NCBI GenBank assembly: GCA_964425625.1
Contig: CAYRMI010000002.1
Coordinates: forward strand, 62,858 to 126,857
Origin: an uncultured Candidatus Saccharibacteria bacterium
GTDB taxonomy: Bacteria; Patescibacteriota; Minisyncoccia; Phycocordibacterales; UBA918
Length of the DNA stretch: 64,000 bases
Direction of reading: 5' to 3'
Shown here: positions 1 to 64,000 of the stretch, piece by piece
Numbering within the stretch: position 1 is the first letter of the stretch
Layout: each line of letters starts with the position of its first letter
Position numbers and translations under genes: made by a program
The notes under the pieces: model-generated
What the model was told of the DNA's origin: nothing
Seen by the model: the letters and a program-made list of their open reading frames with translations, nothing else
Database searches by the model: none

Positions 1-604
1 TGCGCTACTATATGCACTTTTCTTTCTCTTCTTTGCCTCATCTGTTTTTGTAGTTACTACGATAGACTCATCTTCTTCTACTATTGCTCTCATGGGGGAC
101 ATCGCAGCCGTCATGAGTATACTCATGTACCTCAGGGCTTTTTCTGTTCAAGAAAATATGAAGGCTGCCTGGAATCTAATTTTCCTCGGTCATCTATCTG
201 GCATCGCTTTTCTTTTCTTTGCGTCGCCAGAAAATATCGCACCGCTCCTTATGTACGCAGTTGGTATAGGAATAGCTTTTATAATTGGTTACGGTGTACT
301 TTATTATATGCAGATTAAAGAAAAGGACAGCTTTGCGCATTTCCATGGACACATCTATGAGTATCGCCGTTTAGGCAATTTCTTCTTTGTGATCTGCCTC
401 AGTTTTATGGCTTTTCCGATTACCCCTTCCTTTTTAGGGCAAGATATTCTACTTAGCACTCTCCATGGTGAGCATATGCTTCAGATTGTCCTGTTTGGCA
501 TCGCTTACGTAATTTCAGGTATTGCCATCATCCGCCTCTTCGCCAAAGTATTCTTTGGACCCCACCAGAAAACTTATCACGAGGTGGCTTATAAATCTTC
601 CTAA
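1..604 (+). CDS. Polytopic membrane protein, C-terminal fragment. Possibly a NuoL/M/N- or Mrp-antiporter-like subunit.
   Basis: The reading frame is open from position 2 with no stop before the listed Met at 92, so the gene starts left of the window. It is highly hydrophobic with multiple predicted TM helices. Its resemblance to the C-terminus of proton-pumping antiporter-like subunits is weak. Confidence 0.35.
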   Translation, partial: ALLYALFFLFFASSVFVVTTIDSSSSTIALMGDIAAVMSILMYLRAFSVQENMKAAWNLIFLGHLSGIAFLFFASPENIAPLLMYAVGIGIAFIIGYGVLYYMQIKEKDSFAHFHGHIYEYRRLGNFFFVICLSFMAFPITPSFLGQDILLSTLHGEHMLQIVLFGIAYVISGIAIIRLFAKVFFGPHQKTYHEVAYKSS

Positions 605-654
605 AAATCAAAATAGACGAAAGATAGACACAATATAAATACAGAATAAAAGGA

Positions 655-693
655 AACCCGCCCTACGCAGTTGCGCGGGGCGGGGCTTTTGGC
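655..693. terminator. Bidirectional rho-independent terminator between convergent genes.
   Basis: A GC-rich hairpin (CCCGCCC...GGGCGGG) is followed by TTTTGG on the + strand and preceded by AAAGGAAA, which is a T-run on the - strand. It sits between the stop at 604 (+) and the stop at 694 (-). Confidence 0.6.
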
Positions 694-1320
694 TTAAGTC
701 GCTTGTTTGCGGCTCAAAGCAGTGACGTCAAGGATGTGGCGAATTGCTTCTGTGGCGCATTCCTCAACCGTCTGACCAGTGAGGTAAATCGGTGGCTTCT
801 GACCCGTGCCCTCAAAATACTCGTTGATATCTCGTTCTTGTTTCGAACAGAAGTCCAACACATTGCTTTCTATTGGTTTCAGTACACGGTTGATGAAATA
901 CTGGGGTTTTGGCGTGCCACGAATGACACGCGCCGGTACAAGATGCTTATGCCAGAGCTCGGTGGCTTCATTCCGCGCTTGTGGACAGTCAGTCTCCGCA
1001 ATCGAATCGAGAAATACGTCCAGTCCGTACCGGAGCGTCACGACGATATTGCCAGAGGCAATGGCCGGCCGAATCCTCTTGACACCCGCCTCGTTGAACT
1101 CAGCGAAGGCTGTCACTAGGCGTGTGGTAGGGTGAAGGGCTCGGTGTGTCTCACTCCAGCGGATTGGAAGGGGTTTCTTGGAAACCACATTATCCATGAA
1201 TATGATCGGCAGATGTGGGTAATGCTCTAGCATCTGTCGTTGTGTTTCATAGAACACATTTTCTTTCTTATTGGCTCGTTGGCCAGAAAACGAAAATAGA
1301 AATCCGCTGCCGTCTGGCAT
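694..1320 (-). CDS. Hypothetical protein, 208 aa, with atypically high G+C.
   Basis: Long ORF with protein-like composition and no motif I recognise. G+C is visibly higher than the flanks. Plus-strand ORFs 703..1119 and 806..1135 overlap it and are likely antisense artefacts. Confidence 0.5.
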   Translation of the reverse strand: MPDGSGFLFSFSGQRANKKENVFYETQRQMLEHYPHLPIIFMDNVVSKKPLPIRWSETHRALHPTTRLVTAFAEFNEAGVKRIRPAIASGNIVVTLRYGLDVFLDSIAETDCPQARNEATELWHKHLVPARVIRGTPKPQYFINRVLKPIESNVLDFCSKQERDINEYFEGTGQKPPIYLTGQTVEECATEAIRHILDVTALSRKQAT

Positions 1321-1724
1321 ATATCCTCCGGTGTAGTTGGATGGGTAAAGGAACTGTACAACTCGTTTGTAAACAGGCTTTAGAGAAGTTTAGGTCGAAT
1401 CATAAATGATTCGAAACTAAAGGTCTGAAAACCTTAACCTACATGTTGTGATTGGATTCAGAAATCCAAGACAGAATACTACTACCACGCCTTGTGGTAG
1501 TCAATAATTTAACTGTGGGGACAATTCATGGCCTCAGAGCCGTATGATTTTGGAATCTTAAATCCAAGTCTGTCTTTTATGGTAAGCGCAGTGTTAATCG
1601 GCTTCCGTTATTAATATAAATCCTGGCTTTGTAGAGTTTTATACACCAAGTCACACTAATACTTTAGACGACTAATAACCTAGTTAGACTCGACGGTATT
1701 TTTCTTTTGTGATACATTGCTGGG

Positions 1725-2171
1725 GTGAGACAACAAGTATCAAAAGATATCGTGGTAGCAGCTTTAATCACCGATGAGAGTGGTAATGTTTTAATCGTTA
1801 AACCAGAATATAAGGAAGGGTGGATTTTTCCTGGCGGTTATGTAGAGGTAGGTGAATCTCCTAGTGAGGCCCTACAACGTGAAATATTAGCTGAAATTGG
1901 GATTGATATTGTCGCTCCTAAACGTCTTTTAAGTGTTGATTATCGTGGTCATTCGGAAGAATACATCATGTTTATCTTTGACGGTGGTGTTTTTACCAAA
2001 GACACCATTGATTCAATCAAATTACCGCCACGCTTACTTGAGTACAAATTTGTTTCACCTGAGGAAGCGGTAAAATTATTACGCGAAAAGAATGCTCGTC
2101 GTCTTATGCCAACCCTAGAAGCCCGTCAAAAAACTGGAATTGCGTATCTAGAGAACCAAGAGCTCTTCTAG
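1725..2171 (+). CDS. NUDIX hydrolase.
   Basis: Nudix box GGYVEVGESPSEALQREILAEIGI (GX5EX7REUXEEXGU). Length 148 aa is typical. Apparent GTG start. Confidence 0.85.
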   Translation: MRQQVSKDIVVAALITDESGNVLIVKPEYKEGWIFPGGYVEVGESPSEALQREILAEIGIDIVAPKRLLSVDYRGHSEEYIMFIFDGGVFTKDTIDSIKLPPRLLEYKFVSPEEAVKLLREKNARRLMPTLEARQKTGIAYLENQELF

Positions 2172-2268
2172 TACAAATGTAGTTTATACATTGGTATTAA
2201 GAAGAGTTTTTTGTTTTGTGTTTATTATGGGCACAAACTTATTTACTAAATAGTCTTTAATATTAATT

Positions 2269-3543
2269 ATGATTTTATTTGCCAGCCTGATTTTTATTAT
2301 CGGCTATATCGTTATCACTCTAGAACACCACTGGAAGATTAACAAATCGCTAACAGCGACCGCTTTGGCGGCTGTCTTATGGGGAGGTTTGGCACTTGCT
2401 GGTTATGACCATGTATTGATGGAGGAGGCTATTCATATGCTGTCAGCCGAAACCTTCTCTCTAGTAGTATTCTTGCTGTCAGCCATGACTTTGGTAGAAA
2501 TATTGGTCCATTACCGCTTTTTTGACTTATTGCGTGCTAAAATCTTTGCTCTTGGTCTTAAAGACGTCGGTCAGTTGGTGCTTATTTCCTCTATCGCTTT
2601 TGTCCTCTCGGCCATCATCGACAACCTAACTACCACCATCGTGATGGTGCAGATCGCTCGACGTTTCTTCAAGGGTACTAATCTCTTGGTAGCTGCGGGG
2701 GCGATTGTTGTGGCAGCTAACGCCGGAGGAGCCTTTTCGCCAATCGGTGACGTAACAACCATCATGTTGTGGTTGGCAGGAAAGTTCACCGCCTTGGAGA
2801 TTCTTCTCTGGGGATTTTTACCTGCATTGACTATTTATGTAGTGAGTATGTTGCTTTTTGTGCGTCAAATAAAAGGTGATACTTCAGATATAGTACCGAC
2901 TACTTTTGAAGAAGTAAATCTAACGTTCCCAGAAAAGACGATTATTGCCACCACTTTCGCTTCTTTTGCCTTACCGCCAATAGCTCATCTTTTTGGCCTG
3001 CCACCTTTTATGGGATTAATGCTTGGCGTAGGTATCGTTGGCTTGATGGTGGCCTGGTTTGCCAATACTGCCTCCGAACGTGAGTCGCACCTCTCGATGG
3101 ATATTGAAAAGCTCTTGGGTAAGTTAGATATTACCAGTTTACTATTTTTTATTGGTATCCTTTTTGCTGTTGGCGCCCTTGGCTTCTTAGGTATTCTTGA
3201 TCAGATATCTGGAGCGGTGTTTGGTGCTGAACCGGAGGCTTCTAGACTGATAGCGGGAAGTGTTTTCTTGGGTGTCTTCTCAGCTATCTTGGATAATATT
3301 CCACTGACGGCAGCGGCGCTTGATATTCTCCAAACTACCGACTCCCGCATTTGGATTCTTTTGGCTATCTGCGTTGGAACGGGCGGGTCAATGCTCGTTA
3401 TTGGTTCGGCCGCTGGTGTAGTGGCTATGGGTATGGTAAAAGAGCTTAGCTTTAAGCAATACCTTCATATTGCAACTATCCCAGCCACCGTTGGTTATGT
3501 GGCGGGCATTGGTGTGTGGTGTATACAGTATTGGTTGTTTTAG
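2269..3543 (+). CDS. ArsB/NhaD-superfamily ion transporter (Na+/H+ antiporter NhaD-like or CitMHS-like permease).
   Basis: 424-aa polytopic membrane protein. It has duplicated halves with IDNLTTTIVM and ILDNIPLTAAAL motifs typical of the ArsB/NhaD permease fold. Confidence 0.55.
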   Translation: MILFASLIFIIGYIVITLEHHWKINKSLTATALAAVLWGGLALAGYDHVLMEEAIHMLSAETFSLVVFLLSAMTLVEILVHYRFFDLLRAKIFALGLKDVGQLVLISSIAFVLSAIIDNLTTTIVMVQIARRFFKGTNLLVAAGAIVVAANAGGAFSPIGDVTTIMLWLAGKFTALEILLWGFLPALTIYVVSMLLFVRQIKGDTSDIVPTTFEEVNLTFPEKTIIATTFASFALPPIAHLFGLPPFMGLMLGVGIVGLMVAWFANTASERESHLSMDIEKLLGKLDITSLLFFIGILFAVGALGFLGILDQISGAVFGAEPEASRLIAGSVFLGVFSAILDNIPLTAAALDILQTTDSRIWILLAICVGTGGSMLVIGSAAGVVAMGMVKELSFKQYLHIATIPATVGYVAGIGVWCIQYWLF

Positions 3544-3556
3544 TTCTGTAAATTTT

Positions 3557-3591
3557 AAAAACCTCTAGTTCAAAAAACTAGAGGTTTTTTG
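3557..3591 (+). terminator. Rho-independent terminator.
   Basis: Perfect hairpin AACCTCTAGTT-caaaa-AACTAGAGGTT followed by TTTTTTG, immediately after the stop at 3543. Confidence 0.8.
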
Positions 3592-3616
3592 AAAATAAAG
3601 TATAGTAGATTAATAA

Positions 3617-6600
3617 ATGAAAAAATCATCAGCTAATATTTTGGAGCAAGCATTTTCTGAGGCACTTTCCGCACTAAATAAAGAGCAACGACGAGCGGTT
3701 GATACAATCGAAGGGCCAGTGATGGTGATTGCTGGTCCGGGTACTGGTAAGACACAAATTCTGACGCTTAGAATTGCTAATATTCTAATTAAGACAGACC
3801 TTCAGCCAGAAAATATTTTAGCTTTGACCTTTACTGACTCGGGAGTTAAAGCCATGCGCGAACGCTTACGTAAATACATCGGTGCGACAGCATATCGCGT
3901 TCCGATTTATACTTTTCATGGTTTTGCCCAGCATCTAATCAATCACTATCCTGATGCTTTCCCGAAAGTAATTGGCGGGCGTGCTATCACTGACGTGGAA
4001 AAGGTAGAAATTTTAGATGGGATACTTAAGGAGCCGTCTTTGAAGTTATTGCGTCCACTAGGCAATCAGACCTACTACGTACCACACTTGTTAGCAATCA
4101 TCAGTCATATGAAGCAGGAATATGTATCGGCTGATAATCTTAGTTTTATTATTGCCAAACAAGAAGAAGAACTTGTGGGTATAGAAAAGATTCATCAAAA
4201 AGGAGCCCATAAGGGGAAGGTAAGAGGTGAGTACAGCAAAATGGAGAAAGTTATCGAGAAAAATAAAGAACTGCAATATGTGTATCGGTACTATGAAGCT
4301 ACCTTAGCTTCGGCTCATCTTTATGATTTTGACGATATGATTGCTGAAGCAGTCAGAGCTCTAGTCGACGATGAAAACCTCTTACGAGAATTGCAGGAAA
4401 CCTACCAGTACATTTTGGCTGATGAACATCAAGACGTAAATGGAGCACAAAATAAAATCCTCGAGCAGTTATGTAATTTTCATCCCTCACCCAACATTTT
4501 TGTGGTTGGTGATGAGAAGCAAGCCATCTATCGTTTTCAGGGTGCATCGCTCAGTAACTTTCTTTACTTCACGGACGTTTTTCCGACGACAAAGACGATT
4601 GCACTAACTAGTAATTATCGTTCTGGCCAGCTAATTTTGGATGTCGCTCAGGAACTAATAACTTGTGATGATGAGTCGTTGATGAAGCTTCGGGTGCCCC
4701 TTAAGGCTGAGCTCGTAAAGGACGCAAAGATAGAAGAGCGTAAATTCTCTCATCAGGTAGTGGAAGATGATTGGCTGACTATGGCCGTAGTAGAACAGGT
4801 CAATAAAGGCGTACCGCCACAAGAAATAGCGGTCATTGTCAGGTCAAATAAAGAAGTAGAATCAATCACCGCCTTACTTAGAAAGGCTGGTCTGTCAGTC
4901 GTAGCCTCGGCCGATGGAGATATTCTCGATCATCCGATTACCAAAGTGGTGGAGTCATTGCTTAACGCAGTTTTGACTGATACTGATGAATCATCACTTT
5001 TGGCAGTTATTCATGGCGCTTATTGGGGAATAGAAACGGCTGATATTATCAAATTGGCCTCAACCAGGTCTTACCAGGAGTCGCTATCTAGTTTGATTGT
5101 AAATAAGGATCGCTTGGTAGCCATCGGTATTAGTGAGGTAGAAAAAATTCTTCGTATTGGTGAAGTTTTGGCGACGGCTCGATTGCGCGAAGTCCATGAA
5201 CCACCACATCGCGTTTTAGAATATTTATTGACGGCCAGTGGTTTAATTGAACATCTACTTACTCACGATCCTTATGAAGGAGTACGGGTGGTTAGGCGCT
5301 TGTATGATGAACTTGAGGCGATGGTGGTGCGTGATGGAGTAGCTACCTTGAAGGGAGTGAGTACTATTTTGGCAACTCGCCGACTTTACGGTCTACCGCT
5401 CTCGGCTCCATATTTAGCCACTGCAACTGAAGCGGTTCAAGTGATGACTGCTCACAAGTCAAAGGGACTGGAATTTTCAGTGGTCTTTGTACCGCATGTA
5501 CAAGATAATAACTGGGGTGGAAAAAACCGTGCCACCATGTTCAAACTACCCTTGACTAGCTTTGTCTCCAAGGACGAAGAAATTGATCCGATTGATGATG
5601 AAAAGCGACTTTTGTATGTAGCGATGACGCGAGCCAAGAAGGAGTTGTATATATCAAACTCCAAGCAGTCGATTGCTGGCAAGGAGCTCATGGATTCTAG
5701 ACTAATGACAGAGGCAGTGACAGCAAAACTAGTGCAAGCAGACGTACGTAAATTTGAGACCTCATTCTCACCGGTACGGGCGTTAAAAGAAAAGCCAATT
5801 AGTCAGGTTGATATCGCGATGATTAGAAAACTTATATTAGAGCGTGGATTGTCTGCCACTTCACTTAATAATCTGATTAAAAATCCCTGGGATTTTTTCT
5901 ACCGAAATATCTTAAGAGTACCGGAAGTTCAACCACTGCATATGCAGTTTGGTACTGTGATACACAATGTACTCGAGAAATCGACCGCTTTACATACTAA
6001 AGAAAAAACCTGGCCGACCATGAGTCAGGTGAAGTTTTGGCTAGAAGGTCAGTTACACCAGCTACCAATTCATACTGAGGAGTATACTAGGCTACACGAA
6101 AAAGGTTTGACCGTCTTGGTAGTGTATCTGGAGCATTTAAAAAACCAAGTCGTACATGATACGGTAGAAGAGTTGAAGGTGAGGGTACAGTTACCGTTAG
6201 ATTTACCGGATTTACCAGAAGTGATGTTGACGGGCAAGTTAGACCGTCTAGACTTAAACGCTGACGGACAGGCGGTCCGTGTAGTTGATTATAAGACTGG
6301 TAAACCAAAGACTCGAGGCTCGATTGAAGGCACTAACGCGAGTTCTGATGGTAGTTATAAGCGGCAGTTGACGTTTTATGCCTTACTACTTGATCTCTAC
6401 GATGATGAGCGTTACTGTACTCATTCTGGCACCCTTTCATTTGTTGAACCTAATACTAAAGGTCAAATAACAGAAGAGTTATTTATGATTACTGATGAAG
6501 AAATAGAAGCACTAAAGGTAGAGATTAAGGAGCATCTTAGTTTGGTGTTAAGTGGAGAGTTTTTACAAAATCGATTGTTGGCCGAAGAAAGTGAATATAA

Positions 6601-6637
6601 AGACTTAGCCTTGGCCTTAATTGATAACTTAAAATAA
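3617..6637 (+). CDS. UvrD/PcrA-family SF1 helicase with a C-terminal RecB-like PD-(D/E)XK nuclease domain (AddA-like).
   Basis: Walker A AGPGTGKTQ near the N-terminus. Motif II DEHQD. Motifs YRFQGA, TSNYRS and VMTAHKSKGLEF. The C-terminal nuclease motifs are GKLDRLD, VVDYKTGKPK and QLTFYALLL. Confidence 0.8.
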   Translation: MKKSSANILEQAFSEALSALNKEQRRAVDTIEGPVMVIAGPGTGKTQILTLRIANILIKTDLQPENILALTFTDSGVKAMRERLRKYIGATAYRVPIYTFHGFAQHLINHYPDAFPKVIGGRAITDVEKVEILDGILKEPSLKLLRPLGNQTYYVPHLLAIISHMKQEYVSADNLSFIIAKQEEELVGIEKIHQKGAHKGKVRGEYSKMEKVIEKNKELQYVYRYYEATLASAHLYDFDDMIAEAVRALVDDENLLRELQETYQYILADEHQDVNGAQNKILEQLCNFHPSPNIFVVGDEKQAIYRFQGASLSNFLYFTDVFPTTKTIALTSNYRSGQLILDVAQELITCDDESLMKLRVPLKAELVKDAKIEERKFSHQVVEDDWLTMAVVEQVNKGVPPQEIAVIVRSNKEVESITALLRKAGLSVVASADGDILDHPITKVVESLLNAVLTDTDESSLLAVIHGAYWGIETADIIKLASTRSYQESLSSLIVNKDRLVAIGISEVEKILRIGEVLATARLREVHEPPHRVLEYLLTASGLIEHLLTHDPYEGVRVVRRLYDELEAMVVRDGVATLKGVSTILATRRLYGLPLSAPYLATATEAVQVMTAHKSKGLEFSVVFVPHVQDNNWGGKNRATMFKLPLTSFVSKDEEIDPIDDEKRLLYVAMTRAKKELYISNSKQSIAGKELMDSRLMTEAVTAKLVQADVRKFETSFSPVRALKEKPISQVDIAMIRKLILERGLSATSLNNLIKNPWDFFYRNILRVPEVQPLHMQFGTVIHNVLEKSTALHTKEKTWPTMSQVKFWLEGQLHQLPIHTEEYTRLHEKGLTVLVVYLEHLKNQVVHDTVEELKVRVQLPLDLPDLPEVMLTGKLDRLDLNADGQAVRVVDYKTGKPKTRGSIEGTNASSDGSYKRQLTFYALLLDLYDDERYCTHSGTLSFVEPNTKGQITEELFMITDEEIEALKVEIKEHLSLVLSGEFLQNRLLAEESEYKDLALALIDNLK

Positions 6638-6672
6638 AAAGCACAGAGCATTAGCTCCGTGCTTTTTATTTT
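6636..6672. terminator. Bidirectional terminator between convergent genes.
   Basis: AAAAAGCACAGAGC-atta-GCTCCGTGCTTTTTATTTTTT hairpin with flanking A- and T-runs, between the stops at 6637 (+) and 6683 (-). Confidence 0.7.
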
Positions 6673-6682
6673 TTAAGGGCTT

Positions 6683-7453
6683 TTATTGTGCCTCACCCGC
6701 AGATTCTACTCCGCCTTCCAATTGACCAAGTAAGTTGTCAATTATTGATTTAACTACGGTGTATGGTTGAGCGCCTTCGATTGGTGCTAGTTGGTTGCCA
6801 ACAATCACAAATGACTGTGGTGTGCCTTGGATACCAGCTTTTACCCCATCATTTAGGCTCTGGGCTAGCACTGGGTCTTGTTCGCCTGATTCTAGGCAGT
6901 CTACCAGAGCCTCCTTATTTACGCCTACCTTTTCCGCATATTCAGGTAGTTTTGAGATATTGGTTGGTTCGTTAGTGCCACGTTCAGTAAATACTAAGTC
7001 AGAAAAATCCCAGAAAGCATCATTACCACCGAGTTTTCCAACACAGAGTGCGGTTAAAGAAATTCTCTCTGCGTTTGGATGAAGTTGGGCTAACGGAAAT
7101 TGACGGTATACCCACGCTACTTTGCCACTGACACCATATTCATCCATTATTCTAGTCATAGTATCGTGGAAACTTTTACAAAATGGGCAATCGTAGTCAG
7201 AGTACTCAACAATTAAGATTTGCGCATTTGGATTACCTTTAATAAAGTCAGCACCATCCACTGGTCTAATGTCGTCTTTGGTGATGGCGGCTTTTTGGGG
7301 AGCATTTTGTGCGACTTGTTCCGGGGCTGGAGTGTTGCTACTGCCCATACCACTAAAATAAATAGCTAGCGCAATAAGTCCAAAGCCAGCTACAATGGCG
7401 ATTGGTATAGCTAGTGATGCGACGGTACTTTCTGATTGAGGTGTTGGTTCCAT
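6683..7453 (-). CDS. Membrane-anchored DsbA-family thiol:disulfide oxidoreductase.
   Basis: N-terminal TM helix followed by a low-complexity linker. The thioredoxin fold carries the CPFC active site (YSDYDCPFCKSFH). Confidence 0.8.
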   Translation of the reverse strand: MEPTPQSESTVASLAIPIAIVAGFGLIALAIYFSGMGSSNTPAPEQVAQNAPQKAAITKDDIRPVDGADFIKGNPNAQILIVEYSDYDCPFCKSFHDTMTRIMDEYGVSGKVAWVYRQFPLAQLHPNAERISLTALCVGKLGGNDAFWDFSDLVFTERGTNEPTNISKLPEYAEKVGVNKEALVDCLESGEQDPVLAQSLNDGVKAGIQGTPQSFVIVGNQLAPIEGAQPYTVVKSIIDNLLGQLEGGVESAGEAQ

Positions 7454-7522
7454 AGATTAAATATTGATTAGTATGAGTTTATTCTAGCATATTTTTTATT
7501 TCTCCAATGTTATACTGTTGAA

Positions 7523-8329
7523 ATGGATTTATTAGTTTCTACATTACTTGGCTTGGTTCAAGGTTTAACCGAGTTTTTACCAATTTCCTCGTCAGGGCAC
7601 GTTATTTTGATACGGGATTTTTGGGCTGTCAGTGAGGCTTATGCTTTAGCTACCGAGTCGGTCTTATTACTCTTTGGCACACTAGCAATTATTACTTATT
7701 TCCGTTTGGACTTGTGGATACTCGTGCAGGCATTGATCCGCAAGCTTGGTCGTTTACCGGCCAACGAAAAAGACCTTACTTTGCTCTACGCTCTGATCGT
7801 AGGTACTATTCCCGGTGTAATTTTAGGATTATCACTTGAAAGTTGGCTTAGTGAATTTAAAAGTGCTTCTGTAGTAGCTGGTGTGTGGTTTTGTTCGGCT
7901 ATATTTATGATGTATGCGGAATGGCGCTATTATCTACAGCCACCTCGTAGTAGTTTAACTATCCACCGGGGTTTACTTATTGGCTTATTCCAAGCTCTAG
8001 CTTTGTTACCGGGGTTTTCGCGACTGGGAGCCACTGTAGCCGGTGGTATGTTGCTCGGGCTATCGAGAATTGAAGCGGCTCGTTTCTCTTTTTTATTGGG
8101 GATACCAGTTACGCTTGGAGTGGGGAGTAAAAAATTACTAGAGCTATTAGCCTTAAACGAAGCGATTGATTGGTTACCAGTGATGGTCGGGGGTGTCGTA
8201 TGCTATTTTTTTGCTCTCATTACTATTCATTTCTTCCTTGGTCTACTTAGGCGTTATACATTATGGCCGTTTGTTTGGTACAGCATTATTGTCTCTGGTA
8301 TGGTGGCTTATTTTGCGATCTTTTTATAA
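7523..8329 (+). CDS. uppP: Undecaprenyl-diphosphatase.
   Basis: N-terminal signature GLTEFLPISSSGH. Polytopic, 268 aa. Confidence 0.9.
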   Translation: MDLLVSTLLGLVQGLTEFLPISSSGHVILIRDFWAVSEAYALATESVLLLFGTLAIITYFRLDLWILVQALIRKLGRLPANEKDLTLLYALIVGTIPGVILGLSLESWLSEFKSASVVAGVWFCSAIFMMYAEWRYYLQPPRSSLTIHRGLLIGLFQALALLPGFSRLGATVAGGMLLGLSRIEAARFSFLLGIPVTLGVGSKKLLELLALNEAIDWLPVMVGGVVCYFFALITIHFFLGLLRRYTLWPFVWYSIIVSGMVAYFAIFL

Positions 8330-8340
8330 GATAAAACCAT

Positions 8341-8916
8341 TTAAAATAATAGAGAATGGGTTAGAATCGATTCTTCTTTAACACCCCAAGTAGAAGTATC
8401 AAGGATAATCTCGCGCTTACGTGAGCCGTCTTTGAACTTAACATGGCCATTTTTGAGTGCGTAGTCAAATATTTTTTTTGTTACTCTTACATCCTGCTCA
8501 CAGTATTTTTTGATCTCATCTATTTTACCCTCGTTCCACCATCTAACTGCCTGTAGGCCATTGGCCGATTTTTTAGCACCGACCGTAGCTTCAGCCACGC
8601 TATCTAGACGTAATCGTCGACCCAGTGATTTTCTAATTTCTTCGAGGAGATCGATACTTTTAATTTGTGTTAGATCGCCTGGATAGTATTTATTTAATAG
8701 TGGGATGTCAAAGTGATTGCTGTTGTATCCGACCAAGGCATCTGCTTGTTCTAGGATTGGCCAGACCTTATGCAACTCGTCGATGGTTATGGTGGTGTAG
8801 GTATCGGTTTCGCTATCATAGAAGGTACCGACTGAAATATCCAAATCAACCGGGTTATTGCTACCTACATCATGAAAAATATTTTGTGTTTCTAGATCAA
8901 AAATTACATACCGCAT
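8341..8916 (-). CDS. DEDD-family 3'-5' exonuclease (RNase H-like fold).
   Basis: Exo I FDLET, Exo II NHFDIPLL and Exo III YCEQDV motifs in the canonical order. 191 aa. Confidence 0.65.
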   Translation of the reverse strand: MRYVIFDLETQNIFHDVGSNNPVDLDISVGTFYDSETDTYTTITIDELHKVWPILEQADALVGYNSNHFDIPLLNKYYPGDLTQIKSIDLLEEIRKSLGRRLRLDSVAEATVGAKKSANGLQAVRWWNEGKIDEIKKYCEQDVRVTKKIFDYALKNGHVKFKDGSRKREIILDTSTWGVKEESILTHSLLF

Positions 8917-8923
8917 AGACAGA

Positions 8924-10192
8924 CTAACTTTGAGCGATTAGGGAAGTTAAAATTTCTTCCAAACTCCCAGATTCAGTAGTATTTAGAGCTAAGTTCTTTA
9001 AGACATATTGGCCGGTGGTTAATTCGGCGGATCCAGCCACGAGAGCAAAGGGAATGTTTCGGCTGGCAGCATCGGCGATTTTTTTACCTAGTTTTTTGGA
9101 GCCAATGTCAACGGCGGTTTTGATACCACGAGTGCGAAACTGACTAGCTAGTTTTAAACAATTTAGGTTGTCTTCTGGTTCAGCGGGAATAATACTTAGA
9201 GTTGGTGCAGTTTGCTTAACTGTATCTGGTAACAGGCGGTGAGTCTCCAAAAAATCTCGCATAGTGACATCGCCCATACCAAAGCCAACTCCAGCAATTT
9301 GTTCTCCGCCAAATAGGCTAGTTAAATTATCGTAACGTCCACCACCCAACAGAGCGCGGTTGTTTGCTGGGTCTGTGTCAACAATTTCAAAAATAGTGCC
9401 AGTGTAATAATCAAAACCTCGCGCAATGGTGCGATCTAGTTTTACGTTAGTAATACCAAGTTCTTTTAAACCAGCTACTACTTTGTTGGTGCCGGATTCT
9501 ACCTCTATGATTCCAATCACTTGTTCAACTAACTCAACTTGCTGGAGAATTTTTGCTAGTTCTGATCGGTATTCGGTAGGCGATATCTTTTTCTTACGAT
9601 CAGTTAGTCGTGTGATAGCCATTATTTTGCTTTCATCATTGACACCAATTTGGTGGTACATTTCTGCCATTTCAGCTCGGTCATTAAGTAGGACCTCAAA
9701 CATCTCTGGTGTTGCGCCAAAGTCTAGCAAGATTTGGTAAGCCAAAGCAATCATTTCCACATCAGCCGTATAGTCGCAGACTCCAAAAATATCGCAGTTG
9801 AGTTGCCAATGTTCGCGCAGACGTCCGCGCTGAGTGCGCTCATAACGGAAGAGGTTGGGAATAGAGTACCACCGAACTGGAAATTGCAGTTCACGTCGTC
9901 GATGAGCAATCATGCGGGCAACCGTCGGTGTCATCTCTGGCCTTAAGGTGACTTCTCGGTCGCCACGATCAATGAAGGTGTAGGTTTGTTCGTTGATTAT
10001 TTCTTCGTTAGCTGAGCCTTTACTTTTATATAGTTCAGAGGGTTCCAGGACTGAGGCATCGTAGCGTTCAAACCCAAAACTTTCGGCTGTTTTGCTCCAA
10101 TTTTTTGTGATATAGCGTTGTACTGCCATATCTTCTGGATAGAAATCTCTTACTCCTTTATAAGCTTCAGTTGAGAGTTTTTTGTCTGGCAT
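8924..10192 (-). CDS. hisS: Histidine--tRNA ligase.
   Basis: Class II aaRS motifs and HisRS-specific regions (GVRDFYPEDM, RYERTQRGRLREHWQ). The C-terminal anticodon-binding domain is present. The ATG start at 10190-10192 is chosen over the upstream TTG of the listed ORF. Confidence 0.9.
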   Translation of the reverse strand: MPDKKLSTEAYKGVRDFYPEDMAVQRYITKNWSKTAESFGFERYDASVLEPSELYKSKGSANEEIINEQTYTFIDRGDREVTLRPEMTPTVARMIAHRRRELQFPVRWYSIPNLFRYERTQRGRLREHWQLNCDIFGVCDYTADVEMIALAYQILLDFGATPEMFEVLLNDRAEMAEMYHQIGVNDESKIMAITRLTDRKKKISPTEYRSELAKILQQVELVEQVIGIIEVESGTNKVVAGLKELGITNVKLDRTIARGFDYYTGTIFEIVDTDPANNRALLGGGRYDNLTSLFGGEQIAGVGFGMGDVTMRDFLETHRLLPDTVKQTAPTLSIIPAEPEDNLNCLKLASQFRTRGIKTAVDIGSKKLGKKIADAASRNIPFALVAGSAELTTGQYVLKNLALNTTESGSLEEILTSLIAQS

Positions 10193-10235
10193 ATTAAAAA
10201 TGATTGTAGGTGAGTAGCTTTGGTAATGCAAGTGG

Positions 10236-10799
10236 TTAGAGGTTGAGGTGGCTCATCTGACCGATCTCCGTGAGACGCAGATCAGTAGCTTTTTGGATGT
10301 TAGCTTGGAGGCCTCTTGGGTCAGGGAGACCACTAGTGGTGAAATTTTCTTCAGTATTGCCGGAGGCGGTGTGGGCATGGAGAGTGCCGTAATTGAGAAA
10401 AGTAGGGATAATACCATTAATTACCACTTTTACATCCTGTAGACGTTCTAGCCTAAAGCTACTGACTTTGCGGTTAAAGAAATGGACTTGGTCAATGACG
10501 ATGATTCTTCGGTCAGTCACCAACCATAAATCTAAATAATAGTGGGTCCAAATCATAAAACCAATTAAGAGATTGAAGATTAACCAAATACACAGAACGA
10601 AGGCTAATAAATCTATATGTTCAGTGAGGATTATCATAACCTCTGGATTTTTTGGAATTAAGGCAAATAGTATGAGGGCAAAAATTGGTACTAGTATCAT
10701 AATCAAGCTACCAATTAATTCCGAAAAAATAACAAACCAGTGCTTACGAACAACTGACAAGATTTCTTCTCCCGGCTCTAGTTCAATTTTTTTTAGCAT
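10236..10799 (-). CDS. Membrane protein with bacterial PH domain (YdbS/YdbT-like).
   Basis: A cytoplasmic segment is followed by two TM helices and a PH-like beta-rich C-terminal domain. 187 aa. Confidence 0.45.
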   Translation of the reverse strand: MLKKIELEPGEEILSVVRKHWFVIFSELIGSLIMILVPIFALILFALIPKNPEVMIILTEHIDLLAFVLCIWLIFNLLIGFMIWTHYYLDLWLVTDRRIIVIDQVHFFNRKVSSFRLERLQDVKVVINGIIPTFLNYGTLHAHTASGNTEENFTTSGLPDPRGLQANIQKATDLRLTEIGQMSHLNL

Positions 10800-10807
10800 A
10801 AATATAA

Positions 10808-11047
10808 TTAAATATATAAAGTTAGTAGACTTAAAGCTAAAATGAGGGGTAAGGTAAGTGAAAAATAGAGGACAATGGTGATTTTAGTGACTTTATCATC
10901 CACGCTATATTCTTGCCAGTGATAATACAGCATGAAAGTGAAGACAGTGTAGGCTCCAATCACTGCATAAAAGCCGAGTAATAAAATTGCTTCAAGTGAT
11001 AAGTCGAAGTCGGCCAAGAGATTGCTAGTGAATTCGTCTGTAGACAT
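10808..11047 (-). CDS. Small membrane protein, hypothetical.
   Basis: 79 aa with two predicted TM helices. Co-directional with and adjacent to the PH-domain protein. Confidence 0.4.
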   Translation of the reverse strand: MSTDEFTSNLLADFDLSLEAILLLGFYAVIGAYTVFTFMLYYHWQEYSVDDKVTKITIVLYFSLTLPLILALSLLTLYI

Positions 11048-11051
11048 GTAT

Positions 11052-11786
11052 TTATTGTAGCACTAGTCTAGAAAAGCGTTCGGTACCATATTGGTCAACC
11101 TGGGTATGGACTAGGAAGTGGGATGAGGCTACCTCTACTATAGCTTTTGTCTGTTCCGGTTCGTGTTCCAACCAGAGTTCACCATTTAAAGAAAGATGGT
11201 CAGGAGCTTTAGTAATAATTTTACCTAATAAATCAAAGCCTTGTTGCTCTGCATAAAGAGCGAGAGCTGGTTCAAAGGCGACAACACTTAGTTCGGTTCG
11301 ATTAAGTTCTTTGTCTATATATGGTGGGTTGCTGATTATTAGATCATATTTCTGACCAGAAAGGTTTGCAAATAAATCACCACCCATAATGTTTATCCGC
11401 TCGGAAGTAATTTTGTTAGCCATACAGTTTTTTAGAATCGTGGCATGATGATTTTTATCAAGTTCACTGAAAGTTACCTGGGCTTGGGGATAGGTTTTTG
11501 CGAGAGCTACTCCAATACAGCCACTACCAGCGCAGAGGTCAAGAATATTATGGGGTGTACGATGGTCTTTGGCGTAGGTATTAATTAGTTCATTTACCCA
11601 ATATTCAGTTTCCACTCGAGGGATTAAAGGATGTGAATCTAAATAGATAGTACAGCCCAAAAAGGGTTGGTTTAGAATCACGTACGCTAGTGGTTCGCCC
11701 GCCTTAAGTCGCTCACAGTCAAGCAAATAATTTTGGCTCCTTTTGCCTTGGTATTTATCTTTAAGTAGCCAGTCAAAATCGTTCAT
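11052..11786 (-). CDS. prmC: Release-factor glutamine N5-methyltransferase PrmC/HemK.
   Basis: SAM-binding motif LCAGSGCIG and the catalytic NPPY in ISNPPYIDKEL. The start is ambiguous between ATG 11784-11786 and GTG 11805-11807. Confidence 0.85.
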   Translation of the reverse strand: MNDFDWLLKDKYQGKRSQNYLLDCERLKAGEPLAYVILNQPFLGCTIYLDSHPLIPRVETEYWVNELINTYAKDHRTPHNILDLCAGSGCIGVALAKTYPQAQVTFSELDKNHHATILKNCMANKITSERINIMGGDLFANLSGQKYDLIISNPPYIDKELNRTELSVVAFEPALALYAEQQGFDLLGKIITKAPDHLSLNGELWLEHEPEQTKAIVEVASSHFLVHTQVDQYGTERFSRLVLQ

Positions 11787-11887
11787 GATTGTACTATTGC
11801 CGGACACTTGTTTTTTGTCAATGATAATTTAAGTTGCACACAGGTGTGATGAAGTTGGGAGAGTTTATTTGTTACACTAGAGTCAGT

Positions 11888-12916
11888 ATGAAAAAGAATA
11901 CCAAATTGTATGAGACAGTGGCTACTTTGATGGCACCAGGAAAGGGAATTTTGGCAGCTGATGAGAGTGATGCGACAGCGGGGAAAAGACTGGCGATGGT
12001 GCATTTACCAAATGACTCTGAGAATCGACAGGATTTTCGAGAGCTGTTGTTTACCGCACCGGGCATAGAAGAATATTTATCAGGTGTAATTTTGTATGAT
12101 TCTACACTACGTAGCTTTACTGACGAAGGTATCCCATTTCCTGATGTACTAACAGCTAAAGGGATTGTACCTGGTATTAAAGTTGACTTAGGAACGGTTG
12201 ATGTTCCTGGCTTTAAGGGAGAAGTGGTTACACAGGGGCTAGATAGTCTGGCTGAGCGCTTTGCCGAGTACTATGACTATGGTGCTCGCTTTGCTAAGTG
12301 GAGAGCAGTCATTACGATTGATGACGAGGATACACCAACTGATGCCATATTGACTATGAACGCGATGATGTTGACTCGTTACGCTCAGATTGCTCAAGCG
12401 GCTGGTATCGTACCGATTGTTGAACCAGAAGTAATATACGCTGGTGATCATTCTTTGGTTAAAGCCGAACAGGTTACTACTCGGACCTTGCAGATTTTAT
12501 TTCAGACTCTAATGAACTACAAAGTCGACTTAGAGGCATTGATTCTGAAATCCTCTATGGTTTTGGCGGGAGATATGTATACAGAACAATCGACTCCTGA
12601 ACAAATCGCCAACGCCACTTTGCGGTCTTTCCACATGGCTGTTCCGTATGAAGTGGGAGGGATTGTTTTCTTATCTGGAGGACAAACGCCTAAGCGTTCG
12701 ACTGAAAACCTCAATGCCATTGCCAAATTTGGCGAACAACCTTGGCCTATCACATTCTCGTATTCTAGAGCCATTGAGGAACCAGTCCTCTTAACTTGGC
12801 AAGGGAAGCCAGAAAATATAATTGAGGCTCAGCAGACCTTGCTTTATGTAGCAAAAATGAATAGTCTGGCCAGTTTGGGAAAGTATGATGGAGCGCTCGA
12901 TAAAAAACTTAAGTAG
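11888..12916 (+). CDS. fba: Fructose-bisphosphate aldolase, class I.
   Basis: ILAADESDATAGKRL class I signature and a Schiff-base lysine region. The start is taken at the internal ATG (MKKNTKLYE) rather than the upstream ATG at 11834. Confidence 0.9.
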   Translation: MKKNTKLYETVATLMAPGKGILAADESDATAGKRLAMVHLPNDSENRQDFRELLFTAPGIEEYLSGVILYDSTLRSFTDEGIPFPDVLTAKGIVPGIKVDLGTVDVPGFKGEVVTQGLDSLAERFAEYYDYGARFAKWRAVITIDDEDTPTDAILTMNAMMLTRYAQIAQAAGIVPIVEPEVIYAGDHSLVKAEQVTTRTLQILFQTLMNYKVDLEALILKSSMVLAGDMYTEQSTPEQIANATLRSFHMAVPYEVGGIVFLSGGQTPKRSTENLNAIAKFGEQPWPITFSYSRAIEEPVLLTWQGKPENIIEAQQTLLYVAKMNSLASLGKYDGALDKKLK

Positions 12917-12939
12917 TTAATGGCCAAAGAAGAAATAGT

Positions 12940-12967
12940 AAAAATCCACCCGCAGGTGGATTTTTAC
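12940..12967. terminator. Bidirectional terminator.
   Basis: ATCCACC-cgca-GGTGGAT hairpin flanked by AAAA and TTTTTAC, between fba (+) and rpmG (-). Confidence 0.75.
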
Positions 12968-13146
12968 TATTTCTTCTGCTTATAGACAGTATGCTTTTTG
13001 GCGACGGGGTTGAATTTTTTGGTTTCGTACTTCTTACTCGGGTCTTTTTTTGACTTGTTATTATAGCGGGTATAGTAAGTATGGCCTTTGCCCACGCCGT
13101 TTTTATCGCCGACTGAAACTAGCTTTATCAATAAATCCTGTGACAT
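12967..13146 (-). CDS. rpmG: 50S ribosomal protein L33.
   Basis: IKLVSVGDKNGVGKGHTYYTRYNNKSKKDPSKKYETKKFNPVAKKHTVYKQKK matches the L33 pattern. The start is set at the internal ATG (MSQDLL), giving about 59 aa. Confidence 0.8.
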   Translation of the reverse strand: MSQDLLIKLVSVGDKNGVGKGHTYYTRYNNKSKKDPSKKYETKKFNPVAKKHTVYKQKK

Positions 13147-13328
13147 AATGGGTTGAAGAATACCAAATCTAACGCCAAACGTCAAACTTTAACTGGTGAT
13201 GGATTGATTTTAAATTATGTACAGTAGTTTGGGGTTGATATCAACATTTAAGTAAGGATGTATACCCGGATACACGTGTTATCATAGTTATGCGCCATAG
13301 CCAAAAAAGCGCGTGATTTAGTACCTGC

Positions 13329-14552
13329 ATGAAAATTCTTACCTTTGGTTGGGACTTTCCACCGTCACGAAACGGTGGTCTTGGTGTAGCTTGCTTTGGA
13401 TTAACTCGAGAATTAGCAGAAAAAGGAGTAGAAGTTATCTTTGTTTTGCCCCGTACTCAGGACACTATTGGTAAGCCACGTTTCGTTTTTGCAGACACTA
13501 GTCGTACGGTTAAAGTTAGAACTGTCAAATCTTATCTTAAACCTTATCACGCAGCCGAAAGCTTAATTTATGCTCATGAAGGTTACGATAAAACTGGAAG
13601 GCCAATAATCAAAGCCCGCACCATCATGGAAGAAGCACATCGTTTTGCTCATCAGGCTTCGCTAATCGCGCAAGAAGAAGAATTCGATCTAATACACGCT
13701 CACGACTGGACATCTTATCTAGCAGGAGTAGCCGCTAAGCTAGCTAGCGGTAAGCCACTAATCTTGCATGTTCATGCCACTTCTTATGACCAAGCAGCCA
13801 GCGAAAATGTTGATCCAGGAATTTATAAAATTGAGTGCGAAGCCTTTGCCGTAGCTGACAAAATTGTGACGGTTAGTGCTTGGACTAAAGATATGATTGT
13901 CAGGAAACATGGGGTAGATCCAGCCAAAGTAGTAGTGGTGCATAATGGTTGTGATACTTTTGAACCACCAAGGCACGAACCCACATTGGCTGGTCTTAAG
14001 GCGCAAGGCAAGAAAGTAGTGCTTTATCATGGACGAATTACTATTCAGAAGGGTGTAGATTATTTTATTAAGGCCGCCCGCCGAGTCGTTGATGTAGACA
14101 AAAATGTCGTGTTTGTAATTTCTGGTTGGGGAGATATGACCAACCAAATTATTGCCCAAGTCGGTGCCATGGGTTTGTCACAGAATGTTATCTTTGCTGG
14201 CGCTCTTTGGGAAGAAGAGCGTGATCGTATGTATCAGAGCGCTGACCTCTTGGTCATGCCGTCTGTTTCTGAACCTTTTGGTCTGGTGCCACTGGAGGCT
14301 CTCCAGCATGGAGCGCCGTCTCTGATCTCTAAGCAGTCGGGGGTAGGGGAAGTCTTAACCCATGCCCTGAAGGTGGATTTTTGGGATACCGAAGAGATGG
14401 CCAATCAAATTCTGGCGGCTTTGCGTTATCCGGTAATGCGCCGACAAATCATAGAAGAAGGAAAGCGGGACTTAAACCGCATGTCCTGGAAGGAAGCGGC
14501 GCAAAAAATGTATCATCTTTACCGAACTCTGTTACAATATCTCACACCATAA
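13329..14552 (+). CDS. GT-B glycosyltransferase, glycogen/alpha-glucan synthase-like (GT4/GT5).
   Basis: N-terminal NGGLGV motif (analogous to K-x-GGL) and C-terminal EPFGLVPLEALQHG. It is followed directly by GH57 and GH15 genes. Confidence 0.7.
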   Translation: MKILTFGWDFPPSRNGGLGVACFGLTRELAEKGVEVIFVLPRTQDTIGKPRFVFADTSRTVKVRTVKSYLKPYHAAESLIYAHEGYDKTGRPIIKARTIMEEAHRFAHQASLIAQEEEFDLIHAHDWTSYLAGVAAKLASGKPLILHVHATSYDQAASENVDPGIYKIECEAFAVADKIVTVSAWTKDMIVRKHGVDPAKVVVVHNGCDTFEPPRHEPTLAGLKAQGKKVVLYHGRITIQKGVDYFIKAARRVVDVDKNVVFVISGWGDMTNQIIAQVGAMGLSQNVIFAGALWEEERDRMYQSADLLVMPSVSEPFGLVPLEALQHGAPSLISKQSGVGEVLTHALKVDFWDTEEMANQILAALRYPVMRRQIIEEGKRDLNRMSWKEAAQKMYHLYRTLLQYLTP

Positions 14553-14553
14553 T

Positions 14554-15954
14554 ATGCTTACTGTCTGTCCTTATTTCCACGTCCATCAACCATTTCGTAT
14601 CAAGAAGTATAGAGTCTTTGATATCGGTAATGATAACGAGTATTTTAATGATTCATCCGAAACCGATTTAAATAATCGACGCATCATCGATAAGGTGGCC
14701 AACAAATCCTATCGCCCGACTAATGCTATATTGCAGGAACTCTTAGACACTCATCCAGAATTTCGTTTCGCCTTGTCTTTTTCGGGCACCGTGCTGGATC
14801 AATTTGAAGCCTTTGCTCCTGATGTATTAGAATCATTCCAAAAGTTGGTGGCTAGTGGACGAGTGGAAATCTTGGCCGATACTTACCATCACTCTTTATC
14901 ATTCTTCTACTCTGTCCCAGAGTTTGAACGTCAAGTAAAACAACACAAAAAAAGAATCAAGCAGTTGTTTGGCGTTAAGCCACGAGTGTTTCGAAATACT
15001 GAACTGTCTTACCGCAATGATTTAGCCCATTGGTGCGAAGACAATGGCTATCTTGGTATCATGGCTGAAGGTTGGGATAAATACCTCGGGTGGCGCAGTC
15101 CAAACTTTCTTTATCATCCACCGGGAAGAAATAAGATTAAGGTTCTCCTAAAAAACTACAAGCTATCGGATGACGTCGCTTTTCGATTTGGTAACCAGGC
15201 CTGGGAGAGTTGGCCACTTTCGGCCGATACTTACGCCGGTTGGATTCATTCTCATCACGGTAATGGTCAGACTATAAATCTATTTATGGATTATGAGACC
15301 TTTGGTGAGCATCAATGGGAAGATACTGGTATTTTTAACTTCCTCCGTGCGTTACCTAGTATCTTAACCAAACATCCCGATACCTCATTTAAAACACCAA
15401 CCGAGACGGTGACTAGCTATGATGCTGTCGGAGAGATAGATGTCCCAGATGTTTTGACTTGGGCGGATACCGACCGAGATTTGACGGCTTGGACAGGTAA
15501 CGATATTCAGAGAGACGCTATCTCTGCTATTTATGGGATGGAAGAAAAAGTGCTGGGGACAAAAAATAAATCGTTAATTGAAACTTGGCGAAAGTTACAA
15601 ACTTCAGATCACTTTTATTACATGTGTACTAAGTGGTCTAATGATGGAGATGTGCATGCTTACTTCAGTCCCTACCAATCCCCATATGACGCATATATCG
15701 CTTTCATGAATGCCTTAAGTGATTTACAATTGAGGGTGAATCATGCGCTTCAAGTAGAGGAGGAGCGGGTGAGGTTGAAAGCTGAACAAAGTGAAAAAGT
15801 GGAGGAGGTAAATGAAGAGACTTTTATTGAGGAATCTGTCACCGTGATTGTAAAAGAAGAACCAAAAGCCTGGTGGCAAAGATTGTCTCATTGGAGTAAG
15901 CGAGTCTGGGGAAGTATTTCTGGGTCTTCGATCTTCAAAGTTCACAAAGATTAG
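14554..15954 (+). CDS. Glycoside hydrolase family 57 protein (alpha-glucan-acting).
   Basis: N-terminal CPYFHVHQPFR motif and the conserved GH57 catalytic-region pattern. Charged coiled-coil-like C-terminal tail. Its ATG overlaps the upstream stop by 1 nt. Confidence 0.7.
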   Translation: MLTVCPYFHVHQPFRIKKYRVFDIGNDNEYFNDSSETDLNNRRIIDKVANKSYRPTNAILQELLDTHPEFRFALSFSGTVLDQFEAFAPDVLESFQKLVASGRVEILADTYHHSLSFFYSVPEFERQVKQHKKRIKQLFGVKPRVFRNTELSYRNDLAHWCEDNGYLGIMAEGWDKYLGWRSPNFLYHPPGRNKIKVLLKNYKLSDDVAFRFGNQAWESWPLSADTYAGWIHSHHGNGQTINLFMDYETFGEHQWEDTGIFNFLRALPSILTKHPDTSFKTPTETVTSYDAVGEIDVPDVLTWADTDRDLTAWTGNDIQRDAISAIYGMEEKVLGTKNKSLIETWRKLQTSDHFYYMCTKWSNDGDVHAYFSPYQSPYDAYIAFMNALSDLQLRVNHALQVEEERVRLKAEQSEKVEEVNEETFIEESVTVIVKEEPKAWWQRLSHWSKRVWGSISGSSIFKVHKD

Positions 15955-15972
15955 TTCTTAATTTTTATATAT

Positions 15973-16347
15973 ATGCCAACAGCAGTAAAAAAAGTGGTTA
16001 CAAAAACTACTCCTAAAGTAGTAGCAAAAAAAGTAGCCGTTAAGCCAAAAAAGGTAGTGGCCAAAAAAGACGTAGCGGGTAAAAGCCTTGTGTATGCCGA
16101 TAGTGCAAAGTCTTTTTGGTTAAAAGATGGTCAGATCTTAAATAGTTTACAGGCCTTACATGATGCTTTAGTAAAAATGGATAAGGTAGTTTATGCTCAT
16201 CATGTCGGAAAAGGCAAAAATGACTTTGCAGAGTGGGTACAAGCAGTGCTTGGTGATAAGACCTGTGCGACTGATTTACGTAAAGCCAAATCAGCTGGTG
16301 GAGCCAAACTGGTGGTCGCCAAGTACTTAAAGGAATACCGACTATAA
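15973..16347 (+). CDS. Lysine-rich (AKK/VKK repeat) protein with an uncharacterised C-terminal domain.
   Basis: A histone H1-like basic N-terminal 40 aa is followed by a globular domain (KVVYAHHVGKGKNDFAEWV). It sits inside the alpha-glucan cluster. Confidence 0.45.
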   Translation: MPTAVKKVVTKTTPKVVAKKVAVKPKKVVAKKDVAGKSLVYADSAKSFWLKDGQILNSLQALHDALVKMDKVVYAHHVGKGKNDFAEWVQAVLGDKTCATDLRKAKSAGGAKLVVAKYLKEYRL

Positions 16348-16348
16348 T

Positions 16349-18322
16349 ATGGCTCGATCGGTCACGATTGGTAATGGCAGTCTATTGGTAGGCCTTGATT
16401 ATCGTGGTCAGGTGCGAGATTTGTATTACCCTTACGTTGGCGAGCCTAATCATGTTAGTGGTGCTAGTGGTAGTTTTGTTCATAGAATTGGCGTGTACGT
16501 CGATGGGGCGATTTCTTGGCTAGATGATCCGGAATGGCAGATTACCGTCGGTGCCGATGATCGTACCTCGGTCGGTAGCATGTTTGCCGTCAATCATCGG
16601 TTGGGTATTACCCTAGCTAGTAGAGATGCCGTTCATAACGAGCAGAATGTTTTTCTACGTGACTTCCACATCACTAATACCAAAGCTAGTGAGCGTGAAG
16701 TAAAATTATTTTTATCACAACAGTTTCGTATCGCTGAATCACGGCGAGGTGATACGGCTTTTTTTGATCCTCGGGTTAAGGCCATCATCCACTATAAAGG
16801 CAAGTACACTTTTTTGGTTAACGCTTTTGTTAATGGGAAGCAATTTGTCGACTACAATATTGGCTTATTTGGTATCGAAGGCAAGGAGGGAACTTATCTT
16901 GATGCGGTGGACGGCGTCCTCGAGCGCAATCCAATTGAACATGGGTCAGTGGATTCGGTGATTGGTCTAACGGCTGTACTGGGGCCAGAACAAGTGGCAC
17001 AAATGCAATATTGGGTGGTGTGTGGTGAATCGATTCCAGCGGTCCATACCCTTGATGCCTATGTTCTAGAAGAGCAGGCTAGCCGTTTAATTGCCGGAAC
17101 TGAATCATATTGGCAGGCTTGGTTGGAAAAAGAAGATCGGGATCTATCTTTATTACCAGCGTCTTTGCAAAGACTGTTTAACCGCTCGCTTATCACTATG
17201 CGCGTTCATGCCGATAATCAAGGCGGAATTATTGCTTCCAGTGATACCGACATGCTCCATCACGGTCGTGATACTTATAGTTATGTGTGGCCCCGCGATG
17301 GTGCAACGGTGGCTTTGGCGCTCGATACCGCTGGTTATCACGATGTCACCAAGCGCTTTTACTCTTTTGCTACTAAGTGTGCTGAGCCGGGTGGTTACCT
17401 TATGCACAAGTACCGGACTGATGGTGTCTTGGGTAGTTCTTGGCACCCATGGATGCAACATGGTAAACCGCGACTACCAATTCAGGAAGACGAGACAGCG
17501 GCCGTGGTTTTTATGCTTTGGCAACACTACGAAAAGTGTCGCGACTTAGAGTTTATTGAATCTCTTTATAATCCTTTTATCGAGCCAGCGGCCCGTTTTA
17601 TGTGTGATTACATTGAGTCAACTACTGGTCTACCCCAAGCTTCTTACGATTTATGGGAAGAAAAATATGGTACCTCTACTTACACGGCTTCGGCTGTCTA
17701 TGGTGGATTGATGGCCGCTTCACGTTTTGCTATGATGCTGGGCAAAGATGATGATGCTCGTACCTATCAGGCAGTGGCGCAAAGATTACAAGGGGCCATT
17801 CTCTCTCTCTTGTTTGATAATGAATTGGGTATGTTTGTGAAGCATGTACTCCATGATGAGGACGGTGAATTGACCTACGACCGCACAGTAGATACTAGTA
17901 GTTTTTATGGTCCGCTACTTTTTGGTGTGGTAGATGTGGATGACCCAATCATGACTAAAGCCAAGAAAACGGTCGATGAGCGGTTACAGGTGCAGGCTGA
18001 TAGTAAAGGTTATGTACGTTACGAAAATGATCGTTATTACCGTATGCAAGATGCTGGTTCACCGAATCCGTGGGTCATTACTACCCTTTGGATGGCTCAG
18101 TACTATATTGCAAAGGCTAAAGTCCTCAAGGATCTAAAACCAGCGATAGAACTTTTGGAATGGACTTGCTCGCATGCAACTTCGGGTGGTGTTTTGGCTG
18201 AGCAGATGCATCCTAATACCAGAGTTCACCTATCGACTTCACCATTAGTTTGGAGTCACGCGGAATACGTCCTAGCGGTAGAGGCTTATCTGACAAAAGC
18301 CAAAGAACTATCAACTAAGTAA
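16349..18322 (+). CDS. Glucoamylase/glucodextranase-like glycoside hydrolase family 15.
   Basis: N-terminal beta-sandwich plus an (alpha/alpha)6 domain with the WPRDG motif (YSYVWPRDGATVALAL). 657 aa. Start overlaps the upstream stop. Confidence 0.8.
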   Translation: MARSVTIGNGSLLVGLDYRGQVRDLYYPYVGEPNHVSGASGSFVHRIGVYVDGAISWLDDPEWQITVGADDRTSVGSMFAVNHRLGITLASRDAVHNEQNVFLRDFHITNTKASEREVKLFLSQQFRIAESRRGDTAFFDPRVKAIIHYKGKYTFLVNAFVNGKQFVDYNIGLFGIEGKEGTYLDAVDGVLERNPIEHGSVDSVIGLTAVLGPEQVAQMQYWVVCGESIPAVHTLDAYVLEEQASRLIAGTESYWQAWLEKEDRDLSLLPASLQRLFNRSLITMRVHADNQGGIIASSDTDMLHHGRDTYSYVWPRDGATVALALDTAGYHDVTKRFYSFATKCAEPGGYLMHKYRTDGVLGSSWHPWMQHGKPRLPIQEDETAAVVFMLWQHYEKCRDLEFIESLYNPFIEPAARFMCDYIESTTGLPQASYDLWEEKYGTSTYTASAVYGGLMAASRFAMMLGKDDDARTYQAVAQRLQGAILSLLFDNELGMFVKHVLHDEDGELTYDRTVDTSSFYGPLLFGVVDVDDPIMTKAKKTVDERLQVQADSKGYVRYENDRYYRMQDAGSPNPWVITTLWMAQYYIAKAKVLKDLKPAIELLEWTCSHATSGGVLAEQMHPNTRVHLSTSPLVWSHAEYVLAVEAYLTKAKELSTK

Positions 18323-18328
18323 TGATTA

Positions 18329-19165
18329 TTAAAATTTTTTGATCCAGGTTTGCTTTTCCTGAGAGAAGTGTCCGATCGTGGTACGGTGAATACTAAAAGC
18401 GAGACCAGTCGTGTCGACGGCTTGGGCTATTACTTCAGCCAGAGAGCGCATGTAGGTACCACTAGAGGCAGTACAAATAAATTTCCCCAGTGTAAATTCA
18501 TCTTGGGGTGAGCCAGTGTTTAAAAAAGTCTGCCAGGTAGCCAGAACGTCTGGTCGGCGAAAATCATTACCTAGCGCTTTTCGTGGATCGGTGACGGTTG
18601 GCAGAGAAGCGATTTTTTCGGTAGCACTTTTATATATTTGTGCCCTAGTCATGGTATCGAGGTCGGTTAGTTCTAGGTTGTAGACAGTTGACTCTTTGGT
18701 GGGTATCTCGATTTCATTTAAACGCCCCATAACAGCCCAAGTATGTAAGGGGACACCTTTGACTGTTCTAGATGAGAAGATTGGGTAAGGTAAACAAATC
18801 TGACCGGTAAGTTTGTCTAAGATACCTACGATAGTCTCTTTTTCAATGAGAGTTTTTTTATGCTCGGTAACTAAGCCCAGTACATCACCGGAGTCAGAGG
18901 AAATACCAAATAGAACTTCGAATTCATAGGTCTTATCTAGACCATGGTATTTTGCTTGCTGTTTACATTCATCACCAATCAAGACTAAGAGTTTGCCCGA
19001 GGCCATCGGATCGAGGCGACCAGCATAAGCTAGTGGTACGCCGGTTAAGTCAGGGCGGTTGGCTCGCCATTCCTCTAGTTTATCTAGCGGAGTCTCGCCC
19101 ACAGCTTTTTCAAGAATAATGTATTTTTCTTTTTTATTCATGTTTAAGTTAGCGTTCGTCTTCAT
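18329..19165 (-). CDS. truB: tRNA pseudouridine(55) synthase.
   Basis: AYAGRLDPMASGKLLV catalytic Asp motif and the LDKTYEFEVLFG region, both colinear with TruB. Confidence 0.75.
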   Translation of the reverse strand: MKTNANLNMNKKEKYIILEKAVGETPLDKLEEWRANRPDLTGVPLAYAGRLDPMASGKLLVLIGDECKQQAKYHGLDKTYEFEVLFGISSDSGDVLGLVTEHKKTLIEKETIVGILDKLTGQICLPYPIFSSRTVKGVPLHTWAVMGRLNEIEIPTKESTVYNLELTDLDTMTRAQIYKSATEKIASLPTVTDPRKALGNDFRRPDVLATWQTFLNTGSPQDEFTLGKFICTASSGTYMRSLAEVIAQAVDTTGLAFSIHRTTIGHFSQEKQTWIKKF

Positions 19166-20105
19166 CTTCTATCTCGAGCTGGATGATTTCTTCGATGATA
19201 TCTTCTAGACTTATTACTCCTAAAAATTGATCGTTCTTAGTCATGACGATACCGAGGTGTTGGTAGCGTTTGAGCATTCTAGCTAAGACTACATCTAATT
19301 TTTCATCCGGTCTGACTTTTAAGAAAGAACGTTCAAAAGCTACTTCTGTATCATGGAGGGCGGTGTTTAGTTCTTCACCCAATAGGTCACGAGCAAATAA
19401 TATACCGATGATGTTGTCTTTATTGCCACTATAAATTGGGTAACGTGAATAAGCACTTTCACCTAAAGTAGCGATAAAATCATCAGTCATTCGTTGGTGT
19501 TCTTCAAAGCAGACCACCTTATCTTTAGGGGTCATCACCTCTCGCACGCTGGTGTGTGAGAACTGTAAGGCGCCGTGGATGATTCGTTCTTCATCGGCAT
19601 CGAGGTCACTATGTTCTGAGTCCTCCAACTCCGAAACTAAGTGCATTAGCTCGCGCTTAGAAAAGACGGTGGGTATTTCATCACCCAGCATTCGGTCTAG
19701 TAGGTAGGCAATCGGGTAAGTGATGGGTAGCATGACAAGCATCAGTACTTTGGTGACTGGGGCAAAGGTACTACCAAACCACAAAGCATGTCGAGCAAAG
19801 GCTGCTTGGGGAATGATTTCTCCTAAGAGAAAAATTGAAGCAGTAGCCACTATGCCAGCAATTACTCCACTAGCAATTGAGCCAATATAGACCGAAAGAG
19901 TAGTGTTAACCGCTACGTTACCCAGAAGTAGGGTAGTGAGTAGTAAGTTACCTTTCTGTCGAATTGGATAAACTGCCTTAGCAGCTCTATCACCCAATCG
20001 GGCTTTTCGTCTGAGGGTATTTGGATCAAGCGAAAAATAGCCCAACGTGAGACCGGAGAACATAGCTGAACAAGCCAAGAGAAAAATTGAGATGAGGTAT
20101 TCCAC
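19149..20105 (-). CDS. CNNM/DUF21 transmembrane domain plus CBS-pair protein (CorB/HlyC-like Mg2+/Co2+ efflux family).
   Basis: N-terminal four-TM DUF21 region followed by tandem CBS domains. GTG start. The 3' end overlaps the truB start by 17 nt. Confidence 0.75.
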   Translation of the reverse strand: MEYLISIFLLACSAMFSGLTLGYFSLDPNTLRRKARLGDRAAKAVYPIRQKGNLLLTTLLLGNVAVNTTLSVYIGSIASGVIAGIVATASIFLLGEIIPQAAFARHALWFGSTFAPVTKVLMLVMLPITYPIAYLLDRMLGDEIPTVFSKRELMHLVSELEDSEHSDLDADEERIIHGALQFSHTSVREVMTPKDKVVCFEEHQRMTDDFIATLGESAYSRYPIYSGNKDNIIGILFARDLLGEELNTALHDTEVAFERSFLKVRPDEKLDVVLARMLKRYQHLGIVMTKNDQFLGVISLEDIIEEIIQLEIEDEDER

Positions 20106-20214
20106 GATAGAGTTCTAGAGCGGTTCTCCGCCTAAGAAAGCATTAACCATAAGAAGCAATACGAAGCCAGCTAGGGCCAGGATTAAATATTTCATATAGT
20201 TAAATTATAGCAGA

Positions 20215-21648
20215 TTAACCAGCGACAAAAGTCAGAGCACCACCACGCTTGCTACCGCGACCAGTACGACCAATGCGGTGTACATAATCTTCATAGGTAT
20301 TCGGCAAGTCATAGTTAATGACATGAGAGACGTCGTCAACGTGGATACCACGAGCGGCTACATCGGTGGCAATCAGAGCTTGAATTTGACCGGCCTTGAA
20401 ACGCTGGAGGGCCCGTTGTCTTTGTCCGTGTGACTTATTGCCATGGATAGCATCGGCTTTGATACCGGCATGCACTAATTCCTGACTTAGTTTTTCCACA
20501 CTGTGCTTCATGGCACCAAAGATAATGACGCGAGTAAACTCAGGTTTCTTCAACATCGCTACCAAAGTATCAAACTTGTTATGGTGTTCATAGCGAACGA
20601 CATCTTGGGTGATAGTGTTGATGATGTCATTTTTCTTGATTGAGACTGTCACTGGTTTACGCAAAAATTCATGGATCAAGCCCTCGATAGATTTTGACAT
20701 AGTCGCCGAGAAGAAGAGAGTCTCCCGCTCATCTGGGACATCCTTAAGAATTTTCTTGATATCGTGAATAAATCCCATATCGAGCATACGGTCAGCTTCG
20801 TCCAAGATGATAGTAGTGATACCGCCTGGTTTGATATGGCCACGATCAAGTAAGTCCTGGACGCGACCTGGGGTACCAATAATGAAATGGTTTTTACGCT
20901 TTAGACCCATAATCTGAGGGCGGATATTCATCCCACCAACGCAAACAGTCGAATAAAGTTGCATCTTTGGAGTCAGACGACGAAACTCCTGTTCGACTTG
21001 GATCGCTAGCTCACGAGTTGGAGTAAGGATGAGGGTTTGTCTAGAAGGTTCGCGTAGAGTCTTGTGAATGGTTGGCAGTAAAAAAGCTGCGGTCTTACCG
21101 GTACCAGTTTGAGCTAGACCGACGACGTCATTTCCGTCCATGATATGGGGAATAACTTGGTCCTGAATCGCACTAGGAATAGTGATACCCATCGCTTCGA
21201 CTGATTCAACAATTCTTTGGTCTAGACCAAAATCCTTGAAGGTATGAGTAGCCGTATAAGGGGCTTCGGGCGAGAGTGGGGCCGGGTGTAGGTTGATAAA
21301 TTTAGAAACATCAAAGGTTTGTTGGACTCGTCGTCCACGACCACTACCACCGCGTCCACTGTTACTTCCGCCACGGTTATAACCACCGCGGTTACCACCA
21401 CTGGCAAAACTGCTACGAGGACTGCTACTTCGCTCGGTCCGGTTTGGGTAAATAAACTTACTACCAGTAGCGGTAGGGCGACTTGCGGTAGAACGAGGGC
21501 GAGCGGATGAACTACCAGTACCTCTCGTGTGAGAGGTAGAATGAGTACTTGAACCACTAGCAGAATGAGGGCGGGCACTACTAAAAGTGCGCCGAGGACG
21601 GTTACTAAAAGAGGTCGACCGACTAGGTCGGCTATCTGAACTATGCAT
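20215..21648 (-). CDS. DEAD-box ATP-dependent RNA helicase with an N-terminal Ser/Arg/Gly-rich low-complexity region.
   Basis: Motifs Q, I (AQTGTGKT), II (DEAD), III (SAT) and VI (HRIGRTGR). The first ~110 aa are SR/RGG-rich. The start is taken at the ATG 21646-21648 (MHSSDSRP), 27 codons downstream of the listed ORF start. Confidence 0.85.
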   Translation of the reverse strand: MHSSDSRPSRSTSFSNRPRRTFSSARPHSASGSSTHSTSHTRGTGSSSARPRSTASRPTATGSKFIYPNRTERSSSPRSSFASGGNRGGYNRGGSNSGRGGSGRGRRVQQTFDVSKFINLHPAPLSPEAPYTATHTFKDFGLDQRIVESVEAMGITIPSAIQDQVIPHIMDGNDVVGLAQTGTGKTAAFLLPTIHKTLREPSRQTLILTPTRELAIQVEQEFRRLTPKMQLYSTVCVGGMNIRPQIMGLKRKNHFIIGTPGRVQDLLDRGHIKPGGITTIILDEADRMLDMGFIHDIKKILKDVPDERETLFFSATMSKSIEGLIHEFLRKPVTVSIKKNDIINTITQDVVRYEHHNKFDTLVAMLKKPEFTRVIIFGAMKHSVEKLSQELVHAGIKADAIHGNKSHGQRQRALQRFKAGQIQALIATDVAARGIHVDDVSHVINYDLPNTYEDYVHRIGRTGRGSKRGGALTFVAG

Positions 21649-21824
21649 TATATTTTTATTGTTTAAGAAATTGCTAGGCAATTTCAGGATTGTGCAGTAA
21701 GTAAATCCAAACAAGTCACAAACTTCCAATAAATGGGGGTGACGGCTATTGGCCGCTCAAGAGCCCTACACGAGATTCTCAAGGTGCTAAGATAATAGCA
21801 TTAATGTAGAGAATAGTCAACACA

Positions 21825-21857
21825 GACTTGCAAAAGTATTGACAAAGTACTATTGTG
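21825..21857 (+). promoter_or_regulatory. Putative sigma70-like promoter for the small secreted-protein gene.
   Basis: TTGCAA, a 17-nt spacer, then TATTGT. The following ~60-nt leader contains two hairpins (GTCTGC...GCAGAC and CCATCG...CGATGG) and the SD AGGAGAGAG. Confidence 0.3.
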
Positions 21858-21924
21858 TGTTGGTCTGCCACAGGAGCAGACTCGGCCATCGGCCTCTCGA
21901 TGGTCGATACCAGGAGAGAGCACG

Positions 21925-22272
21925 ATGAAAAAAAGGAAGGGGTTAATCATAGCCCTATACGTAGCGGTACTATCCAGCCTAGCTTTGGCAGAGGAAGCAA
22001 CTCCATTGCCGATGGTTGAGGTTGGGCCAGGACTGACTTGTCTAAAACCACGCAAGTGGGAAGGAATCGATGTGTCGGGGCAGGCTGTTGGCTGTTCTGA
22101 TCTAGGCTTGGGGTTCGCCCTGGGTCTTAAAACATCGTTGCGGGTTGATACTGGATTGGCTCTAGCCCGCTGGGGTATGGGCCTGCGCTATCGCTACAGT
22201 GGCTCTGAGGAAGTTGAGGCAACTCGGCTCTCCAATGGGTCATTTTATGTCGTCTATCGGCGCAAGTTGTAA
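21925..22272 (+). CDS. Small secreted Gly-rich protein, hypothetical.
   Basis: Signal peptide MKKRKGLIIALYVAVLSSLALA. SD AGGAGAGAG lies 4 nt upstream. G+C is higher than the flanks. Confidence 0.5.
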   Translation: MKKRKGLIIALYVAVLSSLALAEEATPLPMVEVGPGLTCLKPRKWEGIDVSGQAVGCSDLGLGFALGLKTSLRVDTGLALARWGMGLRYRYSGSEEVEATRLSNGSFYVVYRRKL

Positions 22273-22503
22273 AGACGAAGTCACCATGAAGTTCTGATGG
22301 TGACGGCCTCGCTTTTTTGGCGGGGTCTTTTTTATTGTCTATTTTATCGCAAAGAAAAAGCGAAGGACGTACTGACGAAGATTTTGAAGAAGGTCGAACC
22401 TTCTTTATCAATCTGGTAAATAGTCAAATTATGGATAAAGTTATACGGGCAATCAATTTAAGTGATAGTATTATCGTAATTAGATAAATTTCTATTTTAT
22501 ACT

Positions 22504-23871
22504 ATGAATTTTGAAAAACCTGGATACGGAAACAGATTTGATGGGAATCATGAACCTCGTCCAGTCGAGGGTGAGGAGGTTCCGGGGGCAGATTATTTTA
22601 ATTCATCGTCTGGTGGTTTTGCGAACGATAAATTTTATTCCCAAGCTACCAATTATGCCGAAAAGATGGATCGAGAAAAACTCGAGCAGTTAGAGACGTT
22701 ACGACAGCTCTATGCAGCTCCGTTTCCGGTCAAACAACTCAATGTTGAAACACTGGCGGGGGCCGAGTACAGTAAAGAAAAAGAACAAGAAGATAGAGGG
22801 TATCTAGAAGCGTGGCGGTCGTATCACGAAGGGAAGAATAAATGGCTTGCGGATGAGCTGCGAGTTCAAAAAGATGAGAGAAGGAAGCTGGCCCAAACCT
22901 ACGATGAGCGGCAGGTGATTGATGATTGGTATTTTGCTGAGACACAGCGGCTATTTGTTGAACAACAATCTACCTTCACTCAGTATATGGAGAGGCTAAA
23001 TCAAATAAACCAAGGGGTATATCGTTATCGTACGTCGGCGTTTACTGGCTCTGCTTATTCGGGTACTTCCCAAGGAAGTCCGTTTGGTGAGAGGGTAGAG
23101 CCGAATTCTAATATTCAAGAGGAAACCGTCACCCCGGAAGAAAGACCTGCTCCGGCAATAGATATTGAAGCTTTACTGGCCGCGGCACGCAAGGAAGCTG
23201 AAGAGAGAGAAGCGGCCCAGCAGGAAAGGATACGAAAATTGAAAGAGAAAGAAGAAAGAGAGGCTAGAGAACATCAAGAACGCATGCGGCAAAGGCAAGA
23301 ACGTCATGATCGGGTGATGAATATCTTGTCCGAAATTAAAAATAAAATGCTTCGTTCGCTGGCGGGTCTTACTCAGGCGACGCCGGCCGATGAATGGTTT
23401 TATAAAAAGTGCCAAGAGTTGCAAGATGGCTATAGTTCACCAGATCAGTTAGATGAATTTTATACAGGGGTAGAGAAGGCAATGTTTGAATATGAAGAGA
23501 TGAAGGCAGCAGAAACTTTTCAAGAACCACCGCATAGAGAAGCCGAAAACGTAAACGAGAGAGAGTCAACGATTGATGCTTCGCAGGCAGAGCTTTTAGC
23601 GACGTTCGGCTTAACATCGGCAGAGTATGATGTGGTGATGAGTGATAAAGGGGTAGACATCTCTCCGGAACTGCTGAGGTCGTTAGTGTTGAGGATAATG
23701 AAGGTTGAAAATCCGCATGATACAGAAGCAGTAAAGAAATCATTCAGAAGGTTGGCAATGGATTGGCATCCGGATCGAAGCAGTGATAAGTACAAACTAT
23801 TTAATGCGCAAAAGTTTGCTGTTCTGAATGCTTTTTATAACAACATCTATCGACCGCGTTTTAACATATAA
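22504..23871 (+). CDS. J-domain protein with a C-terminal DnaJ domain, a central ERK-rich coiled coil and an N-terminal domain of unknown function.
   Basis: C-terminal KKSFRRLAMDWHPDRSSDKYKLFNAQKFAVLNAFY carries the HPD tripeptide in J-domain helix II-III context. A long charged E/R/K segment spans residues ~215-265. Confidence 0.7.
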   Translation: MNFEKPGYGNRFDGNHEPRPVEGEEVPGADYFNSSSGGFANDKFYSQATNYAEKMDREKLEQLETLRQLYAAPFPVKQLNVETLAGAEYSKEKEQEDRGYLEAWRSYHEGKNKWLADELRVQKDERRKLAQTYDERQVIDDWYFAETQRLFVEQQSTFTQYMERLNQINQGVYRYRTSAFTGSAYSGTSQGSPFGERVEPNSNIQEETVTPEERPAPAIDIEALLAAARKEAEEREAAQQERIRKLKEKEEREAREHQERMRQRQERHDRVMNILSEIKNKMLRSLAGLTQATPADEWFYKKCQELQDGYSSPDQLDEFYTGVEKAMFEYEEMKAAETFQEPPHREAENVNERESTIDASQAELLATFGLTSAEYDVVMSDKGVDISPELLRSLVLRIMKVENPHDTEAVKKSFRRLAMDWHPDRSSDKYKLFNAQKFAVLNAFYNNIYRPRFNI

Positions 23872-23881
23872 GGTATAAAGA

Positions 23882-23914
23882 AACCCGCCAAGACGAGTTT
23901 CTCGTTGGCGGGTT
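23882..23914. terminator. Bidirectional terminator between the convergent J-domain gene and the minus-strand operon.
   Basis: AACCCGCCAA-GACGAG-ttt-CTCG-TTGGCGGGTT with a 10+5-bp stem, followed by GTTTATT. Confidence 0.7.
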
Positions 23915-23916
23915 GT

Positions 23917-24771
23917 TTATTCATTGAACGCATCTGCACTTCTTTCGGCAAAGTACATCATACCTTGCTGGCCCGTGAAGACCGAGATAGGTGACTTATT
24001 GCCAAAAAAAGCATTTGCGTCCTGTGATTTTAGGAAACTACCAACTATCTTGCAGTAAACCGCTTGTAGCTCGAGTGGTATTTCTGCTTTATGCGCGCGA
24101 AGCCTCGTTCCTGCTTCTTCAAGTGACGGCCTCTTTCTCCGGGCTAATTGTTTCAGAATACCTCGAGTCAAGTAAGGTCCGACCGCGAGTCCGTAGATAG
24201 TCGCTAGAAATTGTGAGTTGCAAATGCTATCACACAACTCATCGCGAAAATCATGTACTTGGCCCTGGACGCGCAAAATGAAGAATTCAGCCAGGGTGAT
24301 GGATGCATCTATCTTTTTTCTTTGGTTGATTTCTTCCTCGAGGACCTCCAAGGCATCGTTTGTTGATAGGTGAAGTTTTTCCGCCTTCTCCACCAGGAGA
24401 TCGACTAAGTCTAAATCGCCCTTTCGTCGTGGCAAGAACTCAACTGTCGGTAACTGACTAAGCTTGCGTAGTTCAAGTACTCCTTCTCGCAAAATCCGCG
24501 ACAGTGGTTCTCTCTTTACTTCCCAAACAGCGTCACCGGGGTGGCTACTTAGGTAATAGGAAATTATGCTGTCGATGAGACGTACGGCATAACTATAACT
24601 CTCCTTCCGCGCCGAAGCGCGGAAGAATCGTTCGACTGTCTTTAGCGTGAGGTCTACACCTTCTTGCTTTAGACGCTCGACATCTCCCTCAACCAGCACT
24701 CCTTCGCTTAAACCGCGCAAGAGTACTTGTTGGAAAGGAGAGAGCTTAGGGTAGGTTTTCACCATTTCCAT
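23917..24771 (-). CDS. Hypothetical protein, third gene of the J-domain operon.
   Basis: 285 aa from the ATG (MEMVKTY) that is preceded by GGAG. No motif I recognise. High G+C. Confidence 0.5.
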   Translation of the reverse strand: MEMVKTYPKLSPFQQVLLRGLSEGVLVEGDVERLKQEGVDLTLKTVERFFRASARKESYSYAVRLIDSIISYYLSSHPGDAVWEVKREPLSRILREGVLELRKLSQLPTVEFLPRRKGDLDLVDLLVEKAEKLHLSTNDALEVLEEEINQRKKIDASITLAEFFILRVQGQVHDFRDELCDSICNSQFLATIYGLAVGPYLTRGILKQLARRKRPSLEEAGTRLRAHKAEIPLELQAVYCKIVGSFLKSQDANAFFGNKSPISVFTGQQGMMYFAERSADAFNE

Positions 24772-24799
24772 GACTAGCTCCTTTCCAAGATTGAGGATT

Positions 24800-25480
24800 T
24801 CAGGCGAACGGATCGTCAGTCGGGGAGAGCTCATCAACAAACCGTTGGCGTGCAGTCCGGCGGAGCTCTTCTTCAATATCAGTCCCGCTCCGCTTGGCCG
24901 AAATCACCAGCTCACTGACCTTATGGAAGGTCTGTGGCGCGTTGATGCGCAAAGACCAGGTGAGCTCCTGCCAGTTGCCGACTTCGATAGTCGCTTCCGT
25001 GACCGCTGGACCGTCCTCCGTAAACCTGCCATGGCGCACGTAAGACGAGAACTGAACCGGCGGAAAGACGGAGGCGAGCGCCAAGAGACCAATCGGGCTC
25101 TTCCCGAGTTCGCGGAAGTACTTCCCGCGTGCCCTGGATTCCAGCTGGAGAATGACGCCACAGATTACTTCACAGATGGTGCTGGCGCTACCTTCCGGTC
25201 GCTTACCGTCGTCAACCAGAGGCAGGCGCTCAACCGCTTCGAGCAATTGGCGGGGAGTCAGCAAGGCACCGACTATGCCGGGCTTGCTGTAGTCAAAGCC
25301 GCGAACGATGTCCGCGACGACCAGTGCCGGGAGCTTGGCCACGACGAGCGCAGCTACCGAATCACCGTTGGCGTCGGCGATGCTCTGCACGGCCTGGTCG
25401 GCAGCGAGGGCACCGTTTTGACGCAGAATGGCGACGATGGCGGTTGGCTGTTGGTCAGCCGGAATGAGGTTGAGGTTCAT
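24800..25480 (-). CDS. Hypothetical protein, second gene of the J-domain operon.
   Basis: 226 aa from the ATG (MNLNLIPADQQ) with SD AGGAGAG overlapping the upstream stop. Ala/Val/Leu-rich and protein-like. The plus-strand ORF 24770..25495 is Arg-rich and judged antisense. Confidence 0.5.
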   Translation of the reverse strand: MNLNLIPADQQPTAIVAILRQNGALAADQAVQSIADANGDSVAALVVAKLPALVVADIVRGFDYSKPGIVGALLTPRQLLEAVERLPLVDDGKRPEGSASTICEVICGVILQLESRARGKYFRELGKSPIGLLALASVFPPVQFSSYVRHGRFTEDGPAVTEATIEVGNWQELTWSLRINAPQTFHKVSELVISAKRSGTDIEEELRRTARQRFVDELSPTDDPFA

Positions 25481-25491
25481 TTGTTTCTCTC

Positions 25492-25782
25492 CTAATTGTT
25501 GAGTTGGGTGAGGGTGGACTGGATGAAGTCCTCCCACGCAGTTTGGGCTGCGAGGGTAGGTCTCTCGACTAACTCTGTCAGCACGCGATGATCATACGCC
25601 GCTCGCTTTTCAGAGTCACTTAGTGTTTCATAGGCCTCCTTTGCCTGTTGAAATATTTGCGTGAGCTTGGTGTCATTGTCGTTACGATCCGGATGGGTTC
25701 GCATGGCAATGACACGAAAGCGGTCAGTGATCTCCTTAGTGGTCGCCGAAGGCAACACACCAAGGATGTTGTAGTAGTCCAT
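25492..25782 (-). CDS. Stand-alone J-domain protein (DnaJ-like co-chaperone, 96 aa).
   Basis: DYYNILGV...HPDRN...AKEAYETLSDSEKRAAYD is a near-canonical J-domain. A short C-terminal tail follows. Confidence 0.85.
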   Translation of the reverse strand: MDYYNILGVLPSATTKEITDRFRVIAMRTHPDRNDNDTKLTQIFQQAKEAYETLSDSEKRAAYDHRVLTELVERPTLAAQTAWEDFIQSTLTQLNN

Positions 25783-25954
25783 TTGTAGTTTCCTTTATCA
25801 AGGTCCATCTTTTTTTAGTATAGCATAAAAGAATTAAAAGTCAATAGCTTGGCTTAAAATATGGCTAAAATAGTGGATAGGGTGGTTTTATTATTGGGTG
25901 ACCTGTGTTATTATGCCGGCGCTAGAGCGCTCTGTGCGTTCTGGGTAGATTTGT

Positions 25955-26725
25955 ATGTTTTCCTTGATTAACACAGCGTACGCAGCGGAAGGCGGTATTC
26001 ACGTCGCTCTTAAACCGTATATTGTAGGTGAGTTTTTTGGTATACCAATTACAGCCACTCTACTCACTACTTGGCTTACTATGGCCGTTCTTATCATTAT
26101 GGCGATTGTTGTCCGCCGTCAGCTTTCCGCTATTCCCGGTAAGCTCCAGAGTATGGCGGAGATGCTCATCGGTGGAGTGTTTGATTATATGAGTGATGTA
26201 CTGGAGAGTCGCCCCATGGCCATGAAGTACTTTGGCGTGGTAATGACAATTTTTATCTTTGTCCTGACGCTCAACTGGATTGGACTATTACCGGGAGTGA
26301 CCTCAATCGGCTATACGCACGACGGACACTTTATTCCTTTCTTATATCCAGCTGCCACCGATCTCAATTTGACCCTGGCTTTTGCCTTGATTGCTTTTGT
26401 GACCATTGAGATGGCTGGTTTTGTGACACTAGGCTTCTTTAAGTACGCCGGTAAGTTTATCAATTTTTCTTCACCCTTGGCTTTCATCATTGGCCTCATT
26501 GAACTCATCTCTGAGCTGGCTCGTCTAATTTCGTTCTCCTTCCGTCTTTTCGGTAACATTTTCGCCGGCAAGACTTTGCTAGTGGTGATTATGTTCTTTA
26601 TCCCGTATATCGTGCCGGTGCCACTAATCGCCTTTGAGGTGTTTGTTGGTTTTATTCAGGCTTTTATCTTTGCCATTTTGACCTTGTTCTTTATTAAGTT
26701 GGCAGCCGCCGAGCCCCAACACTAG
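25955..26725 (+). CDS. atpB: ATP synthase F0 subunit a.
   Basis: Polytopic with the conserved Arg region ISFSFRLFGNIFAGKT. Confidence 0.85.
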   Translation: MFSLINTAYAAEGGIHVALKPYIVGEFFGIPITATLLTTWLTMAVLIIMAIVVRRQLSAIPGKLQSMAEMLIGGVFDYMSDVLESRPMAMKYFGVVMTIFIFVLTLNWIGLLPGVTSIGYTHDGHFIPFLYPAATDLNLTLAFALIAFVTIEMAGFVTLGFFKYAGKFINFSSPLAFIIGLIELISELARLISFSFRLFGNIFAGKTLLVVIMFFIPYIVPVPLIAFEVFVGFIQAFIFAILTLFFIKLAAAEPQH

Positions 26726-26821
26726 TGGATAATCACGAGTCTCGCGTTAAAACAAATTGGGCGTGACTCGTACTTGTTCAGTAGCAAAGAGAGGTTCAAT
26801 TAATTATCAATTAAAATTTAA

Positions 26822-27088
<267 letters not shown>

Positions 27089-27281
27089 TTATTTTAATTT
27101 CACGTCATTGACTTTGTCGTGATGCGAAAAATATAACTCACCGTACGCTTGTACGACTCGTCATATTTTTCTTTCACTCCTCGTCACTAACGTAAAATAA
27201 AAATAATTCATTACACGACTTTACTTGAAGAAAGTCTCAAATCAGAAGCCACTCTTAATTACTAACCCTTTTTAACTCACT

Positions 27282-27731
27282 ATGGACGAAATCATCAACG
27301 CCTTTGGCATCGACGCAAGACTCATCATCATTCAAATAGTAAACTTTACTATCCTGATGGCGGCCTTGGGGTATTTCTTGTACCGACCGATCCTTAAGCT
27401 CCTTAAAGAGCGCGAGGAGAAGATCGCGCAAGGTATCAAAGACGCCGAGCTAGCCGCCGAAGCCAAGGCGCAAGCTGATAGTGAGAAGCAGGTAGTATTA
27501 AGTGCGGCCCATGGTGAGGCTTCAGCTATTGCTTCCCGTGCCAAAGTAGCGGCTGAAGGGAAGTCCGCTGATATTTTGGCTGCGGCGCAAGAGAAAGCCG
27601 CCCAAGTAGTTAAGGACGCCGAAGCCAAGAGCGAGCAACTAAAGAAGCAAGCTTTGGCTGATAGTGAAAAGGAGGTCGCTCAACTAGCCATCTTGGCGGC
27701 GGAGAAGTTGCTCAGAGAAAAAGTTGGCTAA
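27282..27731 (+). CDS. atpF: ATP synthase F0 subunit b.
   Basis: N-terminal TM helix followed by a long Ala/Glu/Lys-rich helix. Position is between atpE and atpH. Confidence 0.8.
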   Translation: MDEIINAFGIDARLIIIQIVNFTILMAALGYFLYRPILKLLKEREEKIAQGIKDAELAAEAKAQADSEKQVVLSAAHGEASAIASRAKVAAEGKSADILAAAQEKAAQVVKDAEAKSEQLKKQALADSEKEVAQLAILAAEKLLREKVG

Positions 27732-27737
27732 TCAAAT

Positions 27738-28124
27738 ATGAAAAACGCTTACGTTACAGCCTTAACCAACAGCCTACTTTCTGGCCTTAGTCCCGAAGAA
27801 GCTTTGTTAAACACCAAAGCGTTATTGGCTCGCAAGGGTCACCTACGTCTTTGGCCACAGATACTGCGAGCCACTAAGCGCGTATTAGAAGCCAAGCTCA
27901 AATCACACGTTCCGCAAGTCACGGTAGCCCAAAGTGGAACTATCGCTGAAAGTAAGATTAAGTCGGCTCTAGCGGAGATTGGCGTAGCTGAAACTGAGTC
28001 TTATACTGAAGTTGTTGATACTACTTTAGTTGGTGGGTTTACCGCTCGCTTCAAAGGAAAACTAATTGATCAAAGCTACAAACGTGCCTTGGTTAATTTG
28101 TATCTTAATATCACCAAGTCCTAA
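27738..28124 (+). CDS. atpH: ATP synthase F1 subunit delta (short form, 128 aa).
   Basis: C-terminal GGFTARFKGKLIDQSYKRALVNL matches the delta C-terminus. Position is between atpF and atpA. Confidence 0.7.
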   Translation: MKNAYVTALTNSLLSGLSPEEALLNTKALLARKGHLRLWPQILRATKRVLEAKLKSHVPQVTVAQSGTIAESKIKSALAEIGVAETESYTEVVDTTLVGGFTARFKGKLIDQSYKRALVNLYLNITKS

Positions 28125-28140
28125 CCCTAATAAAATAAAG

Positions 28141-28165
28141 TTGAGTAAGGTCGAACCTTACTCAA
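28141..28165. repeat. REP-like palindromic element (copy 2 of a dispersed family).
   Basis: TTGAGTAAGGTCGAACCTTACTCAA is identical to 37281-37305. It forms an 8-bp stem (GAGTAAGG/CCTTACTC) with a TCGAA loop and lies between atpH and atpA. Confidence 0.7.
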
Positions 28166-28235
28166 AACCTCCCTCAGAAATCTCGCTTTTTATTAACCAA
28201 AATTATCAACCAAAATCACTAATTAAAAAATTATC

Positions 28236-29810
28236 ATGAGTACCCCAATCATTGACCGCATTAAAAAAGAAATCGAAGCCCTCGATGTAACTACTAAGCC
28301 TGAAGAGGTTGGTGTAGTTATCTCGGTGGGTGATGGTATTGCCGAAATCGAAGGCTTGCTAAAAGCCCAGATGATGGAAATGGTCATTTTCGAAACCAGT
28401 AGCGGTAAGTCTTTGGGCGATACCCTCAAGCAAGATGGGTCTCTCTTTGGACTGGTGCTAAACCTCGAGGAAGACACGGTCAAGGTGGTGATTTTGGGTG
28501 AAAGTAATTTGGTGAAAGAGGGGATGCAAGTGCGTCGCACCGGTCAGCTTCTCTCGGTACCAGTTGGTCCGGCTATTGTGGGGCGAGTGGTCAATGCACT
28601 AGGTGAAGCGATTGATGGTAAGGGGGTGATTGCAACCGATAAGAACATGCCGATTGAGCGTGTGGCTTACGGTGTAATGGATCGTTCGTCAGTGAACGAA
28701 CCAATTCACACTGGTATCAAGGCAATTGATTCAATGATTCCGATTGGTCGTGGTCAGCGCGAACTGATCATTGGTGATAGAGGTACCGGTAAGACCACGA
28801 TTGCGATTGATACCATTATCAATCAAAAGTATGAACCAAAAGAAAAACGCCCAATTTGTATTTATGTCGCCATTGGTCAAAAGCGTTCCAAGACCGCTAG
28901 TATCATGGCCAAGTTAGAGGAGGCCGGCGCGCTAGAGTACACGACTATCGTGGCTTCTTCCGCGGCTGAGGCTTCGCCGATGCTTTTCTTGGCTCCTTTT
29001 ACCGGAGCAGCTATCGGAGAGTATTTCATGCAACAAGGTAAGGACGTGGTGATTGTCTTTGATGACCTTAGCAAGCATGCGGTGGCTTATCGCCAGATGT
29101 CACTTTTGCTCCGTCGCCCACCAGGACGTGAGGCTTATCCCGGTGATATTTTCTACCTTCATTCACGTCTCCTCGAGCGTTCCGCCAAGCTTAGTAAGGA
29201 GCTGGGGGGAGGGTCTATTACCGCTTTGCCGATTATTGAAACCCAAGAAGGTGACGTGTCAGCCTATATTCCTACTAACGTGATTTCTATTACCGACGGA
29301 CAGATTTTCCTTGAGGGTGATTTGTTCAACAAGGGAATCCGTCCAGCCTTAAACGTCGGTATTTCAGTGTCACGTGTAGGGTCTTCGGCACAGACAAAAG
29401 CGATGAAGAAAGTATCAGGCAAGATTCGTCTTGAGCTAGCCCAGTTCCGTGAACTAGAAGCTTTTATGCAGTTTGCTTCAGACCTCGATGAAGACACTAA
29501 GAGTCGTATCGATAGTGGTCGCAAGTACGTCGAGCTTCTTAAGCAAAAGCAAAACAACCCAATGCCATTCCAGAAGCAAGTAGTATCTATCTATGGAGCC
29601 AACAACGGTCTCTTTGATGGAGCGATTTACCAAATGGTAAGTAAGACCGAAGATTCCTTCCACGAATTTATCGAACGAGATCGCAAGGATATTTTGACCA
29701 CCATCGAAACCGGCCGAGAACTAACCGATGAAGTAGTAGAGAAACTAAATAAAGCGATTGCTGACTTCAAGGAAGCGCATGCTGAACTCTATACGGCGAT
29801 CGTAAAATAG
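28236..29810 (+). CDS. atpA: ATP synthase F1 subunit alpha.
   Basis: Walker A GDRGTGKT. Length 524 aa. Confidence 0.95.
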
Positions 29811-29846
29811 CATTCAAAAAGTTGATGCAAAAGTTCTTCAAAAATC

Positions 29847-30137
29847 ATGAATCCACTCACACAAAAATTACAAAAAATCCTACTCTATACTTTGGTAGCC
29901 TTTGTCTTTTTGTTTGCCGTTCTGTATGTGATGAGTAATGTTTTTGGTTTGAGTTGGAATTTTCCTTGCGGTCCAGGTTCAAGACCTTGTTCATATCCGA
30001 CCTATCAGTACATTGATTTGTATGAAATAGGTTACATTGTTTTAGGTATAGGAATAGGCTTTTTGCTACTTCTTCAGCTAACTGTGTATCTAGCGAGTGT
30101 GTTAAAAAAGATTACTTCTCCAATTATAAAAAAATAG
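29847..30137 (+). CDS. Small hydrophobic protein inserted between atpA and atpG.
   Basis: 96 aa with two predicted TM helices. The stop lies 1 nt before the atpG start. Confidence 0.4.
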   Translation: MNPLTQKLQKILLYTLVAFVFLFAVLYVMSNVFGLSWNFPCGPGSRPCSYPTYQYIDLYEIGYIVLGIGIGFLLLLQLTVYLASVLKKITSPIIKK

Positions 30138-30138
30138 C

Positions 30139-31044
30139 ATGGCACTCAAACAAATCAAAAACAAAATAATTTCCACTAAAAAGACTGGCAAAGTGACCAA
30201 GGCGATGGAGTCTGTCTCGGCGGTGAAGATGCGCAAGAGTCAGGAGCGAGCGTTTTTGGCGCGTCCTTATGTGCACTCCGCTTTGAAGATACTTTCTCAT
30301 GTCTCGCAATCACAAGCCGTGCAAAGCCACTCTCTAGTAGTTCGACGTACCGAAGGGAAGACTCTTCTGGTGGTGATTACTAGTGATAAGGGTTTGGCTG
30401 GTAGTGTGAACAGTGCAGTCCTAAAGAAGGTAGAGCAGTTAGAAGCTACTGGTACCGCTTTCGATATGATTGCCGTTGGTCGCAAGGCGGTGGAGTTTGC
30501 GGCGCGGGAAAAAATCGCCGTGCTGTCTCATTACACCAACGTCGGCGATGAAGTAACAGTCGAGAATGTTTACGAAATAACTTCAGCCGTTATTGAGTCA
30601 TACAAAAAAGACAATACTTACGCCAAGGTTGATGTAATTTACCAAAACTTCCTCTCGACCTTTGAGCAGGAAGCAACGATGCGCCAAGTACTACCGCTAG
30701 ATCCAGCTGAAGTACACTTCATGATGCGAGGTATTCGTCCGCGTCACGGGAAGTTTAGTGATGATGTGGTACCACCGGATGCTGTGATTGACCACACTAT
30801 CGAGCCAGATGCACAGACCGTCTTCGATGCGCTCATTCCGCAACTCATTCAGATTATTCTTTTCCATGCTTTCCTTGAGAGTAAGGCCAGTGAGCACTCC
30901 GCTCGTATGGTAGCGATGAAGAACGCCACTGATAAGAGTAAGGAAGTAGTGAAGTCACTTACGATTAAGTTTAATAAAGCCCGGCAAGCAAAAATCACGG
31001 CGGAGATTTCAGAGATTACCGCTGGAGCAGCTGCAATGGAATAA
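30139..31044 (+). CDS. atpG: ATP synthase F1 subunit gamma.
   Basis: Conserved N- and C-terminal helices (KITKAMESVSAVKMRK ... ITAEISEITAGA). Confidence 0.9.
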   Translation: MALKQIKNKIISTKKTGKVTKAMESVSAVKMRKSQERAFLARPYVHSALKILSHVSQSQAVQSHSLVVRRTEGKTLLVVITSDKGLAGSVNSAVLKKVEQLEATGTAFDMIAVGRKAVEFAAREKIAVLSHYTNVGDEVTVENVYEITSAVIESYKKDNTYAKVDVIYQNFLSTFEQEATMRQVLPLDPAEVHFMMRGIRPRHGKFSDDVVPPDAVIDHTIEPDAQTVFDALIPQLIQIILFHAFLESKASEHSARMVAMKNATDKSKEVVKSLTIKFNKARQAKITAEISEITAGAAAME

Positions 31045-31046
31045 TT

Positions 31047-31304
31047 ATGAATATTTTTAATCTAGTTAGAATTATTTTGCTCGGCACGGCCTCTCTTTTG
31101 GTCGTTGCGGATTATACTTTTTCTGTATCTAGATATCCCGACACTTCTATAATCGGTTACCTAATCCTTTCGGCCCTCTCTGCTTCTTGTGCGTCGTTTC
31201 CGCCAAGTAAGATTTTTCAGTTATGGTATGTGCGATGGGTTGTTTGTATTCCGTTAGCGATAGTGTTTTTTCTAGTAGCGATTATGTCGATGAGTAGAGC
31301 GTAG
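31047..31304 (+). CDS. Small hydrophobic protein inserted between atpG and atpD.
   Basis: 85 aa with two or three TM helices. It starts 3 nt after the atpG stop. Confidence 0.4.
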   Translation: MNIFNLVRIILLGTASLLVVADYTFSVSRYPDTSIIGYLILSALSASCASFPPSKIFQLWYVRWVVCIPLAIVFFLVAIMSMSRA

Positions 31305-31361
31305 TGCTTGGTAGTGAGTGTCTCCTAGAGACTTTCACTACTCAGTGTTACGAACGCATGA

Positions 31362-32762
<1,401 letters not shown>

Positions 32763-32921
32763 CATCATCTACTTTGTTGCTCATCGCAAAATATCTTTCA
32801 TCGTACAACTAGTACGCCTCAAGATATTTTGCTCGAGCGCCTCGTATCTGGTGTCACTTAACTTCATCTATGTAAACGTTTTTCCGTAGAGATAAGTGAG
32901 TGATAATGTAAAAAAATAACT

Positions 32922-33173
32922 ATGTCTGAATTAAAACAATTAAACCTAACCATCTCTAATGTCGACGCGCCGGTTTTTTCTGGCTTGGTCGTTTCGGTGA
33001 CTGTACCAGGAAGTGAAGGGGAGATGACTTTACTCGCCGACCACACGCCACTCATGTCAGCATTGCGCGCTGGTAATATCATCGTCCGCAAAGAGGGGGG
33101 TGAGACTGAAACTTTTCCCGTCACCTCTGGCACCCTTGAAGTCAGTCACAACACAGTTACAATTTTGTTGTAA
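32922..33173 (+). CDS. atpC: ATP synthase F1 subunit epsilon (beta-sandwich only, 83 aa).
   Basis: The N-terminal beta-sandwich pattern is typical of epsilon. The C-terminal helical hairpin is absent. Confidence 0.7.
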   Translation: MSELKQLNLTISNVDAPVFSGLVVSVTVPGSEGEMTLLADHTPLMSALRAGNIIVRKEGGETETFPVTSGTLEVSHNTVTILL

Positions 33174-33186
33174 GAATAATTAAGAA

Positions 33187-33216
33187 TTACTCCTAGGGTG
33201 ACCCTAGGAGTAATTG
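33187..33216 (+). terminator. Rho-independent terminator of the atp operon.
   Basis: Perfect 13-bp palindrome TTACTCCTAGGGT-G-ACCCTAGGAGTAA followed by TTGTGGTTTT. Confidence 0.8.
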
Positions 33217-33285
33217 TGGTTTTAGCTTGTAAAGAAAAAGACGCCGGTGAGGGCGCCTTTGGAAGGCCTTTGGGCAAGGAACAGG

Positions 33286-33540
33286 TCAACACGAAACAGC
33301 TTCCATGAGCCTCACGATGACTGCTCGGTCATTGTTCATGAGAAAAGATGAAACTTCTTGTTGAAGTCCTTGATCAGCCTTTGAATCGTGCGATTGGCCG
33401 TCTAGCCACCACCAGTGTTCAAGTGCTGGCGAGTAGGCAATAGCCGGCTTACCGTCTGGACCGGCCCTGTCGTGGGTAAATACCATGACTTTGCGACCAG
33501 TGGCGTAGCCACTGGTGATTCTCTTGACGTATTTTTCCAT
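33286..33540 (-). CDS. Hypothetical protein, 84 aa, G+C-rich.
   Basis: ATG preceded by GGAGGAG. Contains HWWWLDG. No known motif. The listed 131-aa ORF extends upstream across the partner gene's 3' end in another frame, so the internal start is preferred. Confidence 0.4.
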   Translation of the reverse strand: MEKYVKRITSGYATGRKVMVFTHDRAGPDGKPAIAYSPALEHWWWLDGQSHDSKADQGLQQEVSSFLMNNDRAVIVRLMEAVSC

Positions 33541-33568
33541 GGATTCTCCTCCGTGAGGTTTGGGTGCG

Positions 33569-34069
33569 TCACTTGGTCCAGGTGATGTTGTCGAGCAACA
33601 GATGTAGGTGCCGGTTGTAATTCGGCCGATTGGGATTGCAGCGCTGTCGACGAGTCTTCTGTCGTGGCAAGAGACCAGCAATGATGTTGATCATGATGGC
33701 CACCGCCTCTTCGCCATAGGGATCATCTCCGTCCGGACTGGCCCAGGCTGTGATCATCTCCTTAGCTAATACAGCGCCCCCGTAGATTATTCGTAGATCA
33801 CTACTGGTCGCTCCGTTGGGAGTTTCGTCATCACTCTGCACTTGGGACCATACCTTCGTTGTTCTAGTGCTCAGCTTCTGCAAGATCAGTTCGTCATTGC
33901 AAAAGTGTCCAAACGGTGCTGTGTGAACACAGGCAAGTTGGAAAAGGTCTTGCGTGGCGACATTCAGATAGCCAGGCAGGTGAGCGGTCAGTAGGCCTTT
34001 CTCATCCATTTGTTCGACCAGAAATTGGCCAGCCTTTACGAGCGCCAAAACATGGCTAGGATTATACAT
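33569..34069 (-). CDS. Hypothetical protein, 166 aa, G+C-rich.
   Basis: Co-directional with and immediately upstream of the 84-aa gene. No confident motif. Confidence 0.45.
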   Translation of the reverse strand: MYNPSHVLALVKAGQFLVEQMDEKGLLTAHLPGYLNVATQDLFQLACVHTAPFGHFCNDELILQKLSTRTTKVWSQVQSDDETPNGATSSDLRIIYGGAVLAKEMITAWASPDGDDPYGEEAVAIMINIIAGLLPRQKTRRQRCNPNRPNYNRHLHLLLDNITWTK

Positions 34070-34221
34070 GGCAAAATCCTCAGGTTGGGTTGTAGAAGAG
34101 CGGGCGGAACTATTCCGTGAGACATTTATACCACAAAAATGGGTTTTGACTATGGTTTAGAAATTAGGACTTAGGTCTCCCTAGGTCGGTCCTCGGGAGA
34201 CCTGTCACTTTGGGTTAGGGT

Positions 34222-35127
34222 CTAGAAATTATTACTTTGGGTGAGTGTGTTGCTGGTGGTATTAAAAATAGCGTAGGATATTTGGGTATTTTCTATGACG
34301 GATGCATGGTTTTCGGGATTGGAGATAAGTAAGGTAGTTGCCCAGGCATCGGCGGTGACGGCCTTGGGGGCTTTGACGTAAATGCCCAGAGTATCGGGGT
34401 TTGGATTGGTGTTGGTTGAGGTTTCTCCTTTCTGGGTTGATGTGTCGACTATATGTGAGTACTCCTGACCAGCTACTTTCCAGCGACGTTTGTGGGTACT
34501 CGAGGCAGCAAAGCCTTGGTCCTGGAGGGAAGTCTGTTCAACGTACGTGCCAGGTTTAGTGGGATGCTCTAGGTAGATGGTAACAGGCACTCCTTGATCA
34601 CTAGTGGCGTACATATCACCACCGCCATTGATAAGGAAATAGGGGAAGCCAAGCTCGTGTAAATAATTAGCCAAGCGGTCAATCGCAAATCCTTTACCGT
34701 ATCCGCCTAGGTCAACCGCTCCGGCCGATAGAGTAATGAGTGAGTCAGAAATAGTAAGAGATTGCAGAGGGGAGGGAATAGTGAGTGGCTCAGCCACGGG
34801 AGAAAAACTATAATCGGCATCATAACCACGGGCGAGCAAGTGCTCGCCGACTAAGATATTGAATATACCATCAGTGTCTTTGTACAATTGCTGGCCCAGA
34901 TGTAGAAGCTCAATAGTTGTTTGGTCAGGTCGATCAAGTCTTTTAGTATAATTAATCGTACTAATTATCGAGTCGGGTTTGAAGCGCGAGTATTTGGCTT
35001 CAAAGTCGATTAAGAAAAGGCGGATGAGACCGCAGGTCTCATCCGCCTTTTCTTTACTAACATCACCAAATATTTCTACCAACCAAGTGGTACCAAGCGC
35101 AGGAATTGTTGGTAAGACAATCGACAT
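34222..35127 (-). CDS. apbE: FAD:protein FMN transferase (ApbE family).
   Basis: DLGGYGKGFAIDRLA, HIVDTSTQKGE and ADAWATTLL motifs. Confidence 0.8.
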   Translation of the reverse strand: MSIVLPTIPALGTTWLVEIFGDVSKEKADETCGLIRLFLIDFEAKYSRFKPDSIISTINYTKRLDRPDQTTIELLHLGQQLYKDTDGIFNILVGEHLLARGYDADYSFSPVAEPLTIPSPLQSLTISDSLITLSAGAVDLGGYGKGFAIDRLANYLHELGFPYFLINGGGDMYATSDQGVPVTIYLEHPTKPGTYVEQTSLQDQGFAASSTHKRRWKVAGQEYSHIVDTSTQKGETSTNTNPNPDTLGIYVKAPKAVTADAWATTLLISNPENHASVIENTQISYAIFNTTSNTLTQSNNF

Positions 35128-35134
35128 GCCCGGG

Positions 35135-35698
35135 TTAGAGTACTTGAGGCTCGAGCATCTTTTTTATTGCTTCATTGAAAGCCCCTGAAGTAAGGGAAGC
35201 GCCACCGACTCGTGACAGTGATATTTCAGACAATGATTTACCTACCACTTCAGTTTTGTAAGCGTTATCAAATCTTTCATGGTTGGGATTACCATAAGTT
35301 TCTTTATCATCATAAAGAACATTAGCATCCGTCACAATATCCCCAGTCATGGTTAATTCTACAGTTATCTTATGTTCTTTGCGAGCGGGAGTAAGGTAGG
35401 TCGACTCACCTTTAAGCAAGGTTGTACTCGGGGTGTCAGTAGTACCGTCATCGACAACTTCAATTTCTTCGGCTTGTTCTATCTCCTTAGTACGATTTAC
35501 TTCTTCAGTAACTAAGTCTGTAGTTGGGGCGTTAGCTTCTGGTCCCGGAATAAGAAAAAATGCTACTCCTAGCACGACGATTATTACTCCTAAGACAGCG
35601 ACAACAATTGGCATAACGATAGTTTGATTGATTAGAATAATGACAACTAATACATTATACTTAATTAATCCAAGAACTTCAAAATTACTAAGAGTCAA
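35135..35698 (-). CDS. Membrane-anchored FMN-binding domain protein (NqrC/RnfG-like).
   Basis: N-terminal TM anchor. The C-terminal FMN_bind-type motif SRVGGASLTSGAFNEAI matches the ApbE flavinylation consensus Dxx(S/T)GA(S/T). Confidence 0.65.
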   Translation of the reverse strand: MTLSNFEVLGLIKYNVLVVIILINQTIVMPIVVAVLGVIIVVLGVAFFLIPGPEANAPTTDLVTEEVNRTKEIEQAEEIEVVDDGTTDTPSTTLLKGESTYLTPARKEHKITVELTMTGDIVTDANVLYDDKETYGNPNHERFDNAYKTEVVGKSLSEISLSRVGGASLTSGAFNEAIKKMLEPQVL

Positions 35699-35716
35699 AA
35701 ACTCATAAATTTAGTT

Positions 35717-37276
35717 ATGTTAGCTGTTTTGCAAAAAGGGTGGCAAATTATCGAAAGAAAATTGGACAGAACCGCGATGTATCGCACAGTGACCTTGGCC
35801 CTTAGTTTTTTAGCCTTAGTTTCCATCGGCTTAGGTTTTACTGGACGTTTGCCGTACTCGGGCCCAGAGCAATTAATATCTTTAGTAGTCGCCTTAGCTA
35901 CAGCGCTAGGGGTGAATTATGTCTGTAGTCGAATATGGAAAGTGGCTGTCAACCAAGAGTCGGCGGTTATTACGGCGCTTATCTTGTATTTCTTAATTAT
36001 TCCGGTAGAACAATCTAAACTTGAAGATTTATGGGTTATAGCCACGGTGGTGGCTTTGGCGGTTATATCAAAATTTGTCATCGCTTGGCGTAAACAACAC
36101 ATCGTAAATCCGGCGGCTATTGGTCTAGTACTGATGGCTGTGGCCTACGCGGTACTTCCATTACCGGGTTATTTTGAATCAGTTTGGTGGGTGGGGCAAA
36201 GAGAATTATTTCTACCCCTTTTGCTAGCCGGTAGTGCCGTAGTATTAAAAGTACGTAAGTGGGTGCCAGTTGCGACTTTTTTGCTGGTGGCTTTCGTGGT
36301 TTTTTTGTTTGAAGAATGGCGGTTTAGTGGCGATGTGTGGGGTAGGGCAGATTATTTCTGGCTCTCTGGGCCGAGCTTATTTCTAGCTTTCTTTATGTTG
36401 ACCGAGCCCTTTACTATGCCTCCGACGAGGAAGCTACAAGCCGTCTACGGTGGTTTGGTTGGTTTAATTTCTCAGACTACACTATTCATGCCTTTAGGGA
36501 TTAAAATGACTCCTGAGCTAGCACTGATCTTGGGTAACTTGGTCTTCTACCGGTTTACCCTCCGACGAAAACTCTACCTATCTTTGCAATCGGTGCGCGA
36601 GATAGCCAAACATACGTACGAGTTTGTTTTTATTAAACCAGTGGGTATTAAATTTAAAGCCGGGCAATATATGGAATGGATGCTTCCACACCCTGGAGCA
36701 GACAATCGAGGTGTTCGTCGTTATATTACTATCGCGTCATCGCCTCTAGATAACACCTTGCGAATAGGGGTTAGATTTGGGGGAGAAATTAGTAGCTTCA
36801 AAGCTGCCTTACTTAAACTGAAGCCCGGACAAACCATTATAGCTAGTCAATTAGGAGGAGATTTTGTTCTTCCCGTAGATAATACAAAAAAAACCGCCAT
36901 GGTCGCGGGTGGTATTGGCATTACGCCTTTCGTCAGTCAGATATCCCAAATGGAGCTTAGTAAAATTAGCTATGATACAGTTTTGTTTTACTGCAATAAC
37001 ACACTGGCTGAAGCAGCTTATAGGGATAGACTACAGGCTTCGCAGTTGATGATTCCACTTAAAGTGGTAAATGTTTTAGCTAAAGAGAGTGCGGTTGGGT
37101 GTGAGACTGGCTTCCTGACAGCCGAAACAATAAAAAGGTTTGCTCCTGATTACTTGGAGCGACTTTGGTATCTCTCTGGCCCACCGGGTATGGTTGATGC
37201 CTATGCTAAATTATTGCACGAATTAGGAGTGAGTAAGCGATATATAAAGAAAGATTTTTTCCCTGGACTAGCTTAA
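35717..37276 (+). CDS. Membrane oxidoreductase. An N-terminal NqrB/RnfD-like polytopic domain appears fused to a C-terminal FNR-type FAD/NAD(P)-binding reductase domain.
   Basis: N-terminus has about 8 TM helices and FFMLTEPFTMPPT...VYGGLVGL, which resembles the RnfD/NqrB FFMATDPxTSP motif. C-terminus has RYITIASSP (the RxYS flavin motif) and MVAGGIGITPFVS (the NAD(P) motif). Confidence 0.55.
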   Translation: MLAVLQKGWQIIERKLDRTAMYRTVTLALSFLALVSIGLGFTGRLPYSGPEQLISLVVALATALGVNYVCSRIWKVAVNQESAVITALILYFLIIPVEQSKLEDLWVIATVVALAVISKFVIAWRKQHIVNPAAIGLVLMAVAYAVLPLPGYFESVWWVGQRELFLPLLLAGSAVVLKVRKWVPVATFLLVAFVVFLFEEWRFSGDVWGRADYFWLSGPSLFLAFFMLTEPFTMPPTRKLQAVYGGLVGLISQTTLFMPLGIKMTPELALILGNLVFYRFTLRRKLYLSLQSVREIAKHTYEFVFIKPVGIKFKAGQYMEWMLPHPGADNRGVRRYITIASSPLDNTLRIGVRFGGEISSFKAALLKLKPGQTIIASQLGGDFVLPVDNTKKTAMVAGGIGITPFVSQISQMELSKISYDTVLFYCNNTLAEAAYRDRLQASQLMIPLKVVNVLAKESAVGCETGFLTAETIKRFAPDYLERLWYLSGPPGMVDAYAKLLHELGVSKRYIKKDFFPGLA

Positions 37277-37280
37277 TTAT

Positions 37281-37339
37281 TTGAGTAAGGTCGAACCTTA
37301 CTCAAGGTCGAACCTTACTCAAGGTCGAACCTTACTCAA
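37281..37339. repeat. Tandem array of 3 x 17-bp unit GGTCGAACCTTACTCAA (REP-like hairpins).
   Basis: Seen directly in the sequence. The first copy is the full TTGAGTAAGGTCGAACCTTACTCAA hairpin. It begins immediately after the stop at 37276. Confidence 0.8.
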
Positions 37340-37365
37340 CATTACTCAGCTTTGCCTAGGCGGTT

Positions 37366-37409
37366 GTAAAGGGGTACCCTCGGGCAGTTGCCCGAGGGTA
37401 CCCCTTTAC
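37366..37409. terminator. About 20-bp perfect palindrome forming a very stable hairpin, a bidirectional terminator candidate.
   Basis: GTAAAGGGGTACCCTCGGGCA-gt-TGCCCGAGGGTACCCCTTTAC. It lies between convergent genes ending at 37276 (+) and 37430 (-). Confidence 0.6.
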
Positions 37410-37429
37410 AGAACTCGTTGTTGATATTT

Positions 37430-38092
37430 CTACCAATCGATTGGTTGTTGGTTGTGCTTTCTTAGGTATTCGTTGGCTTGCGAAAAGTGTCGGCAACCGA
37501 AAAAGCCGGTGTAGGCAGAGAAGGGGGAAGGGTGTGGAGCGTTTAAGACGAGGTGCTTGTTTTGATCAATCAGCCTTCCCTTGGCCTCTGCATATTTACC
37601 CCAGAGGATGAACACCACATGCTGTCTTTCGGTCGAGATAGTTTTGATGACTGCGTCAGTAAAAGTTTCCCAGCCGAGCCCCTGGTGCGAGCCTGGTTGT
37701 CCTGGTAGGACAGTGAGGGTAGAGTTGAGAAGTAATACCCCTTGCTTGGCCCAACCCTCTAGATTACCAGAAAGTCTTGGTGGAATACCAAGGTCACTCT
37801 CTAGTTCCTTGTATATATTTCGGAGTGATGGGGGAATTTTAATTCCGTCTGGTACAGAGAAAGCCAAGCCGTGTGCTTGACCGTCGCCATGGTAGGGGTC
37901 CTGTCCCAAGACAACCACTTTTACCTCGCTTAGGGGGCAGAGATGAAAGGCTTTATAAACACCCTCCTTGGCGGGGAAAACTGGGCCTTGTTTGTAACTA
38001 TTTTCTATTTCTGCCGACAACTTTAGAAAATATGGCTGACTGAATTGATCAGCTAATGCTTTTTGCCAGCTTGACTCTAGAATCTTAGCCAT
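37430..38092 (-). CDS. ung: Uracil-DNA glycosylase, family 1.
   Basis: GQDPYHGDGQAHGLAFSV active-site motif and HPSPLSA-like C-terminal motif (HPSPFSA). The start is taken at the ATG (MAKILESSW). The listed ORF begins at an upstream GTG. Confidence 0.9.
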   Translation of the reverse strand: MAKILESSWQKALADQFSQPYFLKLSAEIENSYKQGPVFPAKEGVYKAFHLCPLSEVKVVVLGQDPYHGDGQAHGLAFSVPDGIKIPPSLRNIYKELESDLGIPPRLSGNLEGWAKQGVLLLNSTLTVLPGQPGSHQGLGWETFTDAVIKTISTERQHVVFILWGKYAEAKGRLIDQNKHLVLNAPHPSPFSAYTGFFGCRHFSQANEYLRKHNQQPIDW

Positions 38093-38154
38093 AATTACCA
38101 ACACTGTACTACGACTCGCTTACTGTGTTAAGGCTGTGCTACACTAATGCCATT

Positions 38155-38379
38155 ATGCGCGAATCACATGCTAGAAGTATTTTAAAAGGTATCACTTGGC
38201 GCGTCATTGCCTCGGCTACCACCATGACAGTGGTCTACATTGTAACCGGAGATCTTACGCTCATGGCTAGTGTGGGAGTGGTCGATATTTTGGCCAAAGT
38301 ATTTTTCTATTACCTACACGAACGAAGTTGGGGGAAAGTGAAGTGGGGATTATTGGGTATTGAGCCACGGGTAAAGTAG
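38155..38379 (+). CDS. DUF2061-like small membrane protein.
   Basis: RESHARSILKGITWRV...YYLHERSWGKVKW pattern with two TM helices. The start is ambiguous between 38125 and 38155. Confidence 0.45.
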   Translation: MRESHARSILKGITWRVIASATTMTVVYIVTGDLTLMASVGVVDILAKVFFYYLHERSWGKVKWGLLGIEPRVK

Positions 38380-38391
38380 GGTATCAGCAAA

Positions 38392-38428
38392 AAACACCGC
38401 GAGCCATTTATGGCTCGCGGTGTTTTTG
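38392..38428. terminator. Bidirectional terminator.
   Basis: AAAAACACCGCGAGCC-attt-atGGCTCGCGGTGTTTTTGC with a perfect 14-bp stem. It lies between the stops at 38379 (+) and 38442 (-). Confidence 0.8.
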
Positions 38429-38441
38429 CTTAAACTCATGA

Positions 38442-39305
38442 TCATTTCTGACACTTCGGACAGTAGTGCGTTCCGCGTCCAGCGACGCGAATTTTTTTGA
38501 TAAGGGTTTGGCACTTGGGGCAGGGAGTATTTTGTTTGCCAAAGACTTGGAGATAATCACTGTAATTACCTTTTTCTCCACCGGTATCGGCAAAGTGTTG
38601 AAAAGTCGTACCCCCGACCGTGATGGATTTTTTCATTACTGCACCGCTCGCTTCTGCTATGGCGCAGGCTTCTTTCTTGGTTACCTTATCCGCGCGGCGG
38701 GTTGGTCGCACGGCAGAAGCAAAAAGGGCTTCATCCACGTAGATATTACCCAGGCCCGCGATAAAGGTCTGGTCAAGCAAAGCAGCTTTGATAGGAGTTT
38801 TTCGGCGTTTGAGTGATGAAGCGAATAGTTCAGTATCAAAACTATCCGCGATAGGTTCTTGGCCAAACCTGGCTTTGGCTCGTGCTACTTCTTCTGCTGT
38901 CGCGAGCTTAATGTAGCCAAACATCCGCATGTCATTGAAATAAAGGCTAGAGCCGTCGGTGAAGTAGAAAGCGACACGGGTGTGTTTACCCGGTAGCTCT
39001 CGAGTGTCGGCCGTGGTCATGGAGTGACCACCGCCACTGACACCCGCCTGGTCGCGAAAGAAAAACTGCCCAGTCATCTTGAGGTGAGCCAAAAGGAACA
39101 AATCGTTTTCTTTAGCCAAGTGGAAAATCAATAGCTTACCAATCCGGTCAATATCGCTAAAGCTTTTGCCTTTTAGTATTTCTGCAAACTGGTTGTTGTC
39201 AGCCACCGACTTAGACGCAAAAACTTCTACTCGCTTTAGGCGTCGATCGAGTATTTTATGTAGCAATTGCAAGCGAACGGTCTCGACTTCTGGTAATTCA
39301 GGCAT
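38442..39305 (-). CDS. mutM: Formamidopyrimidine-DNA glycosylase.
   Basis: N-terminal MPELPEVE with catalytic Pro2/Glu3, H2TH region, and the C-terminal zinc finger CPKCQ...CPKCQ. The start is at the ATG 39303-39305, downstream of the listed ORF start. Confidence 0.9.
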   Translation of the reverse strand: MPELPEVETVRLQLLHKILDRRLKRVEVFASKSVADNNQFAEILKGKSFSDIDRIGKLLIFHLAKENDLFLLAHLKMTGQFFFRDQAGVSGGGHSMTTADTRELPGKHTRVAFYFTDGSSLYFNDMRMFGYIKLATAEEVARAKARFGQEPIADSFDTELFASSLKRRKTPIKAALLDQTFIAGLGNIYVDEALFASAVRPTRRADKVTKKEACAIAEASGAVMKKSITVGGTTFQHFADTGGEKGNYSDYLQVFGKQNTPCPKCQTLIKKIRVAGRGTHYCPKCQK

Positions 39306-39514
39306 GACTCGTATTGTATGGCGAGAAGGTGAAAATGCAAACAGCTTACTAAAGAAAAGTCGAAAAGGGGTCAGGAGCATTTTATATGTTAATAGTTTAA
39401 GTTCGTGTGTCGAAGTGGCAGGTAATTTCTTTGATAATTATCTTATCGTGAGGTAGGTGGCAATCACTTCCGGAAGGAAAAATATGTTTTATATATGCTA
39501 TACTCGCACACACT

Positions 39515-39736
39515 ATGGCTCATCCGTTTGAAAAAATGTTTTCTGAGGCTCTCAAGACGAGTAATGAATTTAATAATGAAGTACTGGAAAAAGCTCAGGA
39601 CTTAGAAGAGAAGGGTTACTCCGGCGTTGAAATCGCTACGGTTTTAATGAAATACAGCAAGGCACTGATTGACCAAAATGAGGCCGGGTTGGTCAAGGAG
39701 GCTTATGAGGAATTTGCCCACTATTTAGAAGATTAA
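39515..39736 (+). CDS. Hypothetical small acidic protein, 73 aa.
   Basis: Preceded by an extended -10 TGCTATACT. No motif recognised. Confidence 0.4.
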   Translation: MAHPFEKMFSEALKTSNEFNNEVLEKAQDLEEKGYSGVEIATVLMKYSKALIDQNEAGLVKEAYEEFAHYLED

Positions 39737-39755
39737 GCTAATCCGTTTAGTGACT

Positions 39756-41024
39756 TTATTTTGCTTGAGTGGCTGCTTGGCCAGCCACAAAACCAGTACT
39801 CCAGCAAAGCTGTAGACTGTAGCCACCAGAGGGTCGGTCGATGTTTAGAATATCGCCAGTGAGATAAAGGTTAGAAAATTTGCGTGACCGCATGGTCTTG
39901 AAATCAACTTCGGTTAGATCTATACCACCTGATGTGACAATCGCCATATCGGCACCCAGTAAGCCAGAGATGTTTAATTGAAAATCTTTGAGCAAGTGTA
40001 CCAATCGGCGCCTCTCTTCTTTGGTGATGCTGTGACACTTTGTTTCCGGCCCGATGCCTGATAGTTTTATCACTACCTTGGCTAAGGTAGGAGGAAGAAA
40101 ACCAGCTAGAACATTTTTGAATAATTTATTACTATGCTCGGAAAATAGGTTGATGATAGCATCATCAAGCGAGCCAATATCTGCCTTGGGAAATAGATCT
40201 AGCGATAAGGTGACTGGTCCGTAATCGAGCAACTCACCGATCATCTTACTCATATTGAGAATGGTTGGTCCACTGACACCAACGTGGGTAAAGAGAATTC
40301 GTCCACTTTTACTAAAAGCTTTTTTGGTGCTCTGGTAGACGCTGATTTTTGTTTCTGGCCAGGTCAATCCAGCTAATTCCTTGATCCAAATATCTTTGAC
40401 TGTTAGCGGTACGAGCGAAGGGTCTGGAGCAATGACATTATGGCTAAGTAAAGAGAGCCAACGGAAGCCATCGCCAGTGGAGCCAGTCTCAGGGCGGGAT
40501 TTGCCACCGGTGGCGATGATGTATGACTCTGCCCGATAAGTGGTGCTATCGGTGAGTGTGACAGCAGTAATCTTGTCTTTACTTGATACCAAAGTCTTCA
40601 CTTCAGCGTGATTTTTTACCGCGACTTTGCTTTCTTTTAGGTAGTTAATCAGCACATCATAAACCGACCGCGCACTGTCACTGATAGGGAAGACCCGCTT
40701 ATGTTCTTCGACTTTAGTCGCAAGGCCACGGTCATGAAAAAAATTGAGAGTGTCTGCTACGTTGTGTTGAGAAAAAGTAGAAAAGAGGAACTTAGCGCTG
40801 TCTTTGTAGTGAGCTAGTAGGGTACGAGTATCGAACTCAGCGTTGGTGAGGTTGCACCGGCCCCCACCGGTAATGAGGAGCTTTTTACCCAAGCCGGCAT
40901 TTTTTTCCAGTAATAGTACCCGAGCGCCGGCCCGGCCAGCGGTGCCGGCCGCCATCATACCAGATGGTCCGCCTCCAATGACGATGACATCGTATATATT
41001 TTCTTTGTTATCGGGCTTTAGCAT
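39756..41024 (-). CDS. HI0933/BaiN-family FAD-dependent flavoprotein.
   Basis: N-terminal GxGxxG YDVIVIGGGPSGMMAA and the family-typical ITGGGRCNLTN motif. 422 aa. Confidence 0.85.
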   Translation of the reverse strand: MLKPDNKENIYDVIVIGGGPSGMMAAGTAGRAGARVLLLEKNAGLGKKLLITGGGRCNLTNAEFDTRTLLAHYKDSAKFLFSTFSQHNVADTLNFFHDRGLATKVEEHKRVFPISDSARSVYDVLINYLKESKVAVKNHAEVKTLVSSKDKITAVTLTDSTTYRAESYIIATGGKSRPETGSTGDGFRWLSLLSHNVIAPDPSLVPLTVKDIWIKELAGLTWPETKISVYQSTKKAFSKSGRILFTHVGVSGPTILNMSKMIGELLDYGPVTLSLDLFPKADIGSLDDAIINLFSEHSNKLFKNVLAGFLPPTLAKVVIKLSGIGPETKCHSITKEERRRLVHLLKDFQLNISGLLGADMAIVTSGGIDLTEVDFKTMRSRKFSNLYLTGDILNIDRPSGGYSLQLCWSTGFVAGQAATQAK

Positions 41025-41060
41025 GGACGCATCGTAGCATACCTAATCCGGTTGTGTTAG

Positions 41061-41282
41061 ATGCTATACTTTAGGCTTATGGATGAAATAATTAAAGAGA
41101 GACTAGATTTGCAAGAACAAAAGATAGACGCAATTTATTTGTCAGTAGAAAAAACCAGGAAGTATCTACTAATTATTATGTGGTCTTCAGTCCTGATGAT
41201 AATTTTACCTTTGTTGGCCGGAATGATAATCATACCGATAGTTATAAGTACCTTTTCTGGTATCTATGGCGGTTTGCTATAA
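41061..41282 (+). CDS. Small membrane protein, hypothetical.
   Basis: 73 aa with one or two TM helices. Confidence 0.3.
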   Translation: MLYFRLMDEIIKERLDLQEQKIDAIYLSVEKTRKYLLIIMWSSVLMIILPLLAGMIIIPIVISTFSGIYGGLL

Positions 41283-41303
41283 ACTTCACGCGCTCGAGAT
41301 TAG

Positions 41304-42086
41304 TTAAGAGACAGGACGGATTTCGATGTAGCGTTTTTTCCAGGCGTTTTGGAATTTGGTAACGCTAATATTACCGTTACCATTTGGCTCTGCTGGGTCA
41401 TTGTAATAAACTGCCTCGTTCTCAATACTAGTAACAACTACTAAGTGGGGAATGGGGTTGGTGGGTTCAAAAGTGTAATGGACCGATACCATAACCGGAC
41501 CCTCTGCAACAGCTTCTTCTAGAGTGGCAAAAGCCTCTTTCATAGTAAGATGAGCTAGGCCATGACTGGCTCCAGTTAGACCATAATTTTTGGCAAGACT
41601 TATCAAACCGGCATGTGACCAACCCGCGCTGTCTACATAAGCTCCGGCGTTGATACCTTCATTGAGTAGGGTATCGATACTGACGGCCGGTTTGTAGTAA
41701 TCGATTAGCATACCCAAGCTGGCAATACCACAGCCAACCTTCTGCCAACTAGTTTTTGAAATGTCTGTAAACTGTGAATAGAAAGGAACGGACCGAACGA
41801 TGGCAGAACTATGTGAGGTAGGAACTGCTTTAGTGGCGCTTTTATTTTTCGTGGCTTCACTTGATTCTTTCTTCTCTTCTTCATCAGCCTGTTTTTTAAT
41901 TTTAATACGGTCAAACTTTTCGTATTGTGGTAGGTCTAGTAGGGAGACGGCGGTAAGAGAAGGCAAGGGAGGGGTGATAGTTTTGGTTGCCGGCGAGGTT
42001 TTGGTTCGCGCAAAGACAGAAGAGTACGCTACCAAAGAGAGCGTACTTAATAACATAAAACCAAGAACAATTGTTTTCTGTGACAA
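41304..42086 (-). CDS. Secreted peptidase C39-like (BtrH/YvpB-like) cysteine peptidase domain protein.
   Basis: Signal peptide and a Ser/Thr/Lys-rich linker. VPFYSQFTDISKTSWQKVGCGIASLGM places the catalytic Cys in context. A later PHLVVVT...YYNDP matches the His region. Confidence 0.6.
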   Translation of the reverse strand: MSQKTIVLGFMLLSTLSLVAYSSVFARTKTSPATKTITPPLPSLTAVSLLDLPQYEKFDRIKIKKQADEEEKKESSEATKNKSATKAVPTSHSSAIVRSVPFYSQFTDISKTSWQKVGCGIASLGMLIDYYKPAVSIDTLLNEGINAGAYVDSAGWSHAGLISLAKNYGLTGASHGLAHLTMKEAFATLEEAVAEGPVMVSVHYTFEPTNPIPHLVVVTSIENEAVYYNDPAEPNGNGNISVTKFQNAWKKRYIEIRPVS

Positions 42087-42146
42087 AGTTCTCCTATTTT
42101 ACCCTAGATAGATTATTGACACAATATCTAATCCGTGGCTCTGTAG

Positions 42147-43067
42147 CTAGCTTTTCACTTCCACTCTGGTTCCTAGGTCTGTCCAGTAGTAGAGTTTTTT
42201 GGCATCATTGGGTGATAAGTTGACGCAGCCGTGTGAGTATCTAGTACCAAAGCTATCGTGCCAATAAGCACCATGAATAACCGCTCCTCCATGAGTGAAG
42301 TACAAATTCCATGGTACACCCGGTAGATCATAAACTTGCTTGTCAGTTAAGTTGGGGAGCGGTCCTTGCATGTAGCGACTGGGCGTTTTTTTGAAGACAG
42401 AAAAGGTACCATTGGGAGTGGGAGTTAGTTCTAGTCCAGTGGAGATGGGTATTTCCATATAAACTAGATCATCTTCGTAAGCTGTCAGGGTTTGCTCTGA
42501 TTTGTCTACAACTATTTTTTTAAGTGAAGTAGTAGAATATTCATCTTCCCAGATGGTCAGGTCACCTTCGTCGTAGAGTATTTCTACTAAATCTGCTGAG
42601 ACATACCAGTCACTTTTGACTCTGTCTGGGTAGCGCAACCACTCATCAAAGACAATCTGGTACCATTCGGTCTTATCCTCACGAGTTACTTTGCCACCAA
42701 CTTTGAGGATAATGCCATTGCGCAACTTAGTGGCTACGTCAAATTCCGTACCGGGACCAGTTCTTACTAAGACACACTCGCCTTCGTAGTGGGGACCACA
42801 ACTGTCAGTTATCTCGACGTATTCAAAGAGTAGGTCCTCTACTTCGAGTATTGGATCTTCGTCGACCGAAAGTTCAGGAGGGATAATAAATACTTCCTTG
42901 GCTTGCAAAAATGGTCTAGTGAAAAAGTCCAAAGTCTCGGGACTGATTGGGTCATAATCTTGTGGTTTGTTTTGCATAAGAAAACGAGACAAAATAATGG
43001 TCAGTATAACGATAACCAGCGAAAGCGTTCCGACAATAATATAGTGTCTTTTACGTGATACAGTCAT
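42147..43067 (-). CDS. L,D-transpeptidase (YkuD domain).
   Basis: N-terminal TM anchor. C-terminal HGGAVIHGAYWHDSFGTRYSHGCVNLS carries the catalytic His/Cys motif. Confidence 0.8.
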   Translation of the reverse strand: MTVSRKRHYIIVGTLSLVIVILTIILSRFLMQNKPQDYDPISPETLDFFTRPFLQAKEVFIIPPELSVDEDPILEVEDLLFEYVEITDSCGPHYEGECVLVRTGPGTEFDVATKLRNGIILKVGGKVTREDKTEWYQIVFDEWLRYPDRVKSDWYVSADLVEILYDEGDLTIWEDEYSTTSLKKIVVDKSEQTLTAYEDDLVYMEIPISTGLELTPTPNGTFSVFKKTPSRYMQGPLPNLTDKQVYDLPGVPWNLYFTHGGAVIHGAYWHDSFGTRYSHGCVNLSPNDAKKLYYWTDLGTRVEVKS

Positions 43068-43127
43068 AACATTAAGTATATGCCTATAATCTTAAATGAC
43101 TAACCAATAGGAAGACAATACTAATGG

Positions 43128-46055
43128 TCACTCCGTAAAGGCGTTTGCCGAGAAAGGTGTTAGTAGTAATTGCAGAGAGATTAGAAATGGGCGTTTTTTG
43201 GGTAATATTTTCCCTATCGGGTTGGTTGAATTCGGGACTGTCACTTGTTTGATACTTGGAGTATCGCTTAGTTTAACTGGTTCCTCTAGTAGTGAGATTA
43301 TCACGTCTCTATTATTGGATGGAAGACGGTGGTCAATATCAGTCGGGGAGCTATCTAGTCCAGTAAATTTCTTGAATTCTACCATTTCTTCAATCTGATC
43401 TATGGTTAGTGGAAAATCACTTGTCGTGCCACAATATATATCATTAATTTTCTTCTGAGTGGTGTAATAAACAACTCCAGAGTCACGTTTGAGCCCCCAA
43501 GGATACAGTACTTCACTGGCGTAAAGTTGTTGGAAATCTCGGACGGCGATTTCAGTCTGAAGATCGAAGTTTCCGGTGACGACCAAATTGCTACCGAGGT
43601 GAGCTTTTAGAAAAGCCTGCAATTTTTTTACTTCCTCTACATCATTGGCTTGACCATACTTCATGTAGGTGGTTAGGTAGGGAGTACAATAGCTGGTCAT
43701 AGCACCGAGGACAGCGGGAGTTATCTCTCCAATACTAATAGTATGAGTGGAACTTTTTGAGGTGTAGGCCTTTCCTTTGGTAACAGAATCGTAGCCAGAA
43801 AAGCCAGTTACCTCAGCCGTATTTTTGTATTCACCAAAAGTAGCGTCTTGGGCAAATTCCATAGTATAAGTGAGGGTGATACTTTCCTTAGGACGGATAG
43901 TTCCCAGGTCCCAGTACTGCTCGCTACTAGTGGTCCCATTGGCATTGGCTAGACGGTCACGAACTAGTGCTTTGTAGAGAGGTCCGCCTTTGTTGGTGAC
44001 AGTGATTGTATAGTCGACTAAGCCACCGGGATTTGCGGCCTTGACGTTGGCAGTTTTTATTACTTCTAGGTTGGGTAAAGTGGTGTGGCCACGTGATTTA
44101 CCACCACCTACTGGTTTGCCAGCAAAAATTGATAGTAATTCAGTATTGTCAGCTTCATTGGCGTCTGGTTCGAATGATGAAACTACCGCTTGGCTGATGA
44201 TTTCGTGTTTTCCTAATCCTAATTGCTCACTTACTTTGGTTCTGATACTAACTTCCTTTGTCTCATGGGGGGCAATATTACCCAAATTCCAGTTACCGTA
44301 TTTTCCTCTAGTATCATTAAGAATTTCCTCTGGGGCAGAAAGGTAAACAGATTGATTTTCAGGTAGGAAATGATTGAGTTTTACGTCGGTAGCGGTTGCA
44401 TCACCATGGTTGGTGATAGTATAAGTATATTCAACTTCTGAACCAGGTAAGATGGGGTTTTGTAATGAAGTTGCTTTACCACCAAGCCACAGGTCAGGCT
44501 GTCCGAAGGCGATGTTACCACTCCAATCGCCAAAGATATCAAATACCAACAGGGCCCAATTTTGTCCTAAAATATTGGTGTTGGCTACGTTTGTTATATT
44601 TGTGGCAGAGTAGGCGTCGCCGGTTTTTATGAGGCCATTTTCGCCGGCTTTGTTGTCGCCGGTGAGGGCGTAGACAGAAACGTTATTTTTGACATTTGCC
44701 TGGTTGTTATTGTTGATTTCATTACGGTTACTAGAAATGAAATTTTGCTGTGAATTCGTGTTGTACAGGGTTATTCCATGTTCGGTTTCGGTCCAGGCAA
44801 TGCCTTCCGGTAGGCCTAAGATGTCGCCACTCCAATCGCCATGGACGCGTAGCACCAAAAGAAAATCATTGTCACCAAATAGATTGGTGTTTACTATATT
44901 ACTGACACTACTATCCGCGTAAGTATCTCCGGTATAAATAGCCCCGCTCGTCAATTCGTTTGCTCCAGTTTCTGACTCTGTGGTGAGTACGTTTTCGATC
45001 GTAGCTGAATTAGTAGCGCTACTGTTAAAATTTTGGAGAGATGAACCATTAGCACTGAAAAGACTATTTAGTAACTCTGCTCCCGGGAGGACTATATCTT
45101 CTGTATAGTCGCCAAAATTATTGAAAGCCAATAGTAGATAGTTACTATCAGTGATATTGGTGTTGGCGATATTTAGGAGGTTAGCGACAGCATAAGCATC
45201 ACCAGTATCTATCATACCACTACCAATTTCATTAGCACCAGTTTGGGCTCTAACGATTATTTCGTTGGTAATACTAGCTTCGTTGGTCGTATTTATGTAA
45301 GTAGTTTTGCCCTCCCCAGAACAGATTGAAGGAGCACAAGCGACGGTAGATTCTGATGTTTGGGTGTCAGTGAAAACATTAAAGGCCTCTCGAAGGTCAA
45401 GAGGATTAACACCTAAAACTTCATTAAAAAATCCAATTAAACCGGTGGAATTAAAAATATTGGTATTTACTACGTTGACAATATTGGCGTAGGCAATTGC
45501 GTCGCCGGTGAGGATAACTGAACTCGTACCTGAAGCTTCATTGTCTCCGGTCTCAGCTATTACCTCTATGATGTTTGAAACAATCGCGGTGTTGGTGGTA
45601 GTAGAGATGATGGTCGGGTCAGTTATAGTTTGTGGGTTTTGAATGTCTGGAGAAAGAGTATGTGATAACTCTATTATTTCGTCACTAGGCAAATTTTCAT
45701 TGGAGGTCTCCTCGGTGGCTTTGTCTAACGAAACATCAACCACTACCTCGCTAACTCCATCTGTAGTGTCGATAGGTTCTGCTGTTGGGTTTGGTAAATT
45801 AGTAGCTTCGTTGAGGTTGATTGTTGTGTTTATTTCAGCTCCTGCTATCGCTTCACCTGTCTCTAGTACAGTGAGGGTTTCTGACGGTTCCATAACTGTG
45901 AGATTGATGGGATTTGTCACTTCTTGGTCAGTAATTATTTCTGTATTGGCTAGTATTGGAGAGAGGGGAGTTAGTAAAATGGCCATAATCACGAAAACGG
46001 CAAGAATTGTGAATGGAACACGATGGTTATGATGCTTTGTTGAGTAGTAATACAT
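43128..46055 (-). CDS. Large cell-surface protein. It has novel N-terminal ~50-aa repeats, DUF11-like repeats and a C-terminal PG_binding_1-like peptidoglycan-binding domain.
   Basis: Signal/anchor at the N-terminus. There are at least four repeats of the form ETGxNExxSGxxxTGDAxAxANxxNxxNTNI. DUF11-like segments include TITNHGDATATDVKLN and TVTNKGGPLYKALVRD. The C-terminus VEEVKKLQAFLKAHLGSNLVVTGNFDLQTEIAVRDFQ resembles PG_binding_1. Confidence 0.65.
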   Translation of the reverse strand: MYYYSTKHHNHRVPFTILAVFVIMAILLTPLSPILANTEIITDQEVTNPINLTVMEPSETLTVLETGEAIAGAEINTTINLNEATNLPNPTAEPIDTTDGVSEVVVDVSLDKATEETSNENLPSDEIIELSHTLSPDIQNPQTITDPTIISTTTNTAIVSNIIEVIAETGDNEASGTSSVILTGDAIAYANIVNVVNTNIFNSTGLIGFFNEVLGVNPLDLREAFNVFTDTQTSESTVACAPSICSGEGKTTYINTTNEASITNEIIVRAQTGANEIGSGMIDTGDAYAVANLLNIANTNITDSNYLLLAFNNFGDYTEDIVLPGAELLNSLFSANGSSLQNFNSSATNSATIENVLTTESETGANELTSGAIYTGDTYADSSVSNIVNTNLFGDNDFLLVLRVHGDWSGDILGLPEGIAWTETEHGITLYNTNSQQNFISSNRNEINNNNQANVKNNVSVYALTGDNKAGENGLIKTGDAYSATNITNVANTNILGQNWALLVFDIFGDWSGNIAFGQPDLWLGGKATSLQNPILPGSEVEYTYTITNHGDATATDVKLNHFLPENQSVYLSAPEEILNDTRGKYGNWNLGNIAPHETKEVSIRTKVSEQLGLGKHEIISQAVVSSFEPDANEADNTELLSIFAGKPVGGGKSRGHTTLPNLEVIKTANVKAANPGGLVDYTITVTNKGGPLYKALVRDRLANANGTTSSEQYWDLGTIRPKESITLTYTMEFAQDATFGEYKNTAEVTGFSGYDSVTKGKAYTSKSSTHTISIGEITPAVLGAMTSYCTPYLTTYMKYGQANDVEEVKKLQAFLKAHLGSNLVVTGNFDLQTEIAVRDFQQLYASEVLYPWGLKRDSGVVYYTTQKKINDIYCGTTSDFPLTIDQIEEMVEFKKFTGLDSSPTDIDHRLPSNNRDVIISLLEEPVKLSDTPSIKQVTVPNSTNPIGKILPKKRPFLISLQLLLTPFSANAFTE

Positions 46056-46410
46056 AATATTGGATTAGAACATTAAGCCTCTCAATCATCAGGAGTAGCT
46101 CGGCATTAGATTTTTGTGAAAGAGAAGTAGTGCCAACTGTCTGTGAGCGAGTATTTTCTTCTATCTTGGTGATTACTTGTAAGGTATTGGTACCAGAAGT
46201 TTCATAGTGACTATTTTCTTTTACCACTCCATCAATAATCGTTTTGGTGGTGATATTGGCTAAACCACTACTGTCACTTGATACAGATACGGAATTATAG
46301 ATGGCTGTTTCTTTGGCCGTAACTAATCTTGGTGCCAAAAAATAAACCATTAATAACACTAGTAGTAAAAAGATGATTAATTTTTTGCTATTTATAGTTA
46401 GGTTAATCAT
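46027..46410 (-). CDS. Small secreted protein sharing a degenerate copy of the neighbouring repeat.
   Basis: Signal peptide. NSVSVSSDSSGLANITTKTIIDGV...ETSGTNTLQV resembles the repeat N-terminal half. Confidence 0.45.
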   Translation of the reverse strand: MINLTINSKKLIIFLLLVLLMVYFLAPRLVTAKETAIYNSVSVSSDSSGLANITTKTIIDGVVKENSHYETSGTNTLQVITKIEENTRSQTVGTTSLSQKSNAELLLMIERLNVLIQYYVLLLNKAS

Positions 46411-46508
46411 ATGTCACTTTGGATTACCTTCTGGTAAGGCTTCAAGAAAATACTTAAGGCCTTACATGAAGGGGGGATTTTGGATAAATCCCCAGCCTTC
46501 AAAAAGAA

Positions 46509-47306
46509 CTAGCGAACAATTCGAGTAACGGTTCGGTTTACCACATTTACTACTTCACTACCTGAAGTAGTATTCCCTGTGTAGATTTCTCCACCTACAC
46601 CACCATTACCACCATTTCCGCCATTACCTCCCTGATTGGTATCGTTAGCTGGTGTCCAGAATGAGAAGTAATACGGCATCATCATGCGTGGTGTATGGCG
46701 ACCGTCTCTCTCTTCTGCCTCGCCACCGTTTCCACCCTCTTCACCGTCACCGCCATCAGCTTCATTGCCACCAGTCATCGCTTCAGTCTCTACTTCATTC
46801 ATGATAGTGGCACTGTTCTCTAGGCGAACTCGGATATCATTGTCATCACCAGCGGTAGTTCTTCTAGTGAACATGTCCATAAATGAAGGTCGAGCATCTT
46901 CTTCGCAACCACAAGAGTCAGTGATATGAGTTCTGACCGTGTTGACGGTATTTGTCACAGAAGATAGAGCTACAGCATCCCCAGTGTCGATTAGACCACC
47001 CAAGGCGCCATTTCCGCCATTACCACCATTACCTCCGGTGTTGTCGCCGGTGCCTTCGGCTTCGCCACCATTTCCACCTTCCTCACCATCACCACCAGTG
47101 GCCTCATTGCCTCCAGTCTTAGCCTCAGTCTCTACCACGTTTGTGACGGTGGCAGAGTTTGAAACAGAAACCCTAATGTCATTATCGTCACCAGCAGATC
47201 GAGGTGACCAATAGGCTGAAGCTGGCATAGCCAAAGCTAGGGAAGCGATGATGGCTAATAAAGCAGTTGCAAAAGCAACTAGACCAGACTGTGTTTTTGT
47301 ATACAT
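46509..47306 (-). CDS. Secreted Gly/Asn-rich repeat protein, paralogous to the repeat region of the large surface protein.
   Basis: Signal peptide. It has two copies of AGDDNDIRV..NSAT..N.VETEA.TGGNEA.GGDGEEGGNGGEAE, one TGDAVALSSVTNTVNT segment, and several GGNGGNGGNGG runs. Confidence 0.6.
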   Translation of the reverse strand: MYTKTQSGLVAFATALLAIIASLALAMPASAYWSPRSAGDDNDIRVSVSNSATVTNVVETEAKTGGNEATGGDGEEGGNGGEAEGTGDNTGGNGGNGGNGALGGLIDTGDAVALSSVTNTVNTVRTHITDSCGCEEDARPSFMDMFTRRTTAGDDNDIRVRLENSATIMNEVETEAMTGGNEADGGDGEEGGNGGEAEERDGRHTPRMMMPYYFSFWTPANDTNQGGNGGNGGNGGVGGEIYTGNTTSGSEVVNVVNRTVTRIVR

Positions 47307-47697
47307 AAGATTAGTAAGTCAAATTAATAAACTAATAAGTTAATAAATAATTTTGATACTAGTAAATGCTCCCTCTAAATTGAGGTCACATAACCATGTC
47401 TCGTGGACTAGGCTACTTTATTAAGTCCACATAGAAGTTGGCGAAATTTGATTCTTCAACTTATATGTAAATTTGATAGAAGAAGTCGAGTAAGGATAAT
47501 TATTTATAAATATTTTAGGATCGGAGAAACAAAAAACTCCGCCGTTTAAAGCGCCAGTGAGTTAGTATTTGATATTTAGTTATAAGAGAGACACACAACA
47601 TAAAGTTCCTATGTTTGGTCTCCCCGTCCAAACATTACAGATATATTAATTTTATACCTCGTATCTATGGTGTCAATAAATTTTGTATAATCGAACA

Positions 47698-47830
47698 CAC
47701 CAAGGTACGTCAGGTCAATAGCAAAGAGAAAAATAGTCAGCAAAAAACGCTTTGTTTTAGGTCGGCTGTATCGGGGAAACACTGCCATTAATGGCAGTGG
47801 TGATAAACCGACCTAAAACAAAGTAATTTT
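47698..47830 (+). ncRNA. Candidate small RNA ending in a nested perfect hairpin terminator.
   Basis: Extended -10 TGTATAAT at 47684-47691. About 130 nt downstream, a 15-bp outer stem TTTGTTTTAGGTCGG/CCGACCTAAAACAAA encloses the perfect inner palindrome CACTGCCATTAATGGCAGTG, followed by GTAATTTTT. No ORF lies on either strand. Confidence 0.25.
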
Positions 47831-47924
47831 TAGACAAAGAAAGGCAGGTCAAGAATGACCTGCTGGTTAACTACGCTAATTTATATAGGTATATCAAAAA
47901 AAACGCAAGTAAGTTAAGAGTGGG

Positions 47925-48089
47925 TTAACGGGTCAGCTTAAAACCAATCCAAATTCCTATCAGGGCGCCAATGGCATTACCAAAGATGGTAGCAAAAGAA
48001 AAACCAGCGCTATCCCAAAGCATCGGTATATAACCACCAACAAATCCTCCTACTACCATCATTATCCAGATTGTTCGCTTAGAATCCAT
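47925..48089 (-). CDS. Small Gly-zipper membrane protein (54 aa, GlsB/YeaQ/YmgE-like).
   Basis: Translated by hand as MDSKRTIWIMMVVGGFVGGYIPMLWDSAGFSFATIFGNAIGALIGIWIGFKLTR. It falls below the 60-aa ORF-track cutoff. ATG at 48087-48089, stop at 47925-47927. Confidence 0.4.
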   Translation of the reverse strand: MDSKRTIWIMMVVGGFVGGYIPMLWDSAGFSFATIFGNAIGALIGIWIGFKLTR

Positions 48090-48137
48090 GTGTCTATTAT
48101 ACACCCAAGTTTAGACTGGGTTTGCTAGAATGGAGTC

Positions 48138-48797
48138 ATGTCATATGCGACCAAACAAAATGAACCATTAAGTGCCTTGACCCACCTGATTGGGGCGCTG
48201 TTGGCCGTGGCTGGATTAGTTCTGCTTATAATTTTTGCAGCCATACATGGTACGGCTATGCATGTGGTTACATTTACTATTTTTGGGGCGATGATGCTAC
48301 TCCTTTATACGGTAAGTACTATCTATCATTTTGTATGTATTACTAAAGTAAGAACCAAAAGAGTATTTCAAATTCTTGATCACTCGGCCGTTTATTTTTT
48401 AATCGCCGGCACCTATACGCCAGTGGCTCTGATTGTCCTTCCGTCGGGCTGGGGTTGGACCATCTTTGGATTGATTTGGACTTGTGCCATAGTTGGTACT
48501 GTAATAAAAGCGGCCCAGATTAGGTTAGCCCCATGGGCTTCAGTGCTATTGTATCTAGTAATGGGGTGGTTGATTATTGTCGCTTTTGCACCTTTGACTA
48601 AAGTTTTACCGACAGCGGCAACCATTTGGCTAGTACTGGGAGGGGTTTTCTATACTATCGGAACTTTCTTTTTTGCAATTGATACTAAAGTACCACGGAC
48701 CAGGTGGTTTGGGATGCATGAAATTTTTCACATTTTCGTTATGTTAGGAAGCTTTGCTCACTTTTGGCTGGTTTTTAAATATGTAACTTATATATAA
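48138..48797 (+). CDS. Hemolysin III / PAQR-family membrane protein.
   Basis: Seven-TM protein with His motifs (TIYHF...LDHSAVY...MHEIFHIFVMLGSFAHF). Confidence 0.8.
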   Translation: MSYATKQNEPLSALTHLIGALLAVAGLVLLIIFAAIHGTAMHVVTFTIFGAMMLLLYTVSTIYHFVCITKVRTKRVFQILDHSAVYFLIAGTYTPVALIVLPSGWGWTIFGLIWTCAIVGTVIKAAQIRLAPWASVLLYLVMGWLIIVAFAPLTKVLPTAATIWLVLGGVFYTIGTFFFAIDTKVPRTRWFGMHEIFHIFVMLGSFAHFWLVFKYVTYI

Positions 48798-49738
48798 TGA
48801 CTAACAACTCCAATCTAGACATTACCGCGAATTTTAAAAATAGTATTTCTACTCAGTCCCTTATAGTGGTGATTGGAGCGAGTGGTTTTGTCGGTAATAA
48901 CTTGGTTTCTGAGTTACTGGCCAAGACTTCATACCAGATAAGAGCCGTGGCGCGCGACATACGAAAGCTAGAGCGGGTTCATCCGCGACTGGAAGTTAAA
49001 TCTGGGGATGTAACTTCGGGTGAGTCTATGCGGGAGTGTCTTAAAGGGGCAACGACAGTATTTTTTTTGGTTCATAAACTAGAGAGTCGGGCCGGAGATT
49101 TGTATAGCAATGAAGAAAAAATAGCGACGGAGTTTTGTCTAGTAGCGAAGGAAGTTGGCGTGAGACGAGTTATCTACCTAAGTGGCCTAGGTCAAGACGA
49201 TGATAAATTATCAAAACACTTGGCTAGTCGTCATAACACTGGTGATATATTAAGGCGACACGTCCATGAAGTGATTGAGTTTCGGGCTAGCATTATTGTT
49301 GGGAAGGGAAGTATCTCGTTTGAGATAATCAGGCATCTAATAAGCAAATTACTGATTTTAATCTTGCCTAAATATGCCAAGACCTTAACCCAACCAATCG
49401 TCATAAGTGATGTCATTCAGTATTTACTCGCTAGTATTGAGGTACCTCTCAGCCAATCTGAGGTAGTAGAGATTGGTGGTCCAGATAAAATGACCTACCA
49501 AGAATTGTTGAGAAAATACGCTAATTTTCTAGGTAAAAGGCGCTTGATTGTCTGTTTTCCGCTTATACCACTGTGGTTGGCTAGTTGGTTTTTGTACTTA
49601 CTAACCCCCAAGCAGATAGCTCAAGTGGGCAGGAATATGGTGGAAAGTTTTCAAAATGAGATGGTTGTTACTAACCAAAAAGCGCAAGAGCTGTTCCCTG
49701 AGATAACTCCAGAAGCAGTAGGAAAGTCTTTTTTGTAA
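48797..49738 (+). CDS. NAD(P)-binding atypical SDR / NmrA-like epimerase-dehydratase family protein.
   Basis: N-terminal Rossmann motif VVIGASGFVGNNLV. Start overlaps the upstream stop (TAATG). Confidence 0.65.
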   Translation: MTNNSNLDITANFKNSISTQSLIVVIGASGFVGNNLVSELLAKTSYQIRAVARDIRKLERVHPRLEVKSGDVTSGESMRECLKGATTVFFLVHKLESRAGDLYSNEEKIATEFCLVAKEVGVRRVIYLSGLGQDDDKLSKHLASRHNTGDILRRHVHEVIEFRASIIVGKGSISFEIIRHLISKLLILILPKYAKTLTQPIVISDVIQYLLASIEVPLSQSEVVEIGGPDKMTYQELLRKYANFLGKRRLIVCFPLIPLWLASWFLYLLTPKQIAQVGRNMVESFQNEMVVTNQKAQELFPEITPEAVGKSFL

Positions 49739-49831
49739 TGGTTCCGATTTAGTTTGTCATCCTTGCCTTTTCTGGTATATTTAATTTTGGAAGAGTCGAT
49801 TAATTTCTATCAACCGACGGAGGTTTAAACG

Positions 49832-50437
49832 ATGAAGATTTTACTGTGGTGGTTTGCTCTGTGTTTATTGTTTGGCACAGCCTATGGTGCAGAAGACGGT
49901 GTCAACATAGACAAATGCCAAGAAGGTCAGATATACATCAAAGGGGACGTGGAGATAGTCTCCTTATTGCAAGTGTTTCAAGAAATAAGGGCGTGTACAA
50001 ATAAATTTGGCCAAGCAGTCGTTTACGTACGTGGCAACGGAGGATCTTTGGAGGAAGCTCAGGTCTTTTTTGATCTAATGAGGACCTCTGGGGTAAGTCA
50101 AAAGACTACGTTCGTGGCGACCGGAATGATTGCCTCTGCCTCGAATATCGTTTGGCTGGCAGCGGAAACCAGAATTGTCTTGCCGGGAACACATTTCTTG
50201 CTTCACAAAGCTAGTCTAAGGATGTTTGATGAAGATCAGCAGACTCGTCAGAGTGGCACCAACCATACATTTAAGGTGTCGGTTGATTCGGTGCATCTGG
50301 CAACAAGTGAGGTAGCAGCTAAGCGCTGGAAGGACATCCTTCGGGGTGATGCCCAAGGGATAGTCCTGAACGCTGACGAGGCGTTGAAGCTCGGGTGGGC
50401 AACGGAAAGGAAAAATTATATCACAGATGTTAAATAA
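49832..50437 (+). CDS. Secreted ClpP/crotonase-fold serine peptidase-like protein.
   Basis: Signal peptide with SD GGAGG. GNGGSLEEAQVFFDLM...ATGMIASASNIVWLAAETRIVLPGTHFLLHKASL resembles the ClpP/S49 family core. Confidence 0.45.
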   Translation: MKILLWWFALCLLFGTAYGAEDGVNIDKCQEGQIYIKGDVEIVSLLQVFQEIRACTNKFGQAVVYVRGNGGSLEEAQVFFDLMRTSGVSQKTTFVATGMIASASNIVWLAAETRIVLPGTHFLLHKASLRMFDEDQQTRQSGTNHTFKVSVDSVHLATSEVAAKRWKDILRGDAQGIVLNADEALKLGWATERKNYITDVK

Positions 50438-50485
50438 CTAGAGAGTCTGATTACCCTGCATGCAAGTGCGGGGTAAACTTAATAA

Positions 50486-50525
50486 AAAAAGCCCCACTAC
50501 CAGCGAAGGTAGCGGGGCGTTTGGT
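50486..50525. terminator. Bidirectional terminator.
   Basis: AAAAAAAGCCCCACTACC-agcgaa-GGTAGCGGGGCGTTTGG. It lies between the stops at 50437 (+) and 50561 (-). Confidence 0.7.
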
Positions 50526-50560
50526 CTTGACCGAACTTATGCCGACTAAGCATGCAATTC

Positions 50561-51061
50561 CTAGGCGGCCTGAGGCATCGCTTCTTGCTTTGCAGCTTTA
50601 GCCGATGCTTTGGCCGAGAGAATCTCTTTGGCCCCCTCAGTCACCATGAAGTGAAAGTATTCGCGGGTTGTTACTCGGGTTTGCCGGTCGGGGAGTAAGG
50701 TAGTTACCGTCGGCACGATGCCGAGAACCCGACCTGCTACATCAAGCGCAAAGCGTAGTTCCTTGAGCTCGCTATCACTGGCCGAGCTTTGGGCAATCTT
50801 GGCAATTCTGCTCAGCTCAGTCCGAAGTGTCTTATGTTTTCTTCGCATGTCTGAGTTGATTGCTTTGATCCTAGTGTGTTTATAGACTTGCAGAAGCTTC
50901 GCATGGAGACTGGATAGTTTTCCAATTTCCAACAACTCCGCGACCACCTGCAATGTTTCCAAAACAACACCAAATTCGTCCCGACATCCAGTACTTTCGC
51001 TGACAGTGCGTTTGACGTCCCGGGCAAAAATTTTACGCCGGGTAATAACATCTTCAATCAT
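50561..51061 (-). CDS. Hypothetical protein, 166 aa.
   Basis: Protein-like with elevated G+C. No motif recognised. Confidence 0.4.
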   Translation of the reverse strand: MIEDVITRRKIFARDVKRTVSESTGCRDEFGVVLETLQVVAELLEIGKLSSLHAKLLQVYKHTRIKAINSDMRRKHKTLRTELSRIAKIAQSSASDSELKELRFALDVAGRVLGIVPTVTTLLPDRQTRVTTREYFHFMVTEGAKEILSAKASAKAAKQEAMPQAA

Positions 51062-51181
51062 TTCGCTTTTCCTTGGTCGTTTAGGCTAGGGGAGATAAAT
51101 AGCTTCAGAAATGGTTTAGAAAACCCGCCTAACAGCTCAGGGCGAGTGTTTCTTATGGCGGGGTCTTGGTGAGGTGGAAGT

Positions 51182-51598
51182 TTAGACCACCATCTCCAGC
51201 AGTTCACGTGGTGTAAAAACCACCCGACCAGCCTTGATGGTGATAAAGACGCTACCGTCGGCCTCGACCTGTACCTTGGGAATCCAAGAGTAGGTTTTGC
51301 CGTTTAGATGTGGCATGCAACCATGTTGCATGCACTCGATCACGGATTTTTGGATTGATCTGTCCATCAATTTGTCCTGGATCATTTTGATGGTGATGCC
51401 CCTATCGGCAAGATCGTCGGTCGAAAATACATTGAGACCGACCAGCCTCACTGTCAGTTCGACACTGTAATCCCAGACCTTCTTGATAAGGATTTCAAAA
51501 TAGGTGGGCTCATTTCGATCGAGTCCTTGAACCTCTATTTGAAAACCGTGTCGAAGATGGACTTCAGATTCTTCGAACAGTTTACTAAGGGATGACAT
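51182..51598 (-). CDS. Hypothetical protein, 138 aa.
   Basis: Co-directional with the previous gene. No motif recognised. Confidence 0.4.
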   Translation of the reverse strand: MSSLSKLFEESEVHLRHGFQIEVQGLDRNEPTYFEILIKKVWDYSVELTVRLVGLNVFSTDDLADRGITIKMIQDKLMDRSIQKSVIECMQHGCMPHLNGKTYSWIPKVQVEADGSVFITIKAGRVVFTPRELLEMVV

Positions 51599-51801
51599 TT
51601 TTTTACTCCTCGGGTTGAAAAAACAAGACAGCGCGCATTATACCACTTTTGGTGTTTTTTACAAGTGGTAAACGGTGGATTAACTTGATTCATTCATAGA
51701 AGGCAGTTTGATCACATTATTCCCTAAAGAATAATTCTATGTTTAGATAGCTATGGATAGTTGCAGGTTAGTCACGTCACAGTATCAACTAGGAGACAGC
51801 G

Positions 51802-52512
51802 ATGACTATTAGATTTGTATCAATGGCCGTTGGAGCAATAAAATTCAAGCTCCATCAATTTATTGACCGAGCCAATCTTGTCTATCTCAGACAGATCTTT
51901 GATGCGCTTTATTTTCGACGCTTCATCTTGGAGGATTGTGCTTGTCAGGTTTACGATCGGGATAGATTACCCAAAAGTGGTCCGGCGCTATTGGTCTCTT
52001 CCCATAGCAGTCACACAGATGCGGGAGTAATCCAGACGCTCTTTCCGCTTTCTTGGCTACCACACATTAGACCAAGTGCCGCTAGAGACCATTTCACCAA
52101 AGAGCTAATTTTGCACTTGTTTGCTCGGGGGTTTATGCGCCTGCTCTTTGTCGATCGAGGGAGTGGGCAGTTGGCCAAAGTCGGTGAGACTGATCCTTTT
52201 GCGGAGCTTCATGCTCCACTTAAGGCTGGCTCTATGGTCATTGTTTTCCCTCAGGGGACTAGAGACACTCGAGCATTATTTCGTCCGGGCATAGTGCACC
52301 TTTCTAGACAGTACCCAGATGTACCTATAATCCCTATTTTATTACGTGGTACACGTGAAGTCCTACCGCCAGGAGCTAGTTGGTTTTGGGCCAGTCCGGT
52401 GGCGGTGTACGTGGGTGAGCGATATATTTTTGACCCCACGTTAACGGCTAACGAGAACGCCAAGGCTCTAGAGGCATATATCTACTCACTTGACCGTCAG
52501 CTCTATGATTGA
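51802..52512 (+). CDS. plsC: 1-acyl-sn-glycerol-3-phosphate acyltransferase-like (LPLAT/PlsC family).
   Basis: HxxxxD motif in VSSHSSHTDAGV and FPQGTRD (the FPEGTR motif). SD AGGAGA. Confidence 0.75.
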   Translation: MTIRFVSMAVGAIKFKLHQFIDRANLVYLRQIFDALYFRRFILEDCACQVYDRDRLPKSGPALLVSSHSSHTDAGVIQTLFPLSWLPHIRPSAARDHFTKELILHLFARGFMRLLFVDRGSGQLAKVGETDPFAELHAPLKAGSMVIVFPQGTRDTRALFRPGIVHLSRQYPDVPIIPILLRGTREVLPPGASWFWASPVAVYVGERYIFDPTLTANENAKALEAYIYSLDRQLYD

Positions 52513-52591
52513 CTTGTAAAAGAAGACGGAGGATGAAGACAAAGGGCGCGCTTAGCTAAGCGCGCCTTTACTTTTCATATCGCTTTTAATA

Positions 52592-53251
52592 TTATTCTAG
52601 GTCTATCAGTAGTTGTCGCATCAACTGAATCTCCGCTGTTTGGCTTTCGATGATTGCTTTTGTCAGGGTAGTGATTTCTGCGTTTTCTATATATGGCTGT
52701 ACACTCTGGGCCATCATAATCGCTCCCATATGATGGTGGACCATGTCCTCGAGAAAGGTTTGGTCGAGCTCAACTCCGGAAAGATTTTTTAGTTCGCGCA
52801 TCATTGGCTCATACTTACCATCGTCGACATAAGCTTCTTGGTACCAGTCTTGATACCACTGTTTCATTTGGATAATTTCTTGCTCTTGGGCTATTACTAT
52901 GTTTTCTACCAATTCTTTGATGGCTGGGGTAGTGGCGCCACGTTCGATAACTGCTTTGGCGGTGTCGACAGCTTCTTGGTGGTGGGGAATCATACCGGCA
53001 ATAAATTCACGCTCGCTTTCTACCATCATTGCTTTATGATCCATCATCGGCATGGCTTGGTCGTCATTAAACATCATTTGGCCATTGTGCATTTGGTGCA
53101 TGCCTTGGGTTGTATCATCTATCATGCATCGGTGGTACTTGTCATCGTAAGCGTTAGTTGAATGTAGGCCAATGGCGTAGCCACCGATACCCCCGAGAAG
53201 CAGAGCTACTAGAGCTACTAAAATAATATTTTTGTTCATTTCCAAAGTCAT
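52592..53251 (-). CDS. DUF305-family secreted/membrane-anchored protein with a four-helix, His-rich ferritin-like fold.
   Basis: Signal/anchor. Duplicated IPHHQEAVDTA and MVHHHMGAIMMA motifs. Confidence 0.65.
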   Translation of the reverse strand: MTLEMNKNIILVALVALLLGGIGGYAIGLHSTNAYDDKYHRCMIDDTTQGMHQMHNGQMMFNDDQAMPMMDHKAMMVESEREFIAGMIPHHQEAVDTAKAVIERGATTPAIKELVENIVIAQEQEIIQMKQWYQDWYQEAYVDDGKYEPMMRELKNLSGVELDQTFLEDMVHHHMGAIMMAQSVQPYIENAEITTLTKAIIESQTAEIQLMRQLLIDLE

Positions 53252-53512
53252 AAATAAATAATTTGTCGTTGGTTTTATAATCAGTTTAGATTATAACTCT
53301 AATACGTAGATTACGCCGAATTATTTCGTGATCATCGACTTTATCCCAAGCGTAATTTGCTGAAAGCAAATTGCACAATATGACCAGCCTGACCTTGTAA
53401 AGGAAAAGCAAACACCGGCGCAATGGCCGGTGTTGTGGGTTGAAGGGGTGGTAAGATATGCTTGGTTGAAGATTTTTTTGCTCAAAAAATGGGATGTTCT
53501 AAATCACTTACT

Positions 53513-54940
53513 TTAATTGAGCATATATTTGATCCACGTTTCAAGCATACTTCCACCACCAGTATTTTCCCAAAGGCCTAAATTTAGAGTTCCTCCTGAC
53601 CCACAGCTGGCCGACCAGCAACCGTCATTCAAATACGTATTGCCAAGACCTGAGTCAAAAATAGTGCCACTATAGCTATTTGTCATGGTTGTTCCGAAAG
53701 TAACAGTGTCCTTATCTTGCCAATTAGGTTGTGGCACATCTCTAAATACTTCCACCATAACAGCATCAACTACCTTTTGATCGATTTCAATTATTTGTGT
53801 TTCTCTTTTGCCACCATTTGTTTGAGTTGTCAGAGAAATATAGTTGATTCCAAACTCATCTACAAAAACCTCAACCTCTCCTATCACAGACTGGTTGGAT
53901 TTATTGTATAGCTCTATTCCTATCTTATTATAGTTTTCGTCAGTAATATATCTGGCTTCAGTTCCATCCGGACCCTTCGCACTAATAGCTATTGAACCAT
54001 CTGGCTTGTTTGCATAAGCCACAACCGACCCAAAGGGTAACTCAACGACCGAAAGATCATTTGTAGTGGTAATCACAACCCCTTCCTTACTAATACCGTT
54101 AATGACGTTTTCTAGGATCGATTGGTCAATCATCATTTTATTGGCAGCGGTAAAAAAGTCGCTGCTGGTTTTAGGGAGACTTGTGAGTACGTTTACTTCG
54201 GGAGAAAACGAGAGTGGAACACCTGGATTCACGATACTTGTTTCCGCAGTCCACCCATCTACTCCACTCTTAAAGTTGATTGGCCACCAAATATATCCGC
54301 CGGCACTGACTGGGCTGCCTTTAACAACTCCAATTTCTCCTTTCTTTTGATTTCCAGCAATTGTGCCGTTGGGAGTAGATCGAACGTTTGTATTATCTAC
54401 TTTTACCACACTAGGTGATCCGACTGTGAATTTTGTAGAAACAGCTGGAGTGAGATTTGCTTTAAGTACCCATCCATCGGCGCCAGAATCAAAATTTACC
54501 ATCATCCAATAACTATTTACGACAGTTCTGGAACATAATGCAGCTGCTTGCAAATAACTACAGCCGACAGGAGAGTAGGTGTAGGTGGTCTGCACTTCAG
54601 GTCCAGCATTTATAGAGCCAATTGCACCAGTCGGTTGGGTGCCAAGTACCTTTGAATCATTTCTTGGATTTTGGTAAACATTAGATGTAGATTTTAATTG
54701 CGCTCGTCCACCGGCTTCTATTGAAGGTACGGCTACAGCAACGGCCGCAACGACGGATTCCTTTGATTCCGTGACCAGGGTTTGTTGAAATGAATTGAGT
54801 ATTTCTTCTAACGAGTCTATGATCTTTGACAGTATGTTCAGCTGGTCTCCTTCTGTTTTATTTATTTCGGTAGCTGACACAGTCGTAGCTTGAGTTATGA
54901 GAATGACTGTTATCAATACTGAAATTAATTTACTTTTCAT
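53513..54940 (-). CDS. Secreted protein with two bacterial SH3-like repeats and an uncharacterised C-terminal domain.
   Basis: Signal peptide. Two similar segments (NFDSGADGWVLKANLTP and INFKSGVDGWTAETSIVNPG). The Cys-containing C-terminus (CWSASCGSGG) is unknown. Confidence 0.45.
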   Translation of the reverse strand: MKSKLISVLITVILITQATTVSATEINKTEGDQLNILSKIIDSLEEILNSFQQTLVTESKESVVAAVAVAVPSIEAGGRAQLKSTSNVYQNPRNDSKVLGTQPTGAIGSINAGPEVQTTYTYSPVGCSYLQAAALCSRTVVNSYWMMVNFDSGADGWVLKANLTPAVSTKFTVGSPSVVKVDNTNVRSTPNGTIAGNQKKGEIGVVKGSPVSAGGYIWWPINFKSGVDGWTAETSIVNPGVPLSFSPEVNVLTSLPKTSSDFFTAANKMMIDQSILENVINGISKEGVVITTTNDLSVVELPFGSVVAYANKPDGSIAISAKGPDGTEARYITDENYNKIGIELYNKSNQSVIGEVEVFVDEFGINYISLTTQTNGGKRETQIIEIDQKVVDAVMVEVFRDVPQPNWQDKDTVTFGTTMTNSYSGTIFDSGLGNTYLNDGCWSASCGSGGTLNLGLWENTGGGSMLETWIKYMLN

Positions 54941-55186
54941 ATTCTAATTTTATTACTTTTTTAAAATAATTTGTAATTTAAAAGTGAAAGATGGGTGAGG
55001 CTCACCAAAATCTAAGACTACTTTTCAATTACTGTAATAATACACTATGGTAAATGGCTTTGCATAAAGGCTGTTCATAATAAAAGCCAAATTTCGAAAC
55101 CTCTGGCTAAAGCCAGAGGTTTATAAAGATAAGCAAACACCGGCGCAGGGGCCGGTGTTGTGGTGGTCGGGGGTGGGGACTAAGTC

Positions 55187-55765
55187 CTATTTGCGCAATT
55201 CAGCTTCGAAACTTTCGAGCTGGGAGGCTTGTTGGGAATACCCCTCATAGATGTGGGCTGGTATCGGTTTGATACAATTTTCGCTTACCAACATTGCTTG
55301 TAGACTTCGTGCTAGGGCAAATCTCCGCTCTTTACTTCTGGTATGCAAAGCTTGGATGATCAGTGGCTGCATAGCCAGACGAATTTGGGAAAAAAGTTTA
55401 TCGTCATAGTCATGCTCAAGGTCGATAAACCGGTCCCACATTACATTGGCTTGCTCCTGTGGAAGGTTGAGATTAGCCTCAAGAAGTGAAATGATATGTC
55501 CAGTTTGGATATTTTTCAGTCGACAAAAGACAAGACCGTCGTTGAGTTCGGTGATGATCCGTTCCGGCTTTATTGACCATAACGTCCACATAATGACAGT
55601 GAGAGTCAAGCAAAGGAGCGCTAAGAAAAGCATCTCCAGAAAAGTGGGCCAGCGCTCTACGTATGTGAAGCCTAGGATTATGGCGAAAAGCACTGTAAAA
55701 AAGACCAGTCCTACCGAAACATTGCGCAGGTAAGAAAAGTAATTCAACTTGCCTTCGGTGGTCAT
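55187..55765 (-). CDS. Membrane protein, hypothetical (two TM helices plus a cytoplasmic domain).
   Basis: 192 aa with two N-terminal TM helices. Confidence 0.4.
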   Translation of the reverse strand: MTTEGKLNYFSYLRNVSVGLVFFTVLFAIILGFTYVERWPTFLEMLFLALLCLTLTVIMWTLWSIKPERIITELNDGLVFCRLKNIQTGHIISLLEANLNLPQEQANVMWDRFIDLEHDYDDKLFSQIRLAMQPLIIQALHTRSKERRFALARSLQAMLVSENCIKPIPAHIYEGYSQQASQLESFEAELRK

Positions 55766-55997
55766 AATTTTCTCCAGTTTTGAAGGAACGTTATCCTTCG
55801 GATTTAAAGGAATCTAGCCTTGTAAACCATACAGTATATGAAGGACAATGCAAATGCCGTGAAAGTTTAAGCGAGAATGGTTTTTTAAAAAAGTCACTGG
55901 TTAAAGAAAATCAAATACGTGTTGCGCAAGCATGAAAGAGGGCGTAAATTAGTAAATGGTAGTTCATACAAGCATCTTTTCTTTGAAAGGAAAAGTC

Positions 55998-56729
55998 ATG
56001 ACAAGCCTCATCCCAGAAAAAGGTTTGGCGGAGCAAAAGAAAAAAATCGAATCTCTCGCACAGGACGTCATGCTACGACTGCAAAGTCGTTATGGTGTAC
56101 CCGCTTCGGGGCTTTATATCGGTTGGGAAGATTGTGGCGCACACCCCTTCGGTCGATTTGGCCGAGTCGCGGATGGTGTTCTTTATCTAAACCAGCACGA
56201 ACTAGTTGATATGCCTTATGACAAAGCGGTCAGGGAAACGCCAGTCACACTTTCCCTCAGGACTTCGGAAGGGGAAATAGAGATAACTTTTCCCTATGAC
56301 AAAGTAATGAATTGGCTCTATCCCTCTAGGGTACCAGCTATCTTTGAGATAGATAGACCGGCACTGACAGATGTTGATATCAAGGCAGGGATTACCGAGG
56401 TTGTCGTCACCTATGTAGTGGAGCAAATGGGGGGGTGGCTCGCTACTGAAGACACCAACGCTCGCTGTCTAAAAAATGGCATCATAAAATCGTATGGCCA
56501 CATTATGGCAGAGACGATGCCGACGGCGGTTACTGCAAACATTTGGAATGTCCATGACCCTGGGCTCCAAAGTTGGCGTGAGACCGAAGGAGGTTTTACT
56601 CTTCTGTACCCACATCTGAAAGATTACTTATATGGCGAAGTCATCAATTTGATACGGGATGCTGGACCACCAGTCTTACGTGAAAATCTCCCCGATTACG
56701 TAACAAGGTTACTGGCACCGCTCTATTAG
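55998..56729 (+). CDS. Hypothetical protein, 243 aa.
   Basis: The start is taken at the ATG preceded by AAAGGAAAAG. No motif recognised. Confidence 0.4.
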   Translation: MTSLIPEKGLAEQKKKIESLAQDVMLRLQSRYGVPASGLYIGWEDCGAHPFGRFGRVADGVLYLNQHELVDMPYDKAVRETPVTLSLRTSEGEIEITFPYDKVMNWLYPSRVPAIFEIDRPALTDVDIKAGITEVVVTYVVEQMGGWLATEDTNARCLKNGIIKSYGHIMAETMPTAVTANIWNVHDPGLQSWRETEGGFTLLYPHLKDYLYGEVINLIRDAGPPVLRENLPDYVTRLLAPLY

Positions 56730-56782
56730 TAGGTTCGCGGAAGATGAAGCATTGTGCCTGGCCAGAAATGGTCAGGCACTTT

Positions 56783-58363
56783 CTATATTATATTTCTCGC
56801 TTTAAGAATTTCCTTTACTTGCATTTCAGTGAGGGGGATCCAGGGAGAGCTTTCGGGATTGGCGGCCGAGGCGGCTGGGCTTTCACCCTGGTTCCACCAT
56901 TTGGCGCGGAAGGGGACACCTTCAAACATTACTCGATCACCCGCATCGTAGACGGCGTTGCCATACCATTGGGGAAACAAATAGAGCGGTAGTTCAAGTT
57001 TTTCCATCGGCTTTTCGCCGGGCAAGACGGGGCCAACCAGGCGCCAAGGAGTTTCCCAGGCTTGCAAGACTGGGTTGTCGGGTAAGTCATTTTTGGTCCA
57101 CCATTTAGCTTCGTAGACATTTCCGTGCCAGACGACTTTTGTGTCCTTTAAGTATATGCCGGTATCCCGCCAGATTTGGTAAGGACTGGTTTCCGGATCG
57201 TCAATAACGTGCTTACTAGTGTCTGGTTCCTCAACCGTCATCATCCTGGCGTTTTGCATTAGGTCCCCAGTAAAACCAATTCCGAGTACATTGGAAAAAG
57301 CAAATCGAGGTGAGGTTACACCACTACACAGATCTGACACTACTGAGAGCGTTACGTAGTTTGCGCCACAAGGAATATCTCGATTGGCCGACCACATTGA
57401 CATTCGACCAATCCCTTTCTCGCGGGCAAAGATGTTGAGCGCAACCGCGTCTTCGATAGAAAAGATTTCTTCTACCACGTCATTCTGACCAATCATCGGC
57501 GTGGCTCCAATTTTCCCCCAGATGGTAGAACTATTGAGACTCACTCCGGCTAGCTTGTATAAGACACTGAGTTGACGATGGGTTTCCAGTAGGGCATTTT
57601 CAGAAGCTTCGGCCATTGTATCATTTGGATTTTTACTACCGCCATAATCCATAGTCATAACATTTACTCCAGCTAGATCAAGCTCACTTTCGAGCACCTT
57701 ACTGACAGCGTTTGTTCCGTCTGTAGTGAGTCCTTGGGGGGCAACTGGTAAAGTGAGCCAGACGGCCAATTCTCGGTTTTCGGCGCGGTATTCTTTTTGT
57801 AGTTTGGCAATTACCCGAGCGCGTCTTTCGGCGGCTTCAAGGTTGGTCAAGCCTTCCTTTTCTAAATCAAGGTCAATAGTATTAATGTTATAGCGTTCGA
57901 TCACTGCTTGATAGGCTTTCGCCAGAGCTTCTTCATCGGTACATAGTACAGCCAGCTCAGAGTTTAGTAGACCACCAAAGGAGATCGCGATTCGTCCACC
58001 CTGGAGCTGGAAGTGAGCAATTCGTCTATCTAAGTCAAGTGCCTCGGCGGCCTCGTCTAGGGTGTAATAACCTCCCCAGGTGGGAGTACAAACGTCACTA
58101 GCGGAAGAAACGATAAAGGAAAGAATCACATCAGAATTATCAACTGCTCCTCTTTGTTCAAAGGCATAGAGTGGGGTGGAGGTGACATCTACGTAAGCTG
58201 CAAACCAAGGAGCAAAGCTCACTACCTCGGCTGTCTCTTGCCACTTACCAAAACTTAAGGTCGTACCATAAAAAAGACCGAGGATAATTATTATCGCTAG
58301 GAACAATCGGCGTAGTGAAAGTTGGCGACGAGTTTCAACAGTGACTGATTTTTGTGTTTCCAT
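56783..58363 (-). CDS. GH18 chitinase-like glycoside hydrolase with two C-terminal CBM5/12 chitin-binding modules.
   Basis: N-terminal TM/signal. GH18 motifs: SxGG (AISFGGLLNSE), DxDxE (NTIDLDLEKE) and MxYD (MTMDYGG). Two W-W CBM5/12-like modules follow (VVWHGNVYEAKWWTKND and VMFEGVPFRAKWWNQGE). Confidence 0.65.
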   Translation of the reverse strand: METQKSVTVETRRQLSLRRLFLAIIIILGLFYGTTLSFGKWQETAEVVSFAPWFAAYVDVTSTPLYAFEQRGAVDNSDVILSFIVSSASDVCTPTWGGYYTLDEAAEALDLDRRIAHFQLQGGRIAISFGGLLNSELAVLCTDEEALAKAYQAVIERYNINTIDLDLEKEGLTNLEAAERRARVIAKLQKEYRAENRELAVWLTLPVAPQGLTTDGTNAVSKVLESELDLAGVNVMTMDYGGSKNPNDTMAEASENALLETHRQLSVLYKLAGVSLNSSTIWGKIGATPMIGQNDVVEEIFSIEDAVALNIFAREKGIGRMSMWSANRDIPCGANYVTLSVVSDLCSGVTSPRFAFSNVLGIGFTGDLMQNARMMTVEEPDTSKHVIDDPETSPYQIWRDTGIYLKDTKVVWHGNVYEAKWWTKNDLPDNPVLQAWETPWRLVGPVLPGEKPMEKLELPLYLFPQWYGNAVYDAGDRVMFEGVPFRAKWWNQGESPAASAANPESSPWIPLTEMQVKEILKARNII

Positions 58364-58369
58364 AGATAA

Positions 58370-60607
58370 TTAATTAGTTTTACTGGTAGTTACACTTGGC
58401 CAATTTAAAAGGGGAATGCGCCAGGTAGTTTTGGGCTTACTTTCTTTGATCGGCACCTCAATATAAAGCCAGTCAGTGGCTGCTAACCACAAATCAACCA
58501 GCATATTTTTTGCGCCAATATAGGCCACGATAGCCCAGGTAGCAGTCAAAGCGTTAAAGCCAGCGAAAGCTGCATTACCCCAGTTTTGCCCTTCAATATT
58601 TCGCCACAGAGTGAAGAGAGAGAAACCGATAATTAAAAGTGGTGAGACTAAGTACAACCAGGCTGTGGCAGTGCGGTTCTTCACTTTCGGCGTACGAGCA
58701 AAGGGGGTCTTCTTGGTGGTGATAGCTTGCTGAAGTGATTTTAGAGTACCAGCAATATTAACTGGTAAGAGAATTAAGTTGAAACCATAAATACGGAAAA
58801 TGTCACTATATTTATAACGACAATATTTGAGGTCCATCGCCATAGCGATAAAATAGGGGGCAGCAGCTAATAGTACCAAGGGACTGAGGAGACGTCCGTC
58901 ATAGGGATAAGCGAGTAGAAAGACTAGTCCAAAACTTGACCAAGCAATGGAGAGCATGTAGTTGGTCCGAATCAAAAACTCGAGTCGAGAAATTGGTCTA
59001 CCAGCGTGCTTTCTAATATGACAAAGTTTTAAAAGTTTGGGAAAAATCAGCAATCCTCCGTTGGCCCAACGACGTCGTTGTACAACGAGTGAACCAAAGT
59101 CCGGAGGAGTAGCACTATAGCTTAGACGTTCAGGATAATTTAAGAGTCGCCAATTGTGTATGGCCATGTCGATACTTGATTCGGTATCTTCAATCACGGT
59201 GTGATCTTGTACATATCTTTTAATTTCAAAACCACCCACAAATTCCGTTTCTACAATATCTTCTAGAGCGCGCTTGCGGATTACGGCATTAGCGCCAACC
59301 CAGAAAGTAGCGTTGTAGTAGCTCATACCTTGGTGCAGGATGTGTTGAACATCGGTGGTGGCTCCGGCCAGACGTTCTAGGCGCGAAGAAGCACCACGAA
59401 AAGATGAGTAAGGAGTTTGTATTACCGCCACGTCAGAATTATTTGGCTGCTCAAGGGAATAAATCAAACGCGAACAGTATTCACGTAAGAGAATTGAATC
59501 AGCATCGAGGGTAAGAATATAATCACTATCTGGTATTACTAAATCGGCCTCACTAGCTTTTTTGGTCTCGAGCAAAATAGTCCCCTCAGAGGCTTCTACT
59601 TTACGGTACATGCCACCCATTAGTCCGATATATGAATTGAGGTTCATCGCTTTGTTTACTTCATGCGAAAGCGAGATGTAGCGTTTGCGTTCAAAAAAAT
59701 CTAACTTGGCGCGAAAAATCCAAACCAGACGGTTGCATAGTTGTTGCATCCGGCCACGAGAAATTTTTTCACCGCTTAGGTTAATGGTCGTAAGTTCAGA
59801 AGCTTCCAAGCGTAAGTCCTTGGCTAACTCGATAAATATTTGCTCAGCAAAAAATATATCGACATGGTCTTCGATTACTTCAGCTTTGGCTTTTTGTTCT
59901 AACCAACTAGCTGACCAGAGGTATTGTTCGATAATTCTTTCGACTGCTTGTTTGGTATAAGCAAAGTCTTTTTCTTGTAGCTCGGTTTGTAGCTCTATGG
60001 CTTTGACGTAGGGTTCACTAAGAAACGCTTCAATCTCAGCACCGAGAGCCTTAGTCTTGGTAATTCGCTCTACATCAGCGGGTTTAACATTGAATGGATT
60101 ATCGTCGATTAGTAAAACAACCCGCAAGTCTGAATGTTCTTGCAAGGCGGCTGAAAGTAGGGTTTTGCGAATAACCTGAACTTCTTCATTGTAGGAGGGT
60201 ACCAAAACAGTAATGGAGGATGGGTGCTTGGCAAAATGTTCATCCAGCAGTCGTTGGGGTGTACGCACATGCTTTTTAAAATTTTGTAATGCGCCTTGTC
60301 TAGTGATGAGGTAGATGAGAGCTGATAAAGTGAGCAAGGTGACAATGAACGTGTAACCAATTACTTCAGTGGTAAAGTTGTAGCTCTGCGGTCCATCAAT
60401 GAGTTGTCGAATAATGACCGAGGTAATGTACATCAACCAAAAAACAATCGTGAGTACAATAGCAATACGACTATAAGCAATAGCAAAATCAGTCGGCTTG
60501 GGATGGATGCTTGGTAGGGGATTGGTATTTTTTTCCGCCCCAAACTGACGTCGGAAATTGACAGGACTTAGTAGAGGAGAGGTGTTGTTTTCAGTTGAAT
60601 TTTGCAT
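58370..60607 (-). CDS. Processive family-2 glycosyltransferase (cellulose/chitin/NodC/HAS-like beta-glycan synthase).
   Basis: N-terminal TM helices. The motifs are D (VVLLIDDN), DxD (LTLDADSIL), and QxxRW (QRRRWANGG) followed by C-terminal TM helices. 745 aa. It is co-oriented with the GH18 gene and 6 nt upstream of it. Confidence 0.75.
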   Translation of the reverse strand: MQNSTENNTSPLLSPVNFRRQFGAEKNTNPLPSIHPKPTDFAIAYSRIAIVLTIVFWLMYITSVIIRQLIDGPQSYNFTTEVIGYTFIVTLLTLSALIYLITRQGALQNFKKHVRTPQRLLDEHFAKHPSSITVLVPSYNEEVQVIRKTLLSAALQEHSDLRVVLLIDDNPFNVKPADVERITKTKALGAEIEAFLSEPYVKAIELQTELQEKDFAYTKQAVERIIEQYLWSASWLEQKAKAEVIEDHVDIFFAEQIFIELAKDLRLEASELTTINLSGEKISRGRMQQLCNRLVWIFRAKLDFFERKRYISLSHEVNKAMNLNSYIGLMGGMYRKVEASEGTILLETKKASEADLVIPDSDYILTLDADSILLREYCSRLIYSLEQPNNSDVAVIQTPYSSFRGASSRLERLAGATTDVQHILHQGMSYYNATFWVGANAVIRKRALEDIVETEFVGGFEIKRYVQDHTVIEDTESSIDMAIHNWRLLNYPERLSYSATPPDFGSLVVQRRRWANGGLLIFPKLLKLCHIRKHAGRPISRLEFLIRTNYMLSIAWSSFGLVFLLAYPYDGRLLSPLVLLAAAPYFIAMAMDLKYCRYKYSDIFRIYGFNLILLPVNIAGTLKSLQQAITTKKTPFARTPKVKNRTATAWLYLVSPLLIIGFSLFTLWRNIEGQNWGNAAFAGFNALTATWAIVAYIGAKNMLVDLWLAATDWLYIEVPIKESKPKTTWRIPLLNWPSVTTSKTN

Positions 60608-60846
60608 ACTTTATATACCATTCCATTGTTTGGTTGAAGAGAGATTGTGGCTTACATGGGGTCTCTTTGGTAATGAGTCACTTTCTAACATATTCTAGGA
60701 TTTTGTCAACCAAATTTTGACGTTTATGGCTTCTTGGGGCGCGGTGGATATTTTTTTACTGAGACAGAGATAAAGTGGGGTAACTGGGTAATTGGTTGGC
60801 TTGTTGTATTAAAATAAGATTGATTATTTATGCACAAAATACTTCT

Positions 60847-62127
60847 ATGGCCAATATTCAATTGATTCTGCTGGCAATTTTGGTTGGATTAATAACAGCT
60901 GTCTCGTGTATCAGTTTTCACTGGCTGATTGAACTTTTCACCTACCTATTTTTTGGGGTAAGTGAAAAGGAAAACTTCATTACTACTGTAGAGGGACTTT
61001 CTGCCAGTATTAGAGTTCTCATACCAACCATGGGTGGATTTCTGGTGGGTTTGGTTTTTACTATACTTAAGGGAGTAGGAGCTACCGGTGAAGGTGTACC
61101 AGAAGTACTTAAAGCCGTGCTCTTTAATCAAAGCAAGATTAAGTTTTTGGTTGCTCCAGCTAAAATTGTTACTACGGCGATTACGCTTGGCTCTGGTGGT
61201 TCAGCCGGACGTGAAGGACCGATTGTACAAATTGGTTCGGCTATAGGGTCAACCATCGGACAGATTTTTAAACAAAATGAATCGACCACTCGTCTGCTAC
61301 TTGCAGCCGGTGCGGCCGCGGGTATTGGGGGTACTTTTGGTGCCCCGCTAGCGGGTGTGTTGTTTAGTCTAGAACTAATTTTTCGTCGCGCCACACCTAA
61401 GTTTGTCCTGATTATGATCCTTTCGGCCATAATCTCAGAGCAGGTGACTAGTCGGGTATTAGGATTTGAGGGTCTACGGCTCAGTTTACCAGAATCTTTC
61501 ACTGTTACTAGTGAGTTACTTTTTATTAGCTTATTTATAGGAATTATGTCAGGGCTCTTAGGAGTTTGCTTTGGCTATAGTATTCGCTTGTCTGAGTGGT
61601 CTTTTGGGGCGTTGAAGTTACCTCTGCTAGTGACAAGTACATTAGGTGGATTGATGATTGGTTTACTCGGTCTTTATTTTCCCTATATCCACGAACCAGC
61701 CACTTATCCATTAATGATTGACTTACTAACTGTCGGTAGCCTACCAATTATGTTGTTAGTTTGTTTACTTGTTGTAAAGATAATTGCGACTGCCATTACT
61801 CTTGGGTCAGGTGGTTCGGGCGGTATCTTAGCTCCATCAATTTTGTCTGGTTTGATTTTTGGTACTGTATTGTCTTCTTTAGTGATGATGACTGGATTAT
61901 TTACCACGACTGATAGTGTGGCTTTTGGTCTAATAGGAATGGCTGGCGTATTTGCTGGGGTGACTCATGCTCCCTTCACGGCTATCTTTCTTTTGTATGA
62001 AATAACTGGTGAACCAATGGTGATTCTTTTATTGACCCTAAGTACGTTACTAGCTTATTTTACTGCCAAGTATGTTCGTCCGGAAAGTGTCTATACCGAA
62101 CATATCACTAAACGACCGATTATCTAA
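60847..62127 (+). CDS. ClC-family chloride channel/transporter.
   Basis: GSGGSAGREGP selectivity-filter motif, a second GSGGSGGILAP motif, and polytopic topology. The start is taken at the ATG 60847 (MANIQL). Confidence 0.8.
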   Translation: MANIQLILLAILVGLITAVSCISFHWLIELFTYLFFGVSEKENFITTVEGLSASIRVLIPTMGGFLVGLVFTILKGVGATGEGVPEVLKAVLFNQSKIKFLVAPAKIVTTAITLGSGGSAGREGPIVQIGSAIGSTIGQIFKQNESTTRLLLAAGAAAGIGGTFGAPLAGVLFSLELIFRRATPKFVLIMILSAIISEQVTSRVLGFEGLRLSLPESFTVTSELLFISLFIGIMSGLLGVCFGYSIRLSEWSFGALKLPLLVTSTLGGLMIGLLGLYFPYIHEPATYPLMIDLLTVGSLPIMLLVCLLVVKIIATAITLGSGGSGGILAPSILSGLIFGTVLSSLVMMTGLFTTTDSVAFGLIGMAGVFAGVTHAPFTAIFLLYEITGEPMVILLLTLSTLLAYFTAKYVRPESVYTEHITKRPII

Positions 62128-62290
62128 CCCCGAGGCAGCGCTCGGAGTGTTATGTGACTAACTGGTATAAGTTTGGACCGTCTTTTTAGGGTACTAAACT
62201 ATTAAAATTATGACTATTTCCATATTCACTGAAAGCGATATGTTAAAATTATTTAGATAAAGTAGAGATTCTAATGGTACAATAGTTATT

Positions 62291-62461
62291 ATGGATGATA
62301 AATCTTTAAGAGATTTTAATATCTTACTTCAAGCAAAACCCGAATTGGCTCGACAGAATTTAATAAATGAAATGCGAGTTTTTTTGGAGACTTACCAAAA
62401 AGCACTACAAAAAAGAGAAATAGAATGGCTTGAAGAACAAGCTCTCTTAGAAAATGACTAA
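62291..62461 (+). CDS. Small helical protein (56 aa), translationally coupled to the downstream calpain-like protease.
   Basis: Translated by hand as MDDKSLRDFNILLQAKPELARQNLINEMRVFLETYQKALQKREIEWLEEQALLEND. Its stop overlaps the downstream ATG by 8 nt. A TACAAT -10-like element lies upstream. Confidence 0.4.
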   Translation: MDDKSLRDFNILLQAKPELARQNLINEMRVFLETYQKALQKREIEWLEEQALLEND

Positions 62462-63929
62462 TATGGAAGGTTTAAACAAACAACACAAAGAAACAAAAAA
62501 ACCTGAATACGAAACTATTAATGATTCTTCAGATGCAACGTCTACTCATATAGGACAAACAGAAATAACTGAAGCCTCATACTTTGATTTAGTGGCGGAT
62601 GATCCGCTAATGTACGATTATAAGGTGGCAGATAAATCAGTTTTGTCTGAACCTGCCACCGGTTCTCTGGAGACGAATGTAATTTCAGTGGATGAAAAAA
62701 AAGAAGTAGATGAGACCGATACAGAACATATCGCCGAGTCTGAAATGATCGAGGGACTGGCGGAGACTTTAGAATCCGAAATAGTAAACATTGAGAAAGA
62801 GTTTCATTTGCCACCGGGAGAAGTAGATAAAGTGCGAGAAGAATTGGGGGTATCTAAAATTGTTTCTAGTATGCTAGAAAAATGGAAGAATCTTCTTCAT
62901 TATTCGGGGCTTCAAACTAAGAAATATCCCAAGACTAAAATTTCTGAAAGATATCATTCGGTAAGAGAATCTTTAAAAAACCGCGAAAGAGAAATAAGAC
63001 CTGAGGTTATTAGAGAGGCCCGCGAGGCGGCTACTAGGTTGTTTGAAGGAAGAGGACTCTTTTCGTTAACAAAGGAAGAATTCAATAATTACTTTATTTC
63101 AGACGAAGAATTTGATGCTGGACCACATTTGAAACAAGCTAATGTTGGTGACTGTTATTTAGTAGCTGCTATTCATGCACTGAGTCGATCCCCGAATTTT
63201 GAAACAATCTGTAGAGCCTCCATGTTACGCCAAAGTGACGGTAGTTGGGAAATTAGAATACCGCTGTTGGGTGATCAAAGTGATGTGATTAAGATTACTC
63301 AAGAAGAAATAAATTCTCAAACTAATGATAGATTCTTTAAGAAAAGCACGACCGGTGGTTCTCTTGACTTGCGTCATAAGCTATATTCACTTTCTGGGAA
63401 TGAAGGATTTAGAGCCTTAGAAGCGGCGTACATTAAGCATAAGTTTGGCAGTGTTGATCGCCTGGCTGCTGAAGGAGGATATGGTGAAGAGGTCCTGCTC
63501 CGATTAGGGGGTGATAACTTTGTTCATTACTCTATTCATTCAGCCACCTATGATCATAATGAAAAGATTATCGATTCTGGGCTACAATCAGTAACCGAGG
63601 AAAATCTTGCCTATTTGGATCATTATTTAGAGACTTTTGATTCTGAGACACATATAGCAACAGTAAACACAAATTATGGTGCTGGGAAGTTGGCCAACGT
63701 TTATCGAGTAGAAGGTACCTCAACTTTTCTAATACCTGGACATGCCTATTCACTTTCTGCAGTGGACATACAACGAAAGCTTGTCACCGTGGTAAATCCT
63801 TGGGATACTTCAAAATCAATAATCCTTAGTTTTGATCAGTTTAAAGAAAATTTTTCCTCATTGAGTGCTGTAAGAATTAACAACGCTAAGTTGTTGGCGC
63901 GAATGACAAAAGAAGGTGATATGTTATAA
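62454..63929 (+). CDS. Calpain-like (peptidase C2 family) cysteine protease with an acidic N-terminal region.
   Basis: Catalytic Cys motif QANVGDCYLVAAIHALS, His motif LIPGHAYSLSAV and Asn motif VTVVNPWD, all in calpain order. The N-terminal ~180 aa are acidic and low-complexity. Confidence 0.75.
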   Translation: MTNMEGLNKQHKETKKPEYETINDSSDATSTHIGQTEITEASYFDLVADDPLMYDYKVADKSVLSEPATGSLETNVISVDEKKEVDETDTEHIAESEMIEGLAETLESEIVNIEKEFHLPPGEVDKVREELGVSKIVSSMLEKWKNLLHYSGLQTKKYPKTKISERYHSVRESLKNREREIRPEVIREAREAATRLFEGRGLFSLTKEEFNNYFISDEEFDAGPHLKQANVGDCYLVAAIHALSRSPNFETICRASMLRQSDGSWEIRIPLLGDQSDVIKITQEEINSQTNDRFFKKSTTGGSLDLRHKLYSLSGNEGFRALEAAYIKHKFGSVDRLAAEGGYGEEVLLRLGGDNFVHYSIHSATYDHNEKIIDSGLQSVTEENLAYLDHYLETFDSETHIATVNTNYGAGKLANVYRVEGTSTFLIPGHAYSLSAVDIQRKLVTVVNPWDTSKSIILSFDQFKENFSSLSAVRINNAKLLARMTKEGDML

Positions 63930-63932
63930 ATT

Positions 63933-64000
63933 ATGAATATGCATAATATGGAACAACCAAGTATGGAGACTGGACCACATAACTTAGCTAGGCGGTTTGA
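63933..64000 (+). CDS. Start of an ORF truncated at the window edge.
   Basis: ATG at 63933 is open through 64000. It is too short to classify. Confidence 0.2.
   Translation, partial: MNMHNMEQPSMETGPHNLARRF

Follow-up and report, generated by a model that had tools for sequence, protein, structure and literature searches.

The Atc ("adaptation to cold") system was described in Shewanella oneidensis, in which AtcJABC corresponds to SO_1850, SO_1849, SO_1848 and SO_1846 (Maillot et al., 2019, PMC6715715). In this system, a ~21-residue C-terminal extension on the J-domain protein AtcJ carries a P-x7-W motif that binds AtcC, and the tryptophan is essential for this binding (bioRxiv 10.64898/2026.09.07.749886). 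AtcB contacts RNA polymerase through pairs of aspartates spaced 23 residues apart (published pairs are D37/D60, D28/D51 and D33/D56), and some divergent AtcB proteins do not bind heterologous (E. coli) RNA polymerase. AtcA is dispensable in Shewanella, as judged by genetics. Published Atc operons are said always to contain four genes and have been reported mainly from Beta- and Gammaproteobacteria, with vertical inheritance reported for atcB, atcC and atcJ. Non-canonical systems are known from Verrucomicrobium sp. GAS474, Solidesulfovibrio magneticus RS-1 and Janthinobacterium sp. B9-8 (bioRxiv 10.64898/2026.09.07.749886).

In the 64-kb stretch of DNA analyzed here (the window), which by indirect evidence, with conflicting taxonomic labels, probably derives from a Patescibacteria (CPR) bacterium, the minus-strand genes at 23917–25782 very likely form an atcJ-atcB-atcC operon, a remote member of the Atc family that lacks AtcA and would act by the mechanism proposed below. 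The three proteins are homologous to AtcJ, AtcB and AtcC and carry the diagnostic motifs, the gene order is shared, and the operon is conserved as a unit; the interactions of these proteins and their physiological role in the host organism we infer only from the published systems. As in Shewanella, the first gene encodes a short J-protein with an HPD motif and a C-terminal P-x7-W, the AtcB homolog has an Asp pair 23 residues apart, AtcC is of the short (~290 amino acids) type, and the junctions are tight. The J-B-C order is the canonical J-A-B-C order minus A, and the proteins contain 96, 226 and 284 amino acids, compared with 94, 252 and 298 in Shewanella. Unlike the Shewanella operon, there is no atcA between atcJ and atcB, the proteins have diverged beyond the reach of the NCBIfam equivalog and Pfam models, and the host is probably a CPR bacterium rather than a Gamma- or Betaproteobacterium. 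The operon resembles the non-canonical systems in being divergent and in lying outside the core proteobacterial group, but those systems have four genes and a long AtcC, whereas the operon described here has no AtcA and a short AtcC. The nearest architectural match that we found is the operon of L016, which also has the order J-B-C without AtcA but lies in another genomic context; the canonical operons that we recovered (L014, L015 and L019–L097) all have four genes.

A preliminary description of this region had reported five ORFs, all of which are present where it placed them. Three of these make up the operon: atcJ (25492–25782), atcB (24800–25480) and atcC (23917–24771), all on the minus strand. 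The junctions are as tight as had been claimed, since atcJ and atcB are separated by 11 nt, with TAGGAGAG overlapping the stop codon of the upstream gene, and atcB and atcC by 28 nt. The third ORF had been given as 285 amino acids; it most likely begins at an ATG one codon 3′ of the GTG and thus encodes 284 amino acids, a start that aligns with the N termini of its homologs. About 35 nt 5′ of the atcJ start is a putative promoter (25817–25844, minus strand), a consensus match consisting of TTGACT, a 16-nt spacer and a TG-extended TATACT; it matches at 10 of 12 positions, has the TG, and is joint best in a scan of 4.5 kb. Downstream, a hairpin at 23882–23914 lies between atcC and a convergent gene and is a candidate bidirectional terminator. 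It is predicted to fold with −23.1 kcal/mol on the plus strand and −21.5 kcal/mol on the minus strand (z scores of −5.2 and −6.5), and no shuffled sequence folds equally well. The stable fold of the strong shared terminator described earlier is therefore upheld, but its T-tail is weak and it was not picked out in a consensus scan for terminators. Where atcJ meets atcB, a search for a conserved RNA structure found none, and Rfam gave nothing at the gathering threshold across the window and nothing at E ≤ 0.1 within 21600–26000.

The 96-amino-acid protein encoded by atcJ, a class-C J-domain protein with HPD at residues 30–32, matches the full 63-position Pfam DnaJ model (8e-22), in agreement with its earlier designation as a canonical J-domain protein, and is matched by our canonical AtcJ HMM at 3.7e-22. 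Its C-terminal extension carries P75-x7-W83 (ERPTLAAQTAWEDF; P75-TLAAQTA-W83). This motif is kept in five of the six loci with all three genes; in L008 it is degenerate (Leu...Phe), resembling the degenerate motifs of the non-canonical systems. All 18 canonical AtcJ proteins that we recovered have P-x7-W, and their tail (...NPLETAxEIW...) matches. NCBIfam NF050028 (AtcJ), which the library spells "ActJ," aligns with the protein from model position 3 to 92 of 93 (8e-11), and the score of 42 bits is below the curated 150-bit cut-off. The AtcB equivalog NF047889 (cut-off 440 bits) does not match the 226-amino-acid protein at E ≤ 0.1. As neither protein reaches its equivalog cut-off, AtcJ and AtcB here represent a remote subfamily and not equivalogs.

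The two larger proteins gave nothing usable in Pfam, NCBIfam, PADLOC or PHROGs, which explains why the preliminary description recognized nothing in either. Since family models miss these proteins, their membership rests on profile-profile comparison and on motifs. For the all-helical 226-amino-acid protein, a family profile found 146 proteins of ~220–260 amino acids among 1.84e9 representatives. Compared by hhalign with an independent alignment of canonical AtcB, the family gave 98.9% probability (E 1.6e-17, ~22% identity; controls ≤1%), and the canonical AtcB HMM matches the protein itself at 1.1e-12. Sixteen of 40 distant family members scanned match NF047889. The hhalign alignment places D40 and D63, 23 residues apart, on canonical D34 and D57; neither varies within the CPR clade, and the pair is present in 132 of 145 relatives. 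The protein, which ends in a conserved DP[FY]A tail, is predicted to be the RNA-polymerase-binding component; because some divergent AtcB proteins fail with heterologous RNA polymerase, binding by this one is an extrapolation. It has a generic helical-repeat fold that resembles MgtE-N/FliG, with no sequence-profile match to PF03448 (MgtE_N) or FliG domains and no relative of the family in the PDB. One relative only bears a faint precomputed Pfam AtcB_N tag.

Directly 3′ of atcB, the 284-amino-acid helical protein is a predicted adaptor for the AtcJ tail and AtcB. A family HMM built from it was not significant against three AtcC candidates, and homology emerged only with a 35-sequence profile of canonical AtcC, which hhalign aligned with the family over 270 columns (96.1%, E 2.9e-9; off-diagonal controls all ≤1%). 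The canonical AtcC HMM matches the protein at 6.3e-5. Across the complete set of 1253 six-frame ORFs from the window together with seven related loci, the canonical AtcB and AtcC HMMs matched the expected ORFs alone, and the AtcJ HMM also matched, weakly, two further J-domain proteins. AtcA HMMs matched no ORF in the window or in these seven loci (best E 0.67); AtcA is, however, poorly conserved, and one divergent AtcA reaches no better than E 0.018. We also considered an AtcA hidden in the 115-amino-acid protein, the N terminus of the 455-amino-acid protein or another ORF, and no HMM match was obtained. What had been described as no recognizable system is thus an operon homologous to Atc (PMC6715715; bioRxiv 10.64898/2026.09.07.749886).

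How might these proteins act? By published Atc logic, the small J-protein most probably recruits DnaK to the 226- and 284-amino-acid proteins, as the preliminary description had proposed for this protein together with a second J-protein, a two-J-protein version that is not supported. AtcJ would stimulate DnaK through its HPD motif, and its C-terminal P-x7-W helix would dock on AtcC, which in turn would bind AtcB. AtcB may contact the β′ subunit of RNA polymerase through D40 and D63, and DnaK brought by AtcJ-AtcC could limit or remodel an inhibitory AtcB-RNA polymerase complex, thereby coupling chaperone activity to transcription, probably under cold or another stress. It is also conceivable that this Atc homolog has been repurposed: in these reduced genomes, the J-B-C trio would retain a scaffold for recruiting DnaK, but its helical-repeat AtcB would have a target other than RNA polymerase or a role unrelated to cold. 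The missing AtcA, the great divergence of the clade from canonical AtcB, the generic nature of the AtcB fold, the failure of some divergent AtcB proteins to bind E. coli RNA polymerase and the nucleotide-level features of the CPR-type genes, which are lineage-specific and not shared by canonical operons, would all fit such a change. However, the invariance in the CPR clade of the polymerase-contacting aspartates and their spacing, the retention of P-x7-W in AtcJ and the dispensability of AtcA in Shewanella argue against it, and we consider repurposing unlikely.

The presence of these genes in a probable CPR bacterium with a reduced genome extends the known range of the recently characterized link between chaperones and transcription (DnaK, AtcJ, AtcC, AtcB and RNA polymerase). 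Persistence of the J-B-C core in the absence of AtcA agrees with the Shewanella genetics and would offer a minimal system for mechanistic work. As Pfam and NCBIfam models miss the clade, surveys of Atc by BLAST or equivalog HMMs probably undercount it. The preliminary description had drawn an analogy to DjlB/DjlC-HscC, and the operon does share with this and other specialized class-C J-proteins the principle that a dedicated J-protein gives an Hsp70 its client specificity. Unlike DjlB/DjlC-HscC, there is no Hsp70 paralog in cis, and a separate adaptor, AtcC, would be bound via a short C-terminal peptide; the sequence relationship is limited to the J-domain. The earlier observation that no Hsp70 is encoded in cis is borne out, as the window contains no Hsp70-sized gene: its four ORFs of >550 amino acids encode a UvrD/PD-(D/E)XK helicase-nuclease, a DUF11 surface protein, a GT2 and a GH15. 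Neither dnaK nor rpoC is present in the 64 kb.

The trio recurs as a unit in seven other species-level metagenomic loci. All three genes are present in L006, L008, L009, L011 and L012, and in L005, where the contig ends inside atcB, atcB-atcC lie beside the same DEAD-TruB-GH15-GH57-GT5 neighbors. Identity between L005 and the window is 58–86% for the housekeeping proteins and 51–60% for the Atc proteins. Shared context at this distance speaks against both a recent horizontal origin and a role in defense, and the operon seems to have been passed down at this locus from no later than the ancestor shared with the L005 organism. The region had been described as a compositionally foreign, horizontally acquired block, possibly a phage- or plasmid-derived defense or anti-defense cassette whose two J-proteins would hijack the DnaK of the host. 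The strongest G+C peak of the window does fall here, the trio is rare (4–7 homologs among 5.8e9 proteins in a word-based search) and its neighborhoods differ between lineages; a relative whose AtpD is 92% identical (L098) does not have it in the region next to the atp genes, and in L012 a RhuM-like fragment adjoins it. However, in addition to the L005 synteny and the vertical inheritance reported in the literature, PADLOC yielded chance-level matches alone (E 0.015 and 0.024), PHROGs matched only through the J-domain or a low-complexity region, and conservation of the trio does not extend to the second J-protein. A foreign cassette is thus very unlikely, and recent horizontal transfer of the operon is largely refuted.

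Base composition, which had suggested foreign origin, likewise speaks against it. The G+C content of the window is 0.438. Instead of the 4-kb island in the mid-50s% described earlier, the elevation, which is real, is strong over only ~0.9 kb: the whole span of 21730–25800 is at 0.485 (~2 SD above the mean, with 3 of 600 4-kb stretches higher), and 24700–25600 is at 0.58 (~4 SD for 900-bp windows, with 0.516 the next highest elsewhere). This peak is atcB (0.606); atcC (G+C 0.47, GC3 0.47) is close to background. The excess is specific to this middle gene and recurs as a GC3 excess of CPR-type atcB in all seven lineages, whatever the genome G+C (37–50%). An antisense ORF of 241 amino acids (24770–25495, plus strand), one of the long antisense ORFs noted earlier, is indeed present; we rejected it as a real overlapping gene because the full-length frame exists in the window only and not in six orthologs. 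The case also carries a caution for method, as a local G+C peak beside unannotated genes was read as foreign and is actually gene-specific and conserved in each lineage examined.

The mRNAs of CPR-type atcB and atcC are predicted to fold 2–7 SD more stably than synonymous shuffles, and canonical operons have neither this excess folding nor the GC3 excess of atcB. One speculative explanation is that CPR-type atcB-atcC carry a conserved nucleotide-level signal that acts as an RNA device and sets the dose of AtcB, a potentially toxic inhibitor of RNA polymerase. Such a device could be a temperature-responsive structure or a throttle on translation. We think it quite improbable; if true, the Atc system of these ultra-small bacteria would consist of a minimal set of three proteins on which an RNA layer is superimposed.

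The 455- and 115-amino-acid proteins are neighbors unrelated to the module. The former (22504–23871, plus strand) has a Glu/Arg/Lys-rich middle region and, as had been claimed, a C-terminal J-domain with HPD, which matches Pfam DnaJ above the Pfam cut-off (5.4e-7, residues 398–446) and to which its PDB matches are confined. It is the only member of its 90% cluster, occurs only in contigs of the same species (L001, L002 and L004) and is absent from L005, L006, L008, L009, L011 and L012, so the proposed four-gene island with two cooperating J-proteins is not supported; the gene is species-specific and occupies a variable slot. A phage or viral origin for this protein was also considered, and no match was found. 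Could it be a lineage-specific fourth component, for example a replacement for AtcA or a competing DnaK adaptor? The gene adjoins the trio in convergent orientation, shares the hairpin with it and encodes an intact HPD. Restriction to one species, the presence of the RhuM-like fragment in the same slot of L012, the next relative, the lack of similarity to AtcA or AtcC profiles, and a composition (G+C 0.45, GC3 0.41) that is that of the background, unlike atcJ and atcB, make this extremely unlikely.

The 115-amino-acid protein (21925–22272, plus strand) has no family matches in Pfam, PADLOC, PHROGs or NCBIfam. Its N terminus resembles a signal peptide by eye, and the structured 5′ leader noted earlier is also predicted by our analysis (z −4.0). 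A consensus scan places a terminator-like site downstream at 22305–22327, and an ortholog with 59% identity occupies the same relative position in L012.

The minus-strand operon running from 25782 to 23917 is, judged by homology and motifs, a divergent Atc ("adaptation to cold") system of the form atcJ-atcB-atcC, without atcA. All five ORFs listed in the preliminary description exist in the window, and the operon is as tightly packed as was claimed: atcJ (96 aa, 25492–25782), atcB (226 aa, 24800–25480) and atcC (23917–24771), all on the minus strand, are separated by gaps of 11 and 28 nt, with a Shine-Dalgarno sequence overlapping the atcJ stop. For the third gene, the likeliest start is an ATG that yields 284 aa, in agreement with its homologues. 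A promoter-like site (TTGACT, 16 nt, TG-TATACT) lies ~35 nt upstream of atcJ. Both J-domains are real and carry the HPD motif (96-aa protein, 8e-22; residues 398–446 of the convergent 455-aa protein, 5.4e-7). The hairpin between the convergent genes (23882–23914), described as a strong terminator, is very stable in folding predictions (−23.1 and −21.5 kcal/mol, z −5.2 and −6.5), but its T-tail is not strong.

The 226-aa and 284-aa proteins, in which the preliminary description recognised nothing, are also missed by Pfam, PADLOC, PHROGs and NCBIfam (0 matches), and word-indexed searches over 5.8e9 proteins returned only seven relatives of the former (46–100% identity) and four of the latter (46–99%). 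Identification began with a "faint" precomputed Pfam AtcB_N tag on one relative, which led to Atc of Shewanella oneidensis. In that organism, AtcJ (94 aa) contacts DnaK via its HPD motif and AtcC via a P-x7-W peptide at its C-terminus; AtcC (298 aa) in turn binds AtcB (252 aa), which binds RNA polymerase β′ via the conserved aspartates D37 and D60, 23 residues apart; DnaK recruited by AtcJ and AtcC limits an inhibitory AtcB-RNA polymerase complex, and AtcA is dispensable (PMC6715715; bioRxiv 10.64898/2026.09.07.749886). Text searches for the J-protein by name fail, since its NCBIfam entry, NF050028, is misspelt "ActJ" ("CldAdptActJ", with the description duplicated).

The window trio resembles the Shewanella system in its short HPD J-protein with P-x7-W, its AtcB Asp pair and its AtcC homologue, but differs in the absence of atcA. 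The tail of the 96-aa protein, ERP75-TLAAQTA-W83-EDF, contains the P-x7-W motif, which is retained in five of six trio loci; every one of the 18 canonical AtcJ proteins extracted from loci has a matching tail. A profile of the 226-aa family gave 146 matches of ~220–260 aa among 1.84e9 representatives; GD-x22-D is present in 132 of 145 relatives, and 16 of the 40 distant relatives scanned match the NCBIfam model "cold adaptation protein AtcB." Scanning metagenomes with canonical AtcB yielded 80 loci for comparison, and those with enough flank have the order J(92)-A(~180–200)-B(~235–256)-C(~400–440). When alignments built from these canonical loci were compared using hhalign, the 226-aa family matched canonical AtcB (98.9%, E 1.6e-17, 211 columns) and the 284-aa family matched canonical AtcC (96.1%, E 2.9e-9, 270 columns), with all six control cross-pairings at ≤1%. 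D40 and D63 of the 226-aa protein align with the conserved Asp pair of canonical AtcB. Among 1253 six-frame ORFs from the window and seven related loci, canonical AtcB and AtcC HMMs found the expected ORFs only, the AtcJ HMM also matched two other J-domain proteins weakly, and AtcA HMMs had no match (best E 0.67). The motif, profile and specificity results, with the missing AtcA match, thus support assignment of the operon as atcJ-atcB-atcC. The earlier view that no described system could be named gives way to homology with Atc in profile-profile comparisons, motifs and gene order, which places Atc in a phylum for which neither study (PMC6715715; bioRxiv 10.64898/2026.09.07.749886) reported it. 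Overall, the preliminary observation holds for the most part and its interpretation in part.

A similar J-B-C operon lacking atcA occurs at another locus, L016 (2011–4197; J of 92 aa, AtcB-like protein of 235 aa), but in a different context, adjoining SLH-domain, MiaB-like and LepA genes. The GD-x22-D motif is missing from its AtcB, and its AtcC is split into ORFs of 64 and 285 aa that both match the AtcC profile, reflecting a frameshift or assembly error.

The same gene order, J-domain then 226-type then 284-type, holds wherever a locus spans all three genes, namely in relatives L006, L008, L009, L011 and L012 and same-species contigs L001 and L003. Two further same-species contigs, L002 and L004, are truncated at atcJ or inside it. 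The surroundings vary among lineages, with SpoU/SurA/MgtE in L006, RecJ in L008 (a MAG labelled Gracilibacteria) and a ribosomal-protein operon in L009. The L009 trio (180–4425) is directly downstream of rplP-rpmC-rpsQ-rplN-rplX-rplE and appears to break the usual continuation of that cluster. L008 also contains, ~3 kb downstream of its trio, a 466-aa ORF (10832–12232) with a J-domain-like segment (canonical AtcJ HMM 1.1e-6).

Is the operon part of a foreign, horizontally acquired block, as its composition had suggested? Windowed G+C does deviate, peaking at 58% at 24700–25600 against a window mean of 43.8%. The 21730–25800 span, at 48.5%, is ~2 sd over the mean, with three of 600 4-kb stretches higher, but it does not reach the mid-50s described, and the strong anomaly covers only ~0.9 kb. 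That peak coincides with atcB (60.6% G+C; GC3 0.70, compared with 0.42 ± 0.07 for the window's remaining 53 ORFs); the next-highest 900-bp stretch elsewhere in the window is 51.6%. An ORF antisense to atcB was rejected as a gene: it is full-length in the window alone and hence a by-product of G+C richness. A second small bump (0.53 at 21250–21549) derives from a ~130-residue Ser/Arg/Gly-rich low-complexity N-terminal extension of the DEAD-box helicase (20215–21729, minus strand), which also yields long ORFs in alternative frames of either strand; for this protein, gene callers set the start at 477 aa.

In the relative L005, whose contig ends inside the 226-type gene, the atcB-atcC pair adjoins genes for DEAD-box helicase, TruB, GH15, GH57 and GT5, as in the window. 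Identities between the two are 58–86% for housekeeping proteins and 51–60% for the two operon proteins. These common neighbours imply that the operon has been in place at this locus since the two organisms diverged. GC3 of atcB is above that of its neighbours in all seven lineages (the window, L005, L006, L008, L009, L011 and L012), by 0.07 to 0.31 over neighbouring ORFs in loci of 37–50% G+C. The evidence is against recent import of the trio: within a closely packed operon the strong G+C excess is limited to atcB, the GC3 excess of that gene recurs across the lineages, and the L005 synteny shows inheritance in place. The neighbourhood is nonetheless not uniform among relatives, since L098 (AtpD 92% identical) has other genes upstream of the atp operon. 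Given this patchy distribution, the trio may have entered the lineage by an ancient transfer. Public records for proteins near-identical to AtpD (31395–32762) bear conflicting taxonomic labels: one 96% identical is on a 7-kb contig labelled Syntrophomonadaceae/Bacillota and one 92% identical is on a 525-kb contig labelled Candidatus Paceibacteria, a clash that suggests a mis-binned contig. With the Gracilibacteria label of L008, such indirect evidence makes Patescibacteria (CPR) the likely host group, its class being less certain.

In each of the six loci tested, the predicted folding of CPR-type atcB and atcC mRNAs is more stable than that of synonymous-codon shuffles (z −2.2 to −6.7). Most of the 20 window genes used as controls (mean z −0.62, sd 1.78) and canonical proteobacterial-type atcB genes (n = 8, mean z −0.38) give no such signal (Mann-Whitney p = 3e-5, for values that are not independent). 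For the window itself, the signal is modest: the atcB value (z −2.2) is equalled by 5 of 20 controls, and that of atcC (z −4.45) by one. A search for conserved structure at the atcJ-atcB junction found none. Together, the GC3 excess and excess folding hint at selection on atcB and atcC at the nucleotide or RNA level.

How might the module work? Homology, motifs, gene order and co-inheritance of the trio are established at the sequence level, and characterised Atc homologues provide a model. By analogy, AtcJ would activate DnaK and dock on AtcC through its W83-containing tail, AtcC would hold AtcB, and AtcB would touch RNA polymerase β′ via D40 and D63. DnaK could then remodel the AtcB-RNA polymerase complex, tuning transcription under stress (cold in Shewanella). 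Neither dnaK nor rpoC was found within the 64-kb window.

The slot separating atcC from the gene for a small, 115-aa signal-peptide-like protein is variable, and the 455-aa protein encoded there in the window (22504–23871, plus strand) is an orphan J-protein. It is confined to same-species contigs (it is the only member of its 90% cluster), and in the next relative, L012, the slot is filled by a truncated RhuM-like gene fragment (2728–3084), at odds with the proposal that the two J-proteins form one module. Its gene has background composition, its PDB similarity is limited to the J-domain, and a search for phage or viral relatives found none. L012 keeps the 115-aa gene (59% identity for the protein), on a contig that ends before the leader. 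In the window, the 5′ leader of this gene (21760–21930, plus strand) has no Rfam match and is predicted to be strongly structured (−55.5 kcal/mol, z −4.0), in line with the structured leader of the preliminary description.

Follow-up and report, generated by a model that had tools for sequence, protein, structure and literature searches.

How could electrons from NAD(P)H be carried across a membrane by flavins alone, when the enzyme that would attach one of those flavins carries no export signal? The question is raised by a three-gene locus in the window, the whole stretch of 64,000 nucleotides analysed here, which comes from an uncultured Candidatus Saccharibacteria bacterium, one of the Patescibacteria. 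We consider it probable, at roughly two in three, that this locus encodes a two-subunit, flavin-only transmembrane electron conduit together with a dedicated flavin transferase.

The three genes and their products

All three ORFs were confirmed between positions 34222 and 37276 (Table 1). An earlier note on this DNA had read them as a trio of ApbE, an NqrC-like FMN_bind protein and an NqrB/RnfD-FNR fusion, and Pfam, joined by NCBIfam for the fusion protein, upheld every one of these domain calls. The motifs that it quoted are likewise all present: DLGGYGKGFA (139-148), SHIVD (224-228) and ADAWATT (259-265) in ApbE, SRVGGAS (134-140) in the FMN_bind protein, and MLTEPFT (227-233), RRYITIASSP and MVAGGIGITPF in the fusion protein. 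The apbE gene starts 7 nt from the upstream FMN_bind gene, both on the minus strand.

Table 1. Features of the locus, with positions counted from the first nucleotide of the window.
Feature	Position	Strand	Basis
apbE: FAD:protein FMN transferase, 301 aa	34222..35127	-	Pfam ApbE, 4xgw alignment, motifs
NqrC/RnfG-like FMN_bind subunit, 159 aa	35135..35614	-	Pfam FMN_bind, profile match to 8p2a
Predicted flavinylation motif S134-R-V-G-G-A-S140	35195..35215	-	column alignment with canonical motif
Divergent intergenic region, 102 bp, promoter-like site 35654-35682	35615..35716	.	consensus match only
NqrB/RnfD-like membrane domain of fusion, aa 1-285	35717..36571	+	PF03116, profile vs RnfD/NqrB
T86	35972-35974	+	predicted non-covalent flavin site, with H128 and E230
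H128	36098-36100	+	predicted non-covalent flavin site, with T86 and E230
Outer-face loop 147-161 (LPLPGYFESVWWVGQ) with W157 W158	36155..36199	+	alignment, positive-inside analysis
MLTEPFT motif, aa 227-233	36395..36415	+	alignment to NqrB
FNR-type FAD/NAD(P)H reductase domain, aa 286-519	36572..37276	+	PF00175, NCBIfam, Foldseek
RRYITIASSP, aa 334-343	36716-36745	+	FNR domain motif
MVAGGIGITPF, aa 395-405	36899-36931	+	FNR domain motif

The FMN_bind product is membrane-anchored, as the earlier note had stated, and the TTG start at 35698 (a 187-aa ORF) gives way to the ATG at 35614. This ATG (159 aa, MPIVVAV...) is almost certainly the start, because the 159-aa form is the one found in public gene calls, all six close orthologues begin with MP[IL]V, and the best minus-strand promoter-like site (TTGAAG-17-TATAAT, 35682->35654; 10/12 matches, a consensus match only) falls within the TTG extension. 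The idea that the divergent intergenic region holds an FMN riboswitch, or an RNA element of another kind, was rejected, as an Rfam search of the whole window returned none.

The N-terminal half of the 519-aa protein matched NQR2_RnfD_RnfE (PF03116; E=5.4e-14, 52.7 bits, cut-off 27.7), with NCBIfam rnfD/RsxD/NqrB matches in the same half, and the C-terminal half matched NAD_binding_1 (PF00175; E=1.3e-10, 42.3 bits, above cut-off), with NCBIfam FNR-family matches spanning residues 289-515; both matches agree with the domain calls of the earlier note. The reductase half has the two-domain fold of FNR proteins and carries both the RxY[ST] FAD motif and the GGxGxxP NAD(P)H motif. Foldseek retrieved GcoB, flavohemoglobin reductase domains and NqrF FAD domains (E about 1e-13 to 1e-16), and SpNOX was also among the fold matches of the fusion protein; most of what this whole-protein search returned came from the FNR half, and it offered nothing independent on how the membrane half folds. 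The AF2 model has a pLDDT of 87.8. No Fe-S motif is present in the fusion protein, whose only Cys residues lie at 70, 426 and 462.

Predicted flavin sites in the membrane domain and the FMN_bind subunit

Searched as a single sequence with phmmer against the PDB, the membrane domain gave no match; a profile of 19 sequences matched RnfD (8ahx_D, E=1.4e-5) and NqrB (7xk3_B, E=7e-4). The domain has about 10 helices with N-in/C-in topology, the positive-inside analysis counting 11.8 K/R in the inner loops versus 1.5 in the outer ones.

The earlier note had taken FFMLTEPFT for the covalent-FMN region of an RnfD/NqrB-like protein. It is not, because in the profile alignment FFMLTEP pairs with NqrB FFMATD346P, the riboflavin-binding stretch, and NqrB 215-273, which carries the acceptor Thr, is left without an aligned counterpart, profile positions 131-143 occupying its place. 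The flavinylation Thr of NqrB/RnfD is missing: there is no [ST]GA[ST] anywhere in the 519-aa protein, which rules out a flavinylation site within the fusion protein itself. D..[ST]GA[ST] was found in none of 124 fusion representatives, and SGAS occurs in a variable outer loop of 5/120 fusion relatives with no preceding Asp. Loop 147-161, which lies where NqrB has its covalent-FMN loop and which the positive-inside analysis places outside, contains W157 and W158, neither of which varies in A1 or A2.

In NqrB, D346 hydrogen-bonds a non-covalent riboflavin whose ligands include T162 and N200 (Hau 2023). The corresponding columns pair T162 with T86, N200 with H128 and D346 with E230 of the window protein, all three invariant or nearly so, and T86, H128 and E230 are predicted to form a non-covalent flavin site. 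As the riboflavin-site residues are kept and the covalent-FMN loop is gone, a defined three-flavin wire is suggested.

The covalently bound flavin would sit on the second subunit, in which Pfam recognised FMN_bind (E=3.3e-5, 24.9 bits, cut-off 22) and whose family profile matched the solved FMN-binding domain 8p2a, as named by its depositors (E=8.7e-17). The protein consists of a TM anchor (aa 3-24), an acidic linker and the FMN_bind domain (about aa 70-159). Its motif SRVGGAS is typical of the window clade, and Ser140 (35195-35197) falls in the column that holds the T/S of the DxxSGA[T/S] motif of distant orthologues and of the 8p2a SGAT; it is the predicted FMN acceptor of the NqrC-like subunit. 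On alignment the motif keeps G-A-S and the acceptor column, while the Asp and the [S/T] of D-x-x-[S/T]-G-A-[S/T] are replaced. These two departures weigh against the conduit reading. According to the flavinylation motif review, D->A has minor effects only, Ser is accepted as acceptor, and ApbE reads the motif as a 7-residue linear stretch. The ApbE subtype and this variant of the motif vary together.

The electron path that we infer, with regard to cofactor occupancy, direction of flow, membrane side of the FMN_bind domain and acceptor, would begin in the FNR domain of the 519-aa protein, on the cytoplasmic side, with the reduction of FAD by NAD(P)H. From FAD they would pass to the non-covalent flavin at the NqrB riboflavin-like site (T86, H128, E230), in the cytoplasm-proximal half of the membrane domain, and then to the FMN that ApbE would join to Ser140 through a phosphoester. 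The NqrC/RnfG-like subunit would dock on the outside, at the place where NqrB has its own FMN-bearing loop and the window protein the invariant WW loop instead, and Ser140-FMN would deliver the electrons to an extracytoplasmic acceptor.

The missing export signal of ApbE and the side of the flavinylated domain

The ApbE assignment is firm (Pfam E=1.1e-36, 127 bits, cut-off 25.6), with a complete set of the conserved GKG(F/Y)A, SH(I/V)xD and ADAW motifs. Aligned with E. coli ApbE 4xgw (E=8e-16), query residue 10 pairs with residue 22 of the crystallised chain, relative to which the window protein has no N-terminal extension. It opens at the first conserved strand, ALGTTW (residues 10-15), and its N-terminus and alignments reveal no signal peptide, lipobox or TM segment. 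The same start at the first conserved strand was found in 28/28 cluster-linked ApbEs, none of which has a signal peptide, lipobox or TM segment, and 120/120 database relatives lack a signal peptide or lipobox, observations that speak against the conduit reading. A hidden upstream start that would supply a signal peptide was considered and rejected, because no start codon lies between the preceding in-frame stop and the beginning of the ORF as listed; the maximal ApbE ORFs in the 28 loci likewise offer no earlier signal-bearing start.

Judged from sequence, a flavin-attaching enzyme without export signal is the unexpected feature of the cluster, and its sole surprise. Because ApbE never carries such a signal, the site of flavinylation and the membrane side of the flavinylated domain come into question. 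The text available of the papers on NQR/RNF-like systems (PMC8238504, PMC11334425), the published class discussed below, is silent on the absence of an export signal in the associated ApbE. According to PMC12052999, which cites Bertsova 2014, ApbE specificity is set by localisation, a cytoplasmic ApbE acting on cytoplasmic targets. The cytoplasmic ApbE of Klebsiella pneumoniae resembles that of the window in having no signal peptide and an FMN_bind target encoded nearby, but this target is a soluble cytoplasmic fumarate reductase, whereas that of the window is a membrane-anchored NqrC-like protein, extracytoplasmic according to the literature.

One tentative explanation, possible but still doubtful, is that the ApbE of NQR/RNF-like systems is cytoplasmic and attaches FMN to the C-terminal motif while the NqrC-like subunit still awaits translocation, SRVGGAS and the long ApbE subtype being a co-evolved enzyme/substrate pair. 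The uniform absence of signals, the linearity of the 7-residue motif and an acceptor that lies 20 residues before the C-terminus are consistent with such a "flavinylate, then export" order. If it were true, delivery of FAD to the outside would be unnecessary, since FMN would be attached before translocation.

Rather unlikely, in our view, is an FMN_bind domain that would be flavinylated and retained in the cytoplasm, on an anchor running N-out/C-in, and would relay electrons between the FAD of the FNR domain and the flavin site nearest the cytoplasm, leaving the membrane domain alone to pass them on, either to its outer side or to an acceptor dissolved in the membrane. This arrangement would agree with the lack of any signal in the cluster-linked ApbEs, and cytoplasmic ApbE/FMN_bind pairs with localisation-controlled specificity have precedents (PMC12052999). 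The charges around the FMN_bind anchor (0 K/R before the TM segment; 1 K/R and 4 D/E after it) give a weak bias that is not decisive against it, and this weakness also counts against the conduit reading. On the other hand, the acidic post-TM flank in the window clade and the MKK-type N-terminus in other clades favour N-in/C-out, the long S/T/P/Q-rich or acidic linkers look, in our own judgement, like extracytoplasmic tethers, and the NqrC/RnfG homologues are periplasmic. Moreover, in a published AlphaFold-multimer model (PMC10979944, PMC11334425) the flavin site of the NqrC-like subunit is docked at the membrane subunit, and the NqrC-like subunit is labelled extracytosolic. A cytoplasmic FMN_bind domain would be equally unconventional, and the published "extracytosolic" assignment of the class would then be wrong.

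Conservation, class and related systems

In Patescibacteria, Chloroflexota and Actinomycetota alike, the trio forms a conserved unit, which bears out the co-occurrence that the earlier note had proposed to check. Its genes are adjacent in the window and in 7/7 close loci, two of which differ in their other flanks, and the order FMN_bind->ApbE->fusion is retained in most distant loci (Patescibacteria, Ktedonospora, Actinomycetota). Distant ApbE and FMN_bind copies were recovered by local iterated HMMs, single-query tblastn having missed most of them, and the distant membrane-domain set consists of phmmer matches alone; its iterated version drifted to FNR-only matches because whole ORFs were aligned. 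As the earlier note had stated, no other Rnf/Nqr subunits are found in the window neighbourhood, nor in those related loci for which genes were called; the surrounding genes are of the housekeeping kind, such as ATP synthase, UDG, DUF2061 and Fpg.

Very unlikely is the possibility that the NqrB/RnfD-like domain couples electron transfer to Na+ or H+ movement and is tied to the adjacent ATP synthase, which would fit either orientation of the FMN_bind domain. An F-type ATP synthase adjoins the module in the window, L083 and L084, and a V/A-type ATPase does so in L087, but the adjacency may be plain synteny, since it is lost in L085 and L086. In Nqr, redox-driven switching of NqrD/E gates Na+ movement, and NqrD/E are absent from the locus, although NqrB itself has been proposed to be the part of Na+-NQR that translocates Na+ (Hau 2023). 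That the locus is a remnant of a full Rnf/Nqr complex with partner subunits encoded elsewhere in the genome is extremely improbable: Pfam and NCBIfam place the membrane domain in the NqrB/RnfD family and in public records it goes under "RnfABCDGE subunit D", but the lack of further subunits nearby, the FNR domain fused in 124 of the best 150 membrane-domain cluster representatives, the deleted covalent-FMN loop and the movement of the trio as a unit between genomic contexts (L085, L086) all stand against it.

Returning to the two-subunit conduit, the locus is a member of a published class. Meheust 2021 (eLife, PMC8238504) defines NQR/RNF-like systems by a PF03116 + PF00175 fusion in a flavinylation cluster, and Huang 2024 (mSystems, PMC11334425) extends their modelling. 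In the window, PF03116 (N-terminal) and PF00175 (C-terminal) lie in one protein, the ApbE and FMN_bind genes are adjacent with their adjacency conserved, and the flavinylation Thr of the membrane subunit, as described in Huang 2024, is not conserved. The fusion that the earlier note had called an unusual architecture is therefore neither unusual nor new, as it is the published definition of the class and has many relatives: 4374 for the fusion protein at E<=0.001, the best 120 near-full-length with 51-100% identity, and 581 for the membrane domain alone at E<=1e-10 (50%-identity cluster representatives). A two-subunit model, with the B/D-subunit flavinylation site lost and the NqrC-like flavin docked at the membrane subunit, is given in PMC10979944 and PMC11334425, and an outward NAD(P)H-driven flavin conduit had already been hypothesised in PMC8238504 and PMC11334425. 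The NAD(P)H-to-outside conduit of the earlier note agrees with that hypothesis, but its extracytoplasmic part is strained by an ApbE without export signal. In the literature searched we found no experimental data on any NQR/RNF-like member; as the class is already in the literature, the locus adds a member to it and no new concept.

The window shares with the class the fusion, its NqrC/RnfG-like FMN_bind and ApbE partners, the loss of the B/D flavinylation site and the stated range (candidate phyla radiation and Actinobacteria). The window clade differs in gene orientation, the fusion gene and the FMN_bind-ApbE pair pointing away from each other and not in the same direction, and in an acceptor motif of SRVGGAS rather than DxxSGAT. 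With Na+-NQR (NqrA-F) and Rnf (RnfABCDEG) the locus has in common a homologous NqrB/RnfD domain with conserved riboflavin-site residues, an NqrC/RnfG-like subunit predicted to be flavinylated, an NqrF-like FNR domain and ApbE as maturation factor. It is not a canonical Nqr or Rnf, which has six or seven subunits: only two polypeptides would be involved, without NqrD/E, RnfA/E, Fe-S centres or Fe-S subunits, or quinone- or ferredoxin-binding subunits, and, judging by sequence, the B/D-type subunit lacks covalent FMN on an SGAT Thr. The predicted path is one-way, whereas theirs is U-shaped.

Listeria flavin-based extracellular electron transfer follows a similar logic, predicted here, of carrying NADH electrons to a surface FMN_bind protein flavinylated by ApbE, and both Listeria and the window host are bacteria without an outer membrane. 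The Listeria-type FLEET components are nevertheless missing, as none of Ndh2, EetA/B, DmkA/B and the lipoproteins PplA and FmnB is encoded among the neighbours, and there is no quinone step; the membrane would be crossed instead by a flavin-binding NqrB-like domain. By alignment of its N-terminus, the window ApbE carries neither a Sec nor a lipoprotein signal, and so belongs neither to exported ApbEs nor to the lipoprotein type of Listeria. NOX/FRE-type and MsrQ-like/PepSY-like + PF00175 proteins likewise fuse a cytoplasmic FNR-type dehydrogenase to a membrane electron-transfer domain, but cross the membrane on two b-type haems, whereas the window fusion has no haem-binding domain and only predicted flavins. 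No acceptor gene lies in the neighbourhood, an observation that also weighs against the conduit reading.

Patescibacteria have very few redox enzymes. An iron-free, self-contained path from NAD(P)H to the cell surface may be among their few routes to re-oxidise NAD(P)H or to reduce an external target, for example iron, an acceptor derived from a host or components of the envelope that have become oxidised.

Gene content and class of the flavin module

The three open reading frames claimed in the earlier note were all present as described. The minus-strand ApbE is a protein of 301 aa (Pfam ApbE, E = 1.1e-36), and 7 nt upstream of its gene, on the same strand, lies the gene of the FMN_bind protein (Pfam FMN_bind, 24.9 bits; cut-off 22). 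The start of the latter is most probably ATG 35614 (159 aa) rather than TTG 35698, because public gene calls place the start there, all close orthologues share an MP[IL]V N-terminus, and the TTG extension contains the best minus-strand promoter-like match (35682->35654). The NqrB/RnfD-like character proposed for the N-terminal domain of the 519-aa fusion protein was borne out by NQR2_RnfD_RnfE (PF03116; E = 5.4e-14, 52.7 bits, cut-off 27.7), and the FNR-like character of its C-terminal module by NAD_binding_1 (PF00175; E = 1.3e-10). NCBIfam matched residues 289-515 to an FNR family and the N-terminal half to rnfD/RsxD/NqrB, and the motifs quoted in the note were all found where expected.

The same note regarded a fused NqrB-like/FNR polypeptide as unusual, but this is an already published class. 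Among flavinylation clusters, Meheust et al. 2021 (eLife, PMC8238504) define "NQR/RNF-like systems", in which one protein combines an N-terminal NqrB/RnfD-homologous membrane domain (PF03116) with a C-terminal PF00175, and the module is a further example of this known class. Its reading as a NAD(P)H-to-outside flavin conduit agrees with the hypothesis published for the class, of which no experimental study was found in the literature searched. Nor is the family a rare one: a search with the fusion protein gave 4374 relatives at E<=0.001, the best 120 of which are near-full-length and 51-100% identical, and the membrane domain alone retrieved 581 50%-identity cluster representatives (E<=1e-10), the fused form (at least 400 aa) accounting for 124 of the best 150. 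The nearest homologues are named from Patescibacteria/Paceibacterota assemblies.

ApbE (-), a 150-168 aa protein (-) and the fusion protein (+) were always adjacent across the window's contigs and five relatives (53-67% identity), and this adjacency was kept in loci L085 and L086 despite differing flanking genes. Further afield, at 29-40% identity, loci of other Patescibacteria lineages and of Ktedonospora (Chloroflexota), Nocardioides and Amnibacterium usually had the order FMN_bind, ApbE, fusion on a single strand; ApbE or FMN_bind was not detected near the fusion gene in L001, L005, L012, L016 and L017, and in L018 and L020 the fusion gene sits at a contig edge. As the trio is adjacent in close loci and usually together in distant ones, the co-conservation on which the earlier note had made its proposal depend holds. 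Many of the Saccharibacteria loci (L026-L035 and others) matched the query only in the last membrane helix and FNR domain, with FMN_bind and ApbE genes beside the partial match in L027; these loci may carry the same FNR type joined to a membrane domain that is of another kind or has diverged strongly.

Predicted flavin sites in the fusion protein and its partner

The AF2 model of the fusion protein (22 homologues; pLDDT 87.8, pTM 0.84) places a beta-barrel/Rossmann FNR module after about ten membrane helices, and Foldseek matched the protein to FNR-family reductases, including NqrF FAD, flavohemoglobin reductase and SpNOX dehydrogenase domains. With loop limits taken from the model helices, mean K/R was 11.8 in inside-assigned loops versus 1.5 outside, which gives an N-in/C-in topology with a cytoplasmic FNR domain.

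A membrane-domain profile (19 sequences) matched RnfD (8ahx_D, E = 1.4e-5) and NqrB (7xk3_B, E = 7e-4), aligning with NqrB 144-214 and 274-393; NqrB 215-273 had no counterpart, its place being taken by a short outer loop with invariant W157 W158. This unmatched segment contains the FMN-acceptor Thr236 (V. cholerae numbering). The [ST]GA[ST] motif was absent from the window protein, and D..[ST]GA[ST] from all 124 cluster representatives. An SGAS at about residue 205, in a variable loop that links helices 7 and 8 on the outer face, was seen in five of 120 close homologues (P0040, P0045, P0051, P0053, P0069), the window having FSGDV (aa 203-207) instead; since no Asp lies three residues upstream, it is probably due to chance, despite its outer-face position.

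The assignment of FFMLTEP to the covalent-FMN region was wrong. In the profile alignment the invariant E230 of MLTEP faces D346 of the NqrB FFMATDP motif, a residue that holds the non-covalent riboflavin by two hydrogen bonds; T162, N200 and the G198 backbone are likewise ligands. Of the two flavins, riboflavin is the nearer to the cytoplasmic side, and the covalent FMN is close to the periplasmic side (Hau et al. 2023). Column by column, T162 corresponds to the nearly invariant T86, N200 to the invariant H128 and K191 to the invariant K119. Because the riboflavin ligands map to conserved residues and NqrB 215-273 is unmatched, these alignments argue that the fusion family has retained a riboflavin-type site and lost the covalent-FMN loop. 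Huang et al. 2024 (PMC10979944 / PMC11334425) present an AlphaFold-multimer model of the Ktedonobacter complex, describe the NqrB/RnfD flavinylation site as not conserved in the membrane subunit, and suggest that the flavin of the NqrC/RnfG-like subunit samples a non-covalent flavin site there (PMC11334425).

An FMN_bind profile (19 orthologues) matched the solved FMN-binding domain 8p2a (E = 8.7e-17), Ser140 of the window protein aligning with the T of SGAT. Across loci L002-L025 and L081-L087, two acceptor-motif types co-vary with ApbE subtype: partners of short ApbEs (about 245-260 aa, starting ...LMGMPITVEV) mostly carry canonical DI[IV][ST]GA[TS], with H, Q or N replacing the leading Asp in a few loci, and those of long ApbEs (about 290-305 aa, starting ...ALGTxWxIEI), the window included, carry variants such as SRVGGAS, SRIAGAS, SKVSGSS and DKVAGSS. 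As a D->A change in the flavinylation motif D-x-x-[S/T]-G-A-[S/T] makes little difference and Ser can serve as acceptor at somewhat reduced efficiency (PMC12052999), Ser140 is a credible predicted FMN acceptor. The flanks of the N-terminal anchor weakly favour N-in/C-out, and the published NQR/RNF-like model places the FMN_bind domain outside the cell (PMC10979944 / PMC11334425).

Genomic surroundings

An F-type ATP synthase operon directly precedes the module in the window, L083 and L084. At the corresponding position L087 (1-3043) has a V/A-type ATPase (A, B, D subunits); its fusion protein is 59% identical, with UDG and Fpg downstream as in the window. Either one ATPase type was exchanged for the other at this site, or ATPase and module are functionally linked. 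The two ORFs downstream of apbE are not conserved at the corresponding position in L083 or L084, and their stretch ranks second in G+C (0.49) within the window. The palindrome is terminator-like on both strands. The 85-aa ORF, without a Pfam match, is also a called gene in public contig L082. Rfam at gathering thresholds found no tRNA, rRNA, riboswitch or other family in 1-64000. The HI0933-like protein adds another flavoenzyme to a genome of a flavin-poor type; none of the related loci inspected had it next to the module.

Features of the module and its surroundings in the window
Feature	Position	Strand	Remark
F-type ATP synthase operon	28236-33173
Hydrophobic ORF, 96 aa	29847-30137	+	after ATP synthase alpha gene
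Hydrophobic ORF, 85 aa	31047-31304	+	between ATP synthase gamma and beta genes
Perfect palindrome, AATTACTCCTAGGG...CCCTAGGAGTAATT	33185-33215		14-bp stem; between atpC and convergent minus-strand genes
Terminator-like hairpin	33237-33260		beyond the 84-aa and 166-aa ORFs
ORF, 84 aa	33286-33540	-	downstream of apbE; no Pfam match
ORF, 166 aa	33569-34069	-	downstream of apbE; no Pfam match
apbE	34222-35127	-
FMN_bind gene	35135-35614	-
Fusion gene	35717-37276	+
FSGDV codons	36323-36337	+	within fusion gene
HI0933-like FAD flavoprotein	39756-41024	-	Pfam 9.7e-79; 2.5 kb downstream of module

Proposed electron path and an ApbE without export signal

The best-supported reading of the module is a three-flavin wire. 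Electrons would pass from NAD(P)H to FAD in the FNR domain, then to a non-covalent flavin at the predicted T86/H128/E230 site, from there to an FMN bound covalently to Ser140 and docked at the outer-face WW loop, and finally to some further acceptor. The fusion protein has no Fe-S or haem motif. Neighbouring genes encode the F-type ATP synthase, UDG, DUF2061, Fpg, the HI0933-like flavoprotein, a C39-like peptidase and YkuD, with no acceptor candidate among them; nor was VIT1 found in this neighbourhood, which a minority of NQR/RNF-like clusters adjoin and for which iron assimilation was suggested (Meheust et al. 2021, PMC8238504).

By sequence inspection, hydropathy and alignment, none of 28 fusion-linked ApbEs (three being the window copy and those of its two duplicate contigs) has a signal peptide, lipobox or TM segment, and all 28 maximal ORFs open with the fold's first conserved strand. 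This strand starts at residue 5-11 in 112 of the 120 closest database relatives; none of the 120 has a lipobox, and the two longer N-termini among them are hydrophilic. Residue 10 of the window ApbE aligns with residue 22 of the crystallised E. coli chain. According to PMC12052999, exported ApbEs are lipoproteins, the periplasmic ApbE could not be replaced by a cytoplasmically expressed one, and in K. pneumoniae a separate signal-less ApbE serves a cytoplasmic target. It is possible that FMN_bind is flavinylated before translocation, that its domain is actually cytoplasmic, or that the enzyme gets outside by some other route. The available sections of Meheust et al. 2021 (PMC8238504) and Huang et al. 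2024 (PMC11334425) contain no comment on a signal-less ApbE; nothing in the module goes beyond the literature searched except this enzyme and the co-varying acceptor motif.

Follow-up and report, generated by a model that had tools for sequence, protein, structure and literature searches.

A GT2 synthase paired with a chitinase homologue in CPR bacteria and Actinobacteria suggests a secreted GlcNAc-containing polymer

Introduction

Several synthase-dependent systems are known in which a membrane GT2 enzyme works with dedicated partner proteins. In the BcsA-BcsZ system, the partner of the cellulose synthase is a GH8 endoglucanase, while PgaC/IcaA with PgaB/IcaB, as well as MatB, represent synthase-dependent systems for GlcNAc polymers. 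The GlcNAc-polymerising GT2 lineage of chitin synthases, NodC and class I hyaluronan synthases belongs to the same superfamily, and in fungi chitin synthases likewise act alongside GH18 chitinases, which remodel the wall. Chitin production is not known from bacteria, except for the oligomers of NodC and a few unproven chitin synthase (CHS) genes of eukaryotic derivation. In Streptomyces, a local wall-opening role has been proposed for the LPMO/glucanase partners of CslA. Like the pair described here, the CslA-GlxA-CslZ-LpmP system combines a GT2 synthase of Actinobacteria with its own partners that act on polysaccharides outside the cell, but its synthase belongs to another family and its partners are a copper oxidase, a GH6 enzyme and an AA10 enzyme (PMC5972031).

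Here we analyse a gene pair from an uncultured Candidatus Saccharibacteria bacterium, located in a stretch of 64,000 nucleotides (hereafter the window), in which a GT2 synthase is followed by a GH18 chitinase homologue. No paper describing this pair was found in the literature.

The locus

The two genes are co-oriented, the GT2 gene lying upstream, and the open reading frame coordinates agree with the 6-nt spacing and common strand given by the initial annotation.

58370..60607, minus strand: GT2 synthase gene, 745 aa (open reading frame)
58364..58369, minus strand: intergenic gap of 6 nt, TTATCT, from the GT2 stop to the GH18 start (sequence)
56783..58363, minus strand: GH18 chitinase homologue gene, 526 aa, membrane-anchored, with two CBM5/12 modules (open reading frame, phmmer against the PDB, Foldseek)
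56754..56779, no strand assigned: hairpin with an 11-bp stem directly 3' of the GH18 stop, between convergent genes (pattern scan only)

Both genes probably form one transcription unit with translational coupling. The hairpin would be a likely terminator of this unit, terminator-like matches in the region being no more numerous in the pattern scan than in shuffled sequences. The neighbours of the pair in the window are a ClC protein, a calpain-like protein and unknowns. Cell-wall functions are also encoded in the window (BacA, a YkuD L,D-transpeptidase and peptidoglycan-binding proteins), and no UDP-GlcNAc supply genes were found within it.

The GT2 synthase

The 745-aa protein comprises the following regions.

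60293..60493, minus strand: N-terminal TM helix pair, residues ~39-105 (hydropathy 39-70 and 80-105; AF2 40-71 and 76-112)
60092..60226, minus strand: GT-A domain part 1 with the UDP-binding DD168-169, residues 128-172 (alignment to BcsA and NodC)
59714..60082, minus strand: family-specific helical insertion in the DD-to-DAD interval, residues 176-298 (AF2 helices)
59048..59713, minus strand: catalytic domain part 2, residues 299-520, with KAMN319-322, DAD368-370, ED473-474 and QRRRW510-514 (alignment to BcsA and PgaC)
58466..58987, minus strand: C-terminal membrane region, residues 541-714, with the gating-loop-like FARTPK636-641 (AF2, Pfam)

PF13632 matches this protein with an E-value of 9.3e-34. 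The initial annotation had recognised a processive GT2 with D, DAD and QRRRW motifs between TM helices, and this description is well founded: no variation is seen among 41 homologues in DD168-169, DAD368-370, ED473-474 (the 'TED' position) or QRRRW510-514, and the catalytic domain has hydrophobic segments on both sides with which the AF2 helices are concordant. The QRRRW motif, while present, is not diagnostic of chitin synthases. DD168-169 aligns with 'VLCDDG' of BcsA and 'VVDDGS' of NodC, while the motifs of residues 299-520 align with the DxD/TED/QxxRW motifs of BcsA and with PgaC. A BcsA-type K319-A-M-N322 is also found, along with a gating-loop-like F636-A-R-T-P-K641 whose six residues are all invariant across homologues. 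In the C-terminal region, AF2 places helices at 541-566, 576-595, 602-630, 650-672 and 676-697, and no PilZ or other C-terminal domain was found with Pfam. The AF2 models of the GT2 and GH18 proteins are of moderate confidence (pLDDT 72-73) and their topology is a prediction; it includes, for the synthase, a TM-flanked catalytic domain, a channel, interface helices and a gating loop. Judging from its GT-A motifs, the protein is predicted to be a membrane-embedded processive GT2 synthase of the BcsA/CesA/HAS/CHS/PgaC superfamily.

The insertion of ~120 aa (residues 176-298) is conserved across the synthase family and forms a block with pLDDT mostly of 85-95, for which no Pfam match was obtained even at E<=10. 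Plant CesA has a helical insertion, the P-CR, at the same topological site, from the first D motif to DxD. In contrast to plant CesA, the GT2 protein has neither Zn-finger nor C-SR, and its insertion has no sequence similarity to the P-CR.

On profile evidence, the synthase lies outside every characterised family. Using hhalign, E-values of 5e-07 for E. coli BcsA and 3.2e-07 for PgaC (93% probability, over 248 columns only) were obtained and, since these values are alike, the protein can be considered equidistant from both, with only ~16% identity to BcsA. NodC and chitin synthases are further away; together with class I hyaluronan synthases, they have the same fold as this protein and the same product chemistry as is predicted for it. 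In the PDB and NCBIfam, its best matches are cellulose synthases, and the top Foldseek matches are plant CesA; nevertheless, the scores are far below the NCBIfam cut-offs for cellulose synthases (TIGR03030, 74.3 against 699 bits; NF008558, 35.3 against 992 bits). A firm placement among cellulose synthases, which the initial annotation had named as evidence against its proposal, is thus not what the CelA score and the equidistance of BcsA and PgaC indicate. Similarly, the second-best NCBIfam match, TIGR03937 (PgaC_IcaA), scores 45.5 bits against a cut-off of 422, and neither the TIGR04242 cut-off (550 bits) nor a match to Pfam Chitin_synth_1/2 was reached. Nor is the protein a Dol-P-sugar transferase.

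Compared with BcsA, which has four N-terminal TM helices, the GT2 protein has two, lacks PilZ and contains the ~120-aa helical insertion between DD and DxD; no BcsB gene lies beside it, no conserved third gene was found across the loci compared, and a GH18 protein with CBM5/12 modules takes the place of the GH8 partner. Compared with PgaC, it is nearly twice as large and is paired with a chitinase of the beta-1,4 type; the cassette has no deacetylase and the neighbours include no PgaD/IcaD or PgaB/IcaB partner.

The GH18 protein

The 526-aa protein combines an anchor, a catalytic barrel and two small modules.

58244..58315, minus strand: N-terminal signal-anchor helix, residues ~17-40 (hydropathy 13-40; AF2 helix 17-44)
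57290..58207, minus strand: GH18 (beta/alpha)8 catalytic domain, residues 53-358, with SFGG128-131, D164-L-D166-L-E168 and MTMDYG236-241
57029..57187, minus strand: CBM5/12 module 1, residues ~393-445, '...YEAKWWT...' (PDB match, PF02839)
56828..56980, minus strand: CBM5/12 module 2, residues ~462-512, '...FRAKWWN...' (PF02839, PDB matches)

PF00704 scores 26.6 bits, under the Pfam gathering cut-off of 29.6, which is typical of this divergent GH18 subfamily. Homology to chitinases is apparent in phmmer searches against the PDB, with E-values of 5.6e-46 to a Streptomyces chitinase (9buf) and 1.2e-20 to a Pyrococcus furiosus chitinase (2dsk); the DLDLE sequence aligns on DFDIE of both enzymes and superposition of the AF2 model onto 9buf gives a TM-score of 0.85 (Foldseek 1.5e-24). 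Across 28 homologues, neither SFGG128-131 nor D164/D166/E168 varies, so that the catalytic Glu, whose absence would have spoken against the initial annotation, is present and invariant as E168. Of the motifs named there, SxGG and DxDxE were borne out, while the reported 'MxYD' is in fact M-T-M-D-Y (236-240), as in 9buf and 2dsk. Sequence and model together indicate that this is a genuine chitinase-type domain, in which DxDxE is invariant and its Glu would serve as the acid.

The two predicted CBM5/12 modules proved sound: PF02839 scores 35.8 bits against a cut-off of 26.2 over two stretches, the best being 465-500, and both copies are matched by chitin-binding modules in the PDB, module 1 by that of Moritella Chi60 (phmmer, residues 396-429) and module 2 by 4txg (464-503) and 2d49, the chitin-binding domain of S. 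griseus ChiC (465-499). Y417, A419, K420, W421 and W422 of module 1 are invariant among homologues; of the corresponding AKWW residues of module 2, K488 and W489 are invariant and A487 and W490 nearly so. The CBM5/12 family includes cellulose binders too. The membrane anchoring proposed initially is likewise supported by hydropathy, in which residues 13-40 at the N-terminus form the only hydrophobic segment, and by the helix that AF2 predicts there.

Conservation of the pair

The GT2-GH18 adjacency was found in all 13 related loci fetched, spanning two phyla; its lack in relatives, which was to count against a functional link, was thus not observed. The genes are co-oriented and tight in the eight CPR loci and divergent in the five actinobacterial ones (Clavibacter, Paenarthrobacter, Leucobacter and Propionibacteriaceae), and no other conserved neighbour was found across the loci compared. 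Its occurrence in each of the related loci examined makes the adjacency more than chance. The identities to the window GT2 and GH18 proteins co-vary (r = 0.93, n = 12), and one natural single chain (P0366, 1345 aa), the only such fusion among 390 family members sampled, joins GT2, TM, GH18 and two CBM. It shares 39% identity with the window GH18 protein over 498 aa (E 5e-120) and keeps the anchor helix as an internal TM linker; since its contig is metagenomic and of 6 kb, this fusion could stem from misassembly or from loss of a stop codon. Collectively, a two-gene cassette kept in variable contexts, the co-divergence and the fusion strongly support functional coupling, synthase and hydrolase genes being conserved together according to the logic of BcsA-BcsZ. 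Since the pair is widespread, occurring throughout the genome-reduced CPR and in many cultured Actinobacteria, it is not peculiar to this genome, and an actinobacterial origin is probable for the CPR copy.

The cassette is also found in Arthrobacter, and strains of Arthrobacter, Paenarthrobacter, Clavibacter and Leucobacter are easily grown.

GGDEF-EAL genes adjoin the pair in Propionibacteriaceae and lie near it in Clavibacter, and in Actinobacteria the pair is probably under c-di-GMP control. Among 21 long members of the GT2 family, six carry a CE4 deacetylase at the C-terminus (PgaB/IcaB-like in P0485, 170 bits), four an EAL fusion and two an LCP fusion, all of these being more distant members. 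The EAL and LCP fusions, like the GGDEF-EAL genes, point to the biology of extracellular polysaccharides. The CE4 fusions are confined to a distant clade (35-43% identity), outside the GH18-paired clade, and lend indirect support to a GlcNAc polymer.

Proposed function and alternatives

GH18 enzymes use substrate-assisted catalysis via the 2-acetamido group. Because this catalysis requires the N-acetyl group, a secreted beta-1,4-GlcNAc polymer is the best reading of the pair, and we favour, with modest confidence, a cassette that makes and processes a secreted beta-glycan which contains GlcNAc and is most probably chitin-like, with beta-1,4 linkages. In the synthase, the cytosolic GT-A domain is preceded by the N-terminal pair of TM helices and followed by about four more, along with interface helices and a gating loop. 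With this architecture, the enzyme would build a chain from a UDP-sugar and extrude it via a channel of its own. The GH18 protein would be translated off the same transcript and tethered to the membrane by its N-terminal helix, with the barrel and both CBMs outside. In this position it would bind the polymer as it emerges and cleave it for release, sizing or remodelling, in the manner of BcsZ on cellulose. The donor would be UDP-GlcNAc, the linkage beta-1,4 and the synthase product the substrate of the GH18 enzyme; the product identity (GlcNAc, beta-1,4) is inferred from the partner enzyme. The biological role could lie in a matrix, adhesion or the envelope and, in CPR, the cassette may serve host attachment.

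A bolder proposal, which we regard as tentative at best, is that many Actinobacteria and CPR make true chitin, i.e. beta-1,4-poly-GlcNAc fibrils, with a synthase of the BcsA/PgaC lineage independent of eukaryotic chitin synthases and NodC. The insertion would then be a CesA P-CR-like oligomerisation device, and CPR would have captured the cassette from actinobacterial donors under strong selection, for instance for an episymbiont attachment fibre or an envelope layer.

Among the alternatives, the one that survives best, while still unlikely, is that the synthase makes another poly-GlcNAc (PNAG with beta-1,6 linkages, a polymer of mixed linkage or a GlcNAc heteropolymer), the GH18 enzyme being adapted to it in the role of the PgaB glycoside-hydrolase domain. 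We know of no GH18 enzyme that cleaves beta-1,6 GlcNAc, the close structural relatives of this one are all beta-1,4 chitinases, and chitin is bound by CBM5/12 modules. PgaC is as good an hhalign match as BcsA and TIGR03937 ranks second, but at 45 bits its score is far under the cut-off. Similarly, GT2-CE4 fusions make PNAG, as described for Streptomyces MatB (PMC5972031), but those of this family fall outside the GH18-paired clade.

The GH18 enzyme could instead target peptidoglycan or exogenous chitin. Some GH18 enzymes have lysozyme activity, and local cutting of the cell's own peptidoglycan (GlcNAc-MurNAc) would let a nascent chain of any sugar cross a Gram-positive-type wall. While the thick single-membrane envelopes of all carriers found (Actinobacteria and CPR), the cell-wall genes of the window and the tethering of the enzyme beside the synthase agree with such a role, the nearest GH18 relatives are chitinases and not lysozyme-type enzymes, the two CBM5/12 modules indicate chitin-like ligands and the CE4 fusions of relatives are explained no better, which makes this role quite improbable. 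Equally poor prospects attach to a synthase of cellulose or another beta-glucan next to an independent chitinase with which the cell would feed on organisms containing chitin or attack them, the two genes being brought together by co-regulation or chance hitch-hiking: cellulose synthases as best matches, the BcsA-type KAxN, FxxGxxAV and TED motifs and the interpretation of CPR GH18 genes as chitin-degrading (PMC5581439) are outweighed by an adjacency that withstood orientation inversion and complete neighbour turnover in two phyla, by the co-divergence and the fused polypeptide, by the lack of BcsB, PilZ and an endoglucanase partner and by the low CelA score.

Implications

The proposal of a secreted chitin-like polymer is directly testable, since Arthrobacter, Paenarthrobacter, Clavibacter and Leucobacter carry the cassette and are easily grown. 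If true, it would represent a new bacterial extracellular polymer and an independent origin of chitin synthesis. As chitin fragments elicit immune responses and one of the carriers, Clavibacter, is pathogenic to plants, a bearing on plant immunity is possible. The 'chitinase' genes of CPR in metagenomes would then reflect the processing of a self-made polymer and not chitin degradation. The data suggest that the carriers make and trim a chitin-like polymer, and the cultured Actinobacteria among them could help to explain a highly conserved gene pair of uncultured CPR.

The gene pair and its genomic surroundings

Two adjacent genes of the window, which are in the same orientation and 6 nt apart in the sequence, encode a family 2 glycosyltransferase (GT2) and a GH18 chitinase homologue:

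58370-60607, minus strand: GT2 synthase, 745 aa (ORF)
56783-58363, minus strand: GH18 protein, 526 aa (ORF)
59714-60082, minus strand: helical insertion between the DD and DAD motifs, GT2 residues 176-298, well modelled by AF2

The window has the appearance of normal CPR/Patescibacteria chromosomal DNA, with genes for HisRS, an F-type ATPase, an aldolase, BacA, an L,D-transpeptidase and DNA repair, and its ATPase beta subunit shares a 90%-identity cluster with a 'Candidatus Paceibacteria' MAG. The GC content of both genes is unremarkable (GT2 42.9%, GH18 47.9%, window 43.8%) and their nearest homologues are labelled Kaiserbacteria, Moranbacteria, Parcubacteria, Saccharibacteria or Patescibacteria. 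No tRNA or Rfam features were found in the window and no UDP-GlcNAc supply genes among the ORFs scanned in it. A promoter scan gave no signal above shuffles.

Near the cassette, a 475-aa secreted-looking protein (53513-54940, minus strand) and a 257-aa protein (55956-56729, plus strand) are both devoid of a Pfam match and of a counterpart in related loci. A 491-aa protein (62454-63929, plus strand) is acidic in its N-terminal half and contains a calpain-type cysteine protease domain (PF00648, 29.8 bits; active-site region GDCYLVAA), which is eukaryote-like and unusual in a CPR genome. Elsewhere, a GT4/GT5 glycogen-synthase-like gene is clustered with GH57 and GH15 glucoamylase-like genes (13329-18322, plus strand), an alpha-glucan storage/turnover module in a small genome. 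At 41304-46055 (minus strand), a 975-aa surface protein with DUF11/CARDB/DUF7507 repeats and PG_binding_1 adjoins a YkuD L,D-transpeptidase and a C39-type peptidase, in what may be a cell-wall-anchored adhesin locus, and an ApbE flavin transferase at 34222-37276 has as its neighbour a fusion of an RnfD/NqrB-like membrane domain with an NAD-binding oxidoreductase domain.

A processive synthase outside the characterized families

The synthase was assigned to GT2 by Pfam (PF13632, 9.3e-34), and when it is aligned with the cellulose synthase BcsA, its DD168-169, K319-A-M-N322, DAD368-370, ED473-474 and QRRRW510-514 fall on the motifs for UDP binding, metal binding, the catalytic base and the acceptor. 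These motifs, along with a gating-loop-like FARTPK636-641, are invariant across 41 homologues. Hydropathy and the AF2 model (pLDDT 72.7, pTM 0.75) predict two N-terminal TM helices, a cytosolic GT-A domain and a C-terminal bundle of TM/interface helices. Together, the GT2 motifs and this predicted layout indicate that the enzyme is a membrane-embedded processive synthase. Neither a PilZ nor any other C-terminal domain was detected by Pfam, and the insertion between DD and DAD had no Pfam match even at E<=10; it occupies the position of the P-CR in plant CesAs.

Judged by its sequence, the synthase belongs to none of the characterized families and forms a distinct, uncharacterized clade. The family profile searched against PDB sequences had BcsA as its sole detectable match (1.5e-11). 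With E. coli BcsA, E. coli PgaC and S. meliloti NodC as hhalign references, PgaC (E 3.2e-07, 248 columns) and BcsA (5e-07, 234 columns) proved equally distant, and NodC much more so (1e-4 over 45 columns). As candidate memberships, cellulose synthase (CelA, 74 bits vs a 699-bit cut-off), PgaC (45 vs 422 bits), MdoH (about 35 bits, far under its cut-off) and NodC (19 vs 550 bits) were each rejected with NCBIfam, and kinship with chitin synthases is weak.

A membrane-tethered chitinase homologue

The Pfam GH18 score of the 526-aa protein is slightly under the gathering cut-off. Its catalytic region (residues 53-358) matches the Streptomyces chitinase 9buf (5.6e-46) and a Pyrococcus chitinase (1.2e-20), D-L-D-L-E168 being aligned on the D-F-D-I-E of both, and SFGG, D164, D166 and E168 do not vary among 28 homologues. 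The AF2 model superimposes on 9buf with a TM of 0.85, and the top structural matches are all chitinases. Downstream, two CBM5/12 modules (residues about 393-445 and 462-512; Pfam 35.8 bits in two stretches) also match solved chitin-binding modules. Because its only hydrophobic segment is one N-terminal helix (about 17-40), the protein is predicted to be held in the membrane by a type-II anchor and to expose the enzyme on the outer side.

A natural fusion, P0366 (1345 aa), a 48% identical relative, joins both proteins in one polypeptide in the order synthase, Pro-rich linker, anchor helix, GH18 domain and both CBMs. This layout agrees with the predicted topology, in which the cytosolic C-terminus of the synthase would be followed by one helix placing GH18 outside. 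Seen once, on a metagenomic contig of 6 kb, the fusion is supportive and not decisive.

Conservation of the pair

A scan with one protein query gave at least 7 related loci, and 13 were fetched besides the window's own contig; L006/L007 and L009/L010 being near-identical, these represent about 11 distinct organisms. The GT2 and GH18 genes are adjacent in all 13, and the pairing is meaningful. The eight CPR loci (GC 33-53%) have both genes in the same orientation, with GT2 first and gaps of a few nt; in the five actinobacterial loci, from two Propionibacteriaceae MAGs (70% GC), Clavibacter michiganensis, Paenarthrobacter nitroguajacolicus and Leucobacter, the GH18 gene lies directly upstream and points the other way.

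Arrangement of the pair across loci
Divergent: L006/L007, L012, L013, L014
Co-oriented: window, L002-L005, L008-L011, L015

Across loci, identity to the window GT2 and identity to the window GH18 are correlated (r = 0.93, n = 12). An all-vs-all comparison of eight loci and the window revealed no third conserved cassette gene, in agreement with the gene tables of the fetched loci, and the neighbours seen in Actinobacteria (GDSL or alpha/beta hydrolase, GGDEF-EAL) do not recur in the CPR loci. What is established for the pair is its architecture, its motifs and its genetic coupling.

Directly after GT2, Clavibacter encodes a GDSL/SGNH hydrolase (L012, 10349-11053) and Paenarthrobacter an alpha/beta-hydrolase (Abhydrolase_3; L013, 10265-11233), both absent from CPR loci; these enzymes may modify the polymer as esterases or deacetylases.

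The wider family and its origin

A search among 1.84 billion cluster representatives gave 485 at E<1e-30. A query with the Propionibacteriaceae copy showed that the family extends to many cultured Micrococcales (Arthrobacter, Paenarthrobacter, Clavibacter, Leifsonia, Agreia, Cryobacterium, Microterricola and Leucobacter), whose members are all annotated just as 'glycosyltransferase family 2 protein'. Among 21 long representatives, a C-terminal CE4 polysaccharide deacetylase is present in six (PgaB/IcaB-like in P0485), an EAL domain in four (C-terminal in P0363, P0368 and P0372), an LCP ligase domain in two, and an acyltransferase-3 domain, a DMFase-like domain and GH18+CBM in one each. Accessory domains of this kind are the hallmark of N-acetylated polysaccharides that are secreted or linked to the wall. 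The pair is flanked by GGDEF-EAL genes in Propionibacteriaceae (L006, 483-2885) and has them nearby in Clavibacter (L012, 15652-17979); together with the EAL domains of family members, this suggests that in Actinobacteria it is under c-di-GMP control; the CPR loci are without c-di-GMP elements.

In a midpoint-rooted neighbor-joining tree, the CPR sequences sampled form one clade, with a Micrococcales/Propionibacteriales clade as its sister, and the successive outgroups, their taxonomy inferred from composition, show a high-GC-type amino-acid composition. Since the CPR clade thus falls beside lineages of high GC, the cassette may tentatively be considered to have passed from Actinobacteria into CPR.

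Proposed function

We propose that the synthase would polymerize a UDP-sugar at the cytosolic face and extrude the chain via its own TM channel, and that the co-translated, membrane-tethered GH18 would grip the emerging chain by its CBM5/12 modules and then cleave it, releasing, sizing or remodelling the polymer in the way that BcsZ acts on cellulose. In GH18 enzymes the 2-acetamido group of the substrate itself takes part in catalysis, forming an oxazolinium intermediate. Because this mechanism needs the 2-acetamido group and the closest GH18 relatives are chitinases of the beta-1,4 type, the product that asks for the fewest assumptions is a chitin-like polymer of beta-1,4-GlcNAc; donor sugar, linkage and hydrolase target are what we infer here.

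PNAG or another GlcNAc polymer as the product is unlikely. In its favour, PgaC is as near to the synthase as BcsA and one family member carries a PgaB/IcaB-like domain; against it, the hydrolase is nearest to chitinases. That GH18, predicted to lie outside, opens peptidoglycan to let the polymer out is decidedly improbable, its modules matching chitin-binding ones. Little credence is likewise given to a beta-glucan synthase beside an unrelated chitinase. In its favour, BcsA is the only PDB match of the family profile; against it, the two genes are neighbors in every related locus fetched.

The GT2-GH18 cassette follows the same synthase-dependent exopolysaccharide logic as BcsA-BcsZ, PgaC-PgaB and MatB, the last a PgaC-like PNAG synthase (PMC5972031). 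The full-text literature searched held no description of the pair itself, nor of a GH18+CBM5/12 partner of any bacterial synthase. The CHS genes reported in Proteobacteria are eukaryote-derived and different from the window GT2 (Goncalves et al., 2016; PMC5122149), and GH18 genes of CPR have been read as chitin degradation (PMC5581439). The cassette is of interest for its predicted product, which bacteria would not be expected to make, for its strong conservation in genome-reduced CPR and for its cultured carriers, which make the hypothesis directly testable.

Follow-up and report, generated by a model that had tools for sequence, protein, structure and literature searches.

A calpain-like cysteine protease between two small partner genes in a probable three-gene operon of Patescibacteria

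Results

The window analysed here, a stretch of 64,000 nucleotides from an uncultured Candidatus Saccharibacteria bacterium, carries at its end two tightly packed open reading frames on the forward strand, one of 56 aa (gene 1, 62291..62461) and one of 491 aa (gene 2, 62454..63929), both already pointed out in a sequence-only reading of this DNA. The unit extends past 63929, as a third co-oriented gene starts at 63933 and exits at the window end, with only its first 22 codons inside (gene 3, 63933..64000, forward strand). The full gene, as seen in L002 (2327-2617), has 291 nt and encodes 96 aa; its continuation is identical on contigs L001-L004, and in L001 an intrinsic terminator lies 3′ of it. 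The order is therefore a small helical protein (gene 1), a calpain-like protease (gene 2) and a protein of ca. 95 aa with a predicted cystatin-like fold (gene 3), and dN/dS indicates purifying selection on all three genes. The best explanation is a three-gene operon, nearly confined to Patescibacteria (candidate phyla radiation), of which genes 1 and 2 and the 5′ part of gene 3 fall inside the window. The two-component module proposed earlier has to be redrawn, since there are three genes here and the conserved core pair is formed by the protease and the downstream gene, seen beyond the window.

The neighbour gene upstream encodes a CLC channel (Pfam), and just 3′ of its stop (62127) a terminator scan detected a terminator-like hairpin (62130..62145, forward strand) that we tentatively consider the 5′ boundary of the operon, the terminator call being itself tentative because of a weak T-tract. 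Next comes a promoter-like site (TAGATA-18-TACAAT with TG upstream, 62254..62283, forward strand), of a kind that occurs in this region no more often than expected by chance. Its -10 box ends 7 nt 5′ of the ATG of gene 1, which suggests a leaderless or near-leaderless first gene. The tgTACAAT is kept in the locus of the 61%-identity homologue (L008), again 7 nt from the ATG of the small ORF, and other loci have TAnnAT-like boxes 6-13 nt upstream. Gene 1 has no Shine-Dalgarno sequence, and we infer that its translation is probably leaderless. A search with Rfam over 61900-64000 gave one sub-threshold miRNA match and nothing else, and hence no leader RNA element. The 8-nt overlap between the stop of gene 1 and the ATG of the protease is present as described (ATGACTAA) and suggests translational coupling; the stoichiometric co-expression deduced from it was an overstatement, as a gene overlap is no proof of stoichiometry. 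A second ATG of the protease at 62463 aligns with Met1 of the L008 homologue, and if this start is used the spacing between the two genes becomes +1 and not -8, so that they abut in both cases.

Gene 2 had been recognized as a calpain-type protease by three motifs, QANVGDCYLVAAIHALS (Cys234), PGHAYSL (His430) and VNPWD (Asn448), all of which are present, and the assignment holds by Pfam, by alignment of the catalytic centre and by structure. Residues 225-452 match the Peptidase_C2 profile (PF00648) with 29.8 bits and E=4.1e-7, above the gathering cutoff of 23.8 and better than expected by chance, and all 66 homologues of the protease have a PF00648-type match or close similarity (a precomputed PF00648 match in nearly all). 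Conserved columns and the alignment with calpain-8/-1 support a papain/calpain-like catalytic core at residues 216-475 (63099..63878, forward strand), with Gln228, Cys234 (codon 63153-63155), His430 (63741-63743) and Asn448 (63795-63797) as core residues; the first three are invariant and Asn448 is at least 90% conserved in an alignment of 26 sequences. These catalytic residues align to the calpain core, with DLkQqnvGDCYlvaAi of the family profile facing DICQGGLGDCWLLAAI of calpain-8/-1 and HaYS…nPW facing HAYSV…RNPW. Among PDB sequences calpains were reached only by this family profile, the search with the single protease sequence giving no match. The AF2 model has a pLDDT of 75 overall and >90 in the core, and Foldseek against the PDB retrieved rat m-calpain (1u5i_A) as the top and sole match with E<=0.001 (E=1.9e-5, probability 1.00, 279 columns), at ca. 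18% identity over the core; the low TM-scores (0.24-0.30) reflect normalisation over full-length chains. The dN/dS of the catalytic core is 0.12 against L008. The Pfam scan of the protease detected no EF-hand or C2-like domains, and NCBIfam returned only meaningless sub-threshold matches. On sequence and model, gene 2 is a C2-family (MEROPS) cysteine protease with an intact Gln/Cys/His/Asn centre, for which proteolysis is predicted.

The ca. 180 aa of acidic low-complexity sequence reported at the N-terminus stand only in part. Residues 1-92 (62454..62729, forward strand) are acidic and disordered (pLDDT<50; pI 4.28; 22 D+E vs. 8 K+R), and what follows consists of conserved helices at 89-215. 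The protease has no signal peptide, as already noted, and no hydrophobic segment in residues 1-92, a region that does contain a short conserved motif (SYFDLVADDPLM, 62574-62609) common to P0002/L008. Residues 100-156 (62751..62921, forward strand) form a helical module of ca. 57 aa (containing IEKEFHLPPGEVDKVREELGV) defined by a profile and by the AF2 model, which has helices at 89-116, 123-131 and 133-153. The profile of this N-module matches the proteases of the window, L008, L009, L010, L018, L029 and L030, and has zero matches in proteases lacking the upstream ORF family. Protease length ranges from 343 to 866 aa, the N-termini varying in both length and content, with the catalytic domain and the downstream partner conserved.

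Gene 1 codes for an acidic protein (pI 4.7), helical by its sequence pattern alone, and is annotated as a gene in public assemblies. Homologous ORFs are found 5′ of the protease in L008, L009, L010, L013, L018, L029 and L030, and in 8 lineages with readable junctions the small ORF overlaps the protease start or lies within about 10 nt of it. Its dN/dS is 0.31 against L008 and 0.09-0.10 in three other pairs, these four being the estimable ones (three further pairs were saturated, and synonymous sites are near or at saturation throughout). The profile of the larger upstream-ORF group matches gene 1 of the window weakly (E=0.021 among 2205 ORFs), and the protein belongs to no Pfam, NCBIfam or PADLOC family. 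By its pattern of conservation, gene 1 is a genuine gene. The expectation that it would be conserved beside the homologues of the protease was borne out as far as a selected gene in 8 lineages goes; it is missing from about half of the lineages with an intact, conserved catalytic domain (L011, L014-16, L022-23, L027, L028). Where the N-terminus can be scored, gene 1 and the N-module co-occur perfectly (7 lineages directly plus L013 by inference, vs. 0 of ca. 8 module-less lineages, shared ancestry being ignored). Fusion of the upstream ORF into the N-terminus of the proteases lacking it was considered and discarded, as its profile matches no protease.

Gene 3 follows the protease in L008-L012, L014-L018, L020, L022, L023 and L027-L031, and sits directly behind it, at -23 to +45 nt, in all well-preserved loci bar the 31%-identity outlier L024. 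The pairing spans lineages labelled Elulimicrobium, Saccharibacteria, Moraniibacteriota, Falkowbacteria, Azambacteria and others. A first single-protein search with its product gave 4 matches only, and an alignment-based search brought the family to 99 members. The family is tiny, with 49 clusters among 1.84 billion representatives, a few spurious repeat-protein matches included. Several long proteins (P0199, P0204, P0205 and others) were rejected as relatives; they have leucine-rich-variant-type repeats and share only a "PEDLALLAKDKD"-like motif. With a mean column identity of 57% and a dN/dS of 0.14, gene 3 is more conserved than the N-terminus of the protease. Its alignment displays a conserved G-x-x-x-G hairpin (…VVGQKNGF…), a TLCC strand, an invariant Tyr/Ser/Cys-Cys/Tyr signature and a fixed C-terminus ending in Ser/Gly/Ala. 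The AF2 model (pLDDT 87) is compact, with an N-terminal helical segment, made of two consecutive helices (residues 10-29), followed in the description by five strands. Its structural neighbours are mostly protease inhibitors, cystatins on top, with only moderate scores, and the single high-probability match by Foldseek was a designed cystatin-fold protein; as modelled, the fold resembles that of cystatins. The family alignment has neither the QxVxG motif nor the PW loop, and a Pfam scan of four members found a cystatin (PF00031) match in none, three being without any family at E<=10 and the fourth having only a sub-threshold T2SSC match (11.8 bits vs. a cutoff of 27). A staphostatin-like barrel (MEROPS I57) was also considered and rejected, given the helical segment plus five strands of the model and no staphostatin among the structural matches listed.

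Nearly all members of the protease family come from Patescibacteria. Our survey of genomic context rests on ca. 25 loci, and a metagenome scan gave at least 5 loci. The protease and gene 3 have been duplicated together in tandem, with at least six pairs in L022 and four in L023. Neither a secretion signal, nor a known trafficking domain (LXG, PAAR, Rhs, WXG etc.), nor secretion genes were found in or near the operon. No relative of the cassette was found on viral contigs, and there is thus no sign of phage carriage.

Outside the producers, gene 3 was found as a clear orphan once (L026), with a second, possible instance in L025. The L026 orphan is intact and located inside or beside a Fic gene on a 4.19-Mb contig of 62% GC. 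The sample that yielded this contig also contains a Patescibacteria array, whose copies share 88-92% nucleotide identity with the orphan. Of a protease gene, just the terminal 65 nt stand in front of the orphan, which has a new ribosome-binding site (AAGGAGG). Its dN/dS (0.16-0.33) is uninformative on selection in the new host because it has diverged from the array copies as far as they have from one another, and this single case could be the result of neutral horizontal transfer.

Discussion

We read the locus, with a probability of about one half, as a protease and cognate inhibitor or immunity pair with an accessory adaptor. A calpain-type protease with a variable N-terminal region would be made in the cytoplasm, and the product of gene 3 would bind its catalytic domain and hold it inactive in the producing cell, a logic modelled on staphopain-staphostatin, SpeB-Spi and effector-immunity pairs. 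Gene 3 most likely encodes a built-in inhibitor, the constant partner of the protease. The product of gene 1 may pack against the helical N-module as an adaptor, chaperone or targeting factor; its gene would open a short-leader mRNA as the first cistron, and the start of the protease would be coupled to the stop of gene 1.

Patescibacteria live attached to other microbes, and to our knowledge hardly anything has been learned of the ways in which bacteria of the candidate phyla affect hosts or competitors. The cassette offers a compact and testable protease/partner pair, together with a possible new family of bacterial protease inhibitors with a cystatin-like fold and a small adaptor tied to an optional N-terminal module. 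If it is an effector-immunity system, it would be a novel kind of weapon peculiar to these ultra-small bacteria, and the captured partner gene could help link symbionts to hosts in metagenomes.

The protease shares with the calpain family (MEROPS C2, PF00648; e.g., Tpr of Porphyromonas gingivalis) the Gln/Cys/His/Asn order, the motif context and a papain-like two-lobe core and, like other bacterial calpain homologues, it lacks the EF-hand and C2-like domains (PMC4631099). It differs from this family in its N-terminus, an acidic disordered stretch followed by helical modules, and in being embedded in a conserved cassette of small genes. Bacterial calpains are indeed rare, as had been stated; the 7 phyla listed in 2015 do not include candidate phyla, so that a protease from Patescibacteria falls outside them, and arguably no bacterial calpain has been biochemically characterised (Rawlings 2015, PMC4631099).

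Bacterial cysteine proteases co-transcribed with adjacent specific inhibitors are known (PMC2873492). In staphopain-staphostatin (scpAB, sspBC), SpeB-Spi and Bacteroides Bfp-Bfi, the gene of a clan-CA protease is likewise directly followed by that of a small (ca. 100 aa) dedicated partner; co-transcription is probable, and the partner presumably shields the producer (PMC2873492). However, those proteases are secreted zymogens of families C47 and C10 with signal peptides, whereas the window protease has none, and staphostatins form lipocalin-like beta-barrels and Spi mimics a propeptide, in contrast to the helix-plus-sheet, cystatin-like model of gene 3. Cystatins are inhibitors of clan-CA proteases. 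Calpain is inhibited at ca. 1 nM by the second cystatin domain of kininogen and not by the ordinary cystatins A/B/C (PMC7863939). Gene 3 resembles cystatins/stefins (MEROPS I25) and kininogen domain 2 in size (ca. 90-100 aa) and, as modelled, in a helix on a five-stranded antiparallel sheet, but it has no sequence similarity to them, its helix comes first and the N-terminal strand or trunk is missing. The absence of the QxVxG motif and of a cystatin Pfam match speaks against the inhibitor-pair reading, which also leaves the Cys-Cys, Tyr and Ser of gene 3 without explanation.

Another parallel is found in the LXG toxin/Lap/immunity cassettes of Firmicutes (type VIIb), where small helical proteins, toxin and small immunity gene follow in the same order, the toxin has a helical N-terminal and an enzymatic C-terminal domain as in the layout of the window protease, and the small helical proteins bind the N-terminal domain of the toxin (PMC10801868). 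This likeness is one of logic only, drawn by analogy: Pfam gave no LXG, WXG100 or Lap family matches, the loci examined showed no type VII genes in the vicinity and, unlike in LXG cassettes, the N-terminus varies and the C-terminal domain is conserved. Among the traits that define polymorphic toxins, we found the gene order and the strict pairing of protease and gene 3, with a putative immunity role; instead of a conserved N-terminus with swapped C-terminal cassettes, the reverse pattern was found. That array paralogues combine variable N-termini with a conserved catalytic domain and partner, the opposite of classical polymorphic toxins, is also at odds with the inhibitor-pair reading, as is the lack of a secretion signal, a known trafficking domain and nearby secretion genes.

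There are other explanations to be weighed. Instead of inhibiting the protease, the product of gene 3 could be a substrate or pro-protein that the protease processes, or else serve it as an obligatory cofactor, activator or foldase, a reading that we consider unlikely. Strict co-occurrence and co-duplication would suit any obligate partner, the invariant Cys-Cys/Tyr/Ser, like the fixed C-terminus, may point to some chemistry or recognition past simple blocking, and staphostatins are themselves slowly cleaved substrates (PMC7863939); however, gene 3 encodes a compact, confidently modelled domain without a cleavable extension, whose fold neighbours are mainly protease inhibitors, and an orphan without protease is easier to explain as a protective factor.

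An inhibited pair could also act exclusively inside the cell, in the style of toxin-antitoxin or abortive-infection systems, loss of the partner freeing the protease onto the cell's own proteins. Arguing for this are the lack of a signal peptide and of known export domains, the location of the cassette in neighbourhoods of unrelated housekeeping genes, like mobile addiction modules, and the decayed copies found in L019, L020 and L031. Yet PADLOC gave no defence-system match for any of the three proteins, there is no DNA-binding antitoxin, the cassette was not found on viral contigs, arrays of at least six near-identical pairs adjoining a ribosomal protein operon would be unusual for such modules, and a large protease with a long variable N-terminal region is typical of targeted or delivered proteins. 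An intracellular role is a possible but doubtful alternative, and we lean slightly towards delivery against neighbouring or host cells. The fullest version of delivery, in which Patescibacteria would deploy calpain-like weapons or effectors, with gene 3 as self-immunity, gene 1 and the N-module as a new export or targeting signal, and large-genome neighbours capturing gene 3 for protection (L026), is a speculation to which we give rather low odds.

The sequence-only reading had offered the 56-aa protein as an inhibitor, chaperone or immunity-like partner, and the first and last of these roles, in a two-gene module with a calpastatin-like inhibitor, now appear quite improbable. The ORF is packed against or overlaps the protease start, is under purifying selection, and is small, acidic and helical by its sequence pattern, all of which would fit an inhibitor. 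But it is missing from lineages with an intact catalytic domain and its presence follows the N-terminal module, which makes it an unlikely inhibitor or immunity partner of that domain, and a far more constant partner sits downstream. Nothing resembling calpastatin was found, the ORF having no similarity to it or to any other family; calpastatin, the natural dedicated calpain inhibitor, is long, disordered, eukaryotic and multi-repeat (PMC7863939), and neither small protein here is alike. What is left of the proposal is the chaperone: from its distribution, gene 1 is more likely an adaptor or chaperone for the N-module than an inhibitor, a role that we only propose. Finally, that the 56-aa ORF arose by chance or is an untranslated leader is hardly credible, short as it is, in an AT-rich context and without Shine-Dalgarno or family match, given the absence of any Rfam element in the region, the low dN/dS of the four estimable pairs (0.09-0.31, with synonymous sites near or at saturation) and a length and position conserved in at least 8 divergent lineages.

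The Protease and Its Locus

The 491-aa ORF at 62454-63929 of the window (+ strand, stop codon at 63927-63929) encodes a protease that is new but belongs to a known family. It matches Pfam Peptidase_C2 over residues 225-452 with 29.8 bits (gathering threshold 23.8), and a profile of its family places the Gln/Cys and His/Asn motifs on the catalytic ones of human calpain-8 and calpain-1. Across 26 aligned protease sequences there is no variation at Q228, C234 or H430, and conservation of N448 is 90% or higher. The AlphaFold model (mean pLDDT 75, at least 90 in most of the core, about residues 230-480) has rat m-calpain as its sole strong PDB match (E=1.9e-5, probability 1.0). The sequence-only reading, which had seen here a calpain-type protease with its catalytic residues in calpain context, was therefore right. 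Residues 1-92 are acidic (pI 4.3) and disordered and residues 89-215 helical; the protein has no hydrophobic signal sequence. Within the otherwise disordered acidic N-terminus we noted the motif SYFDLVADDPLM (window 62574-62609), which is SYVDLVADDPLM in the closest homologue (61% identity) and may serve as a linear motif for binding or cleavage.

We found 66 homologues, some of them named "C2 family cysteine protease" by NCBI; the named ones are all from MAGs of Patescibacteria. The matches in genome collections were mostly titled as lineages of this phylum (Elulimicrobium is confirmed as one), apart from one titled only "bacterium" and one "uncultured Bdellovibrionales". In Rawlings' survey the bacterial calpain homologues are confined to seven phyla, candidate phyla not among them, and arguably none has been characterised (PMC4631099). 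Full-text literature searches for calpains in Patescibacteria found no paper.

Upstream lies the 56-aa ORF (62291-62461, + strand), and both ORFs are where the sequence-only reading had placed them, with an 8-nt overlap, ATGACTAA, the protease ATG being embedded in ...GAA AAT GAC TAA. There is a further in-frame ATG at 62463, to which Met1 of the closest homologue aligns, so that the junction is either -8 or +1 nt. A third co-oriented ORF starts at 63933 (ATG, + strand), 3 nt past the protease stop, and exits the window at 64000. Its full length, 96 aa (L002:2327-2617), is known from contigs with an identical locus, and an intrinsic terminator lies 3' of it in L001. The three-gene locus, at 100% protein identity, is present on four contigs (L001-L004) from GCA_020049755.1 (>55,000 contigs) and from the sequencing runs SRR11674015, SRR13355620 and SRR11674051, and the organism has thus been met repeatedly.

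The CLC channel gene 5' of the cassette ends at 62127, where there is a weak hairpin. Between this gene and the 56-aa ORF is a TAGATA-18-TACAAT site, preceded by a TG, whose end is 7 nt from the ATG of the ORF, and the tgTACAAT spacing is common to the window and the closest homologue; the promoter scan alone gave no more than expected by chance. Boxes of the TAnnAT -10 type are found 6-13 nt 5' of the cassette's first ATG in the window (62254-62290), L008, L018, L030 and L024, and no Shine-Dalgarno sequence precedes this ATG in the same loci, which suggests that the first gene may be translated leaderless in these Patescibacteria.

The Downstream Gene as the Probable Key Partner

An ORF of 85-103 aa follows the protease in L001, L008-L012, L014-L018, L020, L022, L023 and L027-L031. 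The exceptions are L024, the outlier with 31% protease identity, and the decayed copies in L019 and in one array unit of L023; in L031, of a divergent subgroup, the small gene is again 3' of a protease gene, the latter being fragmented. The family alignment has a mean column identity of 57%, and in a deeper one of 37 sequences (54%) Tyr47, Ser49, Cys57 and Tyr69 are invariant. The last residue is always Ser, Gly or Ala. The family is rare. It comprises 99 clusters at the 90% identity level; at 50%, a search of 1.84 billion representatives yields 49, which include a few spurious matches to repeat proteins. Four candidate relatives (P0199, P0204, P0205, P0207) were rejected because their resemblance is only at motif level: they are long proteins of "NTxPExLALLAKDxDxxVR" repeats that match the "PDDLxLLLEDKDG" stretch of the profile.

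AlphaFold models the protein with confidence (pLDDT 87), as a helical segment at residues 10-29 and then five strands. Since a designed cystatin fold was the only high-probability Foldseek match, and searches of the protein gave no match to cystatins in Pfam, no significant one there to any other family and none in PADLOC, we call the predicted fold cystatin-like and do not class the protein as a cystatin.

In the best-supported molecular reading, the calpain-like protease would be restrained by this dedicated downstream partner, while an accessory helical protein, the upstream one, would be linked to the optional N-terminal module of the protease. Adjacent, co-transcribed specific inhibitors are known for SpeB-Spi, staphopain-staphostatin and Bacteroides Bfp-Bfi (PMC2873492), which would be precedents for the proposed arrangement. 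Kininogen D2, a cystatin domain, inhibits calpain with a Ki of about 1 nM, and cystatins A, B and C do not inhibit it (PMC7863939). The cassette is a new, uncharacterised and largely patescibacterial variant of the theme of a protease with its cognate partner. The key partner is probably encoded just past the coordinates covered by the sequence-only reading, which had suggested the 56-aa ORF for that role (as a possible inhibitor, chaperone or immunity-like protein).

The Upstream ORF and the N-terminal Module

That assignment is probably wrong, as the 56-aa ORF is missing in several lineages and tracks a helical stretch of the protease (residues 100-156, the N-module). The ORF is nevertheless a true gene: public assemblies have it among their gene calls, and its dN/dS is 0.31 against the closest homologue (dS about 0.9) and 0.09-0.10 in three other pairs; another three pairs were synonymous-saturated and gave no estimate. 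ORFs of the same family (56-68 aa) lie 5' of the protease in the window, L008, L009, L010, L013, L018, L029 and L030, with gaps of -8, -23 (-14 with the protease start of the gene caller), +4, +9, -4, +6 and +4 nt, L013 being left out of the gap list because its protease exits the contig end. In L020 a copy precedes a frameshifted protease. The window ORF matched the larger group weakly but specifically (E=0.021, top non-self match among 2205 ORFs). In L012 (Falkowbacteria) a 56-aa ORF also overlaps by 8 nt, with undetectable sequence similarity to the family. No upstream ORF precedes the proteases of L011, L014-16, L022-23, L027 and L028, and L019 has just a remnant. The expectation that the small ORF is kept next to homologues therefore holds for a subset of lineages only. 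The L019 cassette (L019:2600-4330) is decayed and, judged by eye, adjoins a tRNA-like sequence; what remains is the C-terminus of the upstream ORF (…KEYREKLKQ…), a short protease (343 aa) and a truncated downstream gene.

The N-module profile matches the proteases of the window, L008, L009, L010, L018, L029 and L030, all preceded by the upstream-ORF family, and none of the proteases without the ORF; the partial protease of L013 spans the region (tblastn), and L020 was not scored, its N-terminus being frameshifted. The module is thus present in about 8/8 lineages with the ORF vs. 0/about 8 without it (p roughly 1e-4, treating as independent lineages that are not fully so). From this co-occurrence we infer that it is the N-module, and not the catalytic domain, with which the upstream protein works.

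Arrays, Protease-Less Copies and the Site of Action

Two contigs of sample ERZ25070786 carry tandem arrays, with at least six head-to-tail protease/small-gene pairs in L022:1-14691 (728-kb contig) and four in L023:1-9646 (25 kb), where one small gene is degraded. In both, rpsS-rplV-rpsC follows directly, 47 nt downstream and in the same orientation. The array small proteins are >90% identical and the protease N-termini vary in length (553-866 aa), with helical repeats in variable number (…EKVQGFDDDTIQ…).

A 4.19-Mb, 62%-GC contig from the same sample (L026) has an intact small gene (L026:8001-8282), and the last 16 residues of the ORF before it match the array-protease C-terminus. Its DNA is 88-92% identical to the array over 65 nt at the 3' end of the protease gene and over 290-338 nt that comprise the small gene and flank; ca. 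210 nt of unrelated DNA in between provide an AAGGAGG ribosome-binding site, new there. As its divergence equals that between array copies, selection in the new host is not demonstrable. The insert abuts, immediately upstream, a Fic gene (region L026:7525-9454). In L031 a Fic-like ORF on the opposite strand overlaps the 3' end of the small gene, and the Fic neighbour in both may be a coincidence. A second protease-less copy, P0163, is on a 5.9-Mb contig (L025:5185-16276), 2 nt past a 153-aa protein of no family and among genes for an AAA_15/AAA_21 ATPase, a WD40 protein, an FGE-sulfatase, an LRR protein and an nSTAND/AAA protein, which looks like a conflict-system island.

Patescibacteria have a symbiotic lifestyle, and this, together with the tandem arrays, the variable protease N-termini and the orphan small-gene copy, makes delivery of the protease to other cells a candidate alternative to action inside the producer. 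However, the protease has neither a signal peptide nor a known trafficking domain, and no secretion genes are linked to the cassette. The order of small helical protein, enzyme with a helical N-domain and small partner resembles that of LXG toxin/Lap/immunity loci (PMC10801868), but their defining domains are all absent here.

Elsewhere in the window, adjacent genes at 56783-60607 (- strand) are those of a family-2 glycosyltransferase (745 aa, with membrane segments) and of a CBM_5_12 protein (526 aa) with a GH18-like match below threshold (26.6 bits vs. a cutoff of 29.6), by sequence possibly a pair for synthesis and turnover of a chitin-like polysaccharide. A 975-aa DUF11/CARDB/PG_binding surface protein is encoded at 43128-46055.
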